Part shown: piece by piece, positions 1 to 24,000 of the stretch | Layout: every line of letters starts with the position of its first letter | Numbering within the stretch: position 1 is the first letter of the stretch | Notes under the pieces: model-generated | The model's input: the letters and a program-made list of their open reading frames with translations, nothing else | What the model was told of the DNA's origin: nothing | Databases searched by the model: none | Program-made: the position numbers and the translations under genes | Assembly (NCBI GenBank): GCA_039962805.1 | Contig: JBDVIC010000002.1 | Location: forward strand, 132,263 to 156,262 | DNA: 24,000 bases | Source of the DNA: Balneola sp. | GTDB lineage: Bacteria; Bacteroidota; Rhodothermia; Balneolales; Balneolaceae | Direction of reading: 5' to 3'

Positions 1-257
1 GAAGCTGCTGATTTTGCTCATAAAAAGAATTAGAGGTTTGAAAATCTTGGTGTGATTATAGCCTGATGTATATAAGAAACTTTTTGCAGATGAGAAATGA
101 ATATTTGTTTCCGGAGTTCTCGATTAGATCTGTCTAATACCCTTATCATTTAAAAATCTATTGGAGATTTCTACAAGAATTAAGCAGATATATTAATATC
201 TTTAGGGTCTGAAAAAAATCTACCAAAAGTAAAAAAGCAGGTTGATAGAAAGTTATA

Positions 258-650
258 ATGGAAGAGTTAAAAACAACGAAACCTGGATTTTGGGATAGAG
301 TAGGGATTGGGCTTTCAGGTATTTGTGCTATTCACTGTTTATTAGTACCTGTTGCTGTAGCTTTAATTCCATTATGGCCTGCTTTCGAAGAATTTCATGA
401 GTACACACATTTGATCTTCTTTATTGCTATTGCTCCTGCTGTTTATCTTTCTCTAAGAGGGAGGAATAAATCTCTAAAAATAACGGTGCTTTTAGCTTTA
501 GGAGTTTTTGTGATCTTTGTAGCATGGTTCTTTAATGAATCACTTGGTGAATATGGAGAAGCTGCTATTACGCTAATAGGAAGTATACTTCTTATCACAG
601 GACACTGGCTCAACTATAAATCAAAGTTTAAGCGAAGTACTACAGAATAG
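258..650 (+). CDS. small polytopic membrane protein, MerC-like (putative metal-ion transport)
   Basis: 130-aa ORF, almost entirely hydrophobic helices. The first helix carries GICAIHCLLVPV (Cys-x3-Cys followed by Pro), as I recall for MerC-domain proteins. Family assignment is by eye only. Confidence 0.45.
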   Translation: MEELKTTKPGFWDRVGIGLSGICAIHCLLVPVAVALIPLWPAFEEFHEYTHLIFFIAIAPAVYLSLRGRNKSLKITVLLALGVFVIFVAWFFNESLGEYGEAAITLIGSILLITGHWLNYKSKFKRSTTE

Positions 651-1770
651 TCAGTAACTCTGAAATCTCATCCAAATTTTTTCTAGTTGATTGGGTTCTT
701 GCAGAAATTAATTCGCTTACTTTGAAAGCTGTTCCCCAGCTCAATGTAACGCCGGCACCTCCATGACCATAATTATGGATGACTAGCTTATTTGAGTTTT
801 CTTCTGCTTCTAATCGTAGTCCGTTCTCAGTATCTCTTACATAGCGATAAGCTTGCTGAAATTCTCTATTCGTGTAAAGCTTTAAGTCTATACCGAAAGA
901 ATGATTTATAATATCAGCATTTAATGAAATAATTTGATCAGGAAATATGGTTGAAAGAGCATCATGTGAAACCCACTTTCCTTCATTATCTAGCGTACCT
1001 TTAAACCTGCTTCCGCCAAGAATCCAATCTTTTCCGCGAGGATAAGTATAGACATCAAATGGTGTTTTAAATGAATCTGAATAGGTATCAATGCCGGGAG
1101 TGAAATTAAAAGAAACTGTATTTTTATTTGGAGATAATAACTCTGGGGTTTCTTTTACTTTTAGTAAATGACCAAGTAGAATTAATGGGTTCTTAATCTC
1201 GCTTTCTAGTTGATGAGATCCAGTTCCAGAACAATTAATAACAATATCTTCAGAGATACCTTCATAAGAGTTTAGATCAACTTTTTGTTGGATGAATTGA
1301 CCATTATTTCCATTGAATATTTTTATCAGTTGAGGTAAATAAGAATTCCAATCAGCAAAATAGCTATTGAATTTCCATCCAGACTTTATTTCAATATCAG
1401 GATGTTGTGGACTCCAATCTAGTTCTTCGATCTTACTAAATCCTTCAATATAACGAGTATAAGTAACGTCAGGAGTGTCATATCCAAATAACTCGTAATG
1501 CTCATGGATTCTAAGCCCTGAAAAATTAGAATTATGTAGAGAAGAAAAAAGGAATTGACTAGAGTTAAAGAGCGTATCAATTTCTGAATGAAATACCGAA
1601 TGAGGAATAATAGATGCCGAAGGAAACTGACTTGGAAAAGCAGGATTCTGTTTTGAAGTCAACGGTAGCTCGTTGGAATAAATAGTAACCTTGTACCCTA
1701 ATTGTTGGAGTAAAACCCCTGTTGTTATACCAGAAACACCGGCTCCAATTACTGCTATTTTCGTATTCAT
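640..1770 (-). CDS. FAD-dependent oxidoreductase, D-amino-acid oxidase family
   Basis: N-terminal Rossmann motif KIAVIGAGVSGITTG. C-terminal HNYGHGGAGVTLSWGTA matches the DAAO-family signature (HNYGHGG-G---S-G). 376 aa is the typical length. Confidence 0.8.
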   Translation of the reverse strand: MNTKIAVIGAGVSGITTGVLLQQLGYKVTIYSNELPLTSKQNPAFPSQFPSASIIPHSVFHSEIDTLFNSSQFLFSSLHNSNFSGLRIHEHYELFGYDTPDVTYTRYIEGFSKIEELDWSPQHPDIEIKSGWKFNSYFADWNSYLPQLIKIFNGNNGQFIQQKVDLNSYEGISEDIVINCSGTGSHQLESEIKNPLILLGHLLKVKETPELLSPNKNTVSFNFTPGIDTYSDSFKTPFDVYTYPRGKDWILGGSRFKGTLDNEGKWVSHDALSTIFPDQIISLNADIINHSFGIDLKLYTNREFQQAYRYVRDTENGLRLEAEENSNKLVIHNYGHGGAGVTLSWGTAFKVSELISARTQSTRKNLDEISELLTIL

Positions 1771-1839
1771 GAAAGAGATTAATCAACGCTAATTATGTAT
1801 AGAAAATACTAATATTTAGTAAGAGTATTGTAGTAAGTA

Positions 1840-2721
1840 ATGCCATTTCCTAAATTTGGACGAGGACAATATACTGTGATTATAAAAAAATACGCTTATC
1901 TAGTTTTAGTTATATGCGCCATTTTTTTGGGCTGTGATTCATTATCTCAAAAAGATGAAAATGTAGGCTATCCTGTTTTTATAAAACAAATAGATACATC
2001 GGATCTTATTCTTTTGAACGAACGATATCATCAAAAGAATAATGGATCGTTATGTTCAACACTCAATGAATATGGCTTCACCGGCTTTAGTCGAGTACTT
2101 TTCCCAAACAACTCAAATCCGTGTCTAGGTCAAACAGTAGTAAAAGAAGAGCTGCTATATACATTCGATTTGCTTGAACAAGCTAAGCAAGTTCTTATAG
2201 AAAATTCGGAATTCACAGGAGTTAAAAATGCTTCTGACTTAATAACTAAAGAAATTATTTCACTAGATGGTTGTACAGTCTGTGAAGGAAAAGACATAAA
2301 TAATGTTCCTTTACAATGGAAGTTTACATTTCGACCTCAGTATTATAATAAAGTTGAAGTTTCAGAGTCGGAGATCGTCGTATATATAGATGCTGAAGGA
2401 GTAAATAGAATTTGGGGGAATTGGTACCCGGTTATTGATCCGGGATTCATTGATTTTGGCTATAATAAAGCTATCGAGAAAATTGTTGGAGAGAGACTAA
2501 GATATGCTAATGAAGAAAATCAGATCTTTGAACAAGAAATACTTTACGATCACATCTCTGGAGAACCTGGTTTGAGGTTTGCTCCTATAAAAGTAGATGA
2601 AGGTATTGAAATACATAAAGTTTGGTCGATAAGTATCTTAAAAGAAGATAAAAGTGAAACTAGATGGAGAGTTTATATAAGTACTGTAACCGGAGAAATA
2701 TTAGAAGTTATATTACTTTAA
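1840..2721 (+). CDS. hypothetical lipoprotein
   Basis: 293-aa ORF with an N-terminal hydrophobic segment ending in a lipobox-like IFLGC|DS. I recognise no family motif. Confidence 0.5.
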   Translation: MPFPKFGRGQYTVIIKKYAYLVLVICAIFLGCDSLSQKDENVGYPVFIKQIDTSDLILLNERYHQKNNGSLCSTLNEYGFTGFSRVLFPNNSNPCLGQTVVKEELLYTFDLLEQAKQVLIENSEFTGVKNASDLITKEIISLDGCTVCEGKDINNVPLQWKFTFRPQYYNKVEVSESEIVVYIDAEGVNRIWGNWYPVIDPGFIDFGYNKAIEKIVGERLRYANEENQIFEQEILYDHISGEPGLRFAPIKVDEGIEIHKVWSISILKEDKSETRWRVYISTVTGEILEVILL

Positions 2722-2802
2722 AAAAACAAATCAAAAGTTTGTACCTTATCTCGGTTTCAATAATGTTTTAAGCCTTGAAAAGAAGGTACGGTAAGAGATA
2801 AA

Positions 2803-3183
2803 ATGACTCAAAGCATGAATAGTAATAAGAAAATACTGATCGTAGAAGATGATATGATCATCTCTTTAGTTGTGGAGAATATGGTTAAGGAGTTAGGCTA
2901 TTCAGTAGTAGGGAAAGCTGTTTCAGGGGAAGAAGCGATAAAAATCGCTCAGGAAGAACAGCCGGATATTTTACTAATGGATATCCGTTTGAAAGGAGAC
3001 ATGGATGGAATAGATACGGTTGCTAAGATCAAAGAGAGTATTGATCCTAAGGTAATTTATCTAACAGGCAACTCAGATCGCTTAAACTTTGAACGTGCCA
3101 AGGACACTGACTTTGCTGATTTGATAGTTAAACCATTTACAATTGGAGATCTTGATAAATCATTGAAGTTACTGGTTGATTAA
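2803..3183 (+). CDS. stand-alone response regulator receiver domain (CheY-like)
   Basis: 126 aa. Acidic pocket ILIVEDD, phospho-acceptor context DILLMDIRL, conserved LTG and KPF positions. No output domain and no adjacent histidine kinase. Confidence 0.85.
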   Translation: MTQSMNSNKKILIVEDDMIISLVVENMVKELGYSVVGKAVSGEEAIKIAQEEQPDILLMDIRLKGDMDGIDTVAKIKESIDPKVIYLTGNSDRLNFERAKDTDFADLIVKPFTIGDLDKSLKLLVD

Positions 3184-3244
3184 CAAATATCGCATCTTTT
3201 TTCTGAGATCATCGTACATCAGGTTGAACTAAAAAAGAACTACA

Positions 3245-3928
3245 ATGAGCACTAAATTCAGGAATTTAAAAAACGACCTTAAAGATCTTGAAGATGATAC
3301 TGTTTCACAGTTAAATCAAAGTTCTTTAGATAAAAGCTCCAACTCAGGGAAGCTTTCAAATTATATTTTATTATTCGCATTTATTGCCACACTTACGTTT
3401 TATGTAGGTTCAAGATTTGATTTCTCAGGAATTGATAACCCACTAGATAGAATTGAACAAGCTATTAATGAACCGGATGCAGAGCTACTTGCAGGTATGG
3501 GGACGTGGATGACAGAAATGGGTTATGGTGAGTTAACAGATGAGGAGCTCATTGATCTAAGGGAAGAAGGAGTAACGGCGACATATACGTCAAGTATAAG
3601 AGATTTAGGCTATACAGAGGTTACATTAGATCAATTGGTTGAATTACAAAGAGCAGATGTAAGTTCAACCTATGCCCGCATGATGCAAGAACTTGGGTAC
3701 CAATTTACAGTTGAGGAATTGGCTGAAACAAGGAGAGCAGGGGTCACTGCTAATTTCACAAGTCGCATGATGGACTTAGGTTACACCAGAGAGGAACTAA
3801 CTAAGGAAAATCTAATGCGAATGCGGGGAGTTGAAGTAACTGACCGAACAGCATCTAGCCTAATTGAACAGAGAGGGGAAAGACCGACCGTGGATGAATT
3901 AGTTCGGTATAAAATTAGTAATCAATAA
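3245..3928 (+). CDS. membrane-anchored protein with tandem ~29-aa repeats, function unknown
   Basis: 227-aa ORF with a single TM (YILLFAFIATLTFYVG), followed by four or more repeats of the pattern LGY-x4-T-x2-EL-x3-R-x2-GVT-x2-[FY]T. Confidence 0.55.
   Translation: MSTKFRNLKNDLKDLEDDTVSQLNQSSLDKSSNSGKLSNYILLFAFIATLTFYVGSRFDFSGIDNPLDRIEQAINEPDAELLAGMGTWMTEMGYGELTDEELIDLREEGVTATYTSSIRDLGYTEVTLDQLVELQRADVSSTYARMMQELGYQFTVEELAETRRAGVTANFTSRMMDLGYTREELTKENLMRMRGVEVTDRTASSLIEQRGERPTVDELVRYKISNQ
3497..3919 (+). repeat. in-frame tandem protein repeat, period ~28-29 aa (~85 nt), 4-5 divergent copies
   Basis: Units: MGYGELTDEELIDLREEGVTATYTSSIRD / LGYTEVTLDQLVELQRADVSSTYARMMQE / LGYQFTVEELAETRRAGVTANFTSRMMD / LGYTREELTKENLMRMRGVEVTDRTASSLIE. 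GY-to-GY spacing is 29, 29 and 28 residues by hand count. Confidence 0.6.
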
Positions 3929-4013
3929 GTAGCTACTAGTACAATTGTTATTTGTTGGAACTTAGAGCATGTAGTTTTGTTAAAGTATTATCTAACAACA
4001 ACTAATACTTATT

Positions 4014-4583
4014 ATGAAACTATTTATTTCTACGCTAACATTAGCAATTTTGTTAACGTTTTCGACACACACAAAAGCACAAACTGCCCCCACTAAAGAC
4101 AGGTCTGGAATAGGACCAAAAGTAGGTTATTACAAAGCTCCTGATGCTGAAGACGGCGCTATGTTCATTGGAGTACAAACAAGAACAAGAGGAGAAGTTT
4201 TTGGATTTGAACTTGCTGCTGAATATAGAGGAGAGCAAAGTTATTCTACAACCAATGGTGACCTAACCATCAAGCAAATTCCAGTTACTGCAACTTTATT
4301 GATGCATGTACCTTTAGCGTCTAATTTCCAACCATACGGTTTAGCCGGTCTTGGAGCTTATTATACTTTTTATGATTATGATGGTGGCTTCGTAAACCCA
4401 GGTGATGATGCAGAATTTAATCTAGGTTATCATTTAGGCTTTGGTCTCGATCTACCTCTTAATGAAAGTGCAGGACTAAATGTTGATTACCGATATTTAT
4501 TTCTGGATGACAAAGGTGATGACTTAGCAGATACAGAGTTTAGTGGAAATGTGATATCAGCAGGATTAACATTTTATTTCTAA
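4014..4583 (+). CDS. small outer-membrane beta-barrel protein (OmpW/OmpA-beta-barrel-like)
   Basis: Signal peptide ending HTKA|Q. Alternating hydrophobic beta-strand patterns with Gly/aromatic girdles. C-terminus ...SAGLTFYF ends in Phe, the typical OMP beta-signal. Confidence 0.7.
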   Translation: MKLFISTLTLAILLTFSTHTKAQTAPTKDRSGIGPKVGYYKAPDAEDGAMFIGVQTRTRGEVFGFELAAEYRGEQSYSTTNGDLTIKQIPVTATLLMHVPLASNFQPYGLAGLGAYYTFYDYDGGFVNPGDDAEFNLGYHLGFGLDLPLNESAGLNVDYRYLFLDDKGDDLADTEFSGNVISAGLTFYF

Positions 4584-4606
4584 ACTAGAAAAACCGTACT
4601 TTACAG

Positions 4607-4638
4607 ATCCGATATTCAAACGAATATCGGATTTTTTT
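4607..4638 (+). terminator. rho-independent terminator after the OMP gene
   Basis: 11-bp perfect stem atccgatattc / gaatatcggat (4607-4617 and 4622-4632), loop aaac, followed by a run of 6 T. Confidence 0.65.
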
Positions 4639-4662
4639 ATGCACATAATATAAATAATTAGA

Positions 4663-5586
4663 ATGGCTGAAATCATACTTCCCGAAGTTGAACTCAATAT
4701 TTATTCACCAAAAGATCCAACAGAAGCTACCATTGTCGAAAATTATACATGTACTGCTGAAAGTAGTCCTAATGTTGTTCGTCATATTACTTTTGATATC
4801 TCAGGAACAGATCTTGTAGATAGAATTCGAGTTGGTCAATCAATAGGTGTATTACCTCCGGGAGAGAATGAAAAAGGCCGTCCTCATAAATTGCGTTTAT
4901 ATTCTGTTTCTTCACCAACAAAAGGTGAAAACGGTAAATCACATTTAATATCTACAACAGTAAAAAGATCTATAGATGAGATAGACGGTAAGCTATATTT
5001 AGGTGTGGCTTCGAATTACCTTGCAGATCTAAAACCCGGCGATAAAGTCAAATTAACAGGGCCTAGCGGTAAAAGATATTTGTTACCGGAAAATGCAAAA
5101 GATTTTAATTATGTATTTTTTGCTACGGGTACAGGTATCGCACCATTTCGTGGTATGATCATGGAATTATTTGAATCTGGTTATAAGGGAGAAATTGCAT
5201 TGGTTTTTGGATGCGCTTATCGAACAGATTTATTGTATCCGGACTTTATAAAAGAGATGTCGGAAAAGCATTCAAACTTTCATTATCTGAGTTGTGTATC
5301 AAGGGAAGCCAGAAGATCAGATGGAAGTAAATACTATGTACAAAGTGTGATCAATGACCATGCAGACACTTTGAATCCTATTTTTGAAAAAGAGAATACT
5401 CTTATCTATATCTGTGGAATGAAAGGGATGGAGACAGGCATCTACCAAAACCTAGCTCTTCAAGGTCATACAGAGTATCTACAAGTTCGTGGAGATCTTG
5501 CTGAAGTAGACCCTAAAGATTGGGAATGGGAAGATCTTAAAAAGAATATCAAGCCATCAGCAAGAACCTTTGAAGAAGTATATTAA
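4663..5586 (+). CDS. ferredoxin-NADP(+) reductase, plant-type
   Basis: FAD-binding RLYSVSS motif, NADP-binding GTGIAPFRG motif, CGMKGM motif, and a C-terminal ...FEEVY ending in the terminal aromatic Tyr typical of plant-type FNR. Confidence 0.85.
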   Translation: MAEIILPEVELNIYSPKDPTEATIVENYTCTAESSPNVVRHITFDISGTDLVDRIRVGQSIGVLPPGENEKGRPHKLRLYSVSSPTKGENGKSHLISTTVKRSIDEIDGKLYLGVASNYLADLKPGDKVKLTGPSGKRYLLPENAKDFNYVFFATGTGIAPFRGMIMELFESGYKGEIALVFGCAYRTDLLYPDFIKEMSEKHSNFHYLSCVSREARRSDGSKYYVQSVINDHADTLNPIFEKENTLIYICGMKGMETGIYQNLALQGHTEYLQVRGDLAEVDPKDWEWEDLKKNIKPSARTFEEVY

Positions 5587-6158
5587 GGAAACTTACTGAG
5601 GTCAGATACTCCTCCGGATACTACAAATTTCATAAAATCTGCAGGATCTTTTTTAACGAGCTTAACGTGTGCTTTGTCTACGATGTATAAATTCCCGGAA
5701 AAGTTATAAGAGTGGGGACAATACACAGCGACTTCATCTTCTAGACCGAGATCAATAAGTGAATTTTGGGTTATAAAGCCAAGTCGTTTTACACCAGGTA
5801 CTCCAAAATCAATGACTACAGGAACGGTAAATTTCTTTTTGTCTCCAACAAAAGCTTCGGTTAAGTCTCGCAACGAACTATAAATAATGCTTACTATCGG
5901 AGTTCTTGTGAGTAATTTTTCAAATATGTGAACAATGGGTTTAGTGAAGGCTCTGGTAAATATAAACCCAATCAACGTAATGGCTATAAAACCGGTGATG
6001 ATCCCTAAACCCGGAATATCGTATTCAAACCATCTGAAGAAGAGATAATTTAGTGTTTCATTTGCCCATCCTATGGCAATAGATACTAAATAAATGGTAG
6101 CTCCGACTGGAAATACAATTAACATCCCTCTGAAAAAGAAATTTAGAATGGTTTTCAT
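5583..6158 (-). CDS. DUF502-like membrane protein
   Basis: 191 aa. N-terminal FFFRGMLIVFPVGATIYLV and a second TM, then a soluble C-terminal domain. The architecture resembles the DUF502 family; assigned by eye. Confidence 0.55.
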   Translation of the reverse strand: MKTILNFFFRGMLIVFPVGATIYLVSIAIGWANETLNYLFFRWFEYDIPGLGIITGFIAITLIGFIFTRAFTKPIVHIFEKLLTRTPIVSIIYSSLRDLTEAFVGDKKKFTVPVVIDFGVPGVKRLGFITQNSLIDLGLEDEVAVYCPHSYNFSGNLYIVDKAHVKLVKKDPADFMKFVVSGGVSDLSKFP

Positions 6159-6276
6159 AGCTAGAATATTTTGGTGTTTATTTTATAGTACAAAACTAAT
6201 CAATTGCTAGCATGAGTGTGAGGTAGATTTTTTTTATCTTCACCAACTTAATTTTCAATCGCTTTAATTTTGCTTG

Positions 6277-8994
6277 ATGTCCACTAAGACTTCATCTCAG
6301 ATACGACAAGAATTCCTCAATTTTTTTAAAGAGAAAAACCACGCCATTGTGGATAGTGCTCCTGTAGCTCCAAAGGATGATCCTACTCTGTTATTTACGA
6401 ATGCAGGGATGAATCAGTTCAAATCCATTTTTCTAGGAGAAGAGAAAACACTTTCTCATCAAGGGAAAGAATGGACACGAGCAACTGACACTCAAAAGTG
6501 TATCCGAGTAAGTGGTAAACACAATGATCTGGAAGAAGTAGGGTATGATACCTACCACCATACCTTATTTGAAATGTTAGGGAATTGGTCATTTGGTGAT
6601 TATTTCAAAAAAGAAGCGATAAACTGGGCGTGGGAGCTTTTAGTTGATAAATGGGGACTAAATCCGGATCAACTATACGCTACTGTATTTGGTGGTGATG
6701 AAGGAGATGGATTACCTGTTGATGAAGAAGCTATAGAACTTTGGAAGAGTGAGACCAGCATCGATCATTCGCACATACTTAAATGTGGTAAAAAAGATAA
6801 TTTTTGGGAAATGGGGGAGACTGGTCCATGTGGTCCATGTTCTGAAGTCCATATTGATCTTAGATCAGAAGAAGAGCGTAAAAAGGTAGATGGTGCCACT
6901 TTGGTTAATGCAGACGATCCTAGAGTAATGGAAATCTGGAATTTGGTATTTATTCAATTCAACCGTCAAAAAGATGGATCTTTAAAAACATTACCGGATC
7001 AGCATGTTGATACGGGAATGGGTTTTGAGCGTGTTTGTGCAGTTCTTCAAGGCAAAAATTCCAATTACGATACGGATGTATTTACACCTTTACTGAATGA
7101 GATCGCTTCAATGGCAGGCATCAGCTATGGAAAGGACGAGACTAAAGATATTGCAATACGAGTGATTGCTGATCATATTCGAGCAGTTGCTTTTTCTATT
7201 GCTGACGGAGCTTCTCCCGGAAATGATGGTAGAGGATATGTAATTCGTAGAATCCTTAGAAGAGCAATTAGATATGGTTGGGATAAGCTAGGATTCAAAG
7301 AGCCATTTTTCTATAAATTAGTAAATGTTCTTGCCGATCAATTCAAAGATGTATTCCCTGAAATGGAAGCTCAGAAAGAGTATATAATCAATGTGATTAA
7401 ATCGGAAGAAAAGAGTTTCCTCAAAACCTTAGGTCAAGGTATAGCACTATTTAAGGAAGTATCAAAAGGGAAGAAAGTAGTTTCAGGAGATGATGCATTC
7501 AAACTTCATGATACGTATGGTTTTCCAATAGATCTTACCCAGTTAATGGCTAGAGAAGAAGAAATCGAAGTTGATGTAGATCGATTTGATGAGTTGATGA
7601 AAGAACAGAAAGACCGTGCCAGAGCAGCCGGTAAGTTTTCTGTTGATCAGAGTGGTTCATATGTTTGGAATCAAGTCGTAGATGAGGGAGAAAAATTAGC
7701 GGACCCAAAATTTGTAGGTTATGATGAGTTTTCAATAGAAACGAAAATCTTAAGATATAGACAAGAAGGTGACAAGTTTTCTCTTCATTTAGCACAGACA
7801 CCATTTTATGCAGAAAGTGGTGGGCAGGTAGCTGATACCGGTATTATATCAAAAGGGGATGAAATTTTGAATGTCTTAGACGTTCAAAAAGGTATCGATA
7901 ACTTTCATGTGCACTACGTAGATAAACTTCCGGAGGATTTATCAGGTAATTGGATTGCTCAAGTTGATACTTCCCGAAGAAAAGAAATTCAGAAGCATCA
8001 CTCCGCAACTCATTTAGTTCATGAAATACTTCGTCAAGAATTAGGTGATCATGTTGTGCAAAAAGGATCATTAGTTGATGAAAGTCATTTACGATTTGAT
8101 TTTGCACATTTTGAAGCAGTTACTGAAGACGAACTAAAAGTGATTGAACGAAGAGTGAATGAGAAGATCCAGGAGAATCTGGATGTCAGAGATGTTGAAA
8201 TTGATATTGAAAAAGCAAGAGACTCTGGAGCTATGATGCTCTTTGGAGAAAAATATGGAGATTTAGTTAGAGTAGTTTCAATAGGAAAAAGGAAACATTC
8301 TAGTGATGGTAATTTTCCTCAAATTAATGATTTCTCTAAAGAACTTTGTGGTGGAACTCATGTGAAAGCTACCGGAGAAATTGGCTATTTCAGATTTACT
8401 CAGGAAACATCAGTTGCAGCGGGTGTTCGAAGAATTGAAGCTGTTTGTGGTAAAGCAGCTGATGAACTTCTAAGAAATGAAAACGAACTTCTTAAAGAGA
8501 TCAAAGCGGTAATAGGTCAATCAACGGATTTGGTAGGAGATATCAAGAAACTTCAGGAAGAAAAGAAGTCTCTCGAAAAAGAATTATCTGCTCAAAATCT
8601 TCAGAATACCGGTGCGAAATTAGCAGAACTTCTTTCAAATCCTGAAAAGATTGAAGGAGATATCAAATTAGTTAAGGGTGAAATTCCAGGTGCAGATATG
8701 GATATGCTCAAGCAATTGGGTTATGACAGCTTGGAAAAATCCTCCACAGAAACAGTTACCGTTCTTGCTTCTAAAGATGAAGAAGAGGGTAAAGTTTATT
8801 TGATGGTAGCTGTTACTCAAGATCTAATTTCGAATAAAGGATTGAAAGCAGGAGCTTTAGTTGGTCAACTTGGGCGACTAGTTGGTGGTGGTGGTGGCGG
8901 TCAGCCGAACTTGGCAACAGCTGGAGGTCGTAATCCAGAGAAGCTGGAAGAAGCACTTTTAAAAGTGAATGAAATTATCACAGAATCCATTTAA
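6277..8994 (+). CDS. alaS: alanine--tRNA ligase
   Basis: Class II AlaRS motifs: FTNAGMNQFK, HHTLFEMLGNWSFGDYFK, editing-domain HSATHL and CGGTHV, C-terminal GGGGGGQPNLATAGG (DHHA1-type). The ORF track starts at TTG 6274; the adjacent ATG at 6277 is more likely. Confidence 0.97.
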   Translation: MSTKTSSQIRQEFLNFFKEKNHAIVDSAPVAPKDDPTLLFTNAGMNQFKSIFLGEEKTLSHQGKEWTRATDTQKCIRVSGKHNDLEEVGYDTYHHTLFEMLGNWSFGDYFKKEAINWAWELLVDKWGLNPDQLYATVFGGDEGDGLPVDEEAIELWKSETSIDHSHILKCGKKDNFWEMGETGPCGPCSEVHIDLRSEEERKKVDGATLVNADDPRVMEIWNLVFIQFNRQKDGSLKTLPDQHVDTGMGFERVCAVLQGKNSNYDTDVFTPLLNEIASMAGISYGKDETKDIAIRVIADHIRAVAFSIADGASPGNDGRGYVIRRILRRAIRYGWDKLGFKEPFFYKLVNVLADQFKDVFPEMEAQKEYIINVIKSEEKSFLKTLGQGIALFKEVSKGKKVVSGDDAFKLHDTYGFPIDLTQLMAREEEIEVDVDRFDELMKEQKDRARAAGKFSVDQSGSYVWNQVVDEGEKLADPKFVGYDEFSIETKILRYRQEGDKFSLHLAQTPFYAESGGQVADTGIISKGDEILNVLDVQKGIDNFHVHYVDKLPEDLSGNWIAQVDTSRRKEIQKHHSATHLVHEILRQELGDHVVQKGSLVDESHLRFDFAHFEAVTEDELKVIERRVNEKIQENLDVRDVEIDIEKARDSGAMMLFGEKYGDLVRVVSIGKRKHSSDGNFPQINDFSKELCGGTHVKATGEIGYFRFTQETSVAAGVRRIEAVCGKAADELLRNENELLKEIKAVIGQSTDLVGDIKKLQEEKKSLEKELSAQNLQNTGAKLAELLSNPEKIEGDIKLVKGEIPGADMDMLKQLGYDSLEKSSTETVTVLASKDEEEGKVYLMVAVTQDLISNKGLKAGALVGQLGRLVGGGGGGQPNLATAGGRNPEKLEEALLKVNEIITESI

Positions 8995-9084
8995 TAGTTG
9001 AGCTGGATCTGATTACGAAATCTTCCTAAAAATTGAATATATTCAAGACCCTTTTTGAAGGGATAAGGTTATAAAAAAAGAACT

Positions 9085-10185
9085 ATGGCAAAAAAGAAAA
9101 AAAGTGATGTAGAATTTGCTCCAAGAGGAATTGGAGACGAAAAATCAGGGGCGGTGCAAAAGGGAGTCGATCTTCCGGATGCTACAAAATCCACACATAA
9201 AGACTTAGGTCTTTCTGGGGCAAAGCTGAAAGCGATGTATGAGCAAATGTATTTGCAACGTCGTTTTGAAGAACGAGCTATGCAACAGTACCAGAAAGGT
9301 AAGTTTGGAGGATTCCTTCACTTATATATCGGACAGGAAGCAGTCTCAACTGGAACTACATTTGCGCTGAATGATGATGATGATATTATAACAGCTTATC
9401 GAGATCATGGTTGGGGATTGTGTAGAGGAATTACACCAAATGAAGGAATGGCTGAGCTTTTTGGTAAAGCAACAGGATGTTCAAGAGGTAAAGGTGGTTC
9501 GATGCATTTCGCTAAAGCTGAAAATCACTTTTGGGGTGGTTATGGTATTGTAGGTGGGCACATTCCTATTGGTGGAGGACTTGCTTTCGCTAATAAATAT
9601 GACCAAAACGGCCGCATTTCTACTTGTTTCTTTGGTGATGGTGCTGTAGATCAAGGAGCATTACACGAGACTTTTAATATTGCACAGTTATGGAAGCTCC
9701 CAGCAATTTTTGTTGTTGAGAATAACGGTTATTCTATGGGAACTGCTGCCAGAAGACATACCGTTGCGGAAATTGTTGACCGCGCGGATGGCTATGGAAT
9801 GAAAAGTGCCGTTATTAATGGAATGGATGTTTTTTCTGTATATGAGAAGATGAAAGAAATTGCAGATGATGTTCGTAAGAATTCTGAGCCTTGGTTTGTT
9901 GAGATTAGAACATACCGTTACAGAGGACATTCAATGTCTGATCCTCAGAAGTACAGAACTAAAGAAGAGTTAGAAGAATATCAGGGTTTTGATCCAATTG
10001 AGCGATTGAAAAACTACATATTAGAAAATGACATTGCTAAAGAAGCTGCTTTAACGAAGATTGAAGAGAAGGTAGATCAAGAAGTGTTGGATGCCGTTGA
10101 ATTTGCGGACAAGTCTGACTTCCCGAAAGAAGAAGAACTCTACGAAGATATGTTTGTAGAAGATGAACCATACTTCCACACCTAA
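9085..10185 (+). CDS. pdhA: pyruvate dehydrogenase E1 component, alpha subunit
   Basis: TPP-dependent E1-alpha motifs: YRDHG, GKGGSMH, FFGDGAVDQGALHETFNIAQLWKLPAIFVVENNGYSMGT, YRYRGHSMSDP. First gene of an E1a-E1b-E2 operon. Confidence 0.92.
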   Translation: MAKKKKSDVEFAPRGIGDEKSGAVQKGVDLPDATKSTHKDLGLSGAKLKAMYEQMYLQRRFEERAMQQYQKGKFGGFLHLYIGQEAVSTGTTFALNDDDDIITAYRDHGWGLCRGITPNEGMAELFGKATGCSRGKGGSMHFAKAENHFWGGYGIVGGHIPIGGGLAFANKYDQNGRISTCFFGDGAVDQGALHETFNIAQLWKLPAIFVVENNGYSMGTAARRHTVAEIVDRADGYGMKSAVINGMDVFSVYEKMKEIADDVRKNSEPWFVEIRTYRYRGHSMSDPQKYRTKEELEEYQGFDPIERLKNYILENDIAKEAALTKIEEKVDQEVLDAVEFADKSDFPKEEELYEDMFVEDEPYFHT

Positions 10186-10208
10186 AAAGAATATCAAAGA
10201 ATAGAATA

Positions 10209-11192
10209 ATGGCTGAATTACAATTTAGAGAAGCAATTAAAGCTGCCATCGATGAAGAAATGGCAAAAGACGAGAAAGTACTTGTAATGGGTGAAGAAGT
10301 TGCTGAATACAACGGCGCTTACAAAACCACAGAAGGACTTCTGGACAAATATGGTTATAAAAGAGTGATCGACACACCAATTTCAGAACTTGGCTTTGCC
10401 GGTATTGGAGTAGGTGCTGCTATGAATGGGTTACGACCAATTGTTGAATTTATGACCTTTAATTTTGCAGTATTAGCAGCTGATCAGATCATAAATCACG
10501 CTTCTAAAGTTAAATACATGACGGGTGGACAGATTAGTTGTCCAATAGTTTTTAGAGGTCCAAATGCTTCTGCAGGACAGCTAGGAGCTACACATTCTGT
10601 AGCTTATGATTCCATGTATGCTCACTTTCCTGGTCTTAAAGTTATTTACACTTCAGAGCCTGGCGATGCAAAAGGATTACTTAAATCGGCAATTCGTGAT
10701 GACAATCCGGTTCTATTTATGGAATCAGAGCAAATGTACGGTTTAAAAGGTGACGTACCCGATGACGAGGACTACATCATTCCGATTGGGAAAGGTAAGA
10801 TAAAAAGAGAAGGTAGCGATGTTACTTTAGTTGCTCATGGTAAAATGTATCACTTAGCTGTAAAAGCTGCAGAGCAATTAGCTAAAGATGGTGTTGAATG
10901 TGAGATCATCGATCCAAGAACAGTTAAGCCATTAGATCTTCCTTTAATTATTGAGTCGATCAAAAAGACAAACCGTTGTGTACTTTTGGATGAAGCACAT
11001 CCTTTTGGTGGACTAGCAGCGGAAGTTGGATTCTTAATTCAGCGTGAAGCTTTCGATTATTTAGACGCTCCGGTACAGCGTGTTACCTTACCGGATGTAT
11101 GTGCACCGTTCGCTAAAAATCTATTCGATTTATGGTACCCATCTGTTAAGCAAGTGGTTGATGCCGTTAATCAAGTTACCTACAGAAATTAA
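10209..11192 (+). CDS. pdhB: pyruvate dehydrogenase E1 component, beta subunit
   Basis: 327 aa. Transketolase-like pyrimidine-binding and C-terminal domains (VIDTPISELGFAGIGVGAAMNGLRPIVEFMTFNF, NPVLFMESE). Starts 23 nt after pdhA. Confidence 0.92.
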   Translation: MAELQFREAIKAAIDEEMAKDEKVLVMGEEVAEYNGAYKTTEGLLDKYGYKRVIDTPISELGFAGIGVGAAMNGLRPIVEFMTFNFAVLAADQIINHASKVKYMTGGQISCPIVFRGPNASAGQLGATHSVAYDSMYAHFPGLKVIYTSEPGDAKGLLKSAIRDDNPVLFMESEQMYGLKGDVPDDEDYIIPIGKGKIKREGSDVTLVAHGKMYHLAVKAAEQLAKDGVECEIIDPRTVKPLDLPLIIESIKKTNRCVLLDEAHPFGGLAAEVGFLIQREAFDYLDAPVQRVTLPDVCAPFAKNLFDLWYPSVKQVVDAVNQVTYRN

Positions 11193-11217
11193 TAAAACTC
11201 ACTAATAAGACGAAATT

Positions 11218-12483
11218 ATGGCTATTAAGATAGAAATGCCGAAGCTGAGCGACACTATGGAAGAAGGAGTGATCGCAAAATGGAATGTTAAAGAAGGTGA
11301 TAAAATTTCTGCGGGAGATATTATTGCTGAGGTGGAAACAGATAAAGCAACTATGGATGTAGAAGCTTTTGATGATGGAACACTCCTTAAAATTTTTCCT
11401 GCTGAAGGCGATGCAGTTCCACTAGGTGGATTAATTGCTGTTATTGGTGAAGAAGGAGAAGATATTTCAGATATCATTGATGGAGCAGGTGGTAGTTCTT
11501 CCTCATCTTCAGAAGATTCTTCAAAGGAAGAGAAAACTGAGGAAAAATCTGATTCCAAATCAGAAGAGGAAGAAAAGACAGCTTCTGATAATGAGAAAAA
11601 AGAAAGTACTTCTTCTTCAGATGATGGAAGAGTAAAAGCATCTCCATTAGCAAAGAAAATGGCTGAAGACAAAGGAATTGATATTTCTTCAGTAAAAGGA
11701 TCAGGTCCTGAAGGTCGTATTGTTAAAAAGGATATCGAGGACTTTAAAGCAGATGGAAAAGCAGCTAAATCGAGCACTTCATCTACTCAGAGTTACCAGA
11801 GTTTAGAAAGTAAAGAAGTGAAAGTTTCTCAAATGAGAAAAGTAATAGCTCGTCGACTTTCTGAAAGTAAATTTACGAATCCACATTTTTATGAAACTAT
11901 CGACATTGACATGAAGGCTGCATTTGCTGCTCGATCTTCAATGAATGAAGCAAATGATGTAAAGATAAGCTTCAACGATATTGTTGTGAAGGCTTGTGCT
12001 ATCGCTCTAACGCGTCATCAAGCAATAAACAGCTCTTGGCATGATGATGTAATTAAAGAGCATGGTGACGTTCATGTGGCTGTTGCAGTTGCAATCGATG
12101 AAGGTTTAATGACCCCTGTAATTAATCATACTGACAAAAAAGGCTTAGCTGAAATTTCTGCAGAAACCAGAGAGTTAGCGGGTTTAGCTAGAGATAGAAA
12201 ATTACAGCCGGAACAAATGGAAGGAAGTACTTTTACGATTTCCAATTTAGGAATGTTCGGAATAGAAGATTTTACTGCTATCATTAATCCACCTAATGCT
12301 TGTATTTTAGCTGTTGGTGCGATCAGAGATGTGCCTGTAATTGAGAACGGTGAAGTTGTTCCTGGCAAGAGAATGAAGGTTACTTTATCAAGCGACCATA
12401 GAGTTGTTGATGGAGCAAAAGCTGCACAGTTCTTGAATACGGTGAAAAATCTTCTTGAAAATCCTCTTTCTATGTTATTATAA
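11218..12483 (+). CDS. pdhC: dihydrolipoamide acetyltransferase (PDH E2)
   Basis: Lipoyl domain with the ETDKATMDVEA lipoyl-Lys motif, subunit-binding domain ASPLAKKMAEDKGIDISSVKGSGPEGRIVKKDIE, and catalytic domain with DHRVVDGA. Confidence 0.92.
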   Translation: MAIKIEMPKLSDTMEEGVIAKWNVKEGDKISAGDIIAEVETDKATMDVEAFDDGTLLKIFPAEGDAVPLGGLIAVIGEEGEDISDIIDGAGGSSSSSSEDSSKEEKTEEKSDSKSEEEEKTASDNEKKESTSSSDDGRVKASPLAKKMAEDKGIDISSVKGSGPEGRIVKKDIEDFKADGKAAKSSTSSTQSYQSLESKEVKVSQMRKVIARRLSESKFTNPHFYETIDIDMKAAFAARSSMNEANDVKISFNDIVVKACAIALTRHQAINSSWHDDVIKEHGDVHVAVAVAIDEGLMTPVINHTDKKGLAEISAETRELAGLARDRKLQPEQMEGSTFTISNLGMFGIEDFTAIINPPNACILAVGAIRDVPVIENGEVVPGKRMKVTLSSDHRVVDGAKAAQFLNTVKNLLENPLSMLL

Positions 12484-12511
12484 GCTAACTAGAAAAAATT
12501 ATTTAAGTAAA

Positions 12512-12543
12512 AGCTCTGATAAATCATCAGGGCTTTTTTTTTT
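12512..12543 (+). terminator. rho-independent terminator between the convergent pdh operon and the MotB-like gene
   Basis: Stem agctctgat / atcagggct (one G-T wobble), loop aaatc, then a run of 9-10 T. On the other strand only a short U-tract follows, so it mainly terminates the + strand operon. Confidence 0.65.
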
Positions 12544-12548
12544 GAGGC

Positions 12549-14258
12549 TTATTTAACTCGCTCGATAAGATAAATGATAGAGCTGAGGTCGGAGCTATCA
12601 CGGCTAAAAGTATTGTATAAGGATAGTATTTCTTCCCAATTAGAAAATGGTCGAGATACTAAATAATACCTGTTATTATCATATAATTTGATGCTACTCT
12701 CCAGACCCATTTCAGCTTTTATTCTTTGGGCGAGTATATCTGCATCGTTTCTATTTGAAAATGATGCTATTTGGAGTTGATATAAAAAAGTGTACTCAGA
12801 TACAGATTCAGGATCATACTTAATAAAAGCATTATTAAGCCCATCAAAACTCTTAATTTCTTGTAGTCTCTGTTCTATCCTCCTTCTACTAGAAATGGGC
12901 TTTGTAAGCACAGAATAAGCTTGGAGTGACATCTGGTTAATCTCAGCATCTATATCAAAATCAGTAGCTATCGTTTCTTTAAAATTAAGAGCATTTTGTT
13001 CATTTTGGAAAAAGCCCAACTGAATTTGATAAGTTATAGGTAAGGGACGTTTAGATGTATTTTCGTAGCATTGCTGAATTACCCCAGTAACTAAATCCTC
13101 ATCTACTTTGCTAATTATATCTTCCTGTATACTTAAAATGTCAGAAAAAGAGCCTTTGCTAGCCGTCCGAACGGAAAACAAACGATTATTATAGGTGATA
13201 TCAAAAGTGTAACCGGTTTGACGCTCAGCTTCATCTGCAGCATTTAGGCTTTGTATAAAAGATTCAAAGTTCCCCAACTGAACTGCATAGGAACATCCGG
13301 CTGCATCTGTATCAACTTTTCTAGGAGTAGTTGTTGATGTGTTCTCTGTATTTTGAGGTGTATTTACAGGTTGAGTTACAGAAGCGCTGGTATTCTCATC
13401 ATCTGAAAACTCAGGATCGGAATTGGTTGGTTCATTCTCAGTATCATTTTCATCAACTTCAGCGGCAATATTCTCAACTATGTTTTCAAGAATAGCAGAA
13501 CTATCAGTATTGATCTCTGATTCATTGGATAAAAGTACAGAATCTGCTCCTGCAACTGATTCCGGGTTGGAATAATATAAACGCAAGACTACGCGTCTAT
13601 TCTCATCCTTATTAGCCGGCATTGGATTTCCCTGATCATCGAAATTAACTAATGGACGTGAGTCAGCATAGCCAGAAGCTTTTAATCGTTTTTGAGGAAG
13701 CCCCATTTCGCTAAAATAACGAACAATATTAGAAGCTCTGGAAGTAGATAATTCCCAATTTGATGGAAATGAGGAGGAGGAAATAGGAACGTTGTCTGTA
13801 TGTCCTTCTACATCAATTTCGAAATCATTATATTCAATGAGTTGAAAAGCAGCCAATACCCGATTAAGTATTTGCGTTGCATCGTCCTGTAATTGAGCAC
13901 TTCCCGAATTGTAAAGATCATCACTTTTAAACCTTATTCTTACATCGTTAAGCTCTCTAAATATCTCCAATTGCCCCGCATCAATTTCCGGTTTTAATAG
14001 AATTTCGAGTTCTTCTTTTATTTTTTCTATAGGGGTAGTGATAAACTCTGATTGGTCATCAGATGATTTGAATAAATCCGAAACAGAGAATGATTCTCCA
14101 TTATTCAATTCTGAAAATGAAAGTAAAATCACAAGAAAACCAAGAAGTATAGTAATTATATCAAGATAACTAACCTGCCAACTGTCATCATCTTCCGGTT
14201 CCATTTCCTGTTTAGGAAATAGTGAGTTCTTTTTGCTATTTACGTGATCTGAATCCAA
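12549..14258 (-). CDS. MotB-like stator protein: TM with conserved Asp, OmpA-type peptidoglycan-binding domain, three C-terminal SPOR-like repeats
   Basis: 569 aa, TTG start 13 nt after the MotA-like stop. SWQVSYLDIITILLGFLVILLSF matches the MotB pattern W-x-[VT]-[ST]-Y-x-D-h-h-T-h-L at the cytoplasmic end of the TM (Asp33, codon 14160-14162). The OmpA-like core is EGHTDNVPI...SNWELSTSRASNIVRYF...ASGYADSRPL...NRRVVL. An acidic low-complexity linker follows. Then come three repeats with the SPOR pattern Y-x-[VIL]-Q-[LI]-[GA]-x-F...A, e.g. YQLQIASFSNRNDADILAQRIK...YYLVSRPFSNWEE. Confidence 0.85.
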   Translation of the reverse strand: MDSDHVNSKKNSLFPKQEMEPEDDDSWQVSYLDIITILLGFLVILLSFSELNNGESFSVSDLFKSSDDQSEFITTPIEKIKEELEILLKPEIDAGQLEIFRELNDVRIRFKSDDLYNSGSAQLQDDATQILNRVLAAFQLIEYNDFEIDVEGHTDNVPISSSSFPSNWELSTSRASNIVRYFSEMGLPQKRLKASGYADSRPLVNFDDQGNPMPANKDENRRVVLRLYYSNPESVAGADSVLLSNESEINTDSSAILENIVENIAAEVDENDTENEPTNSDPEFSDDENTSASVTQPVNTPQNTENTSTTTPRKVDTDAAGCSYAVQLGNFESFIQSLNAADEAERQTGYTFDITYNNRLFSVRTASKGSFSDILSIQEDIISKVDEDLVTGVIQQCYENTSKRPLPITYQIQLGFFQNEQNALNFKETIATDFDIDAEINQMSLQAYSVLTKPISSRRRIEQRLQEIKSFDGLNNAFIKYDPESVSEYTFLYQLQIASFSNRNDADILAQRIKAEMGLESSIKLYDNNRYYLVSRPFSNWEEILSLYNTFSRDSSDLSSIIYLIERVK

Positions 14259-14271
14259 CTATACTATCTGC

Positions 14272-15069
14272 CTAAAACTGTTGACTTGTTCGGTGCATAT
14301 GTGCTTTTAGCTTGTCATATATCTGTAGGGAAGACTTTTGTTGTTGAATCAGAAGTATACCCTCTAGAATTAATTTCTCTCTGAAGAACTGAAGAGAGGC
14401 AATGTTATTCATTTTCTTTGCCATAGGTACGAAAATGAAATTCCCAATAAGAATTCCATAAAGGGTGGTCATTAATGCCGCAGCTAACCCAGTTAATAAA
14501 GAATCCATTTCGTTAAATCCTGAAAGAAGAACAATAAGCCCAAACAAAGTCCCCAACATGCCAAATACAGGAGCTGTTTTTCCCATACTTGCTATAATTT
14601 GGTTGATCTGTTGTTGCCTAGTATAAGTTTCCTGGATGTTTATTTCGGCAAGTTCACGAAGCTCTTCTGTAGAATAATTTGTATCCAAAATTGAGAACAA
14701 ATACCCTTCAAAACGGTTGCTATATTCTTCACTTAGTTCTGAAACTGCTTTTATTTTATCAGCTCGTATTCTTTTTTGCCATTCAAGAATCTTTTCAATG
14801 TCTTGCTCTAATAAGCTATCATCAATATTGCTATGAGAAAAGAGGCGAGTGCTTTCTCCAAGAGCTTTAATTACTTTTTTGAATGGGAAACTTATAAATA
14901 CACTAGCTGAAATTCCGCCAAATACAATAGCGAGACTTGGTAAATTCAAGAACTCATATTTAGACGGTACTATATTATATTGAGCGAAGCCTGTCACTAA
15001 TAATGCCCCCCACACTAAGATGATTAAGGAGAGTAAGAAACTAAGTATATTTAAAAATGAAGTACGCAT
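14272..15069 (-). CDS. MotA/PomA-like proton-channel stator protein (MotA_ExbB family, 4 TM)
   Basis: 265 aa. Two N-terminal TMs, a ~100-aa charged cytoplasmic loop, then TAPVFGMLGTLFGLIVLL and LAAALMTTLYGILIGNFIFVPMAKKM, which match the MotA/ExbB channel core including both conserved Pro positions. The 4-TM topology fits MotA rather than 3-TM ExbB/TolQ. Confidence 0.85.
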   Translation of the reverse strand: MRTSFLNILSFLLSLIILVWGALLVTGFAQYNIVPSKYEFLNLPSLAIVFGGISASVFISFPFKKVIKALGESTRLFSHSNIDDSLLEQDIEKILEWQKRIRADKIKAVSELSEEYSNRFEGYLFSILDTNYSTEELRELAEINIQETYTRQQQINQIIASMGKTAPVFGMLGTLFGLIVLLSGFNEMDSLLTGLAAALMTTLYGILIGNFIFVPMAKKMNNIASLQFFREKLILEGILLIQQQKSSLQIYDKLKAHMHRTSQQF

Positions 15070-15078
15070 ATATTAGTT

Positions 15079-15588
15079 TTAATTAGGTTTTCTGTCTGGG
15101 AATTCATCAATCAGGCCTTGTCTTTTTAATTCTTCAACAATTAAGGGGGAAGGAGGAATGGGTAAATCTTTATCTAGATCGAGGGCTTGTCTCCAATATG
15201 TAACAAAATTTTCTATTGAACCTAATCCTAAATAAATACTGCCTTTCAACGCTAAGATATCTGCCGTTTGTTTAATGCTTGCAGCTACATTTATTAAGGC
15301 AAGGGCTTCTTGAAATTCATTGTTATAGAATTTTTGTTGAGCAGAGATGTAAAGTGAAGTTATTCTATTAGCTTGTATTTGATGGGTTTTATAGAGCTCA
15401 TCTTTATACAACTGCTCTAATGAGTCTCTACGGGCTTCTTCTTTTAGAACCAAAGGATCTACCGTACTTGTATCTGCCTGGATGGTATCACTGGTTTCCG
15501 GTGAGGCAGGAAGTGAATTATCCATAGCTTCTTTAGAACTTCCACAACCTGTTACAAATGTAAGAGAAAGCCCAAAAAGCATTATCAA
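15079..15588 (-). CDS. TPR-like lipoprotein
   Basis: 169 aa. Short signal sequence ending in lipobox FVTG|C. The start is TTG 15588 or ATG 15582. The C-terminal half is helical-repeat/TPR-like (FYNNEFQEALALINVAASI...ALKGSIYLGLGSIENFVTYWRQALDLD) and paralogous to the C-terminus of the 997-aa OM protein. Confidence 0.6.
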   Translation of the reverse strand: MIMLFGLSLTFVTGCGSSKEAMDNSLPASPETSDTIQADTSTVDPLVLKEEARRDSLEQLYKDELYKTHQIQANRITSLYISAQQKFYNNEFQEALALINVAASIKQTADILALKGSIYLGLGSIENFVTYWRQALDLDKDLPIPPSPLIVEELKRQGLIDEFPDRKPN

Positions 15589-15610
15589 AGCTTTATTCGA
15601 TATGTAGAAA

Positions 15611-17443
15611 TTAGTCTTGATCTTGCTTACTCAATTTTAAGGATTCTCTTAGTGAACTCACTAAAATCATTTTTGCTTTTCCTGTGTTTTCCTGCTCGCC
15701 ATCCAATTCCTCTAGTTCTAAGCGGATAAGTTGTTGCTCTCGCTTTGGTCTACCTGTTAATATTTTTTCTTTGGATATGTTATCAAGTCCCACTAAAGCT
15801 TCTAACAATGTAGATGTATCGATAGATTCGATTCCATTTTTTATTACTTCTTCATCAAGCTCAGGAATCTGGTCAATAGTAAAGAATTCTCTTTCAAGAA
15901 TATCACCAATAGGAGAACCGGTAGACTTTAACTGTTCTATATATTGCTTTTGTTCATCAACTGGTAAGTTTTCAAGAATTGGAAGGATATTTTCAACTCC
16001 ATAATCCTGTTGCTGTACATTATCTCTTACTTTAACCGCTTTCTCAAACAGGTTACCAGAAATAAGGCTTTGCTCCTTGTATGAAACGGTATGAAGAGTA
16101 GACATTTTGAGCATTATTTCTGCAGCTCTGGAGCGTTCAAAAGAGTTTAGAATAGAAGCTCCTTTTTCTTGTGGTAAATAGTCAAGGATTAAAGCTGCAC
16201 TTACATTATTCTCAGTTTTAATAAGCTCAGAAATCAAATTATCCGGTAAGTGAGTTAAGAACTTAAACAAACCAAGCTTAGCATGTTTCTTGGTAGACTT
16301 AGCATCCGTTTCTTCATCTTCTATGATTGAATTAAAATATTTAGCTGCTCTATATTTTTCATCAATCGACATTGCCTCTAAGTTAGTAATAGCATTAGCT
16401 ATTATGGCATATTTTTCTTCATCAAGATGATTATGAATCAGTTTAAGTGAGCTTTGATCAATAGCAGAAATGACTTCAGCAACATTCTTAGGACCATTTT
16501 TAGGATCGCTTTCAATCCAAAATTCAAATACCAGTGCTACTTCTTGTGGGTATTTGAAGAAGTTCTCAGAAACTAATTCAAATTCTGTTGCAATATCACG
16601 AGACTTCTCTTTACTGCTTCCATGAAAAGACATATTGCTGTCAGGGTTTAGGCTCCCTTCAACAGTTATATCACTTTTAATATTATCTCTTTGCGACTTT
16701 ACACTGGCTTGTTCTTTTGGTTTTCTGAAATAGCCCACGACAAGCAAGCCAACTAAAAAGACTCCCATAAGAATTATTTCTACGGTATAGTCTTTAAAAG
16801 AGGAAAGAAGGCTTTTAGGCTCGGGGTCTTCTAAAGTAATTACGGATGTAGGCTTGAAACTAGGATCAGGAATGGCAAGCTGAGTAATGTTTATCACATC
16901 TCCCCGAGCTAAATCAACTTTAGCTGCAAAACCGGTTACACGTCGCATAAAATCTAAATCGGTATCAGAAAGAGATGTATCGGCATAAACATTAACTGCC
17001 AAACTATTAAGTTTCAAACTTTTTACGGTGTTCCTGCTCAACACTGCTTCCGGTGATTGAGAAGCAGGTTGATTATTTTGAAGGTTTTCCTCAGGAAGGA
17101 AGGGTAGACCCGGCATAAACGTGTTTTGAGGTCTTCTGTTTACTACTTGATTATCAGTGCTTTGAAAAGTTTCTTCAACGAATTCTGCATCAATGTTCAC
17201 ATCAACAAAAAACTTTTTCCTATCAAAGTGATTGGATAATATTTGAATGATTTGAGAATCGTAGGCTTGTTCTAGAGATGCAATTTGAAGATCACCAGAT
17301 TGAGTTGAAGCATTTGACTGGGCAAAAGTATCACTAGGTATTACACAGAGTAATAACAGAGCTACTAGTAGATTTCTTAATGAAGAATAATTTCTCACGA
17401 CTTGTTTAATCAACATAAATATTTCGGACAACCTAAAAATCAT
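15611..17443 (-). CDS. membrane-anchored FliG-like rotor protein with a periplasmic FliF/YscJ-like (ring-building-motif-like) domain
   Basis: 610 aa. Signal peptide/TM1 (LLVALLLLCVIPSDTFA|Q), ~175-aa periplasmic part, TM at aa 219-238 followed by basic RKPKEQ (cytoplasmic side). aa ~295-605 resemble the FliG N/M/C armadillo domains. ENNVSAALILDYLPQEKGASILNSFERSRAAEIMLKMSTLHTVS compares with the FliG middle EHPQtiAliLsyL-p-qAa-vL--lp-e-q-ev--Ria-m--vs. FFTIDQIPELDEEVIKNGIESIDTSTLLEALVGLDNISKEKILTGRPKREQQLIRLELEEL compares with FliG_C F-F-dl--ld-r-iq-ll-evd---L--ALkga-----ekf--nmS-Ra---l--dl. Alternative start ATG at 17416. Confidence 0.72.
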   Translation of the reverse strand: MIFRLSEIFMLIKQVVRNYSSLRNLLVALLLLCVIPSDTFAQSNASTQSGDLQIASLEQAYDSQIIQILSNHFDRKKFFVDVNIDAEFVEETFQSTDNQVVNRRPQNTFMPGLPFLPEENLQNNQPASQSPEAVLSRNTVKSLKLNSLAVNVYADTSLSDTDLDFMRRVTGFAAKVDLARGDVINITQLAIPDPSFKPTSVITLEDPEPKSLLSSFKDYTVEIILMGVFLVGLLVVGYFRKPKEQASVKSQRDNIKSDITVEGSLNPDSNMSFHGSSKEKSRDIATEFELVSENFFKYPQEVALVFEFWIESDPKNGPKNVAEVISAIDQSSLKLIHNHLDEEKYAIIANAITNLEAMSIDEKYRAAKYFNSIIEDEETDAKSTKKHAKLGLFKFLTHLPDNLISELIKTENNVSAALILDYLPQEKGASILNSFERSRAAEIMLKMSTLHTVSYKEQSLISGNLFEKAVKVRDNVQQQDYGVENILPILENLPVDEQKQYIEQLKSTGSPIGDILEREFFTIDQIPELDEEVIKNGIESIDTSTLLEALVGLDNISKEKILTGRPKREQQLIRLELEELDGEQENTGKAKMILVSSLRESLKLSKQDQD

Positions 17444-17451
17444 TGATTCTC

Positions 17452-20445
17452 TTAATCCTCTGGTTGAGTTTTAATTATTTGATCCAATACTTCTATCTCA
17501 GGAATAACGATTTCAGGATTAAATTCGGCAGCCAAATCCCAATTCTTTTGTGCTTCAGCTTTATTACCATTTAAATAATTCAGACTTCCTTTTAAGGCAT
17601 ACCCTTGAGCGGTTTCAAACAACGCCAACGATTCGTTAACAAAAGTTAAAGCTCTATCAATATTTCTATTGTAAAAAGCCGTTTGTGCTTGAATAATTAA
17701 ACGTAGGGCATTATCTACATCCTTATCTAGCTTTTCTTCAAGTTCAATTATTTCTGCACTTTCTTTTACGCTAGCTATTATAGATTCAGTTGAAATAGTA
17801 TTTACTTGTTCTGGTTCAAAATCTTCTGGTACGATCATGAATTCTAAGCCTTCAACAAAATCACCATCCGCTAAAGCTTTGATATCAAAACTAACTTTAC
17901 TCGGTAAAGATTTTGAGTTTAATATGTTCAGTTGGGAAGGGTCAATGGATAGTTCATAATTTCCGGGGGGAATTTCATAAGCATAAAAGCTACCGTCTGA
18001 GAAGGTCCGTAATTCCTGAACAGTATTTTGATCTATATTATTTAGAAATAATCTGATCCCTCCAATACCATCTTCTGTTTCTGCGTCAAAACGACGATTT
18101 ACAACACCTTCAATTATACCAGTGGAATAAAACGGTACATCAATTGGTTTAAAATAATTTGGATCAGAGATCACCCCAAATTTTTCTTGTTTAGGTACAA
18201 GCAGGGGATTCTGAATGGCACCTTTATTGATCTCCATATTATATTTGAAATAAGGCTGCATTTGCGTGATATAGGTAATGCCATTTTTCGAGGTTGTAGA
18301 CCCCGTTCTATCTAAACGTATAGCATTATTTTTGATCAATTCGTCGCCCTCTGAGAATTTCTCATCTCCATCATAATCCACGAATAATCTAACAGCCGCT
18401 GCAGAACGACCAACTTGATTCCGGCTAGTTAGGAAAAGATTATTGTTATTGGCATCGTAACCTATAGATCCACGAACGGTATTTGTAACTGAACTAGAGC
18501 TTCTGATATTTCTATAACGAGAATTGACTCTGGTTTTATTAAAGTCGATTACAATGCTGGCTGAAATGGAGTTATAATTAAATCTAAAATTTCTTGCTAC
18601 GTTAAGTTGAATATTTCCCTTTTTGAAGACTTTTCGAGAAAGAAAAAACTGAATGTCATCCAGCTCACTAGAAGTTGGTAGAAAAGAGATCTCTCCACGT
18701 GCAAACATTCCATGAAAGACCTTAGGAGTGGTATTGGTTCTTGGGAAATTGTATGTAAGTGAAAAATTAGCGGAAGCATTTTCACTCAGCTCAAAAAAAT
18801 CATTTGTCGTATTCGAGTTGCTAAAGCCAGTTCTAACATTAAATCGCCCTAGCCTGGTACTTAGATCTACTCTATATCTTGAAATAGGACGAGGTTCACG
18901 TTCAATTCGAGAACCAAATAACCGAATGTTTAGAGGGATATTACCAATCAAAAAAGGATAGAATACACTTCCCTGTAATTCTTGATCATAATTTCCTGAG
19001 TTATAAATTCTATTTTGTGCAAAGTAATTAGTATACGCTAAACTAATACTGGCAGCATTTGCTAAGATTGTACTACCACGAGTTCGAACAAAAGCATCAT
19101 TAGCAATTTCTGTACTAAATAAATACCTATTAAATAAACGAGCTGAAAGACCGCCTGTAAAAGTAGGTAAGGAGGTATTTAAAGACTCAAAATATTCAGC
19201 TCCGGCCCTTGCAGTGAGCCAATTTGATATACCAATTACAGTATTGGCCTGGGCTGTTAATCCACGCTCCTGAGTGCCTATAAGTGGGTTTTCGAGTTCG
19301 CCAAGATCTATATTGTAGTTGATTTCACCTGGAGGAAGAAAAGAAAAAGGAACCTGTATTCTCTTGGAACGTTCTACAACTTGACCTGTAGGACCAAATA
19401 TTTTTATATCGTATGCTGAAGTACCGTAAGTAAGGGGGGTGATAAAACGGTAATTGCCTGTTTCATCAGTTTCTTGAAAATCAGCTAGCGTATTATTGAT
19501 GTAAAGCTCAACTTCTGAGCGAGAAAATGTATTTCCTTGGATCACAAATTCATCGTATAGTCTTCTTGGCTCAAGAGGCTGGTTGGTAATTTTTATACCT
19601 CGATAAGGATTGTTTAATATACCGGATGAGCTTGTTTGTCCTGCGGTAACACTACTAATAACAGGACTATCTGTAATTGCATACCTCCAACGTAAATTAC
19701 TTGTAGTAACGTTCGAAGCATCAGCTGAATATGCGCCATTTATAGCTCCCTGAACATCTCCACCGAGAGCTTCTGCTCCAATAGCTGTATTAAATAGAAA
19801 GATACTAGATTCATCACTGGTGATAGCAGATAAGTTATAATCTAAAAATCCTAAACCAAGAATTTTGCGATCTCTACCGTACTCGACCGGGTAATTTAAA
19901 TTAAGCGTTCGGTCATTGCGTTGGATTTGCTGGCGTCTATTTTGACGAATAAGCTTTTGAACTACCGGGATGTTTTTATCAGTTTCAAGAAGAAGTGCTA
20001 GATTGTTGAAATCGACATCAAAATCTAAACCAAATAACTCATTAAAAATGGAAATTTCTAGGTAATAGTCTAAATCTTTGATCAGAAAATCATCGCTGGT
20101 TAACGAGAGGTTTTTGTTACCGGATGAAGCTTGAAAAGTACTTAAATTTATTTGATAAGGTGTTTCCTCTTCTAAGAAATTACCATATAGAACCACACCT
20201 GCATTAAGCCTTGTGTTATGATCTATTTCAAGCAGTTGAAATACTTCTTTGTAAGGAATGTAGAATGTATCATTTTTATAATATGCTATTACCACAGAAT
20301 TAATGGCACTTCTATATGAAAATGAAAGATACACTTCTATTTCATCGTCGCTTGTAGATTGAGCCTTTAGAGAACTAAAAGCCCCATAACACACAAGCAA
20401 ACAAAGAAAGTTGATAGAAATATATTTCCATTTTCTTGAGGTCAC
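17452..20445 (-). CDS. large outer-membrane beta-barrel protein in the usher position (usher-like assembly pore candidate) with CarboxypepD_reg-like domains and a C-terminal TPR-like module
   Basis: 997 aa. GTG start overlaps the upstream stop (GTGA at 20442-20445). Signal peptide ...SSLKA|Q. The long central region has alternating beta-strand patterns rich in Y/F/N/R/G. There are two carboxypeptidase-regulatory-like beta-sandwich signatures (TDETGNYRFITPLTYGTSAYDIKIF; RTFSDGSFYAYEIPPGNYELSI). A TPR-like tail occupies aa ~914-985. Homology to PapC/FimD ushers is NOT established by eye. Confidence 0.5.
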   Translation of the reverse strand: MTSRKWKYISINFLCLLVCYGAFSSLKAQSTSDDEIEVYLSFSYRSAINSVVIAYYKNDTFYIPYKEVFQLLEIDHNTRLNAGVVLYGNFLEEETPYQINLSTFQASSGNKNLSLTSDDFLIKDLDYYLEISIFNELFGLDFDVDFNNLALLLETDKNIPVVQKLIRQNRRQQIQRNDRTLNLNYPVEYGRDRKILGLGFLDYNLSAITSDESSIFLFNTAIGAEALGGDVQGAINGAYSADASNVTTSNLRWRYAITDSPVISSVTAGQTSSSGILNNPYRGIKITNQPLEPRRLYDEFVIQGNTFSRSEVELYINNTLADFQETDETGNYRFITPLTYGTSAYDIKIFGPTGQVVERSKRIQVPFSFLPPGEINYNIDLGELENPLIGTQERGLTAQANTVIGISNWLTARAGAEYFESLNTSLPTFTGGLSARLFNRYLFSTEIANDAFVRTRGSTILANAASISLAYTNYFAQNRIYNSGNYDQELQGSVFYPFLIGNIPLNIRLFGSRIEREPRPISRYRVDLSTRLGRFNVRTGFSNSNTTNDFFELSENASANFSLTYNFPRTNTTPKVFHGMFARGEISFLPTSSELDDIQFFLSRKVFKKGNIQLNVARNFRFNYNSISASIVIDFNKTRVNSRYRNIRSSSSVTNTVRGSIGYDANNNNLFLTSRNQVGRSAAAVRLFVDYDGDEKFSEGDELIKNNAIRLDRTGSTTSKNGITYITQMQPYFKYNMEINKGAIQNPLLVPKQEKFGVISDPNYFKPIDVPFYSTGIIEGVVNRRFDAETEDGIGGIRLFLNNIDQNTVQELRTFSDGSFYAYEIPPGNYELSIDPSQLNILNSKSLPSKVSFDIKALADGDFVEGLEFMIVPEDFEPEQVNTISTESIIASVKESAEIIELEEKLDKDVDNALRLIIQAQTAFYNRNIDRALTFVNESLALFETAQGYALKGSLNYLNGNKAEAQKNWDLAAEFNPEIVIPEIEVLDQIIKTQPED

Positions 20446-21272
20446 CGTATAGTGAATTGGGTTGAGGTTGATACGGGCTCCATTTTAACAATATTTTCGC
20501 TAGAAACGTCGCTACGTTGTGTTTCAAAAATAACTTCAGCAGTATAAGTGCCTGCCGATAATCCTTGAATATCGACTTCTTGACTATGTGTACCATCAAA
20601 ATATATGGTAGTAGAACGGAAAGAGGATTTAACTACATTATTGTTAGCATCTTTCACATTAACAGTAATAGATCCAAGAAAAGGGGAGTTACCGCCTCGT
20701 TCTAGTTTGGTTCTTACTTCTACAAAACCATCATCAGTAAGCAGAGCCTCTGTTCCGAGTACATTAATATCAGTGGTTACAGTACCTTTTTTATAGTAAA
20801 GTCCAGTTATTTGCTCAATGGTTATGCCCACTCTTGCAGATACAGAATTGTCATTCTGTAATTCTACCGGCGGAGTTTGAGCAGTAGATCTGGTTTTAAT
20901 TCTTGCCCAGTAGGTACCATCATTTAGATTATTGGGAGGAGCAACGCGCAAACGTACTACTTGTCGTTGACCGGGAGTGAGAGTAAAGTTCCTTGGAAAA
21001 GACTGGACCCAAGTATGAGCAGAATGTTCCTCTTGTTGTTCCATGTCGTCATACACAATACTCCTACTTCCTTCCTCATCAGTTGCTGTGTATGCAAATA
21101 TAAACTCGATAGACACTTCCTGTGGTTCGTTTGACCCATTTAAAACCAAGTAGGTTCCAAAGCGAGTATTTTCTTCTATAAAGATGTTTGTTGGAGAGAT
21201 GGTGATTTGCCCTAATATGTTGGTAGAGCATAACATAAACACCCAAATGACAAGCGATAATGATTTTTTCAT
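20442..21272 (-). CDS. periplasmic PapD-like fimbrial chaperone candidate
   Basis: 276 aa, signal peptide ...NILG|Q. Beta-rich, two-domain size. ITISPTNIFIEENTRFGTYLVLNGSNEPQEV and SFPRNFTLTPGQRQVVRLRV resemble the PapD_N patterns (-P--f-l-pg--q-vRl-). It sits between the subunit genes and the usher-position gene. Confidence 0.6.
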   Translation of the reverse strand: MKKSLSLVIWVFMLCSTNILGQITISPTNIFIEENTRFGTYLVLNGSNEPQEVSIEFIFAYTATDEEGSRSIVYDDMEQQEEHSAHTWVQSFPRNFTLTPGQRQVVRLRVAPPNNLNDGTYWARIKTRSTAQTPPVELQNDNSVSARVGITIEQITGLYYKKGTVTTDINVLGTEALLTDDGFVEVRTKLERGGNSPFLGSITVNVKDANNNVVKSSFRSTTIYFDGTHSQEVDIQGLSAGTYTAEVIFETQRSDVSSENIVKMEPVSTSTQFTIR

Positions 21273-21357
21273 TTTCTGTAGATTAATTATATGAACGCTT
21301 TAAATTAACAAATTCGGGTGCAAATTATAATTGAATTAATGAGGGTACTTTTTACAT

Positions 21358-21390
21358 AAAAAAAAAGTCTCATTATTGAATAATGAGACT
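21358..21390 (-). terminator. rho-independent terminator/attenuator immediately after the 4th (putative major) subunit gene
   Basis: On the minus strand, stem agtctcatta / taatgagact (21366-21375 and 21381-21390), 5-nt loop, followed by 8 U (A-run at 21358-21365 on the + strand). It lies 19 nt after the stop at 21409. Confidence 0.6.
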
Positions 21391-21408
21391 TTTGTAAGAA
21401 ACTTAATC

Positions 21409-21921
21409 CTAGTCGTAAGTGATAGTAAAAGTCATTACGTTAGATGTTCCAAGAGAAGTACTGTACGCACCAGTTTGTGAAGGAGCAGCTAATTCACCTC
21501 CAACATCCAAAGTAATATCACCACCAGTAAGAGTTACAGTACCACCATCAGTTACTTCTGAGCCACCTAACCAAACAGAAGGAGTAAAAACGATAGGATC
21601 ATCATCTTCAGTTCTATTAAGAGTAGCGGTAGTCCAGTCAACAACAACGTCAACACCAGAAGTACCAACGATCTGTAAAGCACCAGCAGTTGCTCCATCA
21701 CCTAAGTTTGCTTCTGTCGCATCATCATTAGAATTAGCATCAATAATTGAGTTAGCGCCAGTTTGGATAGTTCCTAGAGCAACATCAGTAGGTGTTAATA
21801 CAAGTGCGGCTTCAACCTGAGCTGTTACAGCAACGTTAGCTGTTTCCTGAGCAAGAATGTTAGCAGAACCAACAAGGATCATCAAAGCGAAAGCAGTAAA
21901 TAATTTGTTTAAATTTTTCAT
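21409..21921 (-). CDS. secreted DUF4402/spore-coat-U-like fibre subunit, putative major subunit
   Basis: The ORF track starts at TTG 21960. ATG 21921 gives a canonical signal peptide, MKNLNKLFTAFALMILVGSANILA|Q. The mature protein is rich in T/G/A/V/D. It ends ...GGELAAPSQTGAYSTSLGTSNVMTFTITYD, matching the family C-terminal pattern G-x-Y...h-x-h-x-h-x-Y-[DE] at the very C-terminus. It has its own upstream intergenic gap and a downstream terminator. Confidence 0.65.
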   Translation of the reverse strand: MKNLNKLFTAFALMILVGSANILAQETANVAVTAQVEAALVLTPTDVALGTIQTGANSIIDANSNDDATEANLGDGATAGALQIVGTSGVDVVVDWTTATLNRTEDDDPIVFTPSVWLGGSEVTDGGTVTLTGGDITLDVGGELAAPSQTGAYSTSLGTSNVMTFTITYD

Positions 21922-22010
21922 GAGAGTAAATTTTGTTTTTTTGAGTTGTACAAATTTCAAACTTTCTCTGAGATATCACAAGTTAGAGTTTATTAATGAA
22001 GCGGAGTAGC

Positions 22011-22544
22011 TCACTCATAGTCAATAACAAGGCTTAGTTCTCCTTCATAAATACCGTTCGGTACATTCCCTACATCAATGAATCCATATATATAAATAAA
22101 CACCGTTTGCCACTCAAAACGGTCTTTTTGGGCGTTTTCGTTTACTTGGAGGTACATGTTATCACCACCAAAAGGGGTGGCTACATCAGGATTATTAGTG
22201 CCGGAATTGTTGTAAGCGGCCTGAAGATCTATGGGGATAGTTGCTTTTACTGCAGGATTAAGATGTTTTAATATATTTGTTGATTGCAATTCCATGCGAA
22301 GAATCTGGGAATTGATGGCAGTAACCGAAAATATACCCATACTAGGATCACCTAGATTGATATTTTTTGTACCTGAGTTTACAATGATATCACCGAAATT
22401 CAACTCAGATAGCACAGTGGCCTCGAGTTCAGGTTCTAACTCTATTTGTATGTTTATATACTGAGCAGTAGATGAAGTGCATAATAATAGGGAGAAGCAA
22501 AAAGCATAGAGGTAAAAGAGATATGAACAATGCTTCTTAATCAT
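22011..22544 (-). CDS. secreted DUF4402/spore-coat-U-like fibre subunit paralog
   Basis: 177 aa. ATG start overlaps the upstream gene by 8 nt. Signal peptide ...SSTA|Q. LNFGDIIVNSGTKNINL motif. C-terminus YIYGFIDVGNVPNGIYEGELSLVIDYE. Confidence 0.6.
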   Translation of the reverse strand: MIKKHCSYLFYLYAFCFSLLLCTSSTAQYINIQIELEPELEATVLSELNFGDIIVNSGTKNINLGDPSMGIFSVTAINSQILRMELQSTNILKHLNPAVKATIPIDLQAAYNNSGTNNPDVATPFGGDNMYLQVNENAQKDRFEWQTVFIYIYGFIDVGNVPNGIYEGELSLVIDYE

Positions 22545-23133
22545 AAATAATAGTAATGTCTATTTCAGCAGAGTAACTACCAGCATCAACGGTTCCAACA
22601 TTTAAAGATCCATACAAGTATAAGTAAGCAGTCTCATTATAAATTGAGGGATCATATCCATCATAAACCGGGGTAGGAGGTGGAGCGGGCGGCTCACTTG
22701 TTCTATAACGTATAGGGAATTGAGCAGTACCTGAATTAGCTACAACATTGACGATACGTGCTTGAGCTATATTATCACTCCCTCTATTAGCGTAAGCAGC
22801 TTCCAGAGTATAAGGGATACTGCAACTGGGGTCGCTGGTACAAGCAGGGTTTCCATTGAGCAAAAGTTTGCTATCCGCAGTGATAGTTAAAAAAACGTCT
22901 AAATATTTTACCCCGGTAATAGTGATCACTTTTGAGTTTGAGATACCAATATTGTTAGTACCACTACCGGAGATGATGGCGCCAAATTCAAAATCCGCTC
23001 CGGGATTTTGTTCAGCAACAGAAAGCGAATAGTTATAATAATCGCCAAAATCTATTTCTTGGCTGTGTACCGGTCTAATGCTTAATAAAAAGAGAAGGAT
23101 AAAGAGGGAATATGTTAAAGCTGATTTTATCAC
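22537..23133 (-). CDS. secreted DUF4402/spore-coat-U-like fibre subunit paralog with Cys pair and Pro-rich insert
   Basis: 198 aa. GTG start after a 3-nt gap (23134-23136) following the upstream stop. Signal peptide ...PVHS|Q. FEFGAIISGSGTNNIGI motif, CTSDPSC Cys pair, EPPAPPPTPVYDGYDP insert. C-terminus LYLYGSLNVGTVDAGSYSAEIDITIIYD. Confidence 0.6.
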   Translation of the reverse strand: MIKSALTYSLFILLFLLSIRPVHSQEIDFGDYYNYSLSVAEQNPGADFEFGAIISGSGTNNIGISNSKVITITGVKYLDVFLTITADSKLLLNGNPACTSDPSCSIPYTLEAAYANRGSDNIAQARIVNVVANSGTAQFPIRYRTSEPPAPPPTPVYDGYDPSIYNETAYLYLYGSLNVGTVDAGSYSAEIDITIIYD

Positions 23134-23136
23134 TAG

Positions 23137-23640
23137 TTAGATATAATCTATTTCGATTGTAAATTCACCTTCGTAGCTACCAGGCTTAGCTTGTTCCACA
23201 AAAACACGACCACCAACCCATATATAAAAATCTCCATCTGCATTAAAACTGAAACTCCTATTCTCAGCTCCAAGAACCTCAGAAGTCAACTGTTCGTCAA
23301 TATCATTTCCGGTTAGCTGATAAATAACACGAATTAAACCATCACCATTTATTTGGTTTAAGATCTGGTTAGGTTGAAAAGTGATACGAATCTCAGCATT
23401 TGGATTACCTGATGCGATCATATGTCCTGCGTTACCACTAGTAGCAGGAGGGATGAAAATTTCGTTATTAACAGGTTCTAAATTTGCTAACTGAATATTT
23501 TGCACAGTAACCATCTCAATAGCCTGTATAACTGTTGCTTCAATATTGATTTCAGCATTTACAGACCTTGAATTTGTTTGGGCTGTACTATTGATTGAAA
23601 ACACTAAAAATAATGCTGTAAACGAGATTAAGTATTTCAT
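23137..23640 (-). CDS. secreted DUF4402/spore-coat-U-like fibre subunit paralog (first gene of cluster)
   Basis: The ORF track starts at TTG 23673. ATG 23640 gives the signal peptide MKYLISFTALFLVFSINSTA|Q. C-terminus FYIWVGGRVFVEQAKPGSYEGEFTIEIDYI. Confidence 0.6.
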   Translation of the reverse strand: MKYLISFTALFLVFSINSTAQTNSRSVNAEINIEATVIQAIEMVTVQNIQLANLEPVNNEIFIPPATSGNAGHMIASGNPNAEIRITFQPNQILNQINGDGLIRVIYQLTGNDIDEQLTSEVLGAENRSFSFNADGDFYIWVGGRVFVEQAKPGSYEGEFTIEIDYI

Positions 23641-23762
23641 TCGTTGAGCTAATTTTTTCTTTAAATATTGCAATCTAATTGCTTATTAGCCAGTTAGTAT
23701 TTTTTAATAACAACGGATTAGAGCAAGAGTAAATTTCAAATAATAGTTTTAAACTACACTAC

Positions 23763-24000
23763 TTACTTAATTAGTGTAAACTTCTGGGTATAAACGCTAG
23801 AACCTGTAGTAAGTCGATAGAAATAAACCCCACTTGCAAGATTTTGGGCTTCAAAATTTATGTTATACTTCCCAGCAGAGAGGTTTTCATTAATAAGAGT
23901 ACTTACTTTTCTACCTAAGATGTCATAAATAATTAGGCTCACTTTAGATTCTACGTCTAATCCAAATGGAATTGTGGTAGATGGATTAAACGGGTTAGGG
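23763..24000 (-). CDS. 3' end of a gene for a T9SS-secreted protein (Por-secretion C-terminal sorting domain); 5' part lies outside the window
   Basis: My own translation of the minus strand (not in the ORF track because no start is in the window): PNPFNPSTTIPFGLDVESKVSLIIYDILGRKVSTLINENLSAGKYNINFEAQNLASGVYFYRLTTGSSVYTQKFTLIK*. It matches the T9SS CTD pattern NPFNP-T-I-F-L-----v-l-iyDilGr-V--l-------G-------------sGvYfyrl---------K--l-K. Stop codon at 23763-23765. Confidence 0.8.
   Translation of the reverse strand, partial: PNPFNPSTTIPFGLDVESKVSLIIYDILGRKVSTLINENLSAGKYNINFEAQNLASGVYFYRLTTGSSVYTQKFTLIK

Follow-up and report, generated by a model that had tools for sequence, protein, structure and literature searches.

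A chaperone-usher pilus line encoded in one cluster with a pared-down flagellar rotor and stator in a marine Balneola bacterium

One tight cluster in the genome of a marine Balneola bacterium places an archaic-type chaperone-usher (CU) line, in fixed order, beside a minimal flagellar-type motor. The motor comprises a FliF(RBM3/β-collar)-TM-FliG fusion (FliFG), MotA, and a MotB with a proton-binding Asp and peptidoglycan anchors. With a confidence slightly above even, we propose that the ten genes encode one envelope-spanning machine in which the force of the motor works on an usher-bound pilus. If this is true, the cluster would represent a type of powered machine at the cell surface that has not yet been described. 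A literature search found no paper describing a system with both a CU pilus and a flagellar-type motor, in keeping with the original prediction that none had been described.

The window, the whole 24,000-nucleotide stretch of DNA that was analyzed, contains the features listed in Table 1. An ORF check places ten co-directional genes on the minus strand from 23640 to 12549, with the coordinates and junctions that the original prediction gave. Their products are, in order, four DUF4402-like secreted subunits, a chaperone-position protein, a 997-aa outer membrane (OM) protein, a membrane-anchored FliG-like protein, a TPR lipoprotein, MotA, and MotB. Subunit genes 1 and 2 are separated by 3 nt, genes 2 and 3 overlap by 8 nt (22537-22544), and the fourth is flanked by gaps of 89 nt on its 5' side, assuming ATG at 21921, and 136 nt on its 3' side. 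A GTGA overlap at 20442-20445 joins the chaperone-position and usher genes, and the remaining gaps, in order from the usher gene, are 8, 22, 9, and 13 nt. The predicted composition of the pilus module (A) and the motor module (B) was borne out by Pfam and NCBIfam, by AlphaFold and Foldseek for the usher, and by orthologs that pass Pfam Usher. Other window genes include alaS, pyruvate-dehydrogenase (PDH) E1/E2 genes, a merC-like gene, and similar. As had been claimed, Pfam/NCBIfam searches and the ORF list reveal no flagellin, hook, rod, export-gate, or FliM/N genes within the window. The hairpin beyond motB marks the end of the cluster.

Table 1. Features of the pilus-motor cluster, in order of transcription.
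Feature	Coordinates	Strand	Basis and remarks
Subunit 1, secreted DUF4402-like pilin paralog	23137..23640	-	Pfam DUF4402 E 3e-5, 25.1 bits against a cut-off of 25.2
Subunit 2, DUF4402-like paralog	22537..23133	-	Pfam DUF4402 E 0.03; proline-rich insertion PPAPPPTPVYDGY
Subunit 3, DUF4402-like paralog	22011..22544	-	Pfam DUF4402 E 0.1; alignment
Subunit 4, probable major subunit	21409..21960	-	Likely ATG at 21921; gaps on both sides
Intrinsic-terminator-like hairpin with T-run	21363..21393	-	14-bp stem; directly 3' of subunit 4
276-aa periplasmic protein, putative pilus chaperone	20442..21272	-	Signal peptide; chaperone position
997-aa OM usher	17452..20445	-	AlphaFold model and Foldseek; orthologs pass Pfam Usher
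Usher C-terminal TPR adaptor domain, residues ~879-997	17455..17811	-	Homology to TPR lipoproteins
610-aa FliF-FliG fusion, putative rotor ring protein	15611..17443	-	AF2 pLDDT 82.8; Foldseek; hhalign
Periplasmic ring-building domain, residues ~45-190	16874..17311	-	Model secondary structure; FliF RBM3/β-collar Foldseek matches
FliG torque-helix equivalent, residues 565-580	15704..15751	-	Alignment to E. coli FliG; RPKREQQLIRLELEEL
TPR lipoprotein, adaptor of motor module	15079..15588	-	Lipobox VTGC; weak Pfam TPR
MotA-type stator subunit	14272..15069	-	Pfam MotA_ExbB 1e-18
MotB-type stator subunit	12549..14258	-	Pfam MotB_plug, OmpA, two C-terminal SPOR
Hairpin with A-run and T-run, bidirectional-terminator-like	12509..12537	.	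12-bp stem; between convergent motB and PDH E2 gene

The putative rotor protein combines an MS-ring RBM3/β-collar, a TM helix, a FliF C-terminal peptide, and a full FliG. Pfam and NCBIfam locate FliG_M/C/N in residues 395-581 (TIGR00207, 5e-15). Foldseek matches its model to full-length FliG (E 8e-8 to 1e-5) and to the FliF S-ring/RBM3/collar (E 4e-5 to 1e-3), and hhalign scores the family profile at 96.4% against genuine FliF and 90.8% against E. coli FliG. By model, Foldseek, and hhalign, the original idea of a FliF/FliG-like protein is literally right. The ring-building domain adopts an alpha-beta-beta-alpha-beta fold with a long β-hairpin in the model, and an invariant PGLPFLP motif (residues 111-117) sits in its disordered tip loop; PGLP is at least 98% conserved among 86 members of the fusion family. 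In the torque helix, R568, the counterpart of E. coli FliG R281, is present in 100% of 86 sequences. The acidic pair is kept in part only, as E576, equivalent to D289, is invariant within Balneolaceae, while D288 is replaced by L575.

The stator genes fit this assignment. Conservation within the cluster is highest for MotA (67-92% identity), whose best NCBIfam matches are MotP/MotA/PomA (1e-35 to 1e-30), with TolQ/ExbB reaching just 1e-3 to 1e-2 (TolQ 2e-3). In MotA, conservation reaches at least 99% at P167 and P215, the counterparts of E. coli P173 and P222, and the cytoplasmic loop keeps D90, E147, and R151. MotB matches MotD at 3e-44, and its D33, equivalent to E. coli D32, is 100% conserved (n = 68 sequences). 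By sequence score, MotA and MotB thus class as flagellar stators, not as Tol/Exb proteins; the HMM searches (TIGR00207, MotA_ExbB, MotB_plug with OmpA) support the FliG and MotA/MotB assignments of the original prediction. Most loci whose downstream DNA can be read have an ortholog of the TPR lipoprotein 3' of FliFG, either directly or after a protein X. In two distant metagenomic lineages, L044 and L045, it is continuous in frame with FliFG yet retains a lipobox of its own.

A comparison with the flagellar motor core shows how much is retained. The FliF RBM3/β-collar fold is followed by a FliF-like C-terminal peptide and the FliG N/M/C fold, the torque-helix Arg is invariant, the prolines of MotA and the Asp, plug, and OmpA-like anchor of MotB are present, and NCBIfam scores place the stator with MotP/PomA/MotD. 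In contrast, FliF and FliG here form a single polypeptide without FliF RBM1/RBM2, and the cluster and its flanks lack export gate, ATPase, rod, hook, filament, P/L rings, and FliM/FliN. The partners are instead a TPR lipoprotein and an OM β-barrel or usher, and MotB carries SPOR domains.

The model of the 997-aa protein (AF2 pLDDT 81.5) has the architecture of an usher: an N-terminal domain, a β-barrel with an inserted plug, and two C-terminal β-sandwich domains. Its top 18 Foldseek matches in the PDB are all FimD/PapC (E 1e-28 to 6e-9, with ranks 1-17 at or below 1e-14), the best spanning up to 916 columns. Pfam Usher does not match the window's own protein, but orthologs exceed its gathering score of 27.1, namely P0359 (33.7 bits) and the usher of a third distant lineage, L099 (29.5 bits). 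The structural match and these orthologs establish the protein as a genuine usher. It ends in a TPR domain that is absent from classical ushers and retained by the distant L044, L045, and L099 ushers. This domain shares 40% identity (E 2e-19) with the TPR lipoprotein of L062, a locus where the motor module stands alone, and 30% (E 1e-8) with that of the window itself. The TPR adaptor is family-specific and takes two forms, a lipoprotein and an additional domain at the periplasmic C-terminus of the usher; this domain-fusion link argues for physical coupling.

The four subunit groups fuse into one family in jackhmmer and share the C-terminal motif G.Y.G....I.I.Y. For subunit 1, the predicted start at ATG 23640 gives a better signal peptide, with AQ at its end, than TTG at 23673, which the mechanical ORF reaches. 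The proline-rich insertion of subunit 2 is kept across its orthologs. Pfam DUF4402 matches subunits 1-3 weakly and subunit 4 not at all. Subunit 4 has an alternating hydrophobic strand behind its signal peptide and a C-terminal TFTITYD, its gene is found in all loci by jackhmmer, and it is the probable major subunit. A hairpin (<= -8 kcal/mol) followed by a T-run occupies the same gap after subunit 4 in 36 of 41 related loci, with differing stem sequences, and is probably an attenuator setting a high ratio of major subunit to machinery. Wherever the flank of a Balneolaceae locus is long enough, and also in L044 and L045, the chaperone-position gene lies directly 5' of the usher gene; in L099, three other genes lie between them. 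Its product, predicted to be a PapD-like periplasmic protein, has a signal peptide and a putative PapD-like fold. PapD Pfam searches of the window proteins and a PDB search gave no match for it, Pfam finds weak Ig-like matches in the C-terminal half, and hhalign against FimC/YadV gives only 19.5% (E 1.2e-3), in register over 141 columns.

Archaic (sigma-type, Csu-like) CU pili with SCPU/DUF4402-type subunits share the order of small secreted paralogous subunits, chaperone-position gene, and usher, the C-terminal signature G.Y......Y, the domain plan of the usher with its plugged barrel, and a terminator after the presumed major subunit. They differ in that the usher here has the extra TPR domain, and SPOR in some genera, no PapD signature is detectable in the chaperone, a tip-adhesin gene is missing after the usher, and an inner-membrane motor begins 8 nt after the usher gene. 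Elsewhere, CU pili are assembled without membrane energy.

All Balneolaceae loci whose flanks extend far enough show the order usher–FliFG–TPR–MotA–MotB, and usher-FliFG-TPR(-MotA-MotB) recurs in the three distant metagenomic lineages, whose ushers are 33-43% identical. Because of this recurrence, the gene order is far beyond chance. Within-family synteny is weak evidence on its own, since the housekeeping flank (PDH, alaS) is likewise syntenic in Balneolaceae; beside the clusters of L026, L038, and L039, no homolog of that flank was detected. L038 is Gracilimonas tropica, which is non-motile and reported to lack the KEGG flagellar assembly pathway (PMC4642740, PMC9909488), so the synteny of modules A and B extends to a non-motile species. 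Most family members, metagenomic relatives of a core type that include a MAG labeled Elusimicrobiota, have the motor module without CU genes, which implies that the motor has a function of its own. These stand-alone modules always pair with another OM β-barrel, protein X, which has a periplasmic domain and is missing from usher-type loci, as if the usher had replaced it. The motor module is widespread, autonomous, and older, serving a different OM β-barrel in other lineages. The original link of module B to a CU line therefore stands as a joint locus, but not as an exclusive one.

In the proposed machine, copies of the fusion protein would assemble in the inner membrane as an MS-ring-like ring, below which FliG would form a second ring. 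Peptidoglycan-anchored MotA/MotB units, driven by ion-motive force, would push the conserved FliG torque helix, and TPR domains would tie the periplasmic face of the ring to the usher, with the PGLPFLP tip of the collar as a plausible TPR ligand. Ion-motive force would become mechanical work on the usher-bound pilus, and the preferred output is a fiber, or fiber base, that is turned or pulled, giving appendage movement or dynamics. CU export and assembly are independent of membrane energy, so turning or pulling is more likely than energizing of subunit export. The original inference of a coupled machine gains independent support from the TPR domain common to usher and motor lipoprotein. Full-length FliF-FliG fusions engineered in Salmonella are likewise one chain and form rings in expression hosts (PMC6079021), which counts in favor of the machine, although they are laboratory constructs with a complete FliF in a flagellum, whereas the fusion here is natural, truncated, and set in a context other than a flagellum. 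Points against one machine are the conserved internal terminator, the core-type motors without CU genes, the partial acidic pair, and the unconfirmed chaperone fold.

A single complex need not rotate. The FliFG ring could be a static, peptidoglycan-tethered scaffold, with MotAB working in a Ton/Tol-like manner to gate the usher plug or to drive or terminate fiber secretion. LysM occurs on the periplasmic N-terminus of some FliFG variants in several lineages, and SPOR on many ushers (Gracilimonas, Fodinibius) and on MotB; if peptidoglycan-binding, LysM on FliFG and SPOR on ushers would hinder rotation, and these variants are hard to square with a ring or usher that spins freely. The plug domain and the pairing of core modules with a plain OM β-barrel and periplasmic domain, recalling TonB-dependent logic, also favor this reading. 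It is nonetheless unlikely, as the part that would be driven, a FliG whose torque-helix Arg never varies, sits on an MS-ring-type collar, to our knowledge an architecture known from a rotor only; moreover, the cluster encodes no TonB/TolA-like shaft, the stator scores as flagellar, and CU export needs no energizer. It is slightly less probable still that an ordinary archaic CU operon merely adjoins an autonomous FliFG-TPR-MotAB module of unrelated envelope function. The many motors without CU genes, the terminator between the subunit genes and the rest, and the equally syntenic PDH and alaS would agree with such neighbors. Against this, the usher bears the motor-specific TPR domain in every usher-type lineage, usher and FliFG lie only 8 nt apart here and stay neighbors even at 33% usher identity, protein X is absent from usher-type loci, and the cluster is kept where the flank differs (L026, L038, L039).

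A flagellar origin of another kind, as decaying remnants of an ancestral regulon, has been suggested for Balneolaceae (PMC9909488), and the genes might also be displaced copies serving a flagellum encoded elsewhere. KEGG-style annotation does name them fliG, motA, and motB, some Aliifodinibius genomes have partial flagellar gene sets, and Balneola vulgaris is described as flagellated (PMC5167729). Both versions are improbable, as intact, strongly conserved ORFs with invariant catalytic residues occur across 41 species, the FliF part, without RBM1/2 and fused to FliG, could not house an export gate, non-motile G. tropica carries the cluster, and the same fusion family has the same partners outside Balneolaceae. 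A Zorya-like MotAB-based anti-phage defense system has next to no probability: MotB gives weak ZorB matches (E 4e-17) but matches flagellar MotD far better, MotA has no ZorA match, ZorC/D-like genes are absent, and the fixed, housekeeping-like chromosomal position is unlike a defense island.

The proposed powered pilus would resemble the GldLM-GldKN motor of type IX secretion (T9SS) and gliding in principle, in that an ion-driven inner-membrane motor would pass work across the periplasm to an OM complex and a surface adhesin or fiber, and both systems occur in the FCB superphylum. The two have no sequence relation; a FliF/FliG ring is driven here as opposed to a GldM shaft, and the stator is of the MotAB type and peptidoglycan-anchored. 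T9SS cargo genes adjoin several of the loci.

The ten minus-strand ORFs of the cluster (four subunits, a 276-aa protein in the chaperone position, an usher, FliFG, a TPR lipoprotein, MotA, and MotB) lie where the original prediction placed them, and their junctions agree with it. In addition to two overlaps, listed in the table, they comprise gaps of 3, 8, 22, 9, and 13 nt, with larger intergenic gaps only on either side of the fourth subunit gene. A terminator hairpin with a T-run separates this gene from that of the chaperone-position protein, and a hairpin followed by T8-9 occupies the equivalent gap in 36 of 41 related loci (L001-L041), where the stem sequences differ and the pairing is kept. 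This hairpin fits a highly expressed major subunit. The number of sites returned by a sigma-70 promoter scan was not above that in shuffled sequences. The remaining genes of the window, which derives from a metagenome-assembled genome of Balneola sp., include alaS, pyruvate dehydrogenase E1/E2, a response regulator, and an OMP, and none is flagellar.

Coordinates of features in the window and in related loci (L numbers), with conserved residues of the motor proteins
Feature	Position	Observation
Ten-ORF cluster (-)	23640 to 12549	
5' start of cluster (-)	23640	ATG; the mechanical ORF begins at TTG 23673
Signal peptide (-), example	23578-23640	predicted cut just before Gln
Junction overlap	22537-22544	8 nt
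Junction overlap	20442-20445	GTGA
Terminator hairpin	21363-21393	between fourth subunit gene and chaperone gene
MotB SPOR domains (-)	12549-13300	two copies
Gene upstream of subunit 1 (-)	23765-24000	runs past window edge
Upstream gene, related locus	L006:1-3666	>1200 aa
Four ORFs replacing it	L015:605-3465; L038:468-3318	
Stretch holding the transport-gene insertion	L099:338-7991	three genes, opposite strand
FliFG with LysM	L044:5844-8267	
FliFG and TPR lipoprotein in one frame	L044:5751-8264; L045:9872-12262	no stop
Core-type module, example	L062:9947-14962	
MotB D33		equivalent of E. coli D32; 100% conserved
MotA P167		equivalent of E. coli P173; at least 99% conserved
MotA P215		equivalent of E. 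coli P222; at least 99% conserved
FliG-like R568		equivalent of E. coli FliG R281, torque helix; 100% conserved

Pfam and NCBIfam profile searches support the assignment of the last two genes to a flagellar-type stator. MotA matches Pfam MotA_ExbB and the NCBIfam MotP/MotA/PomA models (1e-35 to 1e-30), with 9e-35 for MotP against 2e-3 for TolQ and 0.03-0.04 for ExbB. MotB carries Pfam MotB_plug, OmpA, and two SPOR domains, and its best NCBIfam match is MotD (3e-44). The conservation values in the table derive from 72 MotA, 68 MotB, and 86 FliG-like sequences, drawn from every locus of the data set. Together, the pair presents the aspartate, prolines, plug, and peptidoglycan-binding domain of a flagellar stator.

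The 610-aa FliG-like protein (99% identical to JXR20_00805) likewise proves to be what was predicted, matching Pfam FliG_M/C, reaching 90.8% with FliG in hhalign, and retrieving full-length FliG in Foldseek. Its M and C domains are both present, as is a charged torque helix, in which the D289 equivalent is kept in Balneolaceae only and the D288 equivalent is lost. When a profile of distant FliFG members was aligned with genuine FliF (Pfam YscJ_FliF and YscJ_FliF_C), hhalign gave a 96.4% probability over the final periplasmic element of FliF, its TM2, and the FliG-binding peptide at its C-terminus; E. coli FliF did not match the FliFG family profile. An AlphaFold2 model from 84 sequences (pLDDT 82.8) shows, in the periplasm, an alpha-beta-beta-alpha-beta domain that includes a long hairpin, whose disordered tip contains the invariant PGLPFLP motif, followed by one TM helix and an all-helical cytoplasmic part. 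Full-length FliG was its first Foldseek match (E 8e-8 to 1e-5, about 320 columns), followed by the FliF S-ring/RBM3/beta-collar (E 4e-5 to 1e-3, target-normalised TM-score about 0.5). The protein is a natural FliF(RBM3/collar)-FliG fusion. What it retains of FliF, joined to FliG, is limited to the RBM3/collar-like part with TM2 and the C-terminal peptide; RBM1/2, the portion of FliF housing the export gate, is absent, and the cluster has no complete, separate RBM1-RBM2-RBM3 FliF.

Some members of the family depart from this plan. An N-terminal periplasmic LysM is found on several fusions (P0165, P0120, P0122; L044), a feature difficult to square with a ring that turns freely. At L044 and L045, FliFG and the TPR lipoprotein share a single frame in which the signal peptide and lipobox of the lipoprotein are kept, an arrangement explained either by genuine fusion, which would add a second TM segment, or by an internal start.

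The 997-aa protein of the window does not itself match Pfam Usher, and a PDB profile search with its family returned designed TPRs only. Two orthologues nevertheless exceed the gathering score of 27.1 (P0359 at 33.7 bits and the usher of L099 at 29.5 bits), each through its plug. Its AlphaFold2 model (54 homologues, pLDDT 81.5) predicts the architecture of a CU-system usher: an N-terminal domain, a large barrel with an inserted beta-sandwich as plug, and two C-terminal beta-sandwiches. Because every one of its 18 best Foldseek matches in the PDB is a FimD/PapC usher (E 1e-28 to 6e-9, with ranks 1-17 at or below 1e-14, and up to 916 aligned columns for the top match), the model confirms the protein as an outer-membrane usher.

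The usher model contains an additional helical TPR domain (residues ~886-990), which is 40% identical to the TPR lipoprotein of the core-type locus L062 (E 2e-19) and 30% identical to that of the window itself (E 1e-8). This domain is also kept in the distant ushers of L044, L045, and L099. SPOR domains shift between partners: in Balneola they reside on MotB, while the ushers of Gracilimonas, Fodinibius, and Rhodohalobacter (P0258-P0372), at 1170-1550 aa, bear them at the C-terminus. Their presence on either MotB or usher suggests that both partners target the same, perhaps denuded or septal, peptidoglycan.

The four putative pilin subunits, of SCPU/DUF4402 type, have signal peptides that all end in AQ, and alignment reveals a common C-terminal G.Y......Y signature as well as an N-terminal alternating strand. 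DUF4402 is the sole Pfam family that they match, weakly (E values of 3e-5, 0.03, and 0.1, and none for one subunit), and among the window ORFs these matches are confined to the four subunits. Of 37 subunit homologues, 14 match DUF4402 at E <=0.01; a PDB profile search with the subunits returned noise only. Predicted cleavage just before Gln occurs among the cluster proteins, and this Gln is near-invariant in the subunit alignment, a pattern we take to be the Gln+1 type typical of Bacteroidota-like signal peptidase I substrates. The 276-aa protein has a signal peptide, and in nearly every locus of the usher type its gene directly precedes that of the usher. The exception is L099, where three osmolyte-transport genes (OpuAC, BCCT) are inserted between the two and the usher-FliFG-TPR order is intact. 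It matches neither Pfam PapD nor, in a PDB profile search with its family, any entry at E up to 10. With FimC/YadV, hhalign gave a 19.5% probability (E 1.2e-3), in register over 141 columns that cover the whole N-domain. By sequence it is a putative, unconfirmed PapD-like chaperone.

The synteny of the CU and motor modules is conserved, as the original prediction required of a single system. A one-genome-per-species scan yielded 41 loci, all assigned to Balneolaceae or closely related MAGs, with Gracilimonas tropica DSM 19535 and Balneola sp. EhC07 among the isolates, and the ten-gene order is identical in every locus with enough flank. No housekeeping-flank homologue was detected beside the cluster in L026, L038 (G. 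tropica), and L039. An exhaustive profile search gave 141 cluster representatives at E<1e-30, the full-length relatives forming about 35 subfamilies of two architectures. The usher type (subunits, chaperone, usher with TPR, FliFG, TPR lipoprotein, MotA, MotB) occurs in Balneolaceae and in L044, L045, and L099, whose ushers are 33-43% identical to that of the window. The core type comprises FliFG, a protein termed X, the TPR lipoprotein, MotA, and a short MotB among unrelated neighboring genes. X, a putative outer-membrane protein of about 360 aa, has a signal peptide, and its C-terminus resembles a beta-barrel and ends in Phe; no Pfam family matches it, and its PDB profile search gave noise only. 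Kinship of X to the usher was ruled out (hhalign 1%).

Usher-type loci lack X. This absence, the motor adaptor domain carried by the usher, and the preserved usher-FliFG adjacency argue for a physical partnership between usher and motor. The autonomy of the core type, in turn, indicates that the function of the motor is not intrinsically about pili. Core-type modules devoid of pilus genes are widespread in metagenomes (L042, L043, L049-L096, L100), with one member labelled Elusimicrobiota, and this stand-alone module appears to be undescribed.

A comparison with known systems sets the cluster apart. Neither the 24-kb window nor the DNA flanking the few loci searched with Pfam contains the type III export apparatus, rod, hook, filament, or FliM/FliN; around the 41 genome loci, the screen covered only homologues of window proteins. 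Without an export apparatus, axial components, FliM/N, or a complete FliF, the cluster is not a flagellum. To our knowledge, FliF/FliG rotors occur in flagella only. Chaperone-usher pili are the textbook case of energy-independent assembly. Classical CU assembly uses neither inner-membrane energy nor inner-membrane components, whereas here the linkage to MotAB and FliFG is conserved. Nor is the cluster a conventional CU system, given the motor adaptor domain on its usher and the linkage of that usher to an inner-membrane motor. Full-text literature searches gave no description of such a system, in keeping with the original claim.

The same prediction envisaged a coupled trans-envelope machine. 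The parts list, their conservation, and domain sharing favor this reading, while its mechanism is still what we infer. FliFG would form an MS-ring-like ring with FliG beneath, which peptidoglycan-anchored MotAB units would push via the conserved torque helix. The TPR domains would tether the usher to the periplasmic face of the ring, so that ion-motive force would be turned into mechanical work on the pilus or on the pilus base. The main rival is a non-rotary, Ton-like variant, suggested by the SPOR domains on many ushers and the N-terminal LysM on some FliFG variants, since such peptidoglycan tethering would oppose free rotation. Tol-Pal and Ton systems pair TolQ/ExbB with TolR/ExbD and a TolA/TonB shaft, a set that the cluster does not have; no TolA/TonB-like gene is present, and the partner is instead MotB-type, with plug and OmpA.

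Three further explanations are much less likely. Independent adjacency of two systems would make neighbors of modules whose order is constant and whose TPR domains are related. Partial flagellar gene sets in Balneolaceae have been read as a decaying pathway (PMC9909488), which would make the motor genes vestigial; their torque-helix arginine and stator aspartate are kept throughout. Zorya was rejected, as PADLOC produced only weak ZorB matches, no ZorA, and no accessory genes (ZorC/D or E). At the far end of the coupled reading stands a second, independently assembled rotating appendage, a CU fibre passing through an usher bushing and spun by an MS-ring/FliG rotor with MotAB. We consider this improbable. 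It would amount to a 'flagellum' without type III secretion, rod, hook, or flagellin, and FliF-FliG/MotAB/TPR would be a general-purpose rotary engine for OM proteins in non-flagellated bacteria.

G. tropica is non-motile (PMC4642740), and a KEGG-based survey covering 16 type strains of Balneolaceae reported flagellar assembly genes as absent in Balneola vulgaris, G. tropica, Fodinibius, and Rhodohalobacter (PMC9909488). B. vulgaris, however, was described as motile with flagella (PMC5167729), in conflict with that survey. The rotating-appendage reading could relate to this report; B. vulgaris is not among the 41 cluster loci, so no conclusion is drawn from it. The 'incomplete flagellar pathway' of Balneolaceae (PMC9909488) probably includes the fliG/motA/motB-like genes of the cluster, and genome annotations treating them as a flagellar pathway in decay would be corrected. 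According to a tree-wide survey, about 11% of non-motile species have rotor proteins but no filament genes, and its authors raised the question of another function for these proteins (PMC12199754); the coupled machine, if real, would supply a concrete one. It would also make the flagellar torque generator a reusable module, with bearing on flagellum evolution, and establish a powered class of pili or OM devices in abundant marine and hypersaline bacteria.

The surroundings of the cluster add a further feature. The gene next upstream of subunit 1, on the same strand, has at its end a C-terminal sorting domain for type IX secretion, and its counterpart in 20 related loci encodes more than 1200 aa and combines Invasin_D3 with Por_Secre_tail. 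The distant loci L043 and L045 likewise have T9SS cargo genes beside them. The motor may be linked to T9SS-delivered surface adhesins, or the association may be coincidence. In 24 loci, four conserved ORFs of 139, 196, ~460 (DUF4900), and ~128 aa replace the cargo gene upstream of subunit 1.

Follow-up and report, generated by a model that had tools for sequence, protein, structure and literature searches.

What might a flagellar-type rotor and stator do in a non-flagellated bacterium when their genes stand beside those of a chaperone-usher fiber? The question is raised by a cluster in a 24,000-nucleotide (nt) stretch of the genome of a marine Balneola (here called the window), and our literature searches found no prior description of such a combination. 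The genes of the cluster and their protein features lie on the minus strand.

Gene order and the fiber module

The cluster runs from position 23673 to 12549 and comprises ten tightly packed genes, as the ORF listing confirmed. Module A, the fiber module, begins with four subunit genes, S1 (23137 to 23673), S2 (22537 to 23133), S3 (22011 to 22544), and S4 (21409 to 21960), followed by genes for a periplasmic chaperone (20442 to 21272) and a 997-amino-acid (aa) outer membrane usher (17452 to 20445). The start first annotated for S1, ATG 23640, is present as an internal alternative within an ORF that extends to 23673. S1 and S2 are separated by 3 nt, S2 and S3 share 8 nt (22537 to 22544), and the chaperone and usher genes share 4 nt (20442 to 20445); both reported overlaps are borne out by the coordinates, as is the 136-nt gap between S4 and the chaperone gene. 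The gap of ~89 nt reported between S3 and S4 holds if S4 starts at its internal ATG (21921) and is 50 nt by the full ORF. A terminator-like hairpin (21363 to 21393; minus strand; a 14-pair stem, then a run of T) lies 3′ of S4 within the 136-nt gap and is likely an attenuator setting the ratio of subunits to assembly machinery. S4, isolated by a gap on either side, is probably the major subunit. From the usher gene through the genes of module B (FliFG, TPR lipoprotein, MotA, and MotB), the gaps are 8, 22, 9, and 13 nt. At its end the cluster shares a bidirectional terminator-like hairpin (12509 to 12537; both strands) with a convergent pdh operon, from which this hairpin separates it. Directly upstream of S1, on the same strand, lies the 3′ end (23763 to 24000) of a type IX secretion system (T9SS) cargo gene, whose 2499-aa product carries Laminin_G_3, DUF2341, and Invasin_D3 domains and a C-terminal Por_Secre_tail domain. 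A homolog occupies this place in all 11 Balneola loci that reach so far, and the protein could be a surface adhesin associated with the cluster.

The proteins of module A make up a chaperone-usher system of the archaic, Csu-like type. S1, a secreted pilin-like protein, scored 25.1 bits against Pfam DUF4402, at the threshold (cut-off, 25.2), and profile searches matched this domain in 11 of 26 aligned family members (best E value, 4e-10). S2, with a proline-rich insert and orthologs kept at 37 to 77% identity, is a DUF4402-like paralog, as are S3 and S4, and an alignment of the paralogs revealed a common C-terminal G.Y...I.Y motif. The Atlas model of S4 had a TM score of 0.75 to a DUF4402 cluster and ~0.54 to Csu/SCPU, CS1, and Fimbrial pilin clusters. 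We assign S1 to S4 as DUF4402/Csu-like pilin paralogs with a pilin fold.

The chaperone had no sequence match in Pfam or the PDB, and the Pfam Usher and PapD families matched neither the 997-aa protein nor the chaperone; both proteins were assigned from structural models. The Atlas structure of the chaperone had TM scores of 0.90 to 0.95 to clusters named PapD chaperone and of 0.79 to a cluster with PapD_N in 39% of its members, which identifies it, by fold, as PapD-like. An AlphaFold2 model of the usher (pLDDT 70) comprised an N-terminal domain, a plugged beta-barrel, and a prealbumin/CarboxypepD_reg-like C-terminal domain, and the best 19 Foldseek matches in the PDB were all FimD or PapC (E values to 1e-22). 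The usher model ends in helices at residues 897 to 992, a C-terminal periplasmic TPR tail (17470 to 17757; residues ~897 to 992) that is paralogous to the TPR lipoprotein of module B, as seen in tblastn cross-matches with the gene for the latter.

The motor module and the absence of a flagellum

Module B specifies a minimal motor of the flagellar type. Its first gene (15611 to 17443) encodes FliFG, a 610-aa protein that we describe, partly from its model, as a single chain in which a FliF RBM3/collar and a membrane helix are fused to full-length FliG. An N-terminal signal peptide precedes a periplasmic RBM3/beta-collar-like domain seen in the model and by Foldseek (residues ~48 to 195; nt 16859 to 17302), a modeled membrane helix (residues 212 to 239), a disordered linker, and FliG N, M, and C domains recognized by Pfam and Foldseek (residues ~276 to 610). 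Scores for FliG_C (39.8 bits), FliG_M (38.8 bits), and FliG_N (31.6 bits) all exceeded the Pfam cut-offs, and Foldseek matched full-length FliG (3hjl and 8wiw; E value, 2e-7) and the FliF S-ring/RBM3 (8z5v, 7d84, and 6sd1; E values, 5e-5 to 4e-4). Numbered through an alignment with Thermotoga maritima FliG, torque-helix residues R568 and E576 correspond to R281 and D289 of Escherichia coli FliG; E576 is the same in all of 19 orthologs and paralogs, and R568 is almost invariant among them. FliFG thus keeps the torque-helix charges, whereas it has lost the FliM-binding EHPQ motif, with ENNV in its place.

The TPR lipoprotein (15079 to 15588; 169 aa) has a weak Pfam TPR_8 match and a lipobox cysteine, Cys15, that is near-invariant in the ortholog alignment. 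MotA (14272 to 15069; 265 aa) scored 67.4 bits against MotA_ExbB. Its best NCBIfam matches were MotP, MotA, and PomA (E values, 1e-35 to 1e-30), compared with 0.002 to 0.04 for TolQ/ExbB, and at E ≤ 0.001 it matched only flagellar MotA and PomA among PDB sequences, over the full length (best E value, 4e-22); by sequence, this stator subunit is of the flagellar type and not ExbB/TolQ. MotB (12549 to 14258; 569 aa) matched MotB_plug (31.1 bits), OmpA (56.2 bits), and SPOR (46.9 bits) in Pfam, and is ordered as a membrane helix carrying Asp33 (in the context SYLDIIT), a plug, an OmpA-like peptidoglycan-binding domain, a low-complexity linker, and C-terminal SPOR domains. The initial annotation's assignments thus all held, for the subunits, PapD-like chaperone, and usher as well as for the membrane-anchored FliF/FliG-like protein, TPR lipoprotein, MotA, and MotB, with profile-HMM searches supporting those of FliG and MotA/MotB.

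Profile searches of the genome (98.7% complete) found none of the FlhA, flagellin, FliM/N, FliF, and rod families, and the cluster gene was the only FliG_C match; the genome has no flagellar regulon. Flagellated relatives have a separate flagellar MotA (27 to 31% identity) in a chromosomal region with FlhA and a canonical FliG. Since they retain their own flagellar MotA and FliG, we ruled out that the cluster genes are displaced flagellar copies.

Linkage and independence of the two modules

All 12 related Balneola loci long enough to cover the cluster keep its ten genes in order, although the FliG-like protein has diverged to as little as 46% identity in these species; a thirteenth Balneola locus ends at a contig edge and holds the four motor genes only. 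The same order was found in other genera of the family, and an usher also adjoins FliFG in two other families (f2 and f6). Modules A and B are thus syntenic in several genera, belonging to three or more families, which speaks against the chance adjacency that the initial annotation had named as a refutation; we consider the linkage more than chance.

The usher itself carries a mark of this linkage. A TPR-tailed usher occurred in about 54 sampled genomes, with FliFG adjacent in all of them, and ushers without module B had no TPR tail. In sister loci that lack the motor, the usher has C-terminal SPOR domains that share homology with the tail of MotB, a Rosetta-stone-like fusion. Prediction of a complex of the TPR lipoprotein with the usher tail and the periplasmic domain of FliFG scored 0.87 (58 of 80 solved complexes reach that mark, as do 2 of 110 mismatched pairs), and the best of three controls scored 0.00. 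At least 65% of contacts agreed between runs, and partner pLDDT was 82. The predicted interface lies mainly between usher residues 889 to 979 and lipoprotein residues 54 to 111, with minor contact at an invariant PGLP loop of FliFG (residues 105 to 115); with the usher tail replaced, the lipoprotein and FliFG periplasmic domain alone scored 0.00. Two paralogous TPR domains account for most of the modeled contact, which might be no more than generic TPR-TPR packing. The TPR lipoprotein is predicted to be an adaptor that binds the usher tail, and on these computational grounds modules A and B seem to be linked both physically and in their evolution.

Each module also has a life of its own. Three Balneola genomes (G025, G027, and G063) lack any FliFG, and one of them (G025) still has the giant cargo gene as well as the usher cluster; many sister loci likewise have the fiber system without the motor. 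Because motor-bearing and motor-less forms are interleaved in the usher tree, with at least seven changes forced by well-supported branches, the motor is dispensable and often swapped. It is an optional cassette, and its coupling to the fiber could therefore be loose. A second paralogous set, without an usher, consists of FliFG, an outer membrane protein (X357), TPR, MotA, and MotB. These five genes recur in f48, a distant family, whose X protein is homologous to that of the first lineage by hhalign (probability, 95.8%; E value, 7e-9). Module B is a self-contained motor that pairs with outer membrane proteins.

What the motor may drive

We propose, with a probability of about 0.58, that the cluster encodes one trans-envelope apparatus in which a rotor/stator driven by the proton motive force is mechanically coupled to the usher and fiber. 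The Csu-like system would assemble a thin DUF4402 fiber via the outer membrane usher, whose periplasmic TPR tail would dock onto the motor through the paralogous outer membrane TPR lipoprotein. We infer that the FliF(RBM3/collar)-FliG fusion forms an inner membrane ring, on which peptidoglycan-anchored, ion-driven MotA/MotB stators would act via the conserved torque helix. Ion flow would turn or push the ring, and the periplasmic collar would relay mechanical work via TPR adaptors to the usher and fiber. Such coupling could yield rotation, lateral movement, or gating. We think that the motor would most likely move the surface fiber, by rotating it in the usher pore or by displacing it along the surface, and that this would serve motility or dynamic adhesion. 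Assembly does not need the motor, since closely related loci make the same fiber system without it. The initial annotation had also suggested a trans-envelope machine, which the usher-motor link supports, but its option that the motor energizes export is weakened by the many motor-less sister loci. Counting against our explanation, an outer membrane usher is not an obvious rotating part, and the cluster has no rod-like shaft and no evident gene for torque transfer across the periplasm. The RNA-seq runs that we screened contained no reads from this organism.

The absent shaft gene would suit a non-rotary energizer of the Tol/Ton kind, in which the ion gradient forces conformational changes in the usher (plug opening, fiber retraction, or release) with no sustained rotation of the ring. 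To our knowledge, all characterized MotAB/ExbBD/TolQR-family motors with outer membrane protein targets work in such a Ton/Tol-Pal-like conformational mode, and an outer membrane-anchored TPR adaptor predicted to bind the usher tail is consistent with it. We nevertheless find this reading, also raised initially, rather unlikely: the stator is of the flagellar type, it is paired with a FliG that has a conserved torque helix and is joined in one chain to the ring-building RBM3/collar (a FliG joined to the FliF ring-building domain being the rotor geometry of flagella), and the cluster encodes no TonB- or TolA-like protein of the type that Tol/TonB systems use. Very unlikely, in our judgment, is that a fiber operon merely neighbors a FliFG/MotAB module with an unrelated role, such as maintaining the envelope or sensing septal peptidoglycan via SPOR domains. 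Either module does occur alone (as usher-SPOR loci or as usher-less loci of the second motor type), and a terminator-like hairpin follows S4, but the short gaps from the usher gene onwards through the motor genes, adjacency kept across families, a TPR tail confined to motor-adjacent ushers, the complex prediction that passed its controls, and the SPOR tail common to usher and MotB in alternative locus forms all argue otherwise.

The motor's true client might instead be type IX secretion or gliding-like machinery, with the usher link a secondary recruitment; FliFG, MotAB, TPR, and the outer membrane partner would then replace the missing GldLM/GldKN and secrete or propel giant T9SS adhesins. 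Motors paired with a non-usher outer membrane protein often stand beside giant T9SS cargo genes. In family f48, a 1617-aa Por_Secre_tail protein is encoded directly ahead of X383, TPR, MotA, MotB, and FliFG, and at a metagenomic locus the genes after FliFG encode an outer membrane protein of the TraF_2/PorP_SprF family and a PKD-rich giant protein; the conserved 2499-aa neighbor in Balneola fits the same pattern. SprA is present in the genome (1484 bits), PF12081 was found in 0 of 29 sampled Rhodothermia genomes compared with all sampled genomes of several Bacteroidia families, and the GldL, GldM, and GldN models had no match in the genome or genus, although these models may be too distant from Rhodothermia versions, and the NCBIfam ones matched no control genome. 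Given these cargo neighbors and other outer membrane partners, the primary client of module B may not be the fiber. However, T9SS cannot depend on FliFG in the three Balneola genomes that lack it, and this genome has a single FliFG copy, the one linked to the usher through the TPR tail; we regard the T9SS client as unlikely. If the motor and usher do form one apparatus, the cluster may reveal a new route by which inner membrane power reaches the cell surface.

The rotor and stator proteins

The ten genes lie on the minus strand, from 23673 down to 12549, in a host genome of 3.06 Mb that is 98.7% complete. ORF coordinates gave the same overlaps and gaps as the initial annotation: the chaperone and usher genes overlap by 4 nt (20442-20445), the genes of the pilin-like paralogs S2 and S3 overlap by 8 nt (22537-22544), and the other intergenic gaps measure 3 to 22 nt except around S4. 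The gap before S4 measures 50 nt (89 nt counting from an internal ATG), and the gap after it, of 136 nt, contains a terminator-like hairpin (14-pair stem and T run). A bidirectional hairpin (12509-12537) lies between the cluster and alaS and pdh, which run convergently to it. Three contigs from one seawater run were identical to window positions 20260-20536, 20868-21067, and 21272-21926; they reach from S4 through the chaperone gene to the start of the usher gene and cover nothing else of the window. The organism or a near-identical strain is present in seawater. This run is labeled metatranscriptomic and flagged as probably DNA, so that it cannot be read as expression, and three RNA-seq runs with the same species label had no reads on the window and so offered no test of expression.

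FliFG (610 aa) matched Pfam FliG_C (39.8 bits), FliG_M (38.8 bits), and FliG_N (31.6 bits), each score exceeding its cut-off, and reached 55.8 bits with TIGR00207 (cut-off, 226.7). Its predicted model (pLDDT 73) has a signal-peptide-like start, an alpha-beta-beta-alpha-beta periplasmic domain (50-188) with two very long strands, a membrane helix (212-239), a disordered linker, and a helical region. In Foldseek searches, the helical region resembled full-length FliG (3hjl, 8wiw, and 9n49; about 310 to 324 columns; E of 2e-7), and the periplasmic domain resembled the RBM3/S-ring/collar part of FliF (8z5v, 7d84, and 6sd1; E of 5e-5 to 4e-4). The FliG assignment proposed from the sequence thus holds at the level of both Pfam domains and predicted fold. 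No RBM1 or RBM2 domain was found in the protein, Pfam YscJ_FliF was unmatched, and the N terminus resembles a cleaved signal peptide. Judged by these models, FliFG would be a reduced FliF naturally joined to FliG in one chain. Engineered FliF-FliG fusions are present in the PDB (8z4d and 8z4g).

The torque helix of FliG faces MotA, and its charges in Escherichia coli are R281, D288, and D289. Through an alignment to Thermotoga maritima FliG, we take FliFG R568 and E576 to lie at E. coli R281 and D289, by our own numbering; FliFG has Leu at the D288 position. In an alignment of 19 FliFG orthologs and paralogs, E576 was invariant and R568 nearly so. The FliM-binding EHPQ(R) motif is lost, with T. 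maritima SEHPQT aligned to TENNVS in the window protein (EHPQ to ENNV). A separate feature of the same alignment is the loop that joins the two long strands of the periplasmic domain (about residues 105 to 117; window 16859-17302), where P-G-L-P..P was invariant in 19 of 19 sequences; model confidence in this loop is low.

MotA (265 aa) matched PF01618 (MotA_ExbB) with 67.4 bits. Its best NCBIfam matches were MotP, MotA, and PomA (E of about 9e-35 to 5e-30, all under the equivalog cut-offs), with MotP at 9e-35 compared to 0.0022 for TolQ and 0.03 to 0.04 for ExbB. At an E value of ≤0.001, its PDB matches were exclusively flagellar MotA and PomA and were full length, the best spanning residues 10 to 258. 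By these comparisons, MotA is of the flagellar (MotA/PomA) type. MotB (569 aa) carries D33 in a SYLDIIT membrane helix, as read from the sequence, matched MotB_plug (31.1 bits) and OmpA (56.2 bits) in Pfam, and has SPOR domains at its C terminus. The proposed identity of the MotA/MotB pair is therefore upheld by the Pfam, NCBIfam, and PDB matches together with D33, the plug, and the OmpA domain. The 169-aa protein encoded with them is a TPR lipoprotein whose lipobox cysteine is near-invariant. No TonB- or TolA-like gene was found within the cluster. The sequence features required for the torque step of a stator acting on FliG are all present.

The motor resembles the flagellar basal body (FliF MS ring, C-ring FliG, and MotA5B2) in its FliG N, M, and C domains with torque-helix charges, its periplasmic domain modeled as FliF RBM3/beta-collar-like, its MotA type, and the membrane Asp, plug, and OmpA-like anchor of MotB. 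It differs in that FliF appears cut to one RBM3-like domain after a signal peptide and naturally fused to FliG, the EHPQ motif for FliM is missing, MotB has added SPOR domains, the outer-membrane partner is an usher, and the genome has neither FliM/FliN nor a type III export gate, and none of the rod, hook, filament, L ring, and P ring. In Pfam searches of the 98.7%-complete genome, the FlhA, flagellin, FliM/N, FliF, and rod families were not found, and the sole FliG_C match was the FliFG gene itself. Of 15 genomes sampled from the genus, none had FlhA, and no canonical FliG was found in them either. FlhA is present in other Balneolaceae genera, including one with 11 of 11 genomes positive. 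Flagellated relatives that carry the cluster have three classes of MotA, with 72 to 75% (the cluster's own), 44 to 46% (a second paralog), and 27 to 31% identity to the window's MotA; the last class sits in the chromosomal region of FlhA and a canonical 350-aa FliG. The initial annotation had raised the alternative that the rotor and stator genes are displaced copies belonging to a complete flagellar regulon. Because this genome is without such a regulon and flagellated relatives have a separate flagellar MotA and FliG, we consider displaced flagellar copies ruled out. Balneola vulgaris is on record as motile with flagella in a taxonomic paper (PMC5167729, citing Urios 2006), which fits poorly with genus genomes that, where sampled, have no FlhA.

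The chaperone-usher fiber module

The four small secreted paralogs S1 to S4 share a C-terminal G.Y...I.Y motif. S1 lies at the Pfam threshold for DUF4402, which was matched by 11 of 26 aligned family members (best E of 4e-10). The Atlas model of S4 had a TM score of 0.75 to a DUF4402 cluster and about 0.54 to Csu/spore-coat-U (SCPU), CS1, and classical fimbrial subunit clusters. This Atlas comparison points to a pilin fold class for the subunits, with polymerization by donor-strand exchange putative. S4 is likely the major subunit gene, and the hairpin that follows it resembles an attenuator, an arrangement shared with classical pilus operons.

For the chaperone (276 aa) and usher (997 aa), assignment rests on predicted structures, since sequence searches gave no match. 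The chaperone matched no Pfam (PapD) model, and an alignment-based sequence-profile search of the PDB returned nothing significant; its Atlas model had TM scores of 0.90 to 0.95 to clusters named PapD chaperone and 0.79 to a cluster with PapD_N in 39% of members. Pfam Usher was likewise unmatched by the usher, and its PDB sequence-profile search was empty. In the AlphaFold2 model of the usher (pLDDT 70), there are an N-terminal domain and a large barrel that has a beta-sandwich inserted into it, as well as a prealbumin-like domain and, at the C terminus, a helical TPR domain. The best 19 Foldseek matches of this model in the PDB were all FimD or PapC (E of 1e-22 to 2e-9).

By these models, the six genes would encode a very divergent chaperone-usher system of archaic type. 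Likenesses to archaic (sigma/Csu-type, spore-coat-protein-U-like) pili, such as Acinetobacter Csu, include the multiple small secreted pilin paralogs of the DUF4402/SCPU class, a chaperone with a predicted PapD-like fold, a FimD/PapC-fold usher (N-terminal domain, plugged barrel, and C-terminal domain), and a terminator-like hairpin after the major subunit gene. In contrast to those pili, the sequences here are too divergent for a Pfam Usher or PapD match, and the usher has a C-terminal TPR tail (SPOR domains in sister loci); gene linkage, and by prediction also physical contact, ties it to an ion-driven motor of the inner membrane. In the classical systems, chaperone-usher assembly is the textbook example of an outer-membrane process that runs without energy from the inner membrane.

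Linkage of the fiber and motor genes

The proposal that the fiber and motor genes travel together was borne out across genomes. The ten-gene order was kept in 12 of 12 related Balneola loci spanning the cluster (a thirteenth ends at a contig end and has the motor genes only) and in three other Balneolaceae genera, and the usher also adjoins FliFG in two other families of the order. A search for ushers in 401 genomes of the class found two forms. Ushers of about 1,000 aa match through the TPR tail, and FliFG adjoins them in about 54 genomes, by our reading of the search results. Ushers of 1,140 to 1,570 aa match only to about residue 880 to 920, and the motor genes are not adjacent. The TPR tail occurs on the usher only where the motor and the paralogous TPR lipoprotein are present. 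A few FliFG copies beside TPR-tailed ushers look truncated. Partial matches lie by or near such ushers in three sampled genomes (G141:C1:367799-368386, G253:C1:105984-106421, and G245:C1:247915-248355), two of them with an open frame of 293 to 298 aa; these copies may be decaying genes or assembly breaks.

The longer usher form occurs in some Balneola at the same chromosomal site, beside pdhC, without motor genes. Two motor-less loci were compared, L048:8906-12433 (genome G025, same genus, beside the same pdh genes) and L049:6995-10507; the usher, of 1,175 aa, has a SPOR tail homologous to MotB residues 321 to 567. Both also have four extra small genes, of 134 aa, 424 aa (DUF4900), 199 aa, and 140 aa, between a giant cargo gene and S1. 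The homology of the usher tails to the MotB tail (2 of 2 loci compared) suggests that the same periplasmic SPOR anchor is attached to either the usher or MotB. Forms with and without the motor are intermingled across the usher tree, where well-supported branches force at least seven changes. The SPOR tails of motor-less ushers have 36% mutual identity but only about 24% identity to any MotB tail, even to the MotB tails found with the most closely related ushers. Origin of the motor-less form by recent deletion from the motor form is not favored by these identities (36% versus about 24%). Two old alternative 3' cassettes, swapped at one locus by recombination, would fit the sequences better, and such swapping would imply that the fiber can be made without the motor.

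Complex prediction was run with the FliFG periplasmic domain, the usher C terminus, and the TPR lipoprotein, the last being the scored partner. The score was 0.87, compared to 0.00 for the best of three controls; among solved complexes, 58 of 80 attained 0.87, as did 2 of 110 mismatched pairs. Two cautions are that the TPR domains are paralogs and that the job is unlike the tool's calibration set. Runs shared at least 65% of contacts, and the partner had a pLDDT of 82. The predicted interface is chiefly between the usher TPR tail (889-979) and lipoprotein residues 54 to 111 and 143 to 146, with a small contact from the lipoprotein to FliFG 105-115, the loop bearing the PGLP motif. When the usher tail was replaced, the lipoprotein score fell to 0.00; the lipoprotein-FliFG contact was thus unsupported by itself, yet this is no evidence against it. 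The prediction supports, but does not show, binding of the usher tail to the TPR lipoprotein. Several lines of evidence, then, indicate that the fiber and motor genes form one unit.

The motor genes also occur as a portable cassette. Many Balneolaceae, but not the window's genome, have a second paralogous motor set (loci L030:7953-12998, L031, L032, L035, L036, L037, and L041). It comprises FliFG (621 aa), an outer-membrane partner that we call X357, a TPR protein, MotA, and a short MotB without SPOR, and the usher is absent; in L030 the set directly follows rpoB-rpoC. X357 has 357 aa, a signal peptide, and a beta-barrel-like C-terminal region ending in F. As an Atlas lead, LpoB/CsgG/TolB_N-like and OMP-barrel look-alikes of X357 may occur in Myxococcota and Bdellovibrionota. 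A distant family of the phylum (f48) has the same five genes in a different order, with an X protein that is a homolog of X357 (hhalign probability of 95.8%; E of 7e-9) and is unrelated to the usher. The possibility that X357 is an usher fragment was rejected (hhalign probability of 0.2%). In another context, an usher-like protein is followed by FliFG, MotA, and MotB. A metagenomic contig with a distant member of the family (L058:3575-12971) has a 354-aa protein in the X position, a TPR protein, FliFG, an outer-membrane protein (TraF_2, 92 bits; PorP_SprF, 30 bits), an unassigned protein of 583 aa, and a giant protein rich in PKD domains; no MotAB genes were found on this contig. Among 1.84 billion representative proteins, the FliFG family comprised 212 clusters (50%-identity representatives) at an E value of ≤1e-30, most of them full length (580 to 750 aa).

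Modes of action and relation to known machines

In the flagellar motor, peptidoglycan-anchored MotA5B2 uses ion flow to push the torque helix of FliG, turning the FliG/FliF ring. By extension, FliFG would build an inner-membrane ring with a periplasmic collar, MotAB would drive this ring, and the collar would be joined via the TPR lipoprotein to the TPR tail of the usher, so that mechanical work could reach the usher and the fiber. We put the probability of such coupling in general at roughly 60%; any specific output is much less probable. As the motor is dispensable for the fiber in sister species, an output on the finished fiber, which would be turned in the pore or shifted along the surface, is favored over a role in assembly. 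An extreme form would be a flagellum-like rotating appendage without type III export, acting as a propeller or leg. Here the base of a DUF4402 fiber assembled by the chaperone-usher system would be held in the FliF-FliG collar, MotAB would spin it within the usher pore as a bushing, TPR adaptors would keep usher and ring coaxial, and SPOR and OmpA domains would anchor the stators. We regard this version as improbable, though a rotating fiber could explain the record of flagella in B. vulgaris, from a genus whose sampled genomes are without FlhA.

A competing explanation is that the motor chiefly serves cargo of the type IX secretion system (T9SS). Immediately upstream, on the cluster's strand, are two very large genes for T9SS cargo, the first (window 23763-24000, continuing into L043:326-7825, the upstream locus) encoding 2,499 aa with Laminin_G_3, DUF2341, Invasin_D3, and Por_Secre_tail domains and the second (L043:7950-11228) encoding 1,092 aa with Por_Secre_tail. 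The 2,499-aa gene is upstream of S1 in all eleven Balneola loci reaching that far, and in family f48 (locus L047) the motor module likewise follows a giant gene of this kind with Por_Secre_tail. These giant genes, here and in f48, favor a T9SS role, as does the failure to detect GldL, GldM, and GldN although the SprA translocon is present in the genome (1,484 bits). Neither the genome nor the genus gave a match to GldL (TIGR03513), GldM (TIGR03517, PF12081, and PF12080), or GldN (PF19841), searches that cannot prove absence; the NCBIfam Gld models matched no control genome. PF12081 matched all sampled genomes of several Bacteroidia families but none of the 29 sampled from this class. Either these genomes have strongly diverged Gld parts or their T9SS relies on a different motor. 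Like GldLM/PorLM with GldKN/PorKN of T9SS and gliding, from the same phylum (Bacteroidota), the cluster would have a 5:2-class ion-driven inner-membrane motor acting across the periplasm on outer-membrane lipoprotein and OMP components that serve surface adhesins, and giant Por_Secre_tail cargo is encoded nearby. Unlike in GldLM, a true MotA/MotB would drive a FliG/FliF-type ring, and FliFG is not homologous to GldM. More widely, FliFG/MotAB might power surface machines throughout Balneolales, in place of the undetected GldLM.

Another alternative is a nonrotary gating role like that of Tol or Ton. The MotAB/TolQR-family motors of Myxococcus Agl-Glt gliding, Nfs spore coat assembly, Tol-Pal, and Ton move or energize surface structures, and those systems share with the cluster a combination of such a motor with TPR proteins and outer-membrane beta-barrels. 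They differ in using TolQR/ExbBD stators with TonB/TolA-like transducers and no FliG/FliF rotor, and the TolQ and ExbB scores of the window's MotA are negligible. Finally, the fiber system and the motor may be merely adjacent. Motor sets without an usher and ushers without a motor both exist, and this explanation has to be set against the conserved gene order, the restriction of the TPR tail to motor-bearing loci, and the predicted contact between tail and lipoprotein. Coupling of the motor to the usher or fiber remains our preferred reading.

We rate the architecture as categorically new, on evidence that is all computational. To our knowledge, the FliG/FliF rotor is used nowhere but in flagella. 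The literature searched, most subscription journals being beyond reach, gave no account of DUF4402 systems, nonflagellar FliF-FliG fusions, or MotAB-usher links, and the accessible part of a survey of MotAB relatives, which treats flagellar versus generic ion transporters, does not mention such a system (PMC12505986). If the coupling is true, a conserved FliF-FliG fusion and flagellar-type MotAB wired to an usher, with no flagellum, would make up a trans-envelope machine of a new class. For the study of torque generation, it would provide a minimal three-protein rotor/stator and, as a rotor and stator without the type III export core, would bear on the origin or reuse of the flagellar motor. 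The presence or absence of the motor cassette at one locus would provide natural, isogenic-like contrasts for functional tests. Given the 212 FliFG clusters, the fused rotor would be a common but unrecognized feature of marine Balneolales.

Follow-up and report, generated by a model that had tools for sequence, protein, structure and literature searches.

The window that we analysed, a 24,000-nt stretch of Balneola sp. DNA, contains ten minus-strand ORFs (P0001–P0010) spanning positions 12549-23673, whose products range from small pilin-like subunits to the parts of a flagellar-type motor (Table 1). P0010 and P0009 are separated by 3 nt, P0009 and P0008 overlap by 8 nt (22537-22544), P0006 and P0005 share a 4-nt GTGA stop/start overlap (20442-20445), and the remaining junctions from P0005 down to P0001 measure 8, 22, 9 and 13 nt. 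Wider gaps flank P0007: about 89 nt towards P0008, counted from Met14 (21921), the likely start within an ORF that reaches a TTG at 21960, and 136 nt towards P0006, where a strong hairpin resembling an intrinsic terminator separates the chaperone gene from those of the subunits. Every measured position and junction size agrees with an earlier, sequence-only reading of this DNA. For P0010, the Atlas entry begins at residue 12 of the ORF, so its start is probably 23640 rather than the TTG at 23673. A convergent terminator, between P0001 and the plus-strand gene for pyruvate dehydrogenase E2, marks the 3′ end of the operon.

At the other end, the cluster runs on past the edge of the window: 89 nt beyond the P0010 ORF lies a gene on the same strand for a 2499-aa T9SS-CTD adhesin, followed by a gene for a 1195-aa T9SS-CTD protein and then a divergent gene boundary, a continuation that the earlier reading had missed. 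Pfam identifies Laminin_G_3, Invasin_D3 and Por_Secre_tail on them, and a T9SS adhesin is kept beside the DUF4402 genes across the Balneola loci. A search of the genome found SprA of the T9SS; GldM was not found.

Table 1. Features of the cluster, in window coordinates
Feature	Position	Strand	Assignment	Basis or remark
1195-aa T9SS-CTD protein	31387-34974		T9SS-CTD protein	next after the 2499-aa adhesin
2499-aa T9SS-CTD adhesin	23763-31262 (in the window 23763-24000, 3′ end)	-	T9SS-CTD adhesin	ORFs, Pfam
P0010	23137-23640	-	DUF4402 pilin-like subunit 1	ORF to 23673 (TTG)
P0009	22537-23133	-	DUF4402 subunit 2	weak Pfam DUF4402
P0008	22011-22544	-	DUF4402-family subunit 3	homologous to P0009 and P0010
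P0007	21409-21921	-	DUF4402-family subunit 4	signal peptide; homologues at all loci
Hairpin	21363-21393	-	intrinsic-terminator-like	14-bp stem, then T-run
P0006	20442-21272	-	PapD-like periplasmic chaperone	Atlas structure; PapD_N of orthologs
P0005	17452-20445	-	usher with extra C-terminal TPR domain	AF2 model, Foldseek
P0005, residues ~36-673	18427-20445	-	N-terminal domain and 24-strand-type β-barrel	AF2, Foldseek
P0005, residues ~682-873	17827-18402	-	C-terminal β-sandwich domains	CarboxypepD_reg/SdrD_B; model
P0005, residues ~886-997	17452-17790	-	extra all-helical TPR-like domain	BLASTP, tblastn
P0004	15611-17443	-	FliF RBM3/β-collar–FliG fusion	Pfam, VIA, Foldseek
P0003	15079-15588	-	TPR lipoprotein, lipobox VTGC	TPR_8
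P0002	14272-15069	-	flagellar-clade MotA, 4 TM	MotA_ExbB; NCBIfam
P0001	12549-14258	-	MotB-like stator subunit	Pfam, NCBIfam
Terminator	12509-12537	.	convergent terminator	between PDH E2 gene (+) and P0001 (-)

Genes P0010 to P0005 (module A) constitute an archaic chaperone-usher system, and such a module without the motor is common elsewhere in Bacteroidota. P0010 has a signal peptide, matches Pfam DUF4402 (E = 3e-5) and Atlas DUF4402 clusters; DUF4402 is matched by 11 of the 12 members of the subunit family, which share, P0010 included, a conserved C-terminal Gly-x-Tyr ... Tyr motif. Of the earlier description of the subunits as DUF4402/spore-coat-U-like, the first part holds; the SCPU signature (PF05229) was not found. 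The Atlas structure of P0006 matches a "PapD chaperone" cluster at TM 0.95 and a PapD_N cluster at 0.77, and its orthologs in other Bacteroidota match PapD_N at or above cut-off. For the AF2 model of P0005 (pLDDT 81), the best 18 Foldseek matches are all FimD/PapC ushers (E = 2.9e-30 to 5e-15), and its homolog P0222 matches Pfam Usher above cut-off; the identities previously suggested for the chaperone and for the 997-aa outer-membrane protein are thus both borne out. Residues 860-997 of this usher are homologous to the TPR lipoprotein P0003 (BLASTP E = 1e-8), and tblastn detects the P0003-like region in the usher of all loci; relatives of the usher that occur without a motor in other Bacteroidota lack the domain. 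Sharing of this domain suggests that usher and motor dock physically.

The motor genes (P0004 to P0001, module B) begin with what is, as modelled, a natural fusion of the FliF RBM3/β-collar to full-length FliG. P0004 comprises TM1 (residues ~2-40), the RBM3/collar domain (44-192; window 16868-17314), TM2 (212-239; 16727-16810), a linker and FliG (315-609; 15617-16501). Its FliG_N, FliG_M and FliG_C domains exceed the curated Pfam cut-offs, and TIGR00207 fliG matches at E = 5e-15. By VIA, residues 44-192 correspond to the FliF RBM3/collar (6sd1, Z 13.9, rmsd 1.9 over 98; 8z5v, Z 14.1), with rmsd 1.7-2.7 Å over ~100 residues to Salmonella and Vibrio FliF S-ring structures, and residues 315-609 to FliG (8wiw_3, Z 14.7 over 280); Foldseek matches include the S-ring structures 8z4d and 8z4g. 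Four charged residues of the FliG-C region (R565, R568, E569 and E576) are invariant in 29 homologs, which would fit a conserved stator interface.

P0002 matches Pfam MotA_ExbB (E = 1.3e-18) and the NCBIfam MotA/MotP/PomA equivalogs at E ~1e-30 to 1e-35, compared with merely 0.002 for TolQ/ExbB, an identity that we rejected on this basis. Its matches include the Na+-type PomA/MotP models; Balneolaceae are marine or halophilic. P0001 carries a transmembrane Asp33 (window ~14160), MotB_plug, an OmpA peptidoglycan-binding domain (residues 116-204) and SPOR domain(s) (493-543) by Pfam, as well as NCBIfam MotD/MotB matches. The sequence-only reading fares well here: its "FliF/FliG-like" label for P0004 was literally right, the FliG assignment survives the profile searches, and MotA and MotB stand. 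The S-ring-like collar also agrees with its idea of a ring.

The order of the genes, together with a neighbouring T9SS adhesin, is kept at 13 loci within Balneola and also in g4, g5 and g9, three further genera of Balneolaceae, hence in at least four genera including Balneola, which is far from chance and disposes of the earlier concern that modules A and B might be accidental neighbours. The other concern, that these are displaced copies belonging to a flagellar regulon without its own fliG and motAB, is likewise set aside: FlhA, FliF (PF01514), FliM and flagellin were not found in the genome, and complete flagellar systems coexist with the cluster in g4 and g9. Standalone (type-2) motor modules without a chaperone-usher system occur in Balneolaceae and Fibrobacterota (Fibrobacterales), where the FliF(RBM3)–FliG fusion, a 360-aa protein, the TPR lipoprotein, MotA and MotB follow one another; the fusion–lipoprotein–MotA–MotB order and the conserved lipoprotein unite both types in a cross-phylum family, whereas the type-2 modules have the 360-aa protein in place of chaperone-usher genes and a short MotB without SPOR. 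Their neighbours vary (ECF sigma/TonB-dependent receptor; α2-macroglobulin/PBP1C; rpoBC). The 360-aa protein has a signal peptide and ends, as outer-membrane β-barrels typically do, in an aromatic residue; by Atlas features it resembles LpoB/CsgG/outer-membrane β-barrel clusters. This suggests that an outer-membrane partner is the normal companion of the motor module, and in the Balneolaceae cluster the usher appears to have replaced it.

Like the flagellar motor, the module has a periplasmic FliF RBM3/β-collar domain with a membrane span on either side, the N, M and C domains of FliG, a flagellar-clade MotA, and a MotB with transmembrane Asp, plug and OmpA domain. Unlike it, P0004 lacks RBM1/RBM2 (the M-ring part) and unites FliF and FliG in one chain, P0001 bears the extra SPOR domain, the genome lacks the FliM/FliN switch, the FlhA/FlhB/FliPQR export gate, rod, hook and filament, and the operon is tied to a chaperone-usher pilus rather than to a flagellin filament. 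The predicted combination of a flagellar-clade MotAB stator with a FliF-fused FliG ring also differs from GldLM, AglRQS (Myxococcus), ExbBD-TonB and TolQR-TolA, which share with it a MotA-family pentamer with B subunits, ion flow and an outer-membrane-associated machine; the Balneola system has no GldM, TonB or TolA. With classical and archaic chaperone-usher pili (FimD/PapC, PapD/FimC, σ-fimbriae/Csu type), module A shares the usher's N-terminal domain, β-barrel and C-terminal β-sandwiches, a PapD-like chaperone, several small secreted subunits, the order subunits–chaperone–usher and a terminator behind the subunit genes, but its subunits are DUF4402, a family without a solved structure, its usher has the additional TPR domain, and its operon includes a predicted ion-driven rotary motor. 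We know of no chaperone-usher system that draws on inner-membrane energy. Engineered FliF-FliG fusions of Vibrio alginolyticus form MS/S rings (PMC11481574, 10.1101/2023.02.06.527414), as shown for the constructs behind 8z4d/8z4g; these are single chains like P0004, but are laboratory constructs with full-length FliF within a flagellum, whereas P0004 is natural, has the RBM3/collar only and occurs without a flagellum.

The identities of the components are established from sequence and predicted structure. Building on them, we propose, with somewhat less than even confidence, that an ion-driven rotary motor supplies the mechanical drive for the usher-anchored pilus and, most probably, turns the usher–pilus assembly. 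P0004 would assemble into a membrane ring with an S-ring-like periplasmic collar and cytoplasmic FliG domains as the rotor; the P0002/P0001 stators, anchored to peptidoglycan through the OmpA and SPOR domains of MotB, would turn this ring by ion flow, as flagellar stators act on FliG, and the lipoprotein P0003 would complete the module. The chaperone-usher system (P0005–P0010) would have taken the place of the module's outer-membrane-like partner, the usher acquiring the TPR domain by which it may dock to the motor. We infer this coupling of modules A and B from conserved synteny, tight spacing with overlaps and the common TPR domain. That the fibre rotates, acting as a propeller or a rotating adhesive fibre, we only infer; the co-encoded T9SS adhesins may cooperate with it at the cell surface.

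Several observations weigh against a motor-driven pilus. P0004 represents only the RBM3/collar part of FliF, and rod, hook, L/P-ring bushing and FliM/FliN switch are missing, which leaves torque no evident route across the periplasm to an outer-membrane usher. Chaperone-usher pili assemble without energy input, so no known energy requirement demands a motor. Because the motor module also exists without a chaperone-usher system, its coupling to the usher may be secondary or loose. Indeed, the module could function independently, as an envelope/peptidoglycan mechanosensor or as a rotor for another outer-membrane partner, and be merely co-regulated with the pilus genes. Standalone modules beside different neighbours and the terminator within the operon (21363-21393) keep this rival live; we nonetheless consider it unlikely, given a ten-gene order conserved in at least four genera, the module's own TPR domain on the usher, and the loss here of the 360-aa partner that the usher seems to replace.

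The motor might also serve the pilus without rotating it, ion flow gating the usher or driving a translocation step, or retracting or shedding the pilus, in a TonB/ExbBD-like manner. As a 5:2 ion motor, the stator belongs to a superfamily that includes energisers of outer-membrane proteins, and the added TPR domain of the usher offers a docking site, yet FliG with an S-ring-like FliF is a rotary design and not a TonB-type linear transducer, Pfam and NCBIfam profiles find no TonB- or TolA-like protein among the cluster proteins, and pilus assembly has no need of external energy; the chances of this reading are low. The lack of a TonB/TolA-like protein bears equally on the alternative raised by the sequence-only reading, Ton/Tol-like opening and closing of the usher pore for transport of non-pilin cargo, which accords with a β-barrel partner within a trans-envelope operon but sits poorly with an usher gene that has pilin and chaperone genes of its own on its flanks, and which we find highly improbable. 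In gliding-type motility, as when GldLM moves SprB in Flavobacterium or with Agl–Glt in Myxococcus, the stators might push P0004, or move themselves, and drag usher-anchored pili or T9SS adhesins along the surface. A T9SS (SprA), large adhesins conserved beside the cluster and the two peptidoglycan-binding domains of MotB (SPOR and OmpA) would suit such a mechanism, which is nevertheless improbable in our judgement: the genome search did not find GldM, a rotor of the FliG type speaks for turning about a fixed axis, and gliding has not been reported in Balneolaceae (PMC5167729).

Together, these results place pilus-building machinery and a reduced flagellar motor in one operon of a flagellum-less marine Balneola, and suggest a new kind of motor-driven pilus. 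If the fibre does rotate, it would be a pilus that behaves like a flagellum.

The ten minus-strand ORFs of the cluster (P0001-P0010) lie where the sequence-only reading had placed them, and the junctions it described were borne out: neighboring genes are 3 nt apart at one junction, overlap by 8 nt at 22537-22544 and share a GTGA overlap at 20442-20445, with spacings of 8, 22, 9 and 13 nt after that. The gap before the subunit gene P0007 is about 89 nt, provided that P0007 starts at Met14, and the 136-nt gap was also found as described. True starts are probably the Met codons at 23640 for P0010 (residue 12) and at 21921 for P0007 (residue 14), not an upstream TTG; the Atlas record of P0010 likewise begins at residue 12, window position 23640. 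By analogy with classical chaperone-usher operons, the hairpin in the 136-nt gap may let subunits be made in excess. The window corresponds to contig C2:132263-156262 of a 3.06-Mb genome that is 98.7% complete, and the same-strand cluster runs on beyond the window end (sequence L005) into two genes for T9SS-CTD proteins with homologous C-terminal regions, past which lie divergent plus-strand genes. Two plus-strand ORFs inside the minus-strand operon genes draw no Pfam match and are unlikely to be genuine genes.

Features in and beside the cluster (window positions; L005 is the sequence past the window end)
Feature	Position	Strand	Description
Housekeeping genes	6274-12483	+	upstream; alanyl-tRNA synthetase and pyruvate dehydrogenase E1/E1-like/E2
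Convergent terminator	12509-12537		operon end against the plus-strand pyruvate dehydrogenase E2 gene
Cluster P0001-P0010	12549-23673	-	probable P0010 start at 23640
ORF	15684-16004	+	inside operon genes
P0004 R565, R568, E569, E576	~15917-15890	-	FliG-C region
Hairpin	21363-21393	-	strong, intrinsic-terminator-like; 136-nt gap between subunit genes and chaperone gene
ORF	21419-21820	+	inside operon genes
2499-aa T9SS-CTD adhesin	23763-31262 (L005 526-8025)	-	Laminin_G_3, Invasin_D3, DUF2341, CLSTN_C
1195-aa T9SS-CTD protein	31387-34974 (L005 8150-11737)	-	second past the window end

To define the motor module, we examined its rotor and stator proteins. P0004 matches Pfam FliG_N, FliG_M and FliG_C, all above cut-offs, and its topology comprises a periplasmic domain flanked by two membrane spans and a full helical cytoplasmic region. 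Comparison of its AF2 model with the PDB showed that residues 44-192 correspond to the FliF RBM3/β-collar (S-ring) of the Salmonella and Vibrio MS rings (VIA Z 13.9-14.1, rmsd 1.7-2.7 Å over ~100 residues), a segment also matched by the ring-building motifs of PrgK and EscJ (Z ~9), and that residues 315-609 correspond to full-length FliG of the C ring (Z 14.7 over 280 residues), indicating that P0004 is a natural FliF(RBM3/collar)–FliG fusion. Engineered FliF-FliG fusions have been found to form S/MS rings (PMC11481574). P0004 has the N, M and C domains and the charged torque helix of a FliG rotor, and R565, R568, E569 and E576, invariant across 29 FliFG-fusion homologs, are candidate stator-contact residues. 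The predicted MotA-like protein P0002 proved to be a MotA of the flagellar clade, with NCBIfam MotP/MotA/PomA models matching at E ~1e-30 to 1e-35 versus 0.002 or weaker for TolQ/ExbB. Its MotB-like partner P0001 carries the transmembrane Asp33, a plug, an OmpA peptidoglycan-binding domain with the canonical motif and SPOR domain(s), completing a stator of the flagellar MotA/MotB type.

For the fibre module, Pfam on its own is weak, and structure and homologs decide. The AF2 model of P0005, built from a 30-sequence alignment (pLDDT 81), runs from an N-terminal β-domain through a long β-barrel region to C-terminal β-sandwich domains and an all-helical C-terminal domain, and FimD/PapC ushers take all of the first 18 places in its Foldseek search (E 2.9e-30 to 5e-15, TMt up to 0.64). 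P0005 itself does not match Pfam Usher; its 44%-identical homolog P0222 does, above cut-off (E 2.5e-8). Because a PDB profile search with the usher family (A1) returned no solved-structure hits, the usher identity rests on the predicted structure and the P0222 match. The modeled β-barrel, N-terminal domain and C-terminal domains are those expected of an usher. The additional helical domain at the C-terminus shares homology with the TPR lipoprotein P0003 (BLASTP E 1e-8), and in other loci the P0003 matches are to this part of P0005 only. P0006 itself has no Pfam PapD match; its Atlas model lies nearest to "PapD chaperone" clusters (TM 0.95, and 0.77 to a PapD_N cluster), and PapD_N reaches or exceeds cut-off in its orthologs at three loci in other genomes (L047, L049 and L050), identifying it as a PapD-like two-domain periplasmic chaperone. 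P0007-P0010 are four signal-peptide DUF4402 subunits sharing a C-terminal Gly-x-Tyr…Tyr motif; the spore-coat-U-like SCPU signature (PF05229) also claimed for them was not found, leaving DUF4402 only, and a PDB search with the subunit profile (A3) gave no solved-structure match. The assignment of this module to the chaperone-usher systems stands, on structure and homologs. Separately, we observed that SPOR, which binds denuded (septal) peptidoglycan, recurs at residues 493-543 of P0001 and in some usher homologs, with usher-SPOR fusions of 1170-1550 aa in Gracilimonas, Rhodohalobacter, Fodinibius and Aliifodinibius (among P0173-P0234).

We then asked how the two modules are distributed. Gene order, including the adjoining T9SS adhesin, is conserved at 13 Balneola loci and in three other Balneolaceae genera, with an adhesin copy next to the DUF4402 genes in the Balneola loci; chance adjacency of the modules was rejected because this order is kept across four genera. 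The window's genome holds a single FliG-like gene and two further MotA_ExbB genes elsewhere, and a search of it found no FlhA, FliF (PF01514), FliM or flagellin. Displaced flagellar copies were rejected as well, both on that result and because two of the three other genera have a full flagellar gene complement (FlhA and flagellin) in addition to the cluster. In a sample of 401 genomes from across Bacteroidota, close P0004 homologs were restricted to Balneolaceae and a single sister family. A form of the fibre module that has no motor genes, built of DUF4402 arrays, a chaperone matching PapD_N above cut-off and an 800-880-aa usher, is found elsewhere in the phylum.

A full-library search recovered ~150 further, more distant full-length P0004 homologs (20-28% identity), one of them in a Fibrobacterales MAG. 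These distant homologs form a second, standalone module type in Balneolaceae (L029-L031) and Fibrobacterota (L052, Fibrobacterales), consisting of a FliFG fusion, a 360/368-aa protein, a TPR lipoprotein, MotA and a short MotB without SPOR, in varying neighborhoods (ECF sigma/histidine kinase with a TonB-dependent receptor; α2-macroglobulin with PBP1C; rpoBC). The 360-aa protein carries a signal peptide, and its C-terminus is outer-membrane-like, with an aromatic residue; Atlas feature similarity offers leads only, to LpoB, CsgG and outer-membrane β-barrel clusters. The presence of this protein suggests that the motor module is a trans-envelope unit shared between phyla, as a rule with an outer-membrane-side partner of its own. 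In the Balneolaceae cluster with chaperone-usher genes, the 360-aa partner has been lost, and its place would be occupied by the usher, which now bears the module's TPR domain.

Chaperone-usher pili are textbook surface fibres assembled without energy input; they are not known to be motor-coupled, and flagellar rotors are so far known only within flagella. The cluster shares the FliG rotor and MotA/MotB stator with the flagellum, and the usher, PapD-like chaperone and small subunits with chaperone-usher pili. However, whereas the FliF MS ring comprises RBM1-RBM3 and the β-collar, P0004 retains RBM3/collar only, in a periplasmic domain of ~150 residues, and the window's genome lacks the FliM/FliN switch, type III export gate and rod/hook/filament of a flagellum. 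The cluster therefore has parts of both systems yet belongs to neither, there being no FliF RBM1/2, switch or export gate on one side and no known motor coupling on the other. Literature searches on DUF4402/PF14352, usher with FliG/MotB, and FliG-like or non-flagellar MotA proteins found no description of such a system.

With the components identified, synteny and the common TPR domain suggest that motor and pilus may be coupled. In the account we tentatively favor, though we hold it at somewhat less than an even chance, peptidoglycan-anchored MotA/MotB stators powered by PMF or Na+ would turn a ring of the FliF-RBM3/FliG protein, and this motion would pass mechanically to the usher-anchored DUF4402 pilus, with fibre rotation the most likely mode. 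Complex prediction for P0004 residues 40-205 with usher TPR residues 880-997 scored 0.21 against a mark of 0.32, a value that by the tool's own standard argues neither way on binding. It is unlikely that the motor instead energizes usher gating or pilus retraction, and we give the same low weight to an independent motor module that is only co-regulated with the pilus genes.

Lateral transport of pili or T9SS adhesins in the manner of gliding motility, for which the T9SS translocon protein SprA encoded in this genome speaks, is similarly improbable in our estimate; the TIGR GldM model found nothing in the genome, and its controls gave no signal either. Least likely of all is Ton-like energizing of transport, given that the stator is of the flagellar clade and not ExbB/TolQ-type, and that the cluster has no TonB/TolA domain to act as the periplasmic transducer of TonB/Tol energizers.

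If the cluster does encode a motor-driven pilus, it would represent a new kind of machine, combining a flagellar rotor-stator core with a different outer-membrane export system. The flagellar motor core would then be exportable as a module, alone or with other partners, with standalone copies across phyla. An old question would also become testable, namely how few parts, and which, suffice for ion flow to rotate a ring that spans the envelope. The finding also bears on a puzzle in this genus: Balneola vulgaris has been recorded as a motile, flagellated species (PMC5167729, Table 1), but flagellar assembly genes are missing from Balneola, including the B. vulgaris genome (PMC9909488). FlhA and flagellin were missing in every genome of the window's genus that we sampled, and no B. 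vulgaris-named protein appeared among the MotA or FliG-fusion homologs, most of which are nameless. If B. vulgaris carries the cluster, its reported "flagella" might be these pili. That the Balneola chaperone-usher pilus, spun by the FliF-RBM3–FliG/MotA/MotB motor, serves as a flagellum-like propeller in bacteria lacking flagellar genes is a long shot; if true, the spun pilus could account for the flagellated, motile description of B. vulgaris.

Follow-up and report, generated by a model that had tools for sequence, protein, structure and literature searches.

A natural FliF-FliG fusion encoded with flagellar-type MotA and MotB genes in a non-flagellar cluster of Balneola sp.

In the flagellar motor, FliG is a soluble protein of the flagellar cluster that docks non-covalently on the C-terminus of FliF. 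FliF forms a ring of ~33/34 subunits, in which RBM1 and RBM2 make up the inner M-ring and house the export gate, while FliM is bound by the EHPQR motif of FliG. Because the FliF:FliG stoichiometry is 1:1, a FliF-FliG fusion is structurally natural, and both engineered and spontaneous fusions assemble rings (PMC6079021, PMC10941966). These laboratory fusions (Salmonella; Vibrio, PDB 8z4d/8z4g) place both proteins in one chain, as does the Balneola protein described here. They contain full-length FliF within a flagellum, whereas the Balneola fusion is natural, lacks RBM1-2, is conserved across a family and belongs to a non-flagellar operon. Searches of the literature on FliG in non-flagellar or usher contexts, on DUF4402 and on natural FliF-FliG fusions found no description of this fusion or its gene cluster.

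Rotary machines driven by the proton-motive force number only three in reviews: Fo, the flagellar motor and T9SS (PMC9127263). Non-flagellar 5:2 ion-driven motors include GldLM/T9SS, ExbBD-TonB, TolQRA, AglRQS-Glt and ZorAB (PMC9389320, PMC9127263). Like the locus described below, these systems combine an inner-membrane motor of the MotAB family with envelope-spanning partners, and they presumably energise an outer-membrane process. They have their own transducers (GldM, TonB, TolA, GltG/J and the ZorB tail) and A subunits that are not of the flagellar type. To our knowledge, none of GldLM, ExbBD, TolQRA, AglRQS and ZorAB uses FliG or an MS-ring domain, and every known non-flagellar MotAB relative acts through its own transducer rather than FliG.

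The window (the whole 24,000-nucleotide stretch of Balneola sp. DNA analysed here) contains the ORF of interest on the minus strand. Its extent was confirmed, although the position of the start codon could be off by as many as 15 codons, because a 99%-identical NCBI protein (P0001) has only 595 aa. The ORF and its hydrophobic segments are as follows.

15611..17443, minus strand: FliF'-FliG fusion ORF, 610 aa (ORF call, Pfam, phmmer, Foldseek, family profile)
17318..17443, minus strand: N-terminal hydrophobic segment, aa 1-42, ending in ..TFA↓QS (hydropathy, alignment)
16721..16789, minus strand: transmembrane (TM) helix equivalent to FliF TM2, aa 219-241 (hydropathy, AlphaFold, hhalign)

The domain order is a predicted signal peptide, a periplasmic domain (about 150-175 aa), one TM helix and a full FliG-like region. 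Homology to both FliF and FliG was found by sequence profile and by fold. As judged from sequence and models, the protein is a natural FliF(delta RBM1-2)-FliG, with the C-terminal half of FliF and the whole of FliG joined end to end. A preliminary description made from the sequence by eye had proposed a single polypeptide in which a ring-building domain of the FliF type is joined through a TM anchor to a FliG with three domains, and this architecture is supported by both profile and fold. The peptide blocks it had quoted lie at aa 57-88 (LEQAYDSQ...), aa 145-189 (LNSLAVNVYADTS...) and aa 565-582 (RPKREQQLIRLELEELDG).

Hydropathy gives two hydrophobic segments, one at aa 19-43 and the other at aa 216-242. 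At the end of the first is a conserved small-x-A↓Q sequence of the kind that signal peptidase typically cleaves (the family consensus ends A-Q). Where FliF has TM1, aa 1-42 of the fusion look instead like a cleavable Sec signal peptide, so that the mature protein would span the membrane once. The second segment contains a helix in the AlphaFold model (aa 220-239); a basic flank (RKPK) comes next, and then a disordered linker (aa 243-279).

The features shared with FliF are the following.

16868..17296, minus strand: FliF RBM3/beta-collar (S-ring)-like domain, aa 50-192 (AF2 models, Foldseek, hmmsearch and hhalign to FliF, conservation)
17081..17116, minus strand: tip loop of the collar insertion, MPGLPFLPEENL, aa 110-121 (alignment, AF2, conservation)
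16505..16591, minus strand: match to the C-terminal FliG-binding helix of FliF, aa 285-313 (hmmsearch, family profile, conservation)

In the AF2 models, the periplasmic domain has the element order helix, long hairpin, disordered loop, long hairpin, helix, strand. A Foldseek search with the AlphaFold model of this domain, as the preliminary description had suggested, gave FliF S-ring/RBM3 entries for all 18 best PDB matches (8z4g, 8zdt, 8ftf, 6sd1 and others; E-values 9e-8 to 2e-6, probability 1), with weaker matches to SpoIIIAG (7e-4) and PrgK (8e-3). A profile of 101 family sequences aligns to Salmonella FliF (E-value: 2.1e-7), with profile positions 107-310 matched to FliF 358-560 at the C-terminus. 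This colinear alignment takes in RBM3b with its RGD motif (near-invariant, aa 180-182 of the fusion), TM2 and the C-terminal FliG-binding helix. With hhalign, the same profile matches E. coli FliF at 93.7% probability. The sequence relation to FliF is visible only with the 101-sequence profile (hmmsearch, hhalign): no FliF among PDB sequences was picked up by A2, a narrow profile built from the periplasmic domain in Balneolaceae, and the Balneolaceae alignment of 47 sequences (A1) produced only a spurious match in hhalign to full-length E. coli FliF.

The periplasmic part had been compared by eye with RBM2. The ring-building-motif fold holds in Foldseek, but the assignment to RBM2 was rejected, as the top matches are to FliF RBM3/S-ring and the profile aligns to FliF 358-560, which stands C-terminal to RBM2. 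The domain instead corresponds to RBM3 with a beta-collar-like insertion. One RBM accounts for the whole ~175-aa periplasmic part, and FliF 358-560 is all that the profile covers; the fusion lacks RBM1 and RBM2 and therefore, unlike FliF, has no housing for a type III export gate. SpoIIIAG and PrgK/YscJ share the ring-building-motif fold, and SpoIIIAG likewise has a beta insertion, which forms a collar-like barrel. However, SpoIIIAG and PrgK match the fusion far more weakly than FliF RBM3 does, with no sequence-level relation found, and SpoIIIAG and PrgK/YscJ have neither a FliG fusion nor a MotAB partner.

Few motifs of the family are as strongly conserved as the LPGLP loop at the tip of the insertion (P 99, G 97, L 91 and P 96 in 101 sequences), and the loop has low pLDDT. 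FliF likewise has a disordered Pro/Gly-rich loop within its collar insertion. The LPGLP loop is a candidate docking peptide.

A match overlooked in the preliminary description lies after the TM helix, where aa ~285-313 of the fusion (YPQEVALVFEFWIESD) correspond to the end of E. coli FliF (DPRVVALVIRQWINND). In hmmsearch, family positions up to 313 align through the last residue (552) of E. coli FliF, and the family-profile match ends exactly at the C-terminus in both E. coli and Salmonella FliF. The motif is P-x-x-V-A-L-V-x-x-x-W-I (W309 in 91/101), and FliG binding by this segment is putative. FliF and the fusion are thus alike in periplasmic fold and in the colinear order of RGD after helix 2, TM2 and the P-x-x-VALV-x-x-x-W helix. 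Whereas FliF stops at this helix and is encoded with the flagellum, the fusion chain runs on into FliG and is encoded away from flagellar genes. The presence of the FliG-binding helix at the junction makes this protein a true end-to-end FliF'-FliG fusion.

The remainder of the protein is FliG-like, at a level well above chance similarity.

16274..16504, minus strand: FliG_N-like helical domain, aa 314-390 (fold alignment only)
15923..16273, minus strand: FliG middle domain and helix MC, aa 391-507 (Pfam, phmmer, alignment, conservation)
15614..15922, minus strand: FliG C-terminal domain, aa 508-610 (Pfam, phmmer, alignment, family profile)
15704..15751, minus strand: torque-helix equivalent, RPKREQQLIRLELEEL, aa 565-580 (phmmer, alignment, conservation)

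Pfam detects FliG_C (E-value: 6e-10, 39.8 bits, cutoff 23.3) and FliG_M (E-value: 1e-9, 38.8 bits, cutoff 25), and phmmer matches the fusion to T. maritima FliG-MC (E-value: 1.6e-10). The 101-sequence profile matches PDB FliG chains with an E-value of 5e-44, and Foldseek aligns the fusion over 311-327 columns to whole FliG chains of 310-331 aa (such as 8wiw_3, 8umx_B and 3hjl) with probability 1. The M and C domains are therefore common to FliG and the fusion by sequence, and coverage of the whole protein is by fold. No FliG_N was detected by sequence in aa 314-390, where fold alignment is its sole support. Among the FliG segments proposed earlier, M and C stand by sequence and N by fold, but N starts later than had been given, because aa ~285-313 belong to the FliF C-terminal helix. 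The fusion scores 55.8 bits against TIGR00207, well under the equivalog cutoff (226.7), and so has a FliG-family domain set rather than being an orthodox FliG equivalog.

Pfam also detects MgtE_N in aa 395-451 (E-value: 2e-6, 28.6 bits), just over its cutoff and overlapping the FliG_M match. MgtE_N and FliG domains have related folds, and this region could be read as an MgtE-N-like regulatory helical repeat (e.g. a cation sensor) unrelated to torque. This reading was rejected and is scarcely credible: FliG_C and FliG_M outscore MgtE_N, the PDB profile search returns only FliG and FliF and no MgtE at E <= 0.01, the best Foldseek matches are full-length FliG, CBS and MgtE membrane domains are lacking and the torque-helix Arg is conserved. 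An MgtE-N placement and a periplasmic part with no RBM fold had been named beforehand as findings that would speak against the architecture; the FliG models outscore MgtE_N and the RBM fold is present.

FFTI (aa 520-523) aligns to the MFVF motif and is MFXF-like. The torque-helix alignment of the preliminary description has the right register. R568 is equivalent to E. coli R281 and is basic in 99/101 sequences (R 90, K 9). E576 is equivalent to D289; it is invariant in the Balneolaceae alignment A1 and is Glu in 37/101 of the wide family. FliG and the fusion are alike in the MFXF-like motif and in the basic residue at the R281 position; an acidic residue at the D289 position is constant within Balneolaceae. 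They differ at D288, which is Leu/Met in the family (L575 in the window protein), and in the FliM-binding EHPQR motif, which is reduced to E411 (= E125; 68/101), often with a Gln. The equivalent of R160 is not conserved (E 24, S 18, K 15 of 101). Torque helix and MotA loop show some clade-wise co-changes (LELSEM/LSRTY, LELEEL/LSEEY), which are confounded by phylogeny. The fusion further differs from FliG in its covalent membrane anchor, in an N domain unrecognisable by sequence and in the lack of fliM or fliN nearby.

The fusion gene is part of a cluster of ten genes: four DUF4402 genes, a weakly PapD-like gene, a weakly usher-like gene (997 aa), the fusion, a TPR lipoprotein, MotA and MotB. 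The features are as follows.

21409..23673, minus strand: four tandem small secreted proteins of the DUF4402 kind (178, 198, 177 and 183 aa)
21363..21393, minus strand: terminator-like hairpin with a 14-bp stem and T run, between the fourth DUF4402-like and the PapD-like genes
20442..21272, minus strand: 276-aa secreted protein, weakly PapD-chaperone-like (Pfam, hhalign)
17452..20445, minus strand: 997-aa secreted protein, tentatively usher-like (Pfam, hhalign)
15079..15588, minus strand: TPR lipoprotein, 169 aa (lipobox VTGC)
14272..15069, minus strand: flagellar-type MotA/PomA-like stator A subunit, 265 aa (Pfam, NCBIfam, alignment)
12549..14258, minus strand: MotB-like stator B subunit, 569 aa (plug, TM helix, OmpA-like domain, two C-terminal SPOR domains)
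12509..12537, no strand: hairpin flanked by T runs on either side, where the motB-like and PDH-E2 genes converge

The last hairpin likely marks the 3' end of the operon. The DUF4402 proteins belong to an uncharacterised family, on which the literature searched held nothing, and they are read here as putative fibre subunits. The stop of the 276-aa gene overlaps the start of the 997-aa gene, whose product combines a CarboxypepD_reg-like beta-sandwich with a TPR module at the C-terminus; this module and the 169-aa lipoprotein are paralogous. Similarity to chaperone-usher proteins is weak: hhalign gives 63% probability (E-value: 7e-5) for the 276-aa family against E. coli chaperones, and 9.6% (E-value: 3e-3, colinear over the plug region) for the 997-aa family against E. 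coli ushers. The Pfam matches, found in a few members only, are also weak (PapD_N 0.003, Usher 0.013, TcfC 0.008), and PDB sequence profiles for the 997-aa, 276-aa and DUF4402 proteins gave no matches. The operon logic resembles that of chaperone-usher systems (Fim/Pap; archaic Csu-type), with small secreted subunits, a terminator-like hairpin and a ~30-kDa PapD-like gene overlapping that of a ~100-kDa secreted protein. In contrast to those systems, the large protein ends in a TPR module and the subunits are DUF4402. As far as is known, the chaperone-usher pathway runs without an energy source in the inner membrane.

The cluster contains no FliM/FliN, export gate, rod, hook or flagellin. Apart from MotAB, the neighbours of the fusion are non-flagellar, with no fliM or fliN in any locus examined; its proposed position outside a flagellar locus is borne out for the window and all related loci. 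The same order of the ten genes recurs in 46 Balneolaceae species, including Gracilimonas tropica, with unrelated flanks; the contig scan used family-specific patterns and so returned only Balneolaceae. More distant relatives (17-24% identity) retain the DUF4402 and PapD-like genes, the ~980-aa protein, the fusion, MotA and MotB. Searching with the periplasmic domain alone found 77 remote proteins, with FliG_C in 64, Pfam YscJ_FliF_C in 15 and an N-terminal LysM (peptidoglycan-binding) on the same chain in 9; a profile search with A3 found 6 proteins only. A RecA on one remote contig suggests Balneolales-like organisms. Short relatives without FliG exist, and one full-length relative (L052) has no MotAB or fibre genes nearby, so the ring domain can work in other settings.

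The fusion might instead be part or relic of a true flagellum, replacing or supplementing FliF/FliG of a basal body encoded elsewhere or surviving from one in decay. Balneola vulgaris has been described as flagellated and motile (PMC5167729), some Balneolaeota have flagellins (PMC7018530) and flagellar genes in the family have been interpreted as remnants (PMC9909488), all of which would fit, as would the JGI name of the family. We consider this very unlikely, given that RBM1 and RBM2 are missing, the FliM-binding residues are not conserved and the gene always lies among non-flagellar secreted proteins. The fusion is also intact with invariant motifs in all 46 species, including G. tropica, a species described as non-motile, and genes for flagellar assembly are reportedly missing from both Balneola and Gracilimonas (PMC9909488).

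The stator genes are of the flagellar type and lie with the fusion in one tight operon. MotA, encoded two genes downstream of the fusion, has the Pfam domain MotA_ExbB (E-value: 1.3e-18), conserved P173 and P222 equivalents, K/R at the R90 position in 47/48 sequences and an acidic cluster near the E98 position. MotB has MotB_plug (E-value: 1.7e-7), an Asp in the TM helix YLDIITILL and a peptidoglycan-binding OmpA-like domain (E-value: 4.5e-15). The best NCBIfam matches of the pair are MotP, MotA, PomA and MotD, all under equivalog cutoffs, those of MotA being MotP, MotA and PomA and not TolQ. In most of the contexts observed, a TPR protein is encoded next after the ring protein, while in L003 and L004 MotA comes directly. 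Zorya systems comprise ZorA with a long cytoplasmic tail, plus ZorC/ZorD or other effectors. Zorya or another defence system was rejected as an identity for the locus: PADLOC gave only generic ZorB/MotB matches for the MotB-like protein and none for MotA or the other cluster genes, MotA is unlike ZorA and there is no ZorC/D.

MotA could be a binding partner of a FliG_C that keeps the torque-helix Arg, and a membrane-anchored FliG look-alike might thereby act as a decoy or brake that sequesters MotAB and regulates another motor. This is highly improbable, since the MotAB genes are in the same operon and conserved with the fusion, the hosts are mostly non-motile, and a decoy would need no S-ring/collar domain, TPR partners or fibre genes.

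The fusion probably forms the ring, or rotor, of an ion-driven, non-flagellar machine that is built from the flagellar torque core and would be coupled to an envelope fibre system. Its own MotA and MotB, in a pilus-like rather than flagellar cluster, suggest that the flagellar torque core may be reused in another machine; the fusion may act as the 'autonomous small rotor' proposed earlier. The conserved ten-gene order, the unrelated flanks and the distant relatives count for a dedicated system that appears to be under selection. The rotor reading is weakened by the loss of D288 and by Glu at the D289 position in only 37/101, by the weak chaperone and usher assignments, by the relatives that bear LysM, lack FliG or have no MotAB nearby, and by the flagellated description of B. 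vulgaris (PMC5167729).

The proposed model is as follows. The periplasmic domains would oligomerise into an S-ring-like collar, as in FliF RBM3, with a FliG ring under the membrane, because FliF and FliG assemble 1:1. MotA5B2 units, held on the peptidoglycan by the OmpA and SPOR domains, would push against the torque helix of FliG_C at its conserved Arg/Glu, so that the ring is turned or strained. The collar would pass this work to the outer-membrane fibre apparatus, perhaps through the LPGLP loop bound by TPR modules, and a DUF4402 fibre could in this way be assembled, extruded, rotated or retracted. As FliM-binding residues and C-ring genes are lacking, the machine is not expected to switch in the manner controlled by CheY.

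A ring or smaller oligomer could also be fixed in the envelope as an energy-transducing scaffold, in which MotAB acting on FliG_C drives a cyclic conformational change (as in TonB, TolA or GltG) instead of continuous rotation, and this change would gate or energise the outer-membrane protein. ExbBD, TolQR and AglRQS are MotAB relatives that act via non-rotating transducers (PMC9389320), and TPR partners with a periplasm-facing collar suggest stable envelope-spanning contacts. Relatives with LysM on the same chain (9/77) would be tethered to the peptidoglycan, which argues against free rotation in at least part of the family. However, neither the window protein nor any Balneolaceae member has LysM, the stator is a plug-bearing one of the flagellar type, and the parts retained (S-ring/collar, FliG and torque-helix Arg) are those that rotate in the flagellum. 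A static scaffold is rather unlikely.

If the rotor reading is correct, the family would be the first natural case in which the flagellar rotor-stator interface is kept and the rest of the flagellum dropped. One chain unites the S-ring, TM2, the FliG-binding tail and the whole of FliG, and the cluster brings its own flagellar-type MotAB but no export gate, rod, hook, filament or C-ring switch. The family would give structural and single-molecule studies a minimal rotor-stator system of two to three proteins, and would be a living example of modular reuse, or of an ancestral-like state, that bears on the evolution of the flagellar motor. It would also challenge the rule that chaperone-usher-type fibres assemble without inner-membrane energy. 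A more speculative possibility, which we hold only tentatively, is that the locus encodes a new kind of ion-driven rotary envelope machine: MotAB, a FliG ring and a FliF S-ring/collar, without type III export, rod, hook or switch, wired via TPR modules and the LPGLP loop to a chaperone-usher-like DUF4402 fibre. Such a machine would be a powered pilus, with proton or sodium flow spinning, extruding or retracting it. In a bolder version, such fibres would be the 'flagella' seen on motile B. vulgaris, whose genus reportedly lacks flagellar-assembly genes.

Genes of this cluster inflate 'flagellar gene' counts in non-motile Balneolaceae. The fusion family is annotated by JGI as FliG.

The minus-strand ORF at 15611..17443 encodes a 610-aa protein, of which a 99%-identical NCBI protein is named 'MAG: hypothetical protein [Balneola sp.]'. 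All peptide blocks quoted in the preliminary description lie where it placed them. Two hydrophobic segments are found by hydropathy (aa 19-43 and aa 216-242). The first terminates in TFA|QS (family consensus end A-Q in A1, an alignment of 47 Balneolaceae sequences) and is read as a signal peptide, with cleavage predicted from sequence. The second forms a TM helix, modelled by AlphaFold at 220-239, with RKPK and then a disordered linker after it.

The cytoplasmic half has the Pfam domains FliG_C (E-value: 6e-10) and FliG_M (E-value: 1.1e-9), both over gathering scores. The PDB sequences matched by phmmer are FliG chains only, the best being T. maritima FliG-MC (E-value: 1.6e-10), whose alignment over aa 403-581 pairs FFTI with MFVF and RPKREQQLIRLELE with MSKRAAALLKDELE. 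Using hhalign, the family aligns with E. coli FliG at 94% probability (aa 403-598 on FliG 115-310) in the register R568=R281, L575=D288, E576=D289 and E411=E125. Charge persists in the torque helix at R568 and E576, as the preliminary alignment had it, with L575 at the D288 position. An MgtE_N match (E-value: 2e-6) overlaps FliG_M and would be the basis for reading this half as an MgtE-N-like sensor; it scores under the FliG models, and a profile of the wider family (101 sequences) matches FliG in the PDB at 5e-44 and gives no MgtE match. The sensor reading is rejected as highly improbable. The best PDB matches of the full-length AlphaFold model (pLDDT 73) are whole FliG chains (Foldseek probability 1), with alignments of 311-327 columns on targets of 310-331 residues. 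Because whole chains are covered, all three FliG domains are present and the cytoplasmic half is modelled as a complete FliG (N, M and C domains). The N domain is not recognized at the sequence level in the fusion and is supported by the fold alignment.

The model of the periplasmic half (aa 43-205; pLDDT 75, built on 31 homologues) has the element order helix, long hairpin, disordered loop, long hairpin, helix and strand. Its top 18 PDB matches are all FliF S-ring/RBM3/collar structures of Salmonella and Vibrio (E-values: 9e-8 to 2e-6, probability 1), followed by SpoIIIAG (7e-4) and PrgK (8e-3); TM-scores to FliF are approximately 0.5 and model confidence is moderate. The family profile matches the PDB sequences of Salmonella FliF (E-value: 2.1e-7; profile 107-310 on FliF 358-560, reaching the last residue) and Vibrio FliF (4.6e-6). 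E. coli FliF 221-552 aligns with the family at 93.7% probability across RBM3b and TM2 (hhalign). The alignment is colinear: ...EKRGDSLNVVNSPF lies opposite ...LARGDVINITQLAIP, TM2 comes after this block, and DPRVVALVIRQWINND to the end lies opposite YPQEVALVFEFWIESD. The preliminary description had called this part RBM2-like; the ring-building-motif fold stands, and the Foldseek and profile matches displace RBM2 in favour of the FliF RBM3/beta-collar, which is the identity of the periplasmic half.

The colinear FliF match and the FliG match therefore give the architecture signal peptide, FliF (RBM3/collar, TM2, FliG-binding tail) and FliG (N, M, C), a natural end-to-end FliF-FliG joining without RBM1 and RBM2. 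The identity of the protein as such a fusion is close to certain, and by both fold and sequence profile it belongs to the FliF and FliG superfamilies. Whereas FliF proper includes an RBM1/2 part, the fusion has none; whereas FliG proper is soluble and has EHPQR, the fusion is not soluble and lacks it. Unlike either, its gene does not sit in a flagellar locus. A literature search of incomplete coverage turned up no account of naturally fused FliF and FliG or of a FliG-MotAB partnership beyond the flagellum, and none of DUF4402, the domain of small proteins encoded nearby.

An exhaustive profile search of 1.84 billion representative proteins with the periplasmic domain found 143 proteins, mostly of 580-750 aa with the domain N-terminal. 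Among 77 remote relatives scanned, FliG_C is present in 64, FliG_M in 52 and YscJ_FliF_C in 15 (best E-value: 2.8e-9). The strongest columns among the 101 sequences are LPGLP at aa 110-114 (P 99, G 97, L 91, P 96), at the collar-insertion tip, in a loop of low model confidence; RGD (93/101, 99/101 and 101/101); W309 of the FliF-tail motif (91/101); and the torque-helix R568 (R in 90, K in 9). E576 is invariant in A1 and conserved among the examined Balneolaceae loci, with Glu in just 37/101 overall. The equivalent of the FliM-binding R160 is unconserved, and EHPQR is reduced to Glu and often Gln. Family variants include full-length proteins with an additional N-terminal LysM and short proteins (331-385 aa) that have the TM helix and RBM3-like domain but no FliG; a sigma-54 response-regulator gene comes after one of the short ones. 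Examples among the related loci are:

L003, 5844-8267: P0117
L059, 431-1588: P0134
L058, 97-1092: P0128

The genes 3' of the fusion are on the same strand with gaps of 9-22 bp:

15079-15588, minus strand: TPR lipoprotein, 169 aa
between the TPR lipoprotein and motB-like genes, minus strand: MotA-like protein, 265 aa
12549-14258, minus strand: MotB-like protein, 569 aa, with plug, TM Asp (YLDIITILL), OmpA domain and two SPOR domains

The stator pair is nearest to MotP/MotA/PomA and MotD/MotB in NCBIfam (TolQ just 2e-3). Aligned with E. coli MotA, the MotA-like protein conserves P173 and P222 equivalents; the R90 position is K/R in 47/48 orthologues and an acidic cluster lies near the E98 position. 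The locus encodes a complete flagellar torque-generating interface, with a flagellar-type stator, the key Arg/Glu of FliG and the S-ring/TM2/tail, and no other flagellar component. The FliG-MotA interface is probably functional; that the fusion acts as a stator decoy is very improbable. Both sides of the putative interface vary by clade (loci L019, L021, L023, L025, L026 and L030 versus others): FliG LELSEM/LELDEI pairs with MotA LSRTY/LSKTY, and FliG LELEEL/MELDEL with MotA LSEEY. This co-change may reflect charge compensation or simply common descent.

In the MotB-like protein the SPOR pair is C-terminal, after OmpA, and there is a long acidic low-complexity linker; MotB in remote clusters is plain (220 aa). 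SPOR domains bind septal, denuded glycans; this pair might place the stators at poles or division sites. The TPR lipoprotein is paralogous to the C-terminal TPR module of a 997-aa protein encoded upstream (phmmer cross-matches). A TPR protein goes with the ring protein in most loci, even those of the short FliG-less variants; the remote loci L003 and L004 have none. A candidate ligand for the TPRs is the ring protein's near-invariant loop, LPGLPFLP.

Upstream of the fusion are the following:

17452-17750, minus strand: C-terminus of the 997-aa secreted protein, which has a CarboxypepD_reg-like domain and a C-terminal TPR
overlapping the 997-aa gene, upstream of it: gene of a 276-aa secreted protein
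21363-21393, minus strand: strong terminator-like hairpin (14-bp stem and T run)
upstream of the hairpin: four small secreted DUF4402-kind proteins

DUF4402 is found in 14 small proteins (best E-value: 5e-15), a solid assignment. Weak Pfam matches occur in a few members (PapD_N 0.003, Usher 0.013, TcfC 0.008). Using hhalign, the 276-aa family aligns with four E. coli fimbrial chaperones (63% probability, E-value: 7e-5), and the 997-aa family with four E. coli ushers (9.6% probability, E-value: 3e-3, colinear along the plug region). Because these matches, though weak, point the same way, the genes are tentatively labelled chaperone-usher-like. Profile searches found no PDB sequence relatives of the 997-aa, 276-aa or DUF4402 proteins. 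In fimbrial operons, attenuators stand after major-pilin genes. The hairpin, between the fourth DUF4402-like gene and the PapD-like 276-aa gene, resembles these attenuators, which by analogy suggests that the 183-aa DUF4402-like protein is the major subunit.

The ten-gene cluster is present in all 46 Balneolaceae species loci with a long enough contig, and Gracilimonas tropica has the identical order with unrelated flanks. Just upstream of its DUF4402 genes (L001, 591-3444) are genes of four proteins, one a DUF4900 protein of 455 aa and the others small and unknown; our sequence stops at 24000, short of the equivalent region. Relatives at just 17-24% identity retain a core that comprises DUF4402 genes, proteins of ~280 aa (one or two) and of ~980-1015 aa, the fusion, (the TPR protein,) MotA and a short MotB; RecA marks one such contig as Balneolales-like. 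Some remote clusters, unlike the Balneolaceae version, add a response regulator and kinase. At L003 9755-11928 and L004 13728-15898 an AraC-type response regulator and a histidine kinase come directly 3' of motB, suggesting two-component control of the system. As an exception, one full-length relative is neighboured solely by TPR and unknown genes, and the short relatives that lack FliG (331 aa, or 385 aa with LysM) have a TPR gene next.

The model proposed for this locus is that RBM3 domains would oligomerise into a collar ring bearing an equal number of FliG copies; rings do form from engineered FliF-FliG fusions (PMC6079021, PMC10941966). MotA5B2 units, anchored by OmpA and SPOR domains, would act on FliG_C, and the collar would pass the work to an outer-membrane fibre apparatus, perhaps via the TPR-bound LPGLP loop. 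Overall, the fusion is reasonably likely to be the ring of an ion-driven non-flagellar machine coupled to a fibre apparatus. The chances of true rotation are about even, and coupling to the fibre genes is similarly balanced. The main alternative is a transducer that does not rotate, as suggested by the 9 of 77 remote relatives with an N-terminal LysM, which should be tethered to peptidoglycan; this is unlikely. Reviews recognise three pmf-driven rotary machines only (PMC9127263), and the system around the fusion may be categorically new, a possibility that we regard as doubtful.

The 24,000-nt window has no gene for FliM/FliN, export gate, rod, hook or flagellin, in agreement with the earlier placement outside a flagellar locus. 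Flagella are described for Balneola vulgaris (PMC5167729) and flagellins are present in some Balneolaeota (PMC7018530), which would favour a flagellar part or relic; this reading is disfavoured as improbable. Surveys noted rotor proteins in non-motile genomes and left them unexplained (PMC12199754), and a Balneolaceae study took such genes for remnants of a lost flagellum (PMC9909488). JGI labels family proteins 'flagellar motor switch protein FliG'. KEGG-style 'flagellar' tallies (fliG, motA, motB) in non-motile Balneolaceae probably include the fusion locus, and so inferences about flagellar loss may be misled by them (cf. PMC9909488).

The remaining window genes are housekeeping (AlaRS, pyruvate dehydrogenase E1/E2 and others). 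Three further ORFs have no evident link to the cluster:

2803-3183, plus strand: stand-alone CheY-like receiver protein, 126 aa
258-650, plus strand: MerC-like membrane protein
4014-4583, plus strand: OmpW/OMP beta-barrel protein

Two antisense ORFs, of 191 aa in the PDH genes (11202-11777, minus strand) and 106 aa in the fusion gene (15684-16004, plus strand), are probably spurious.
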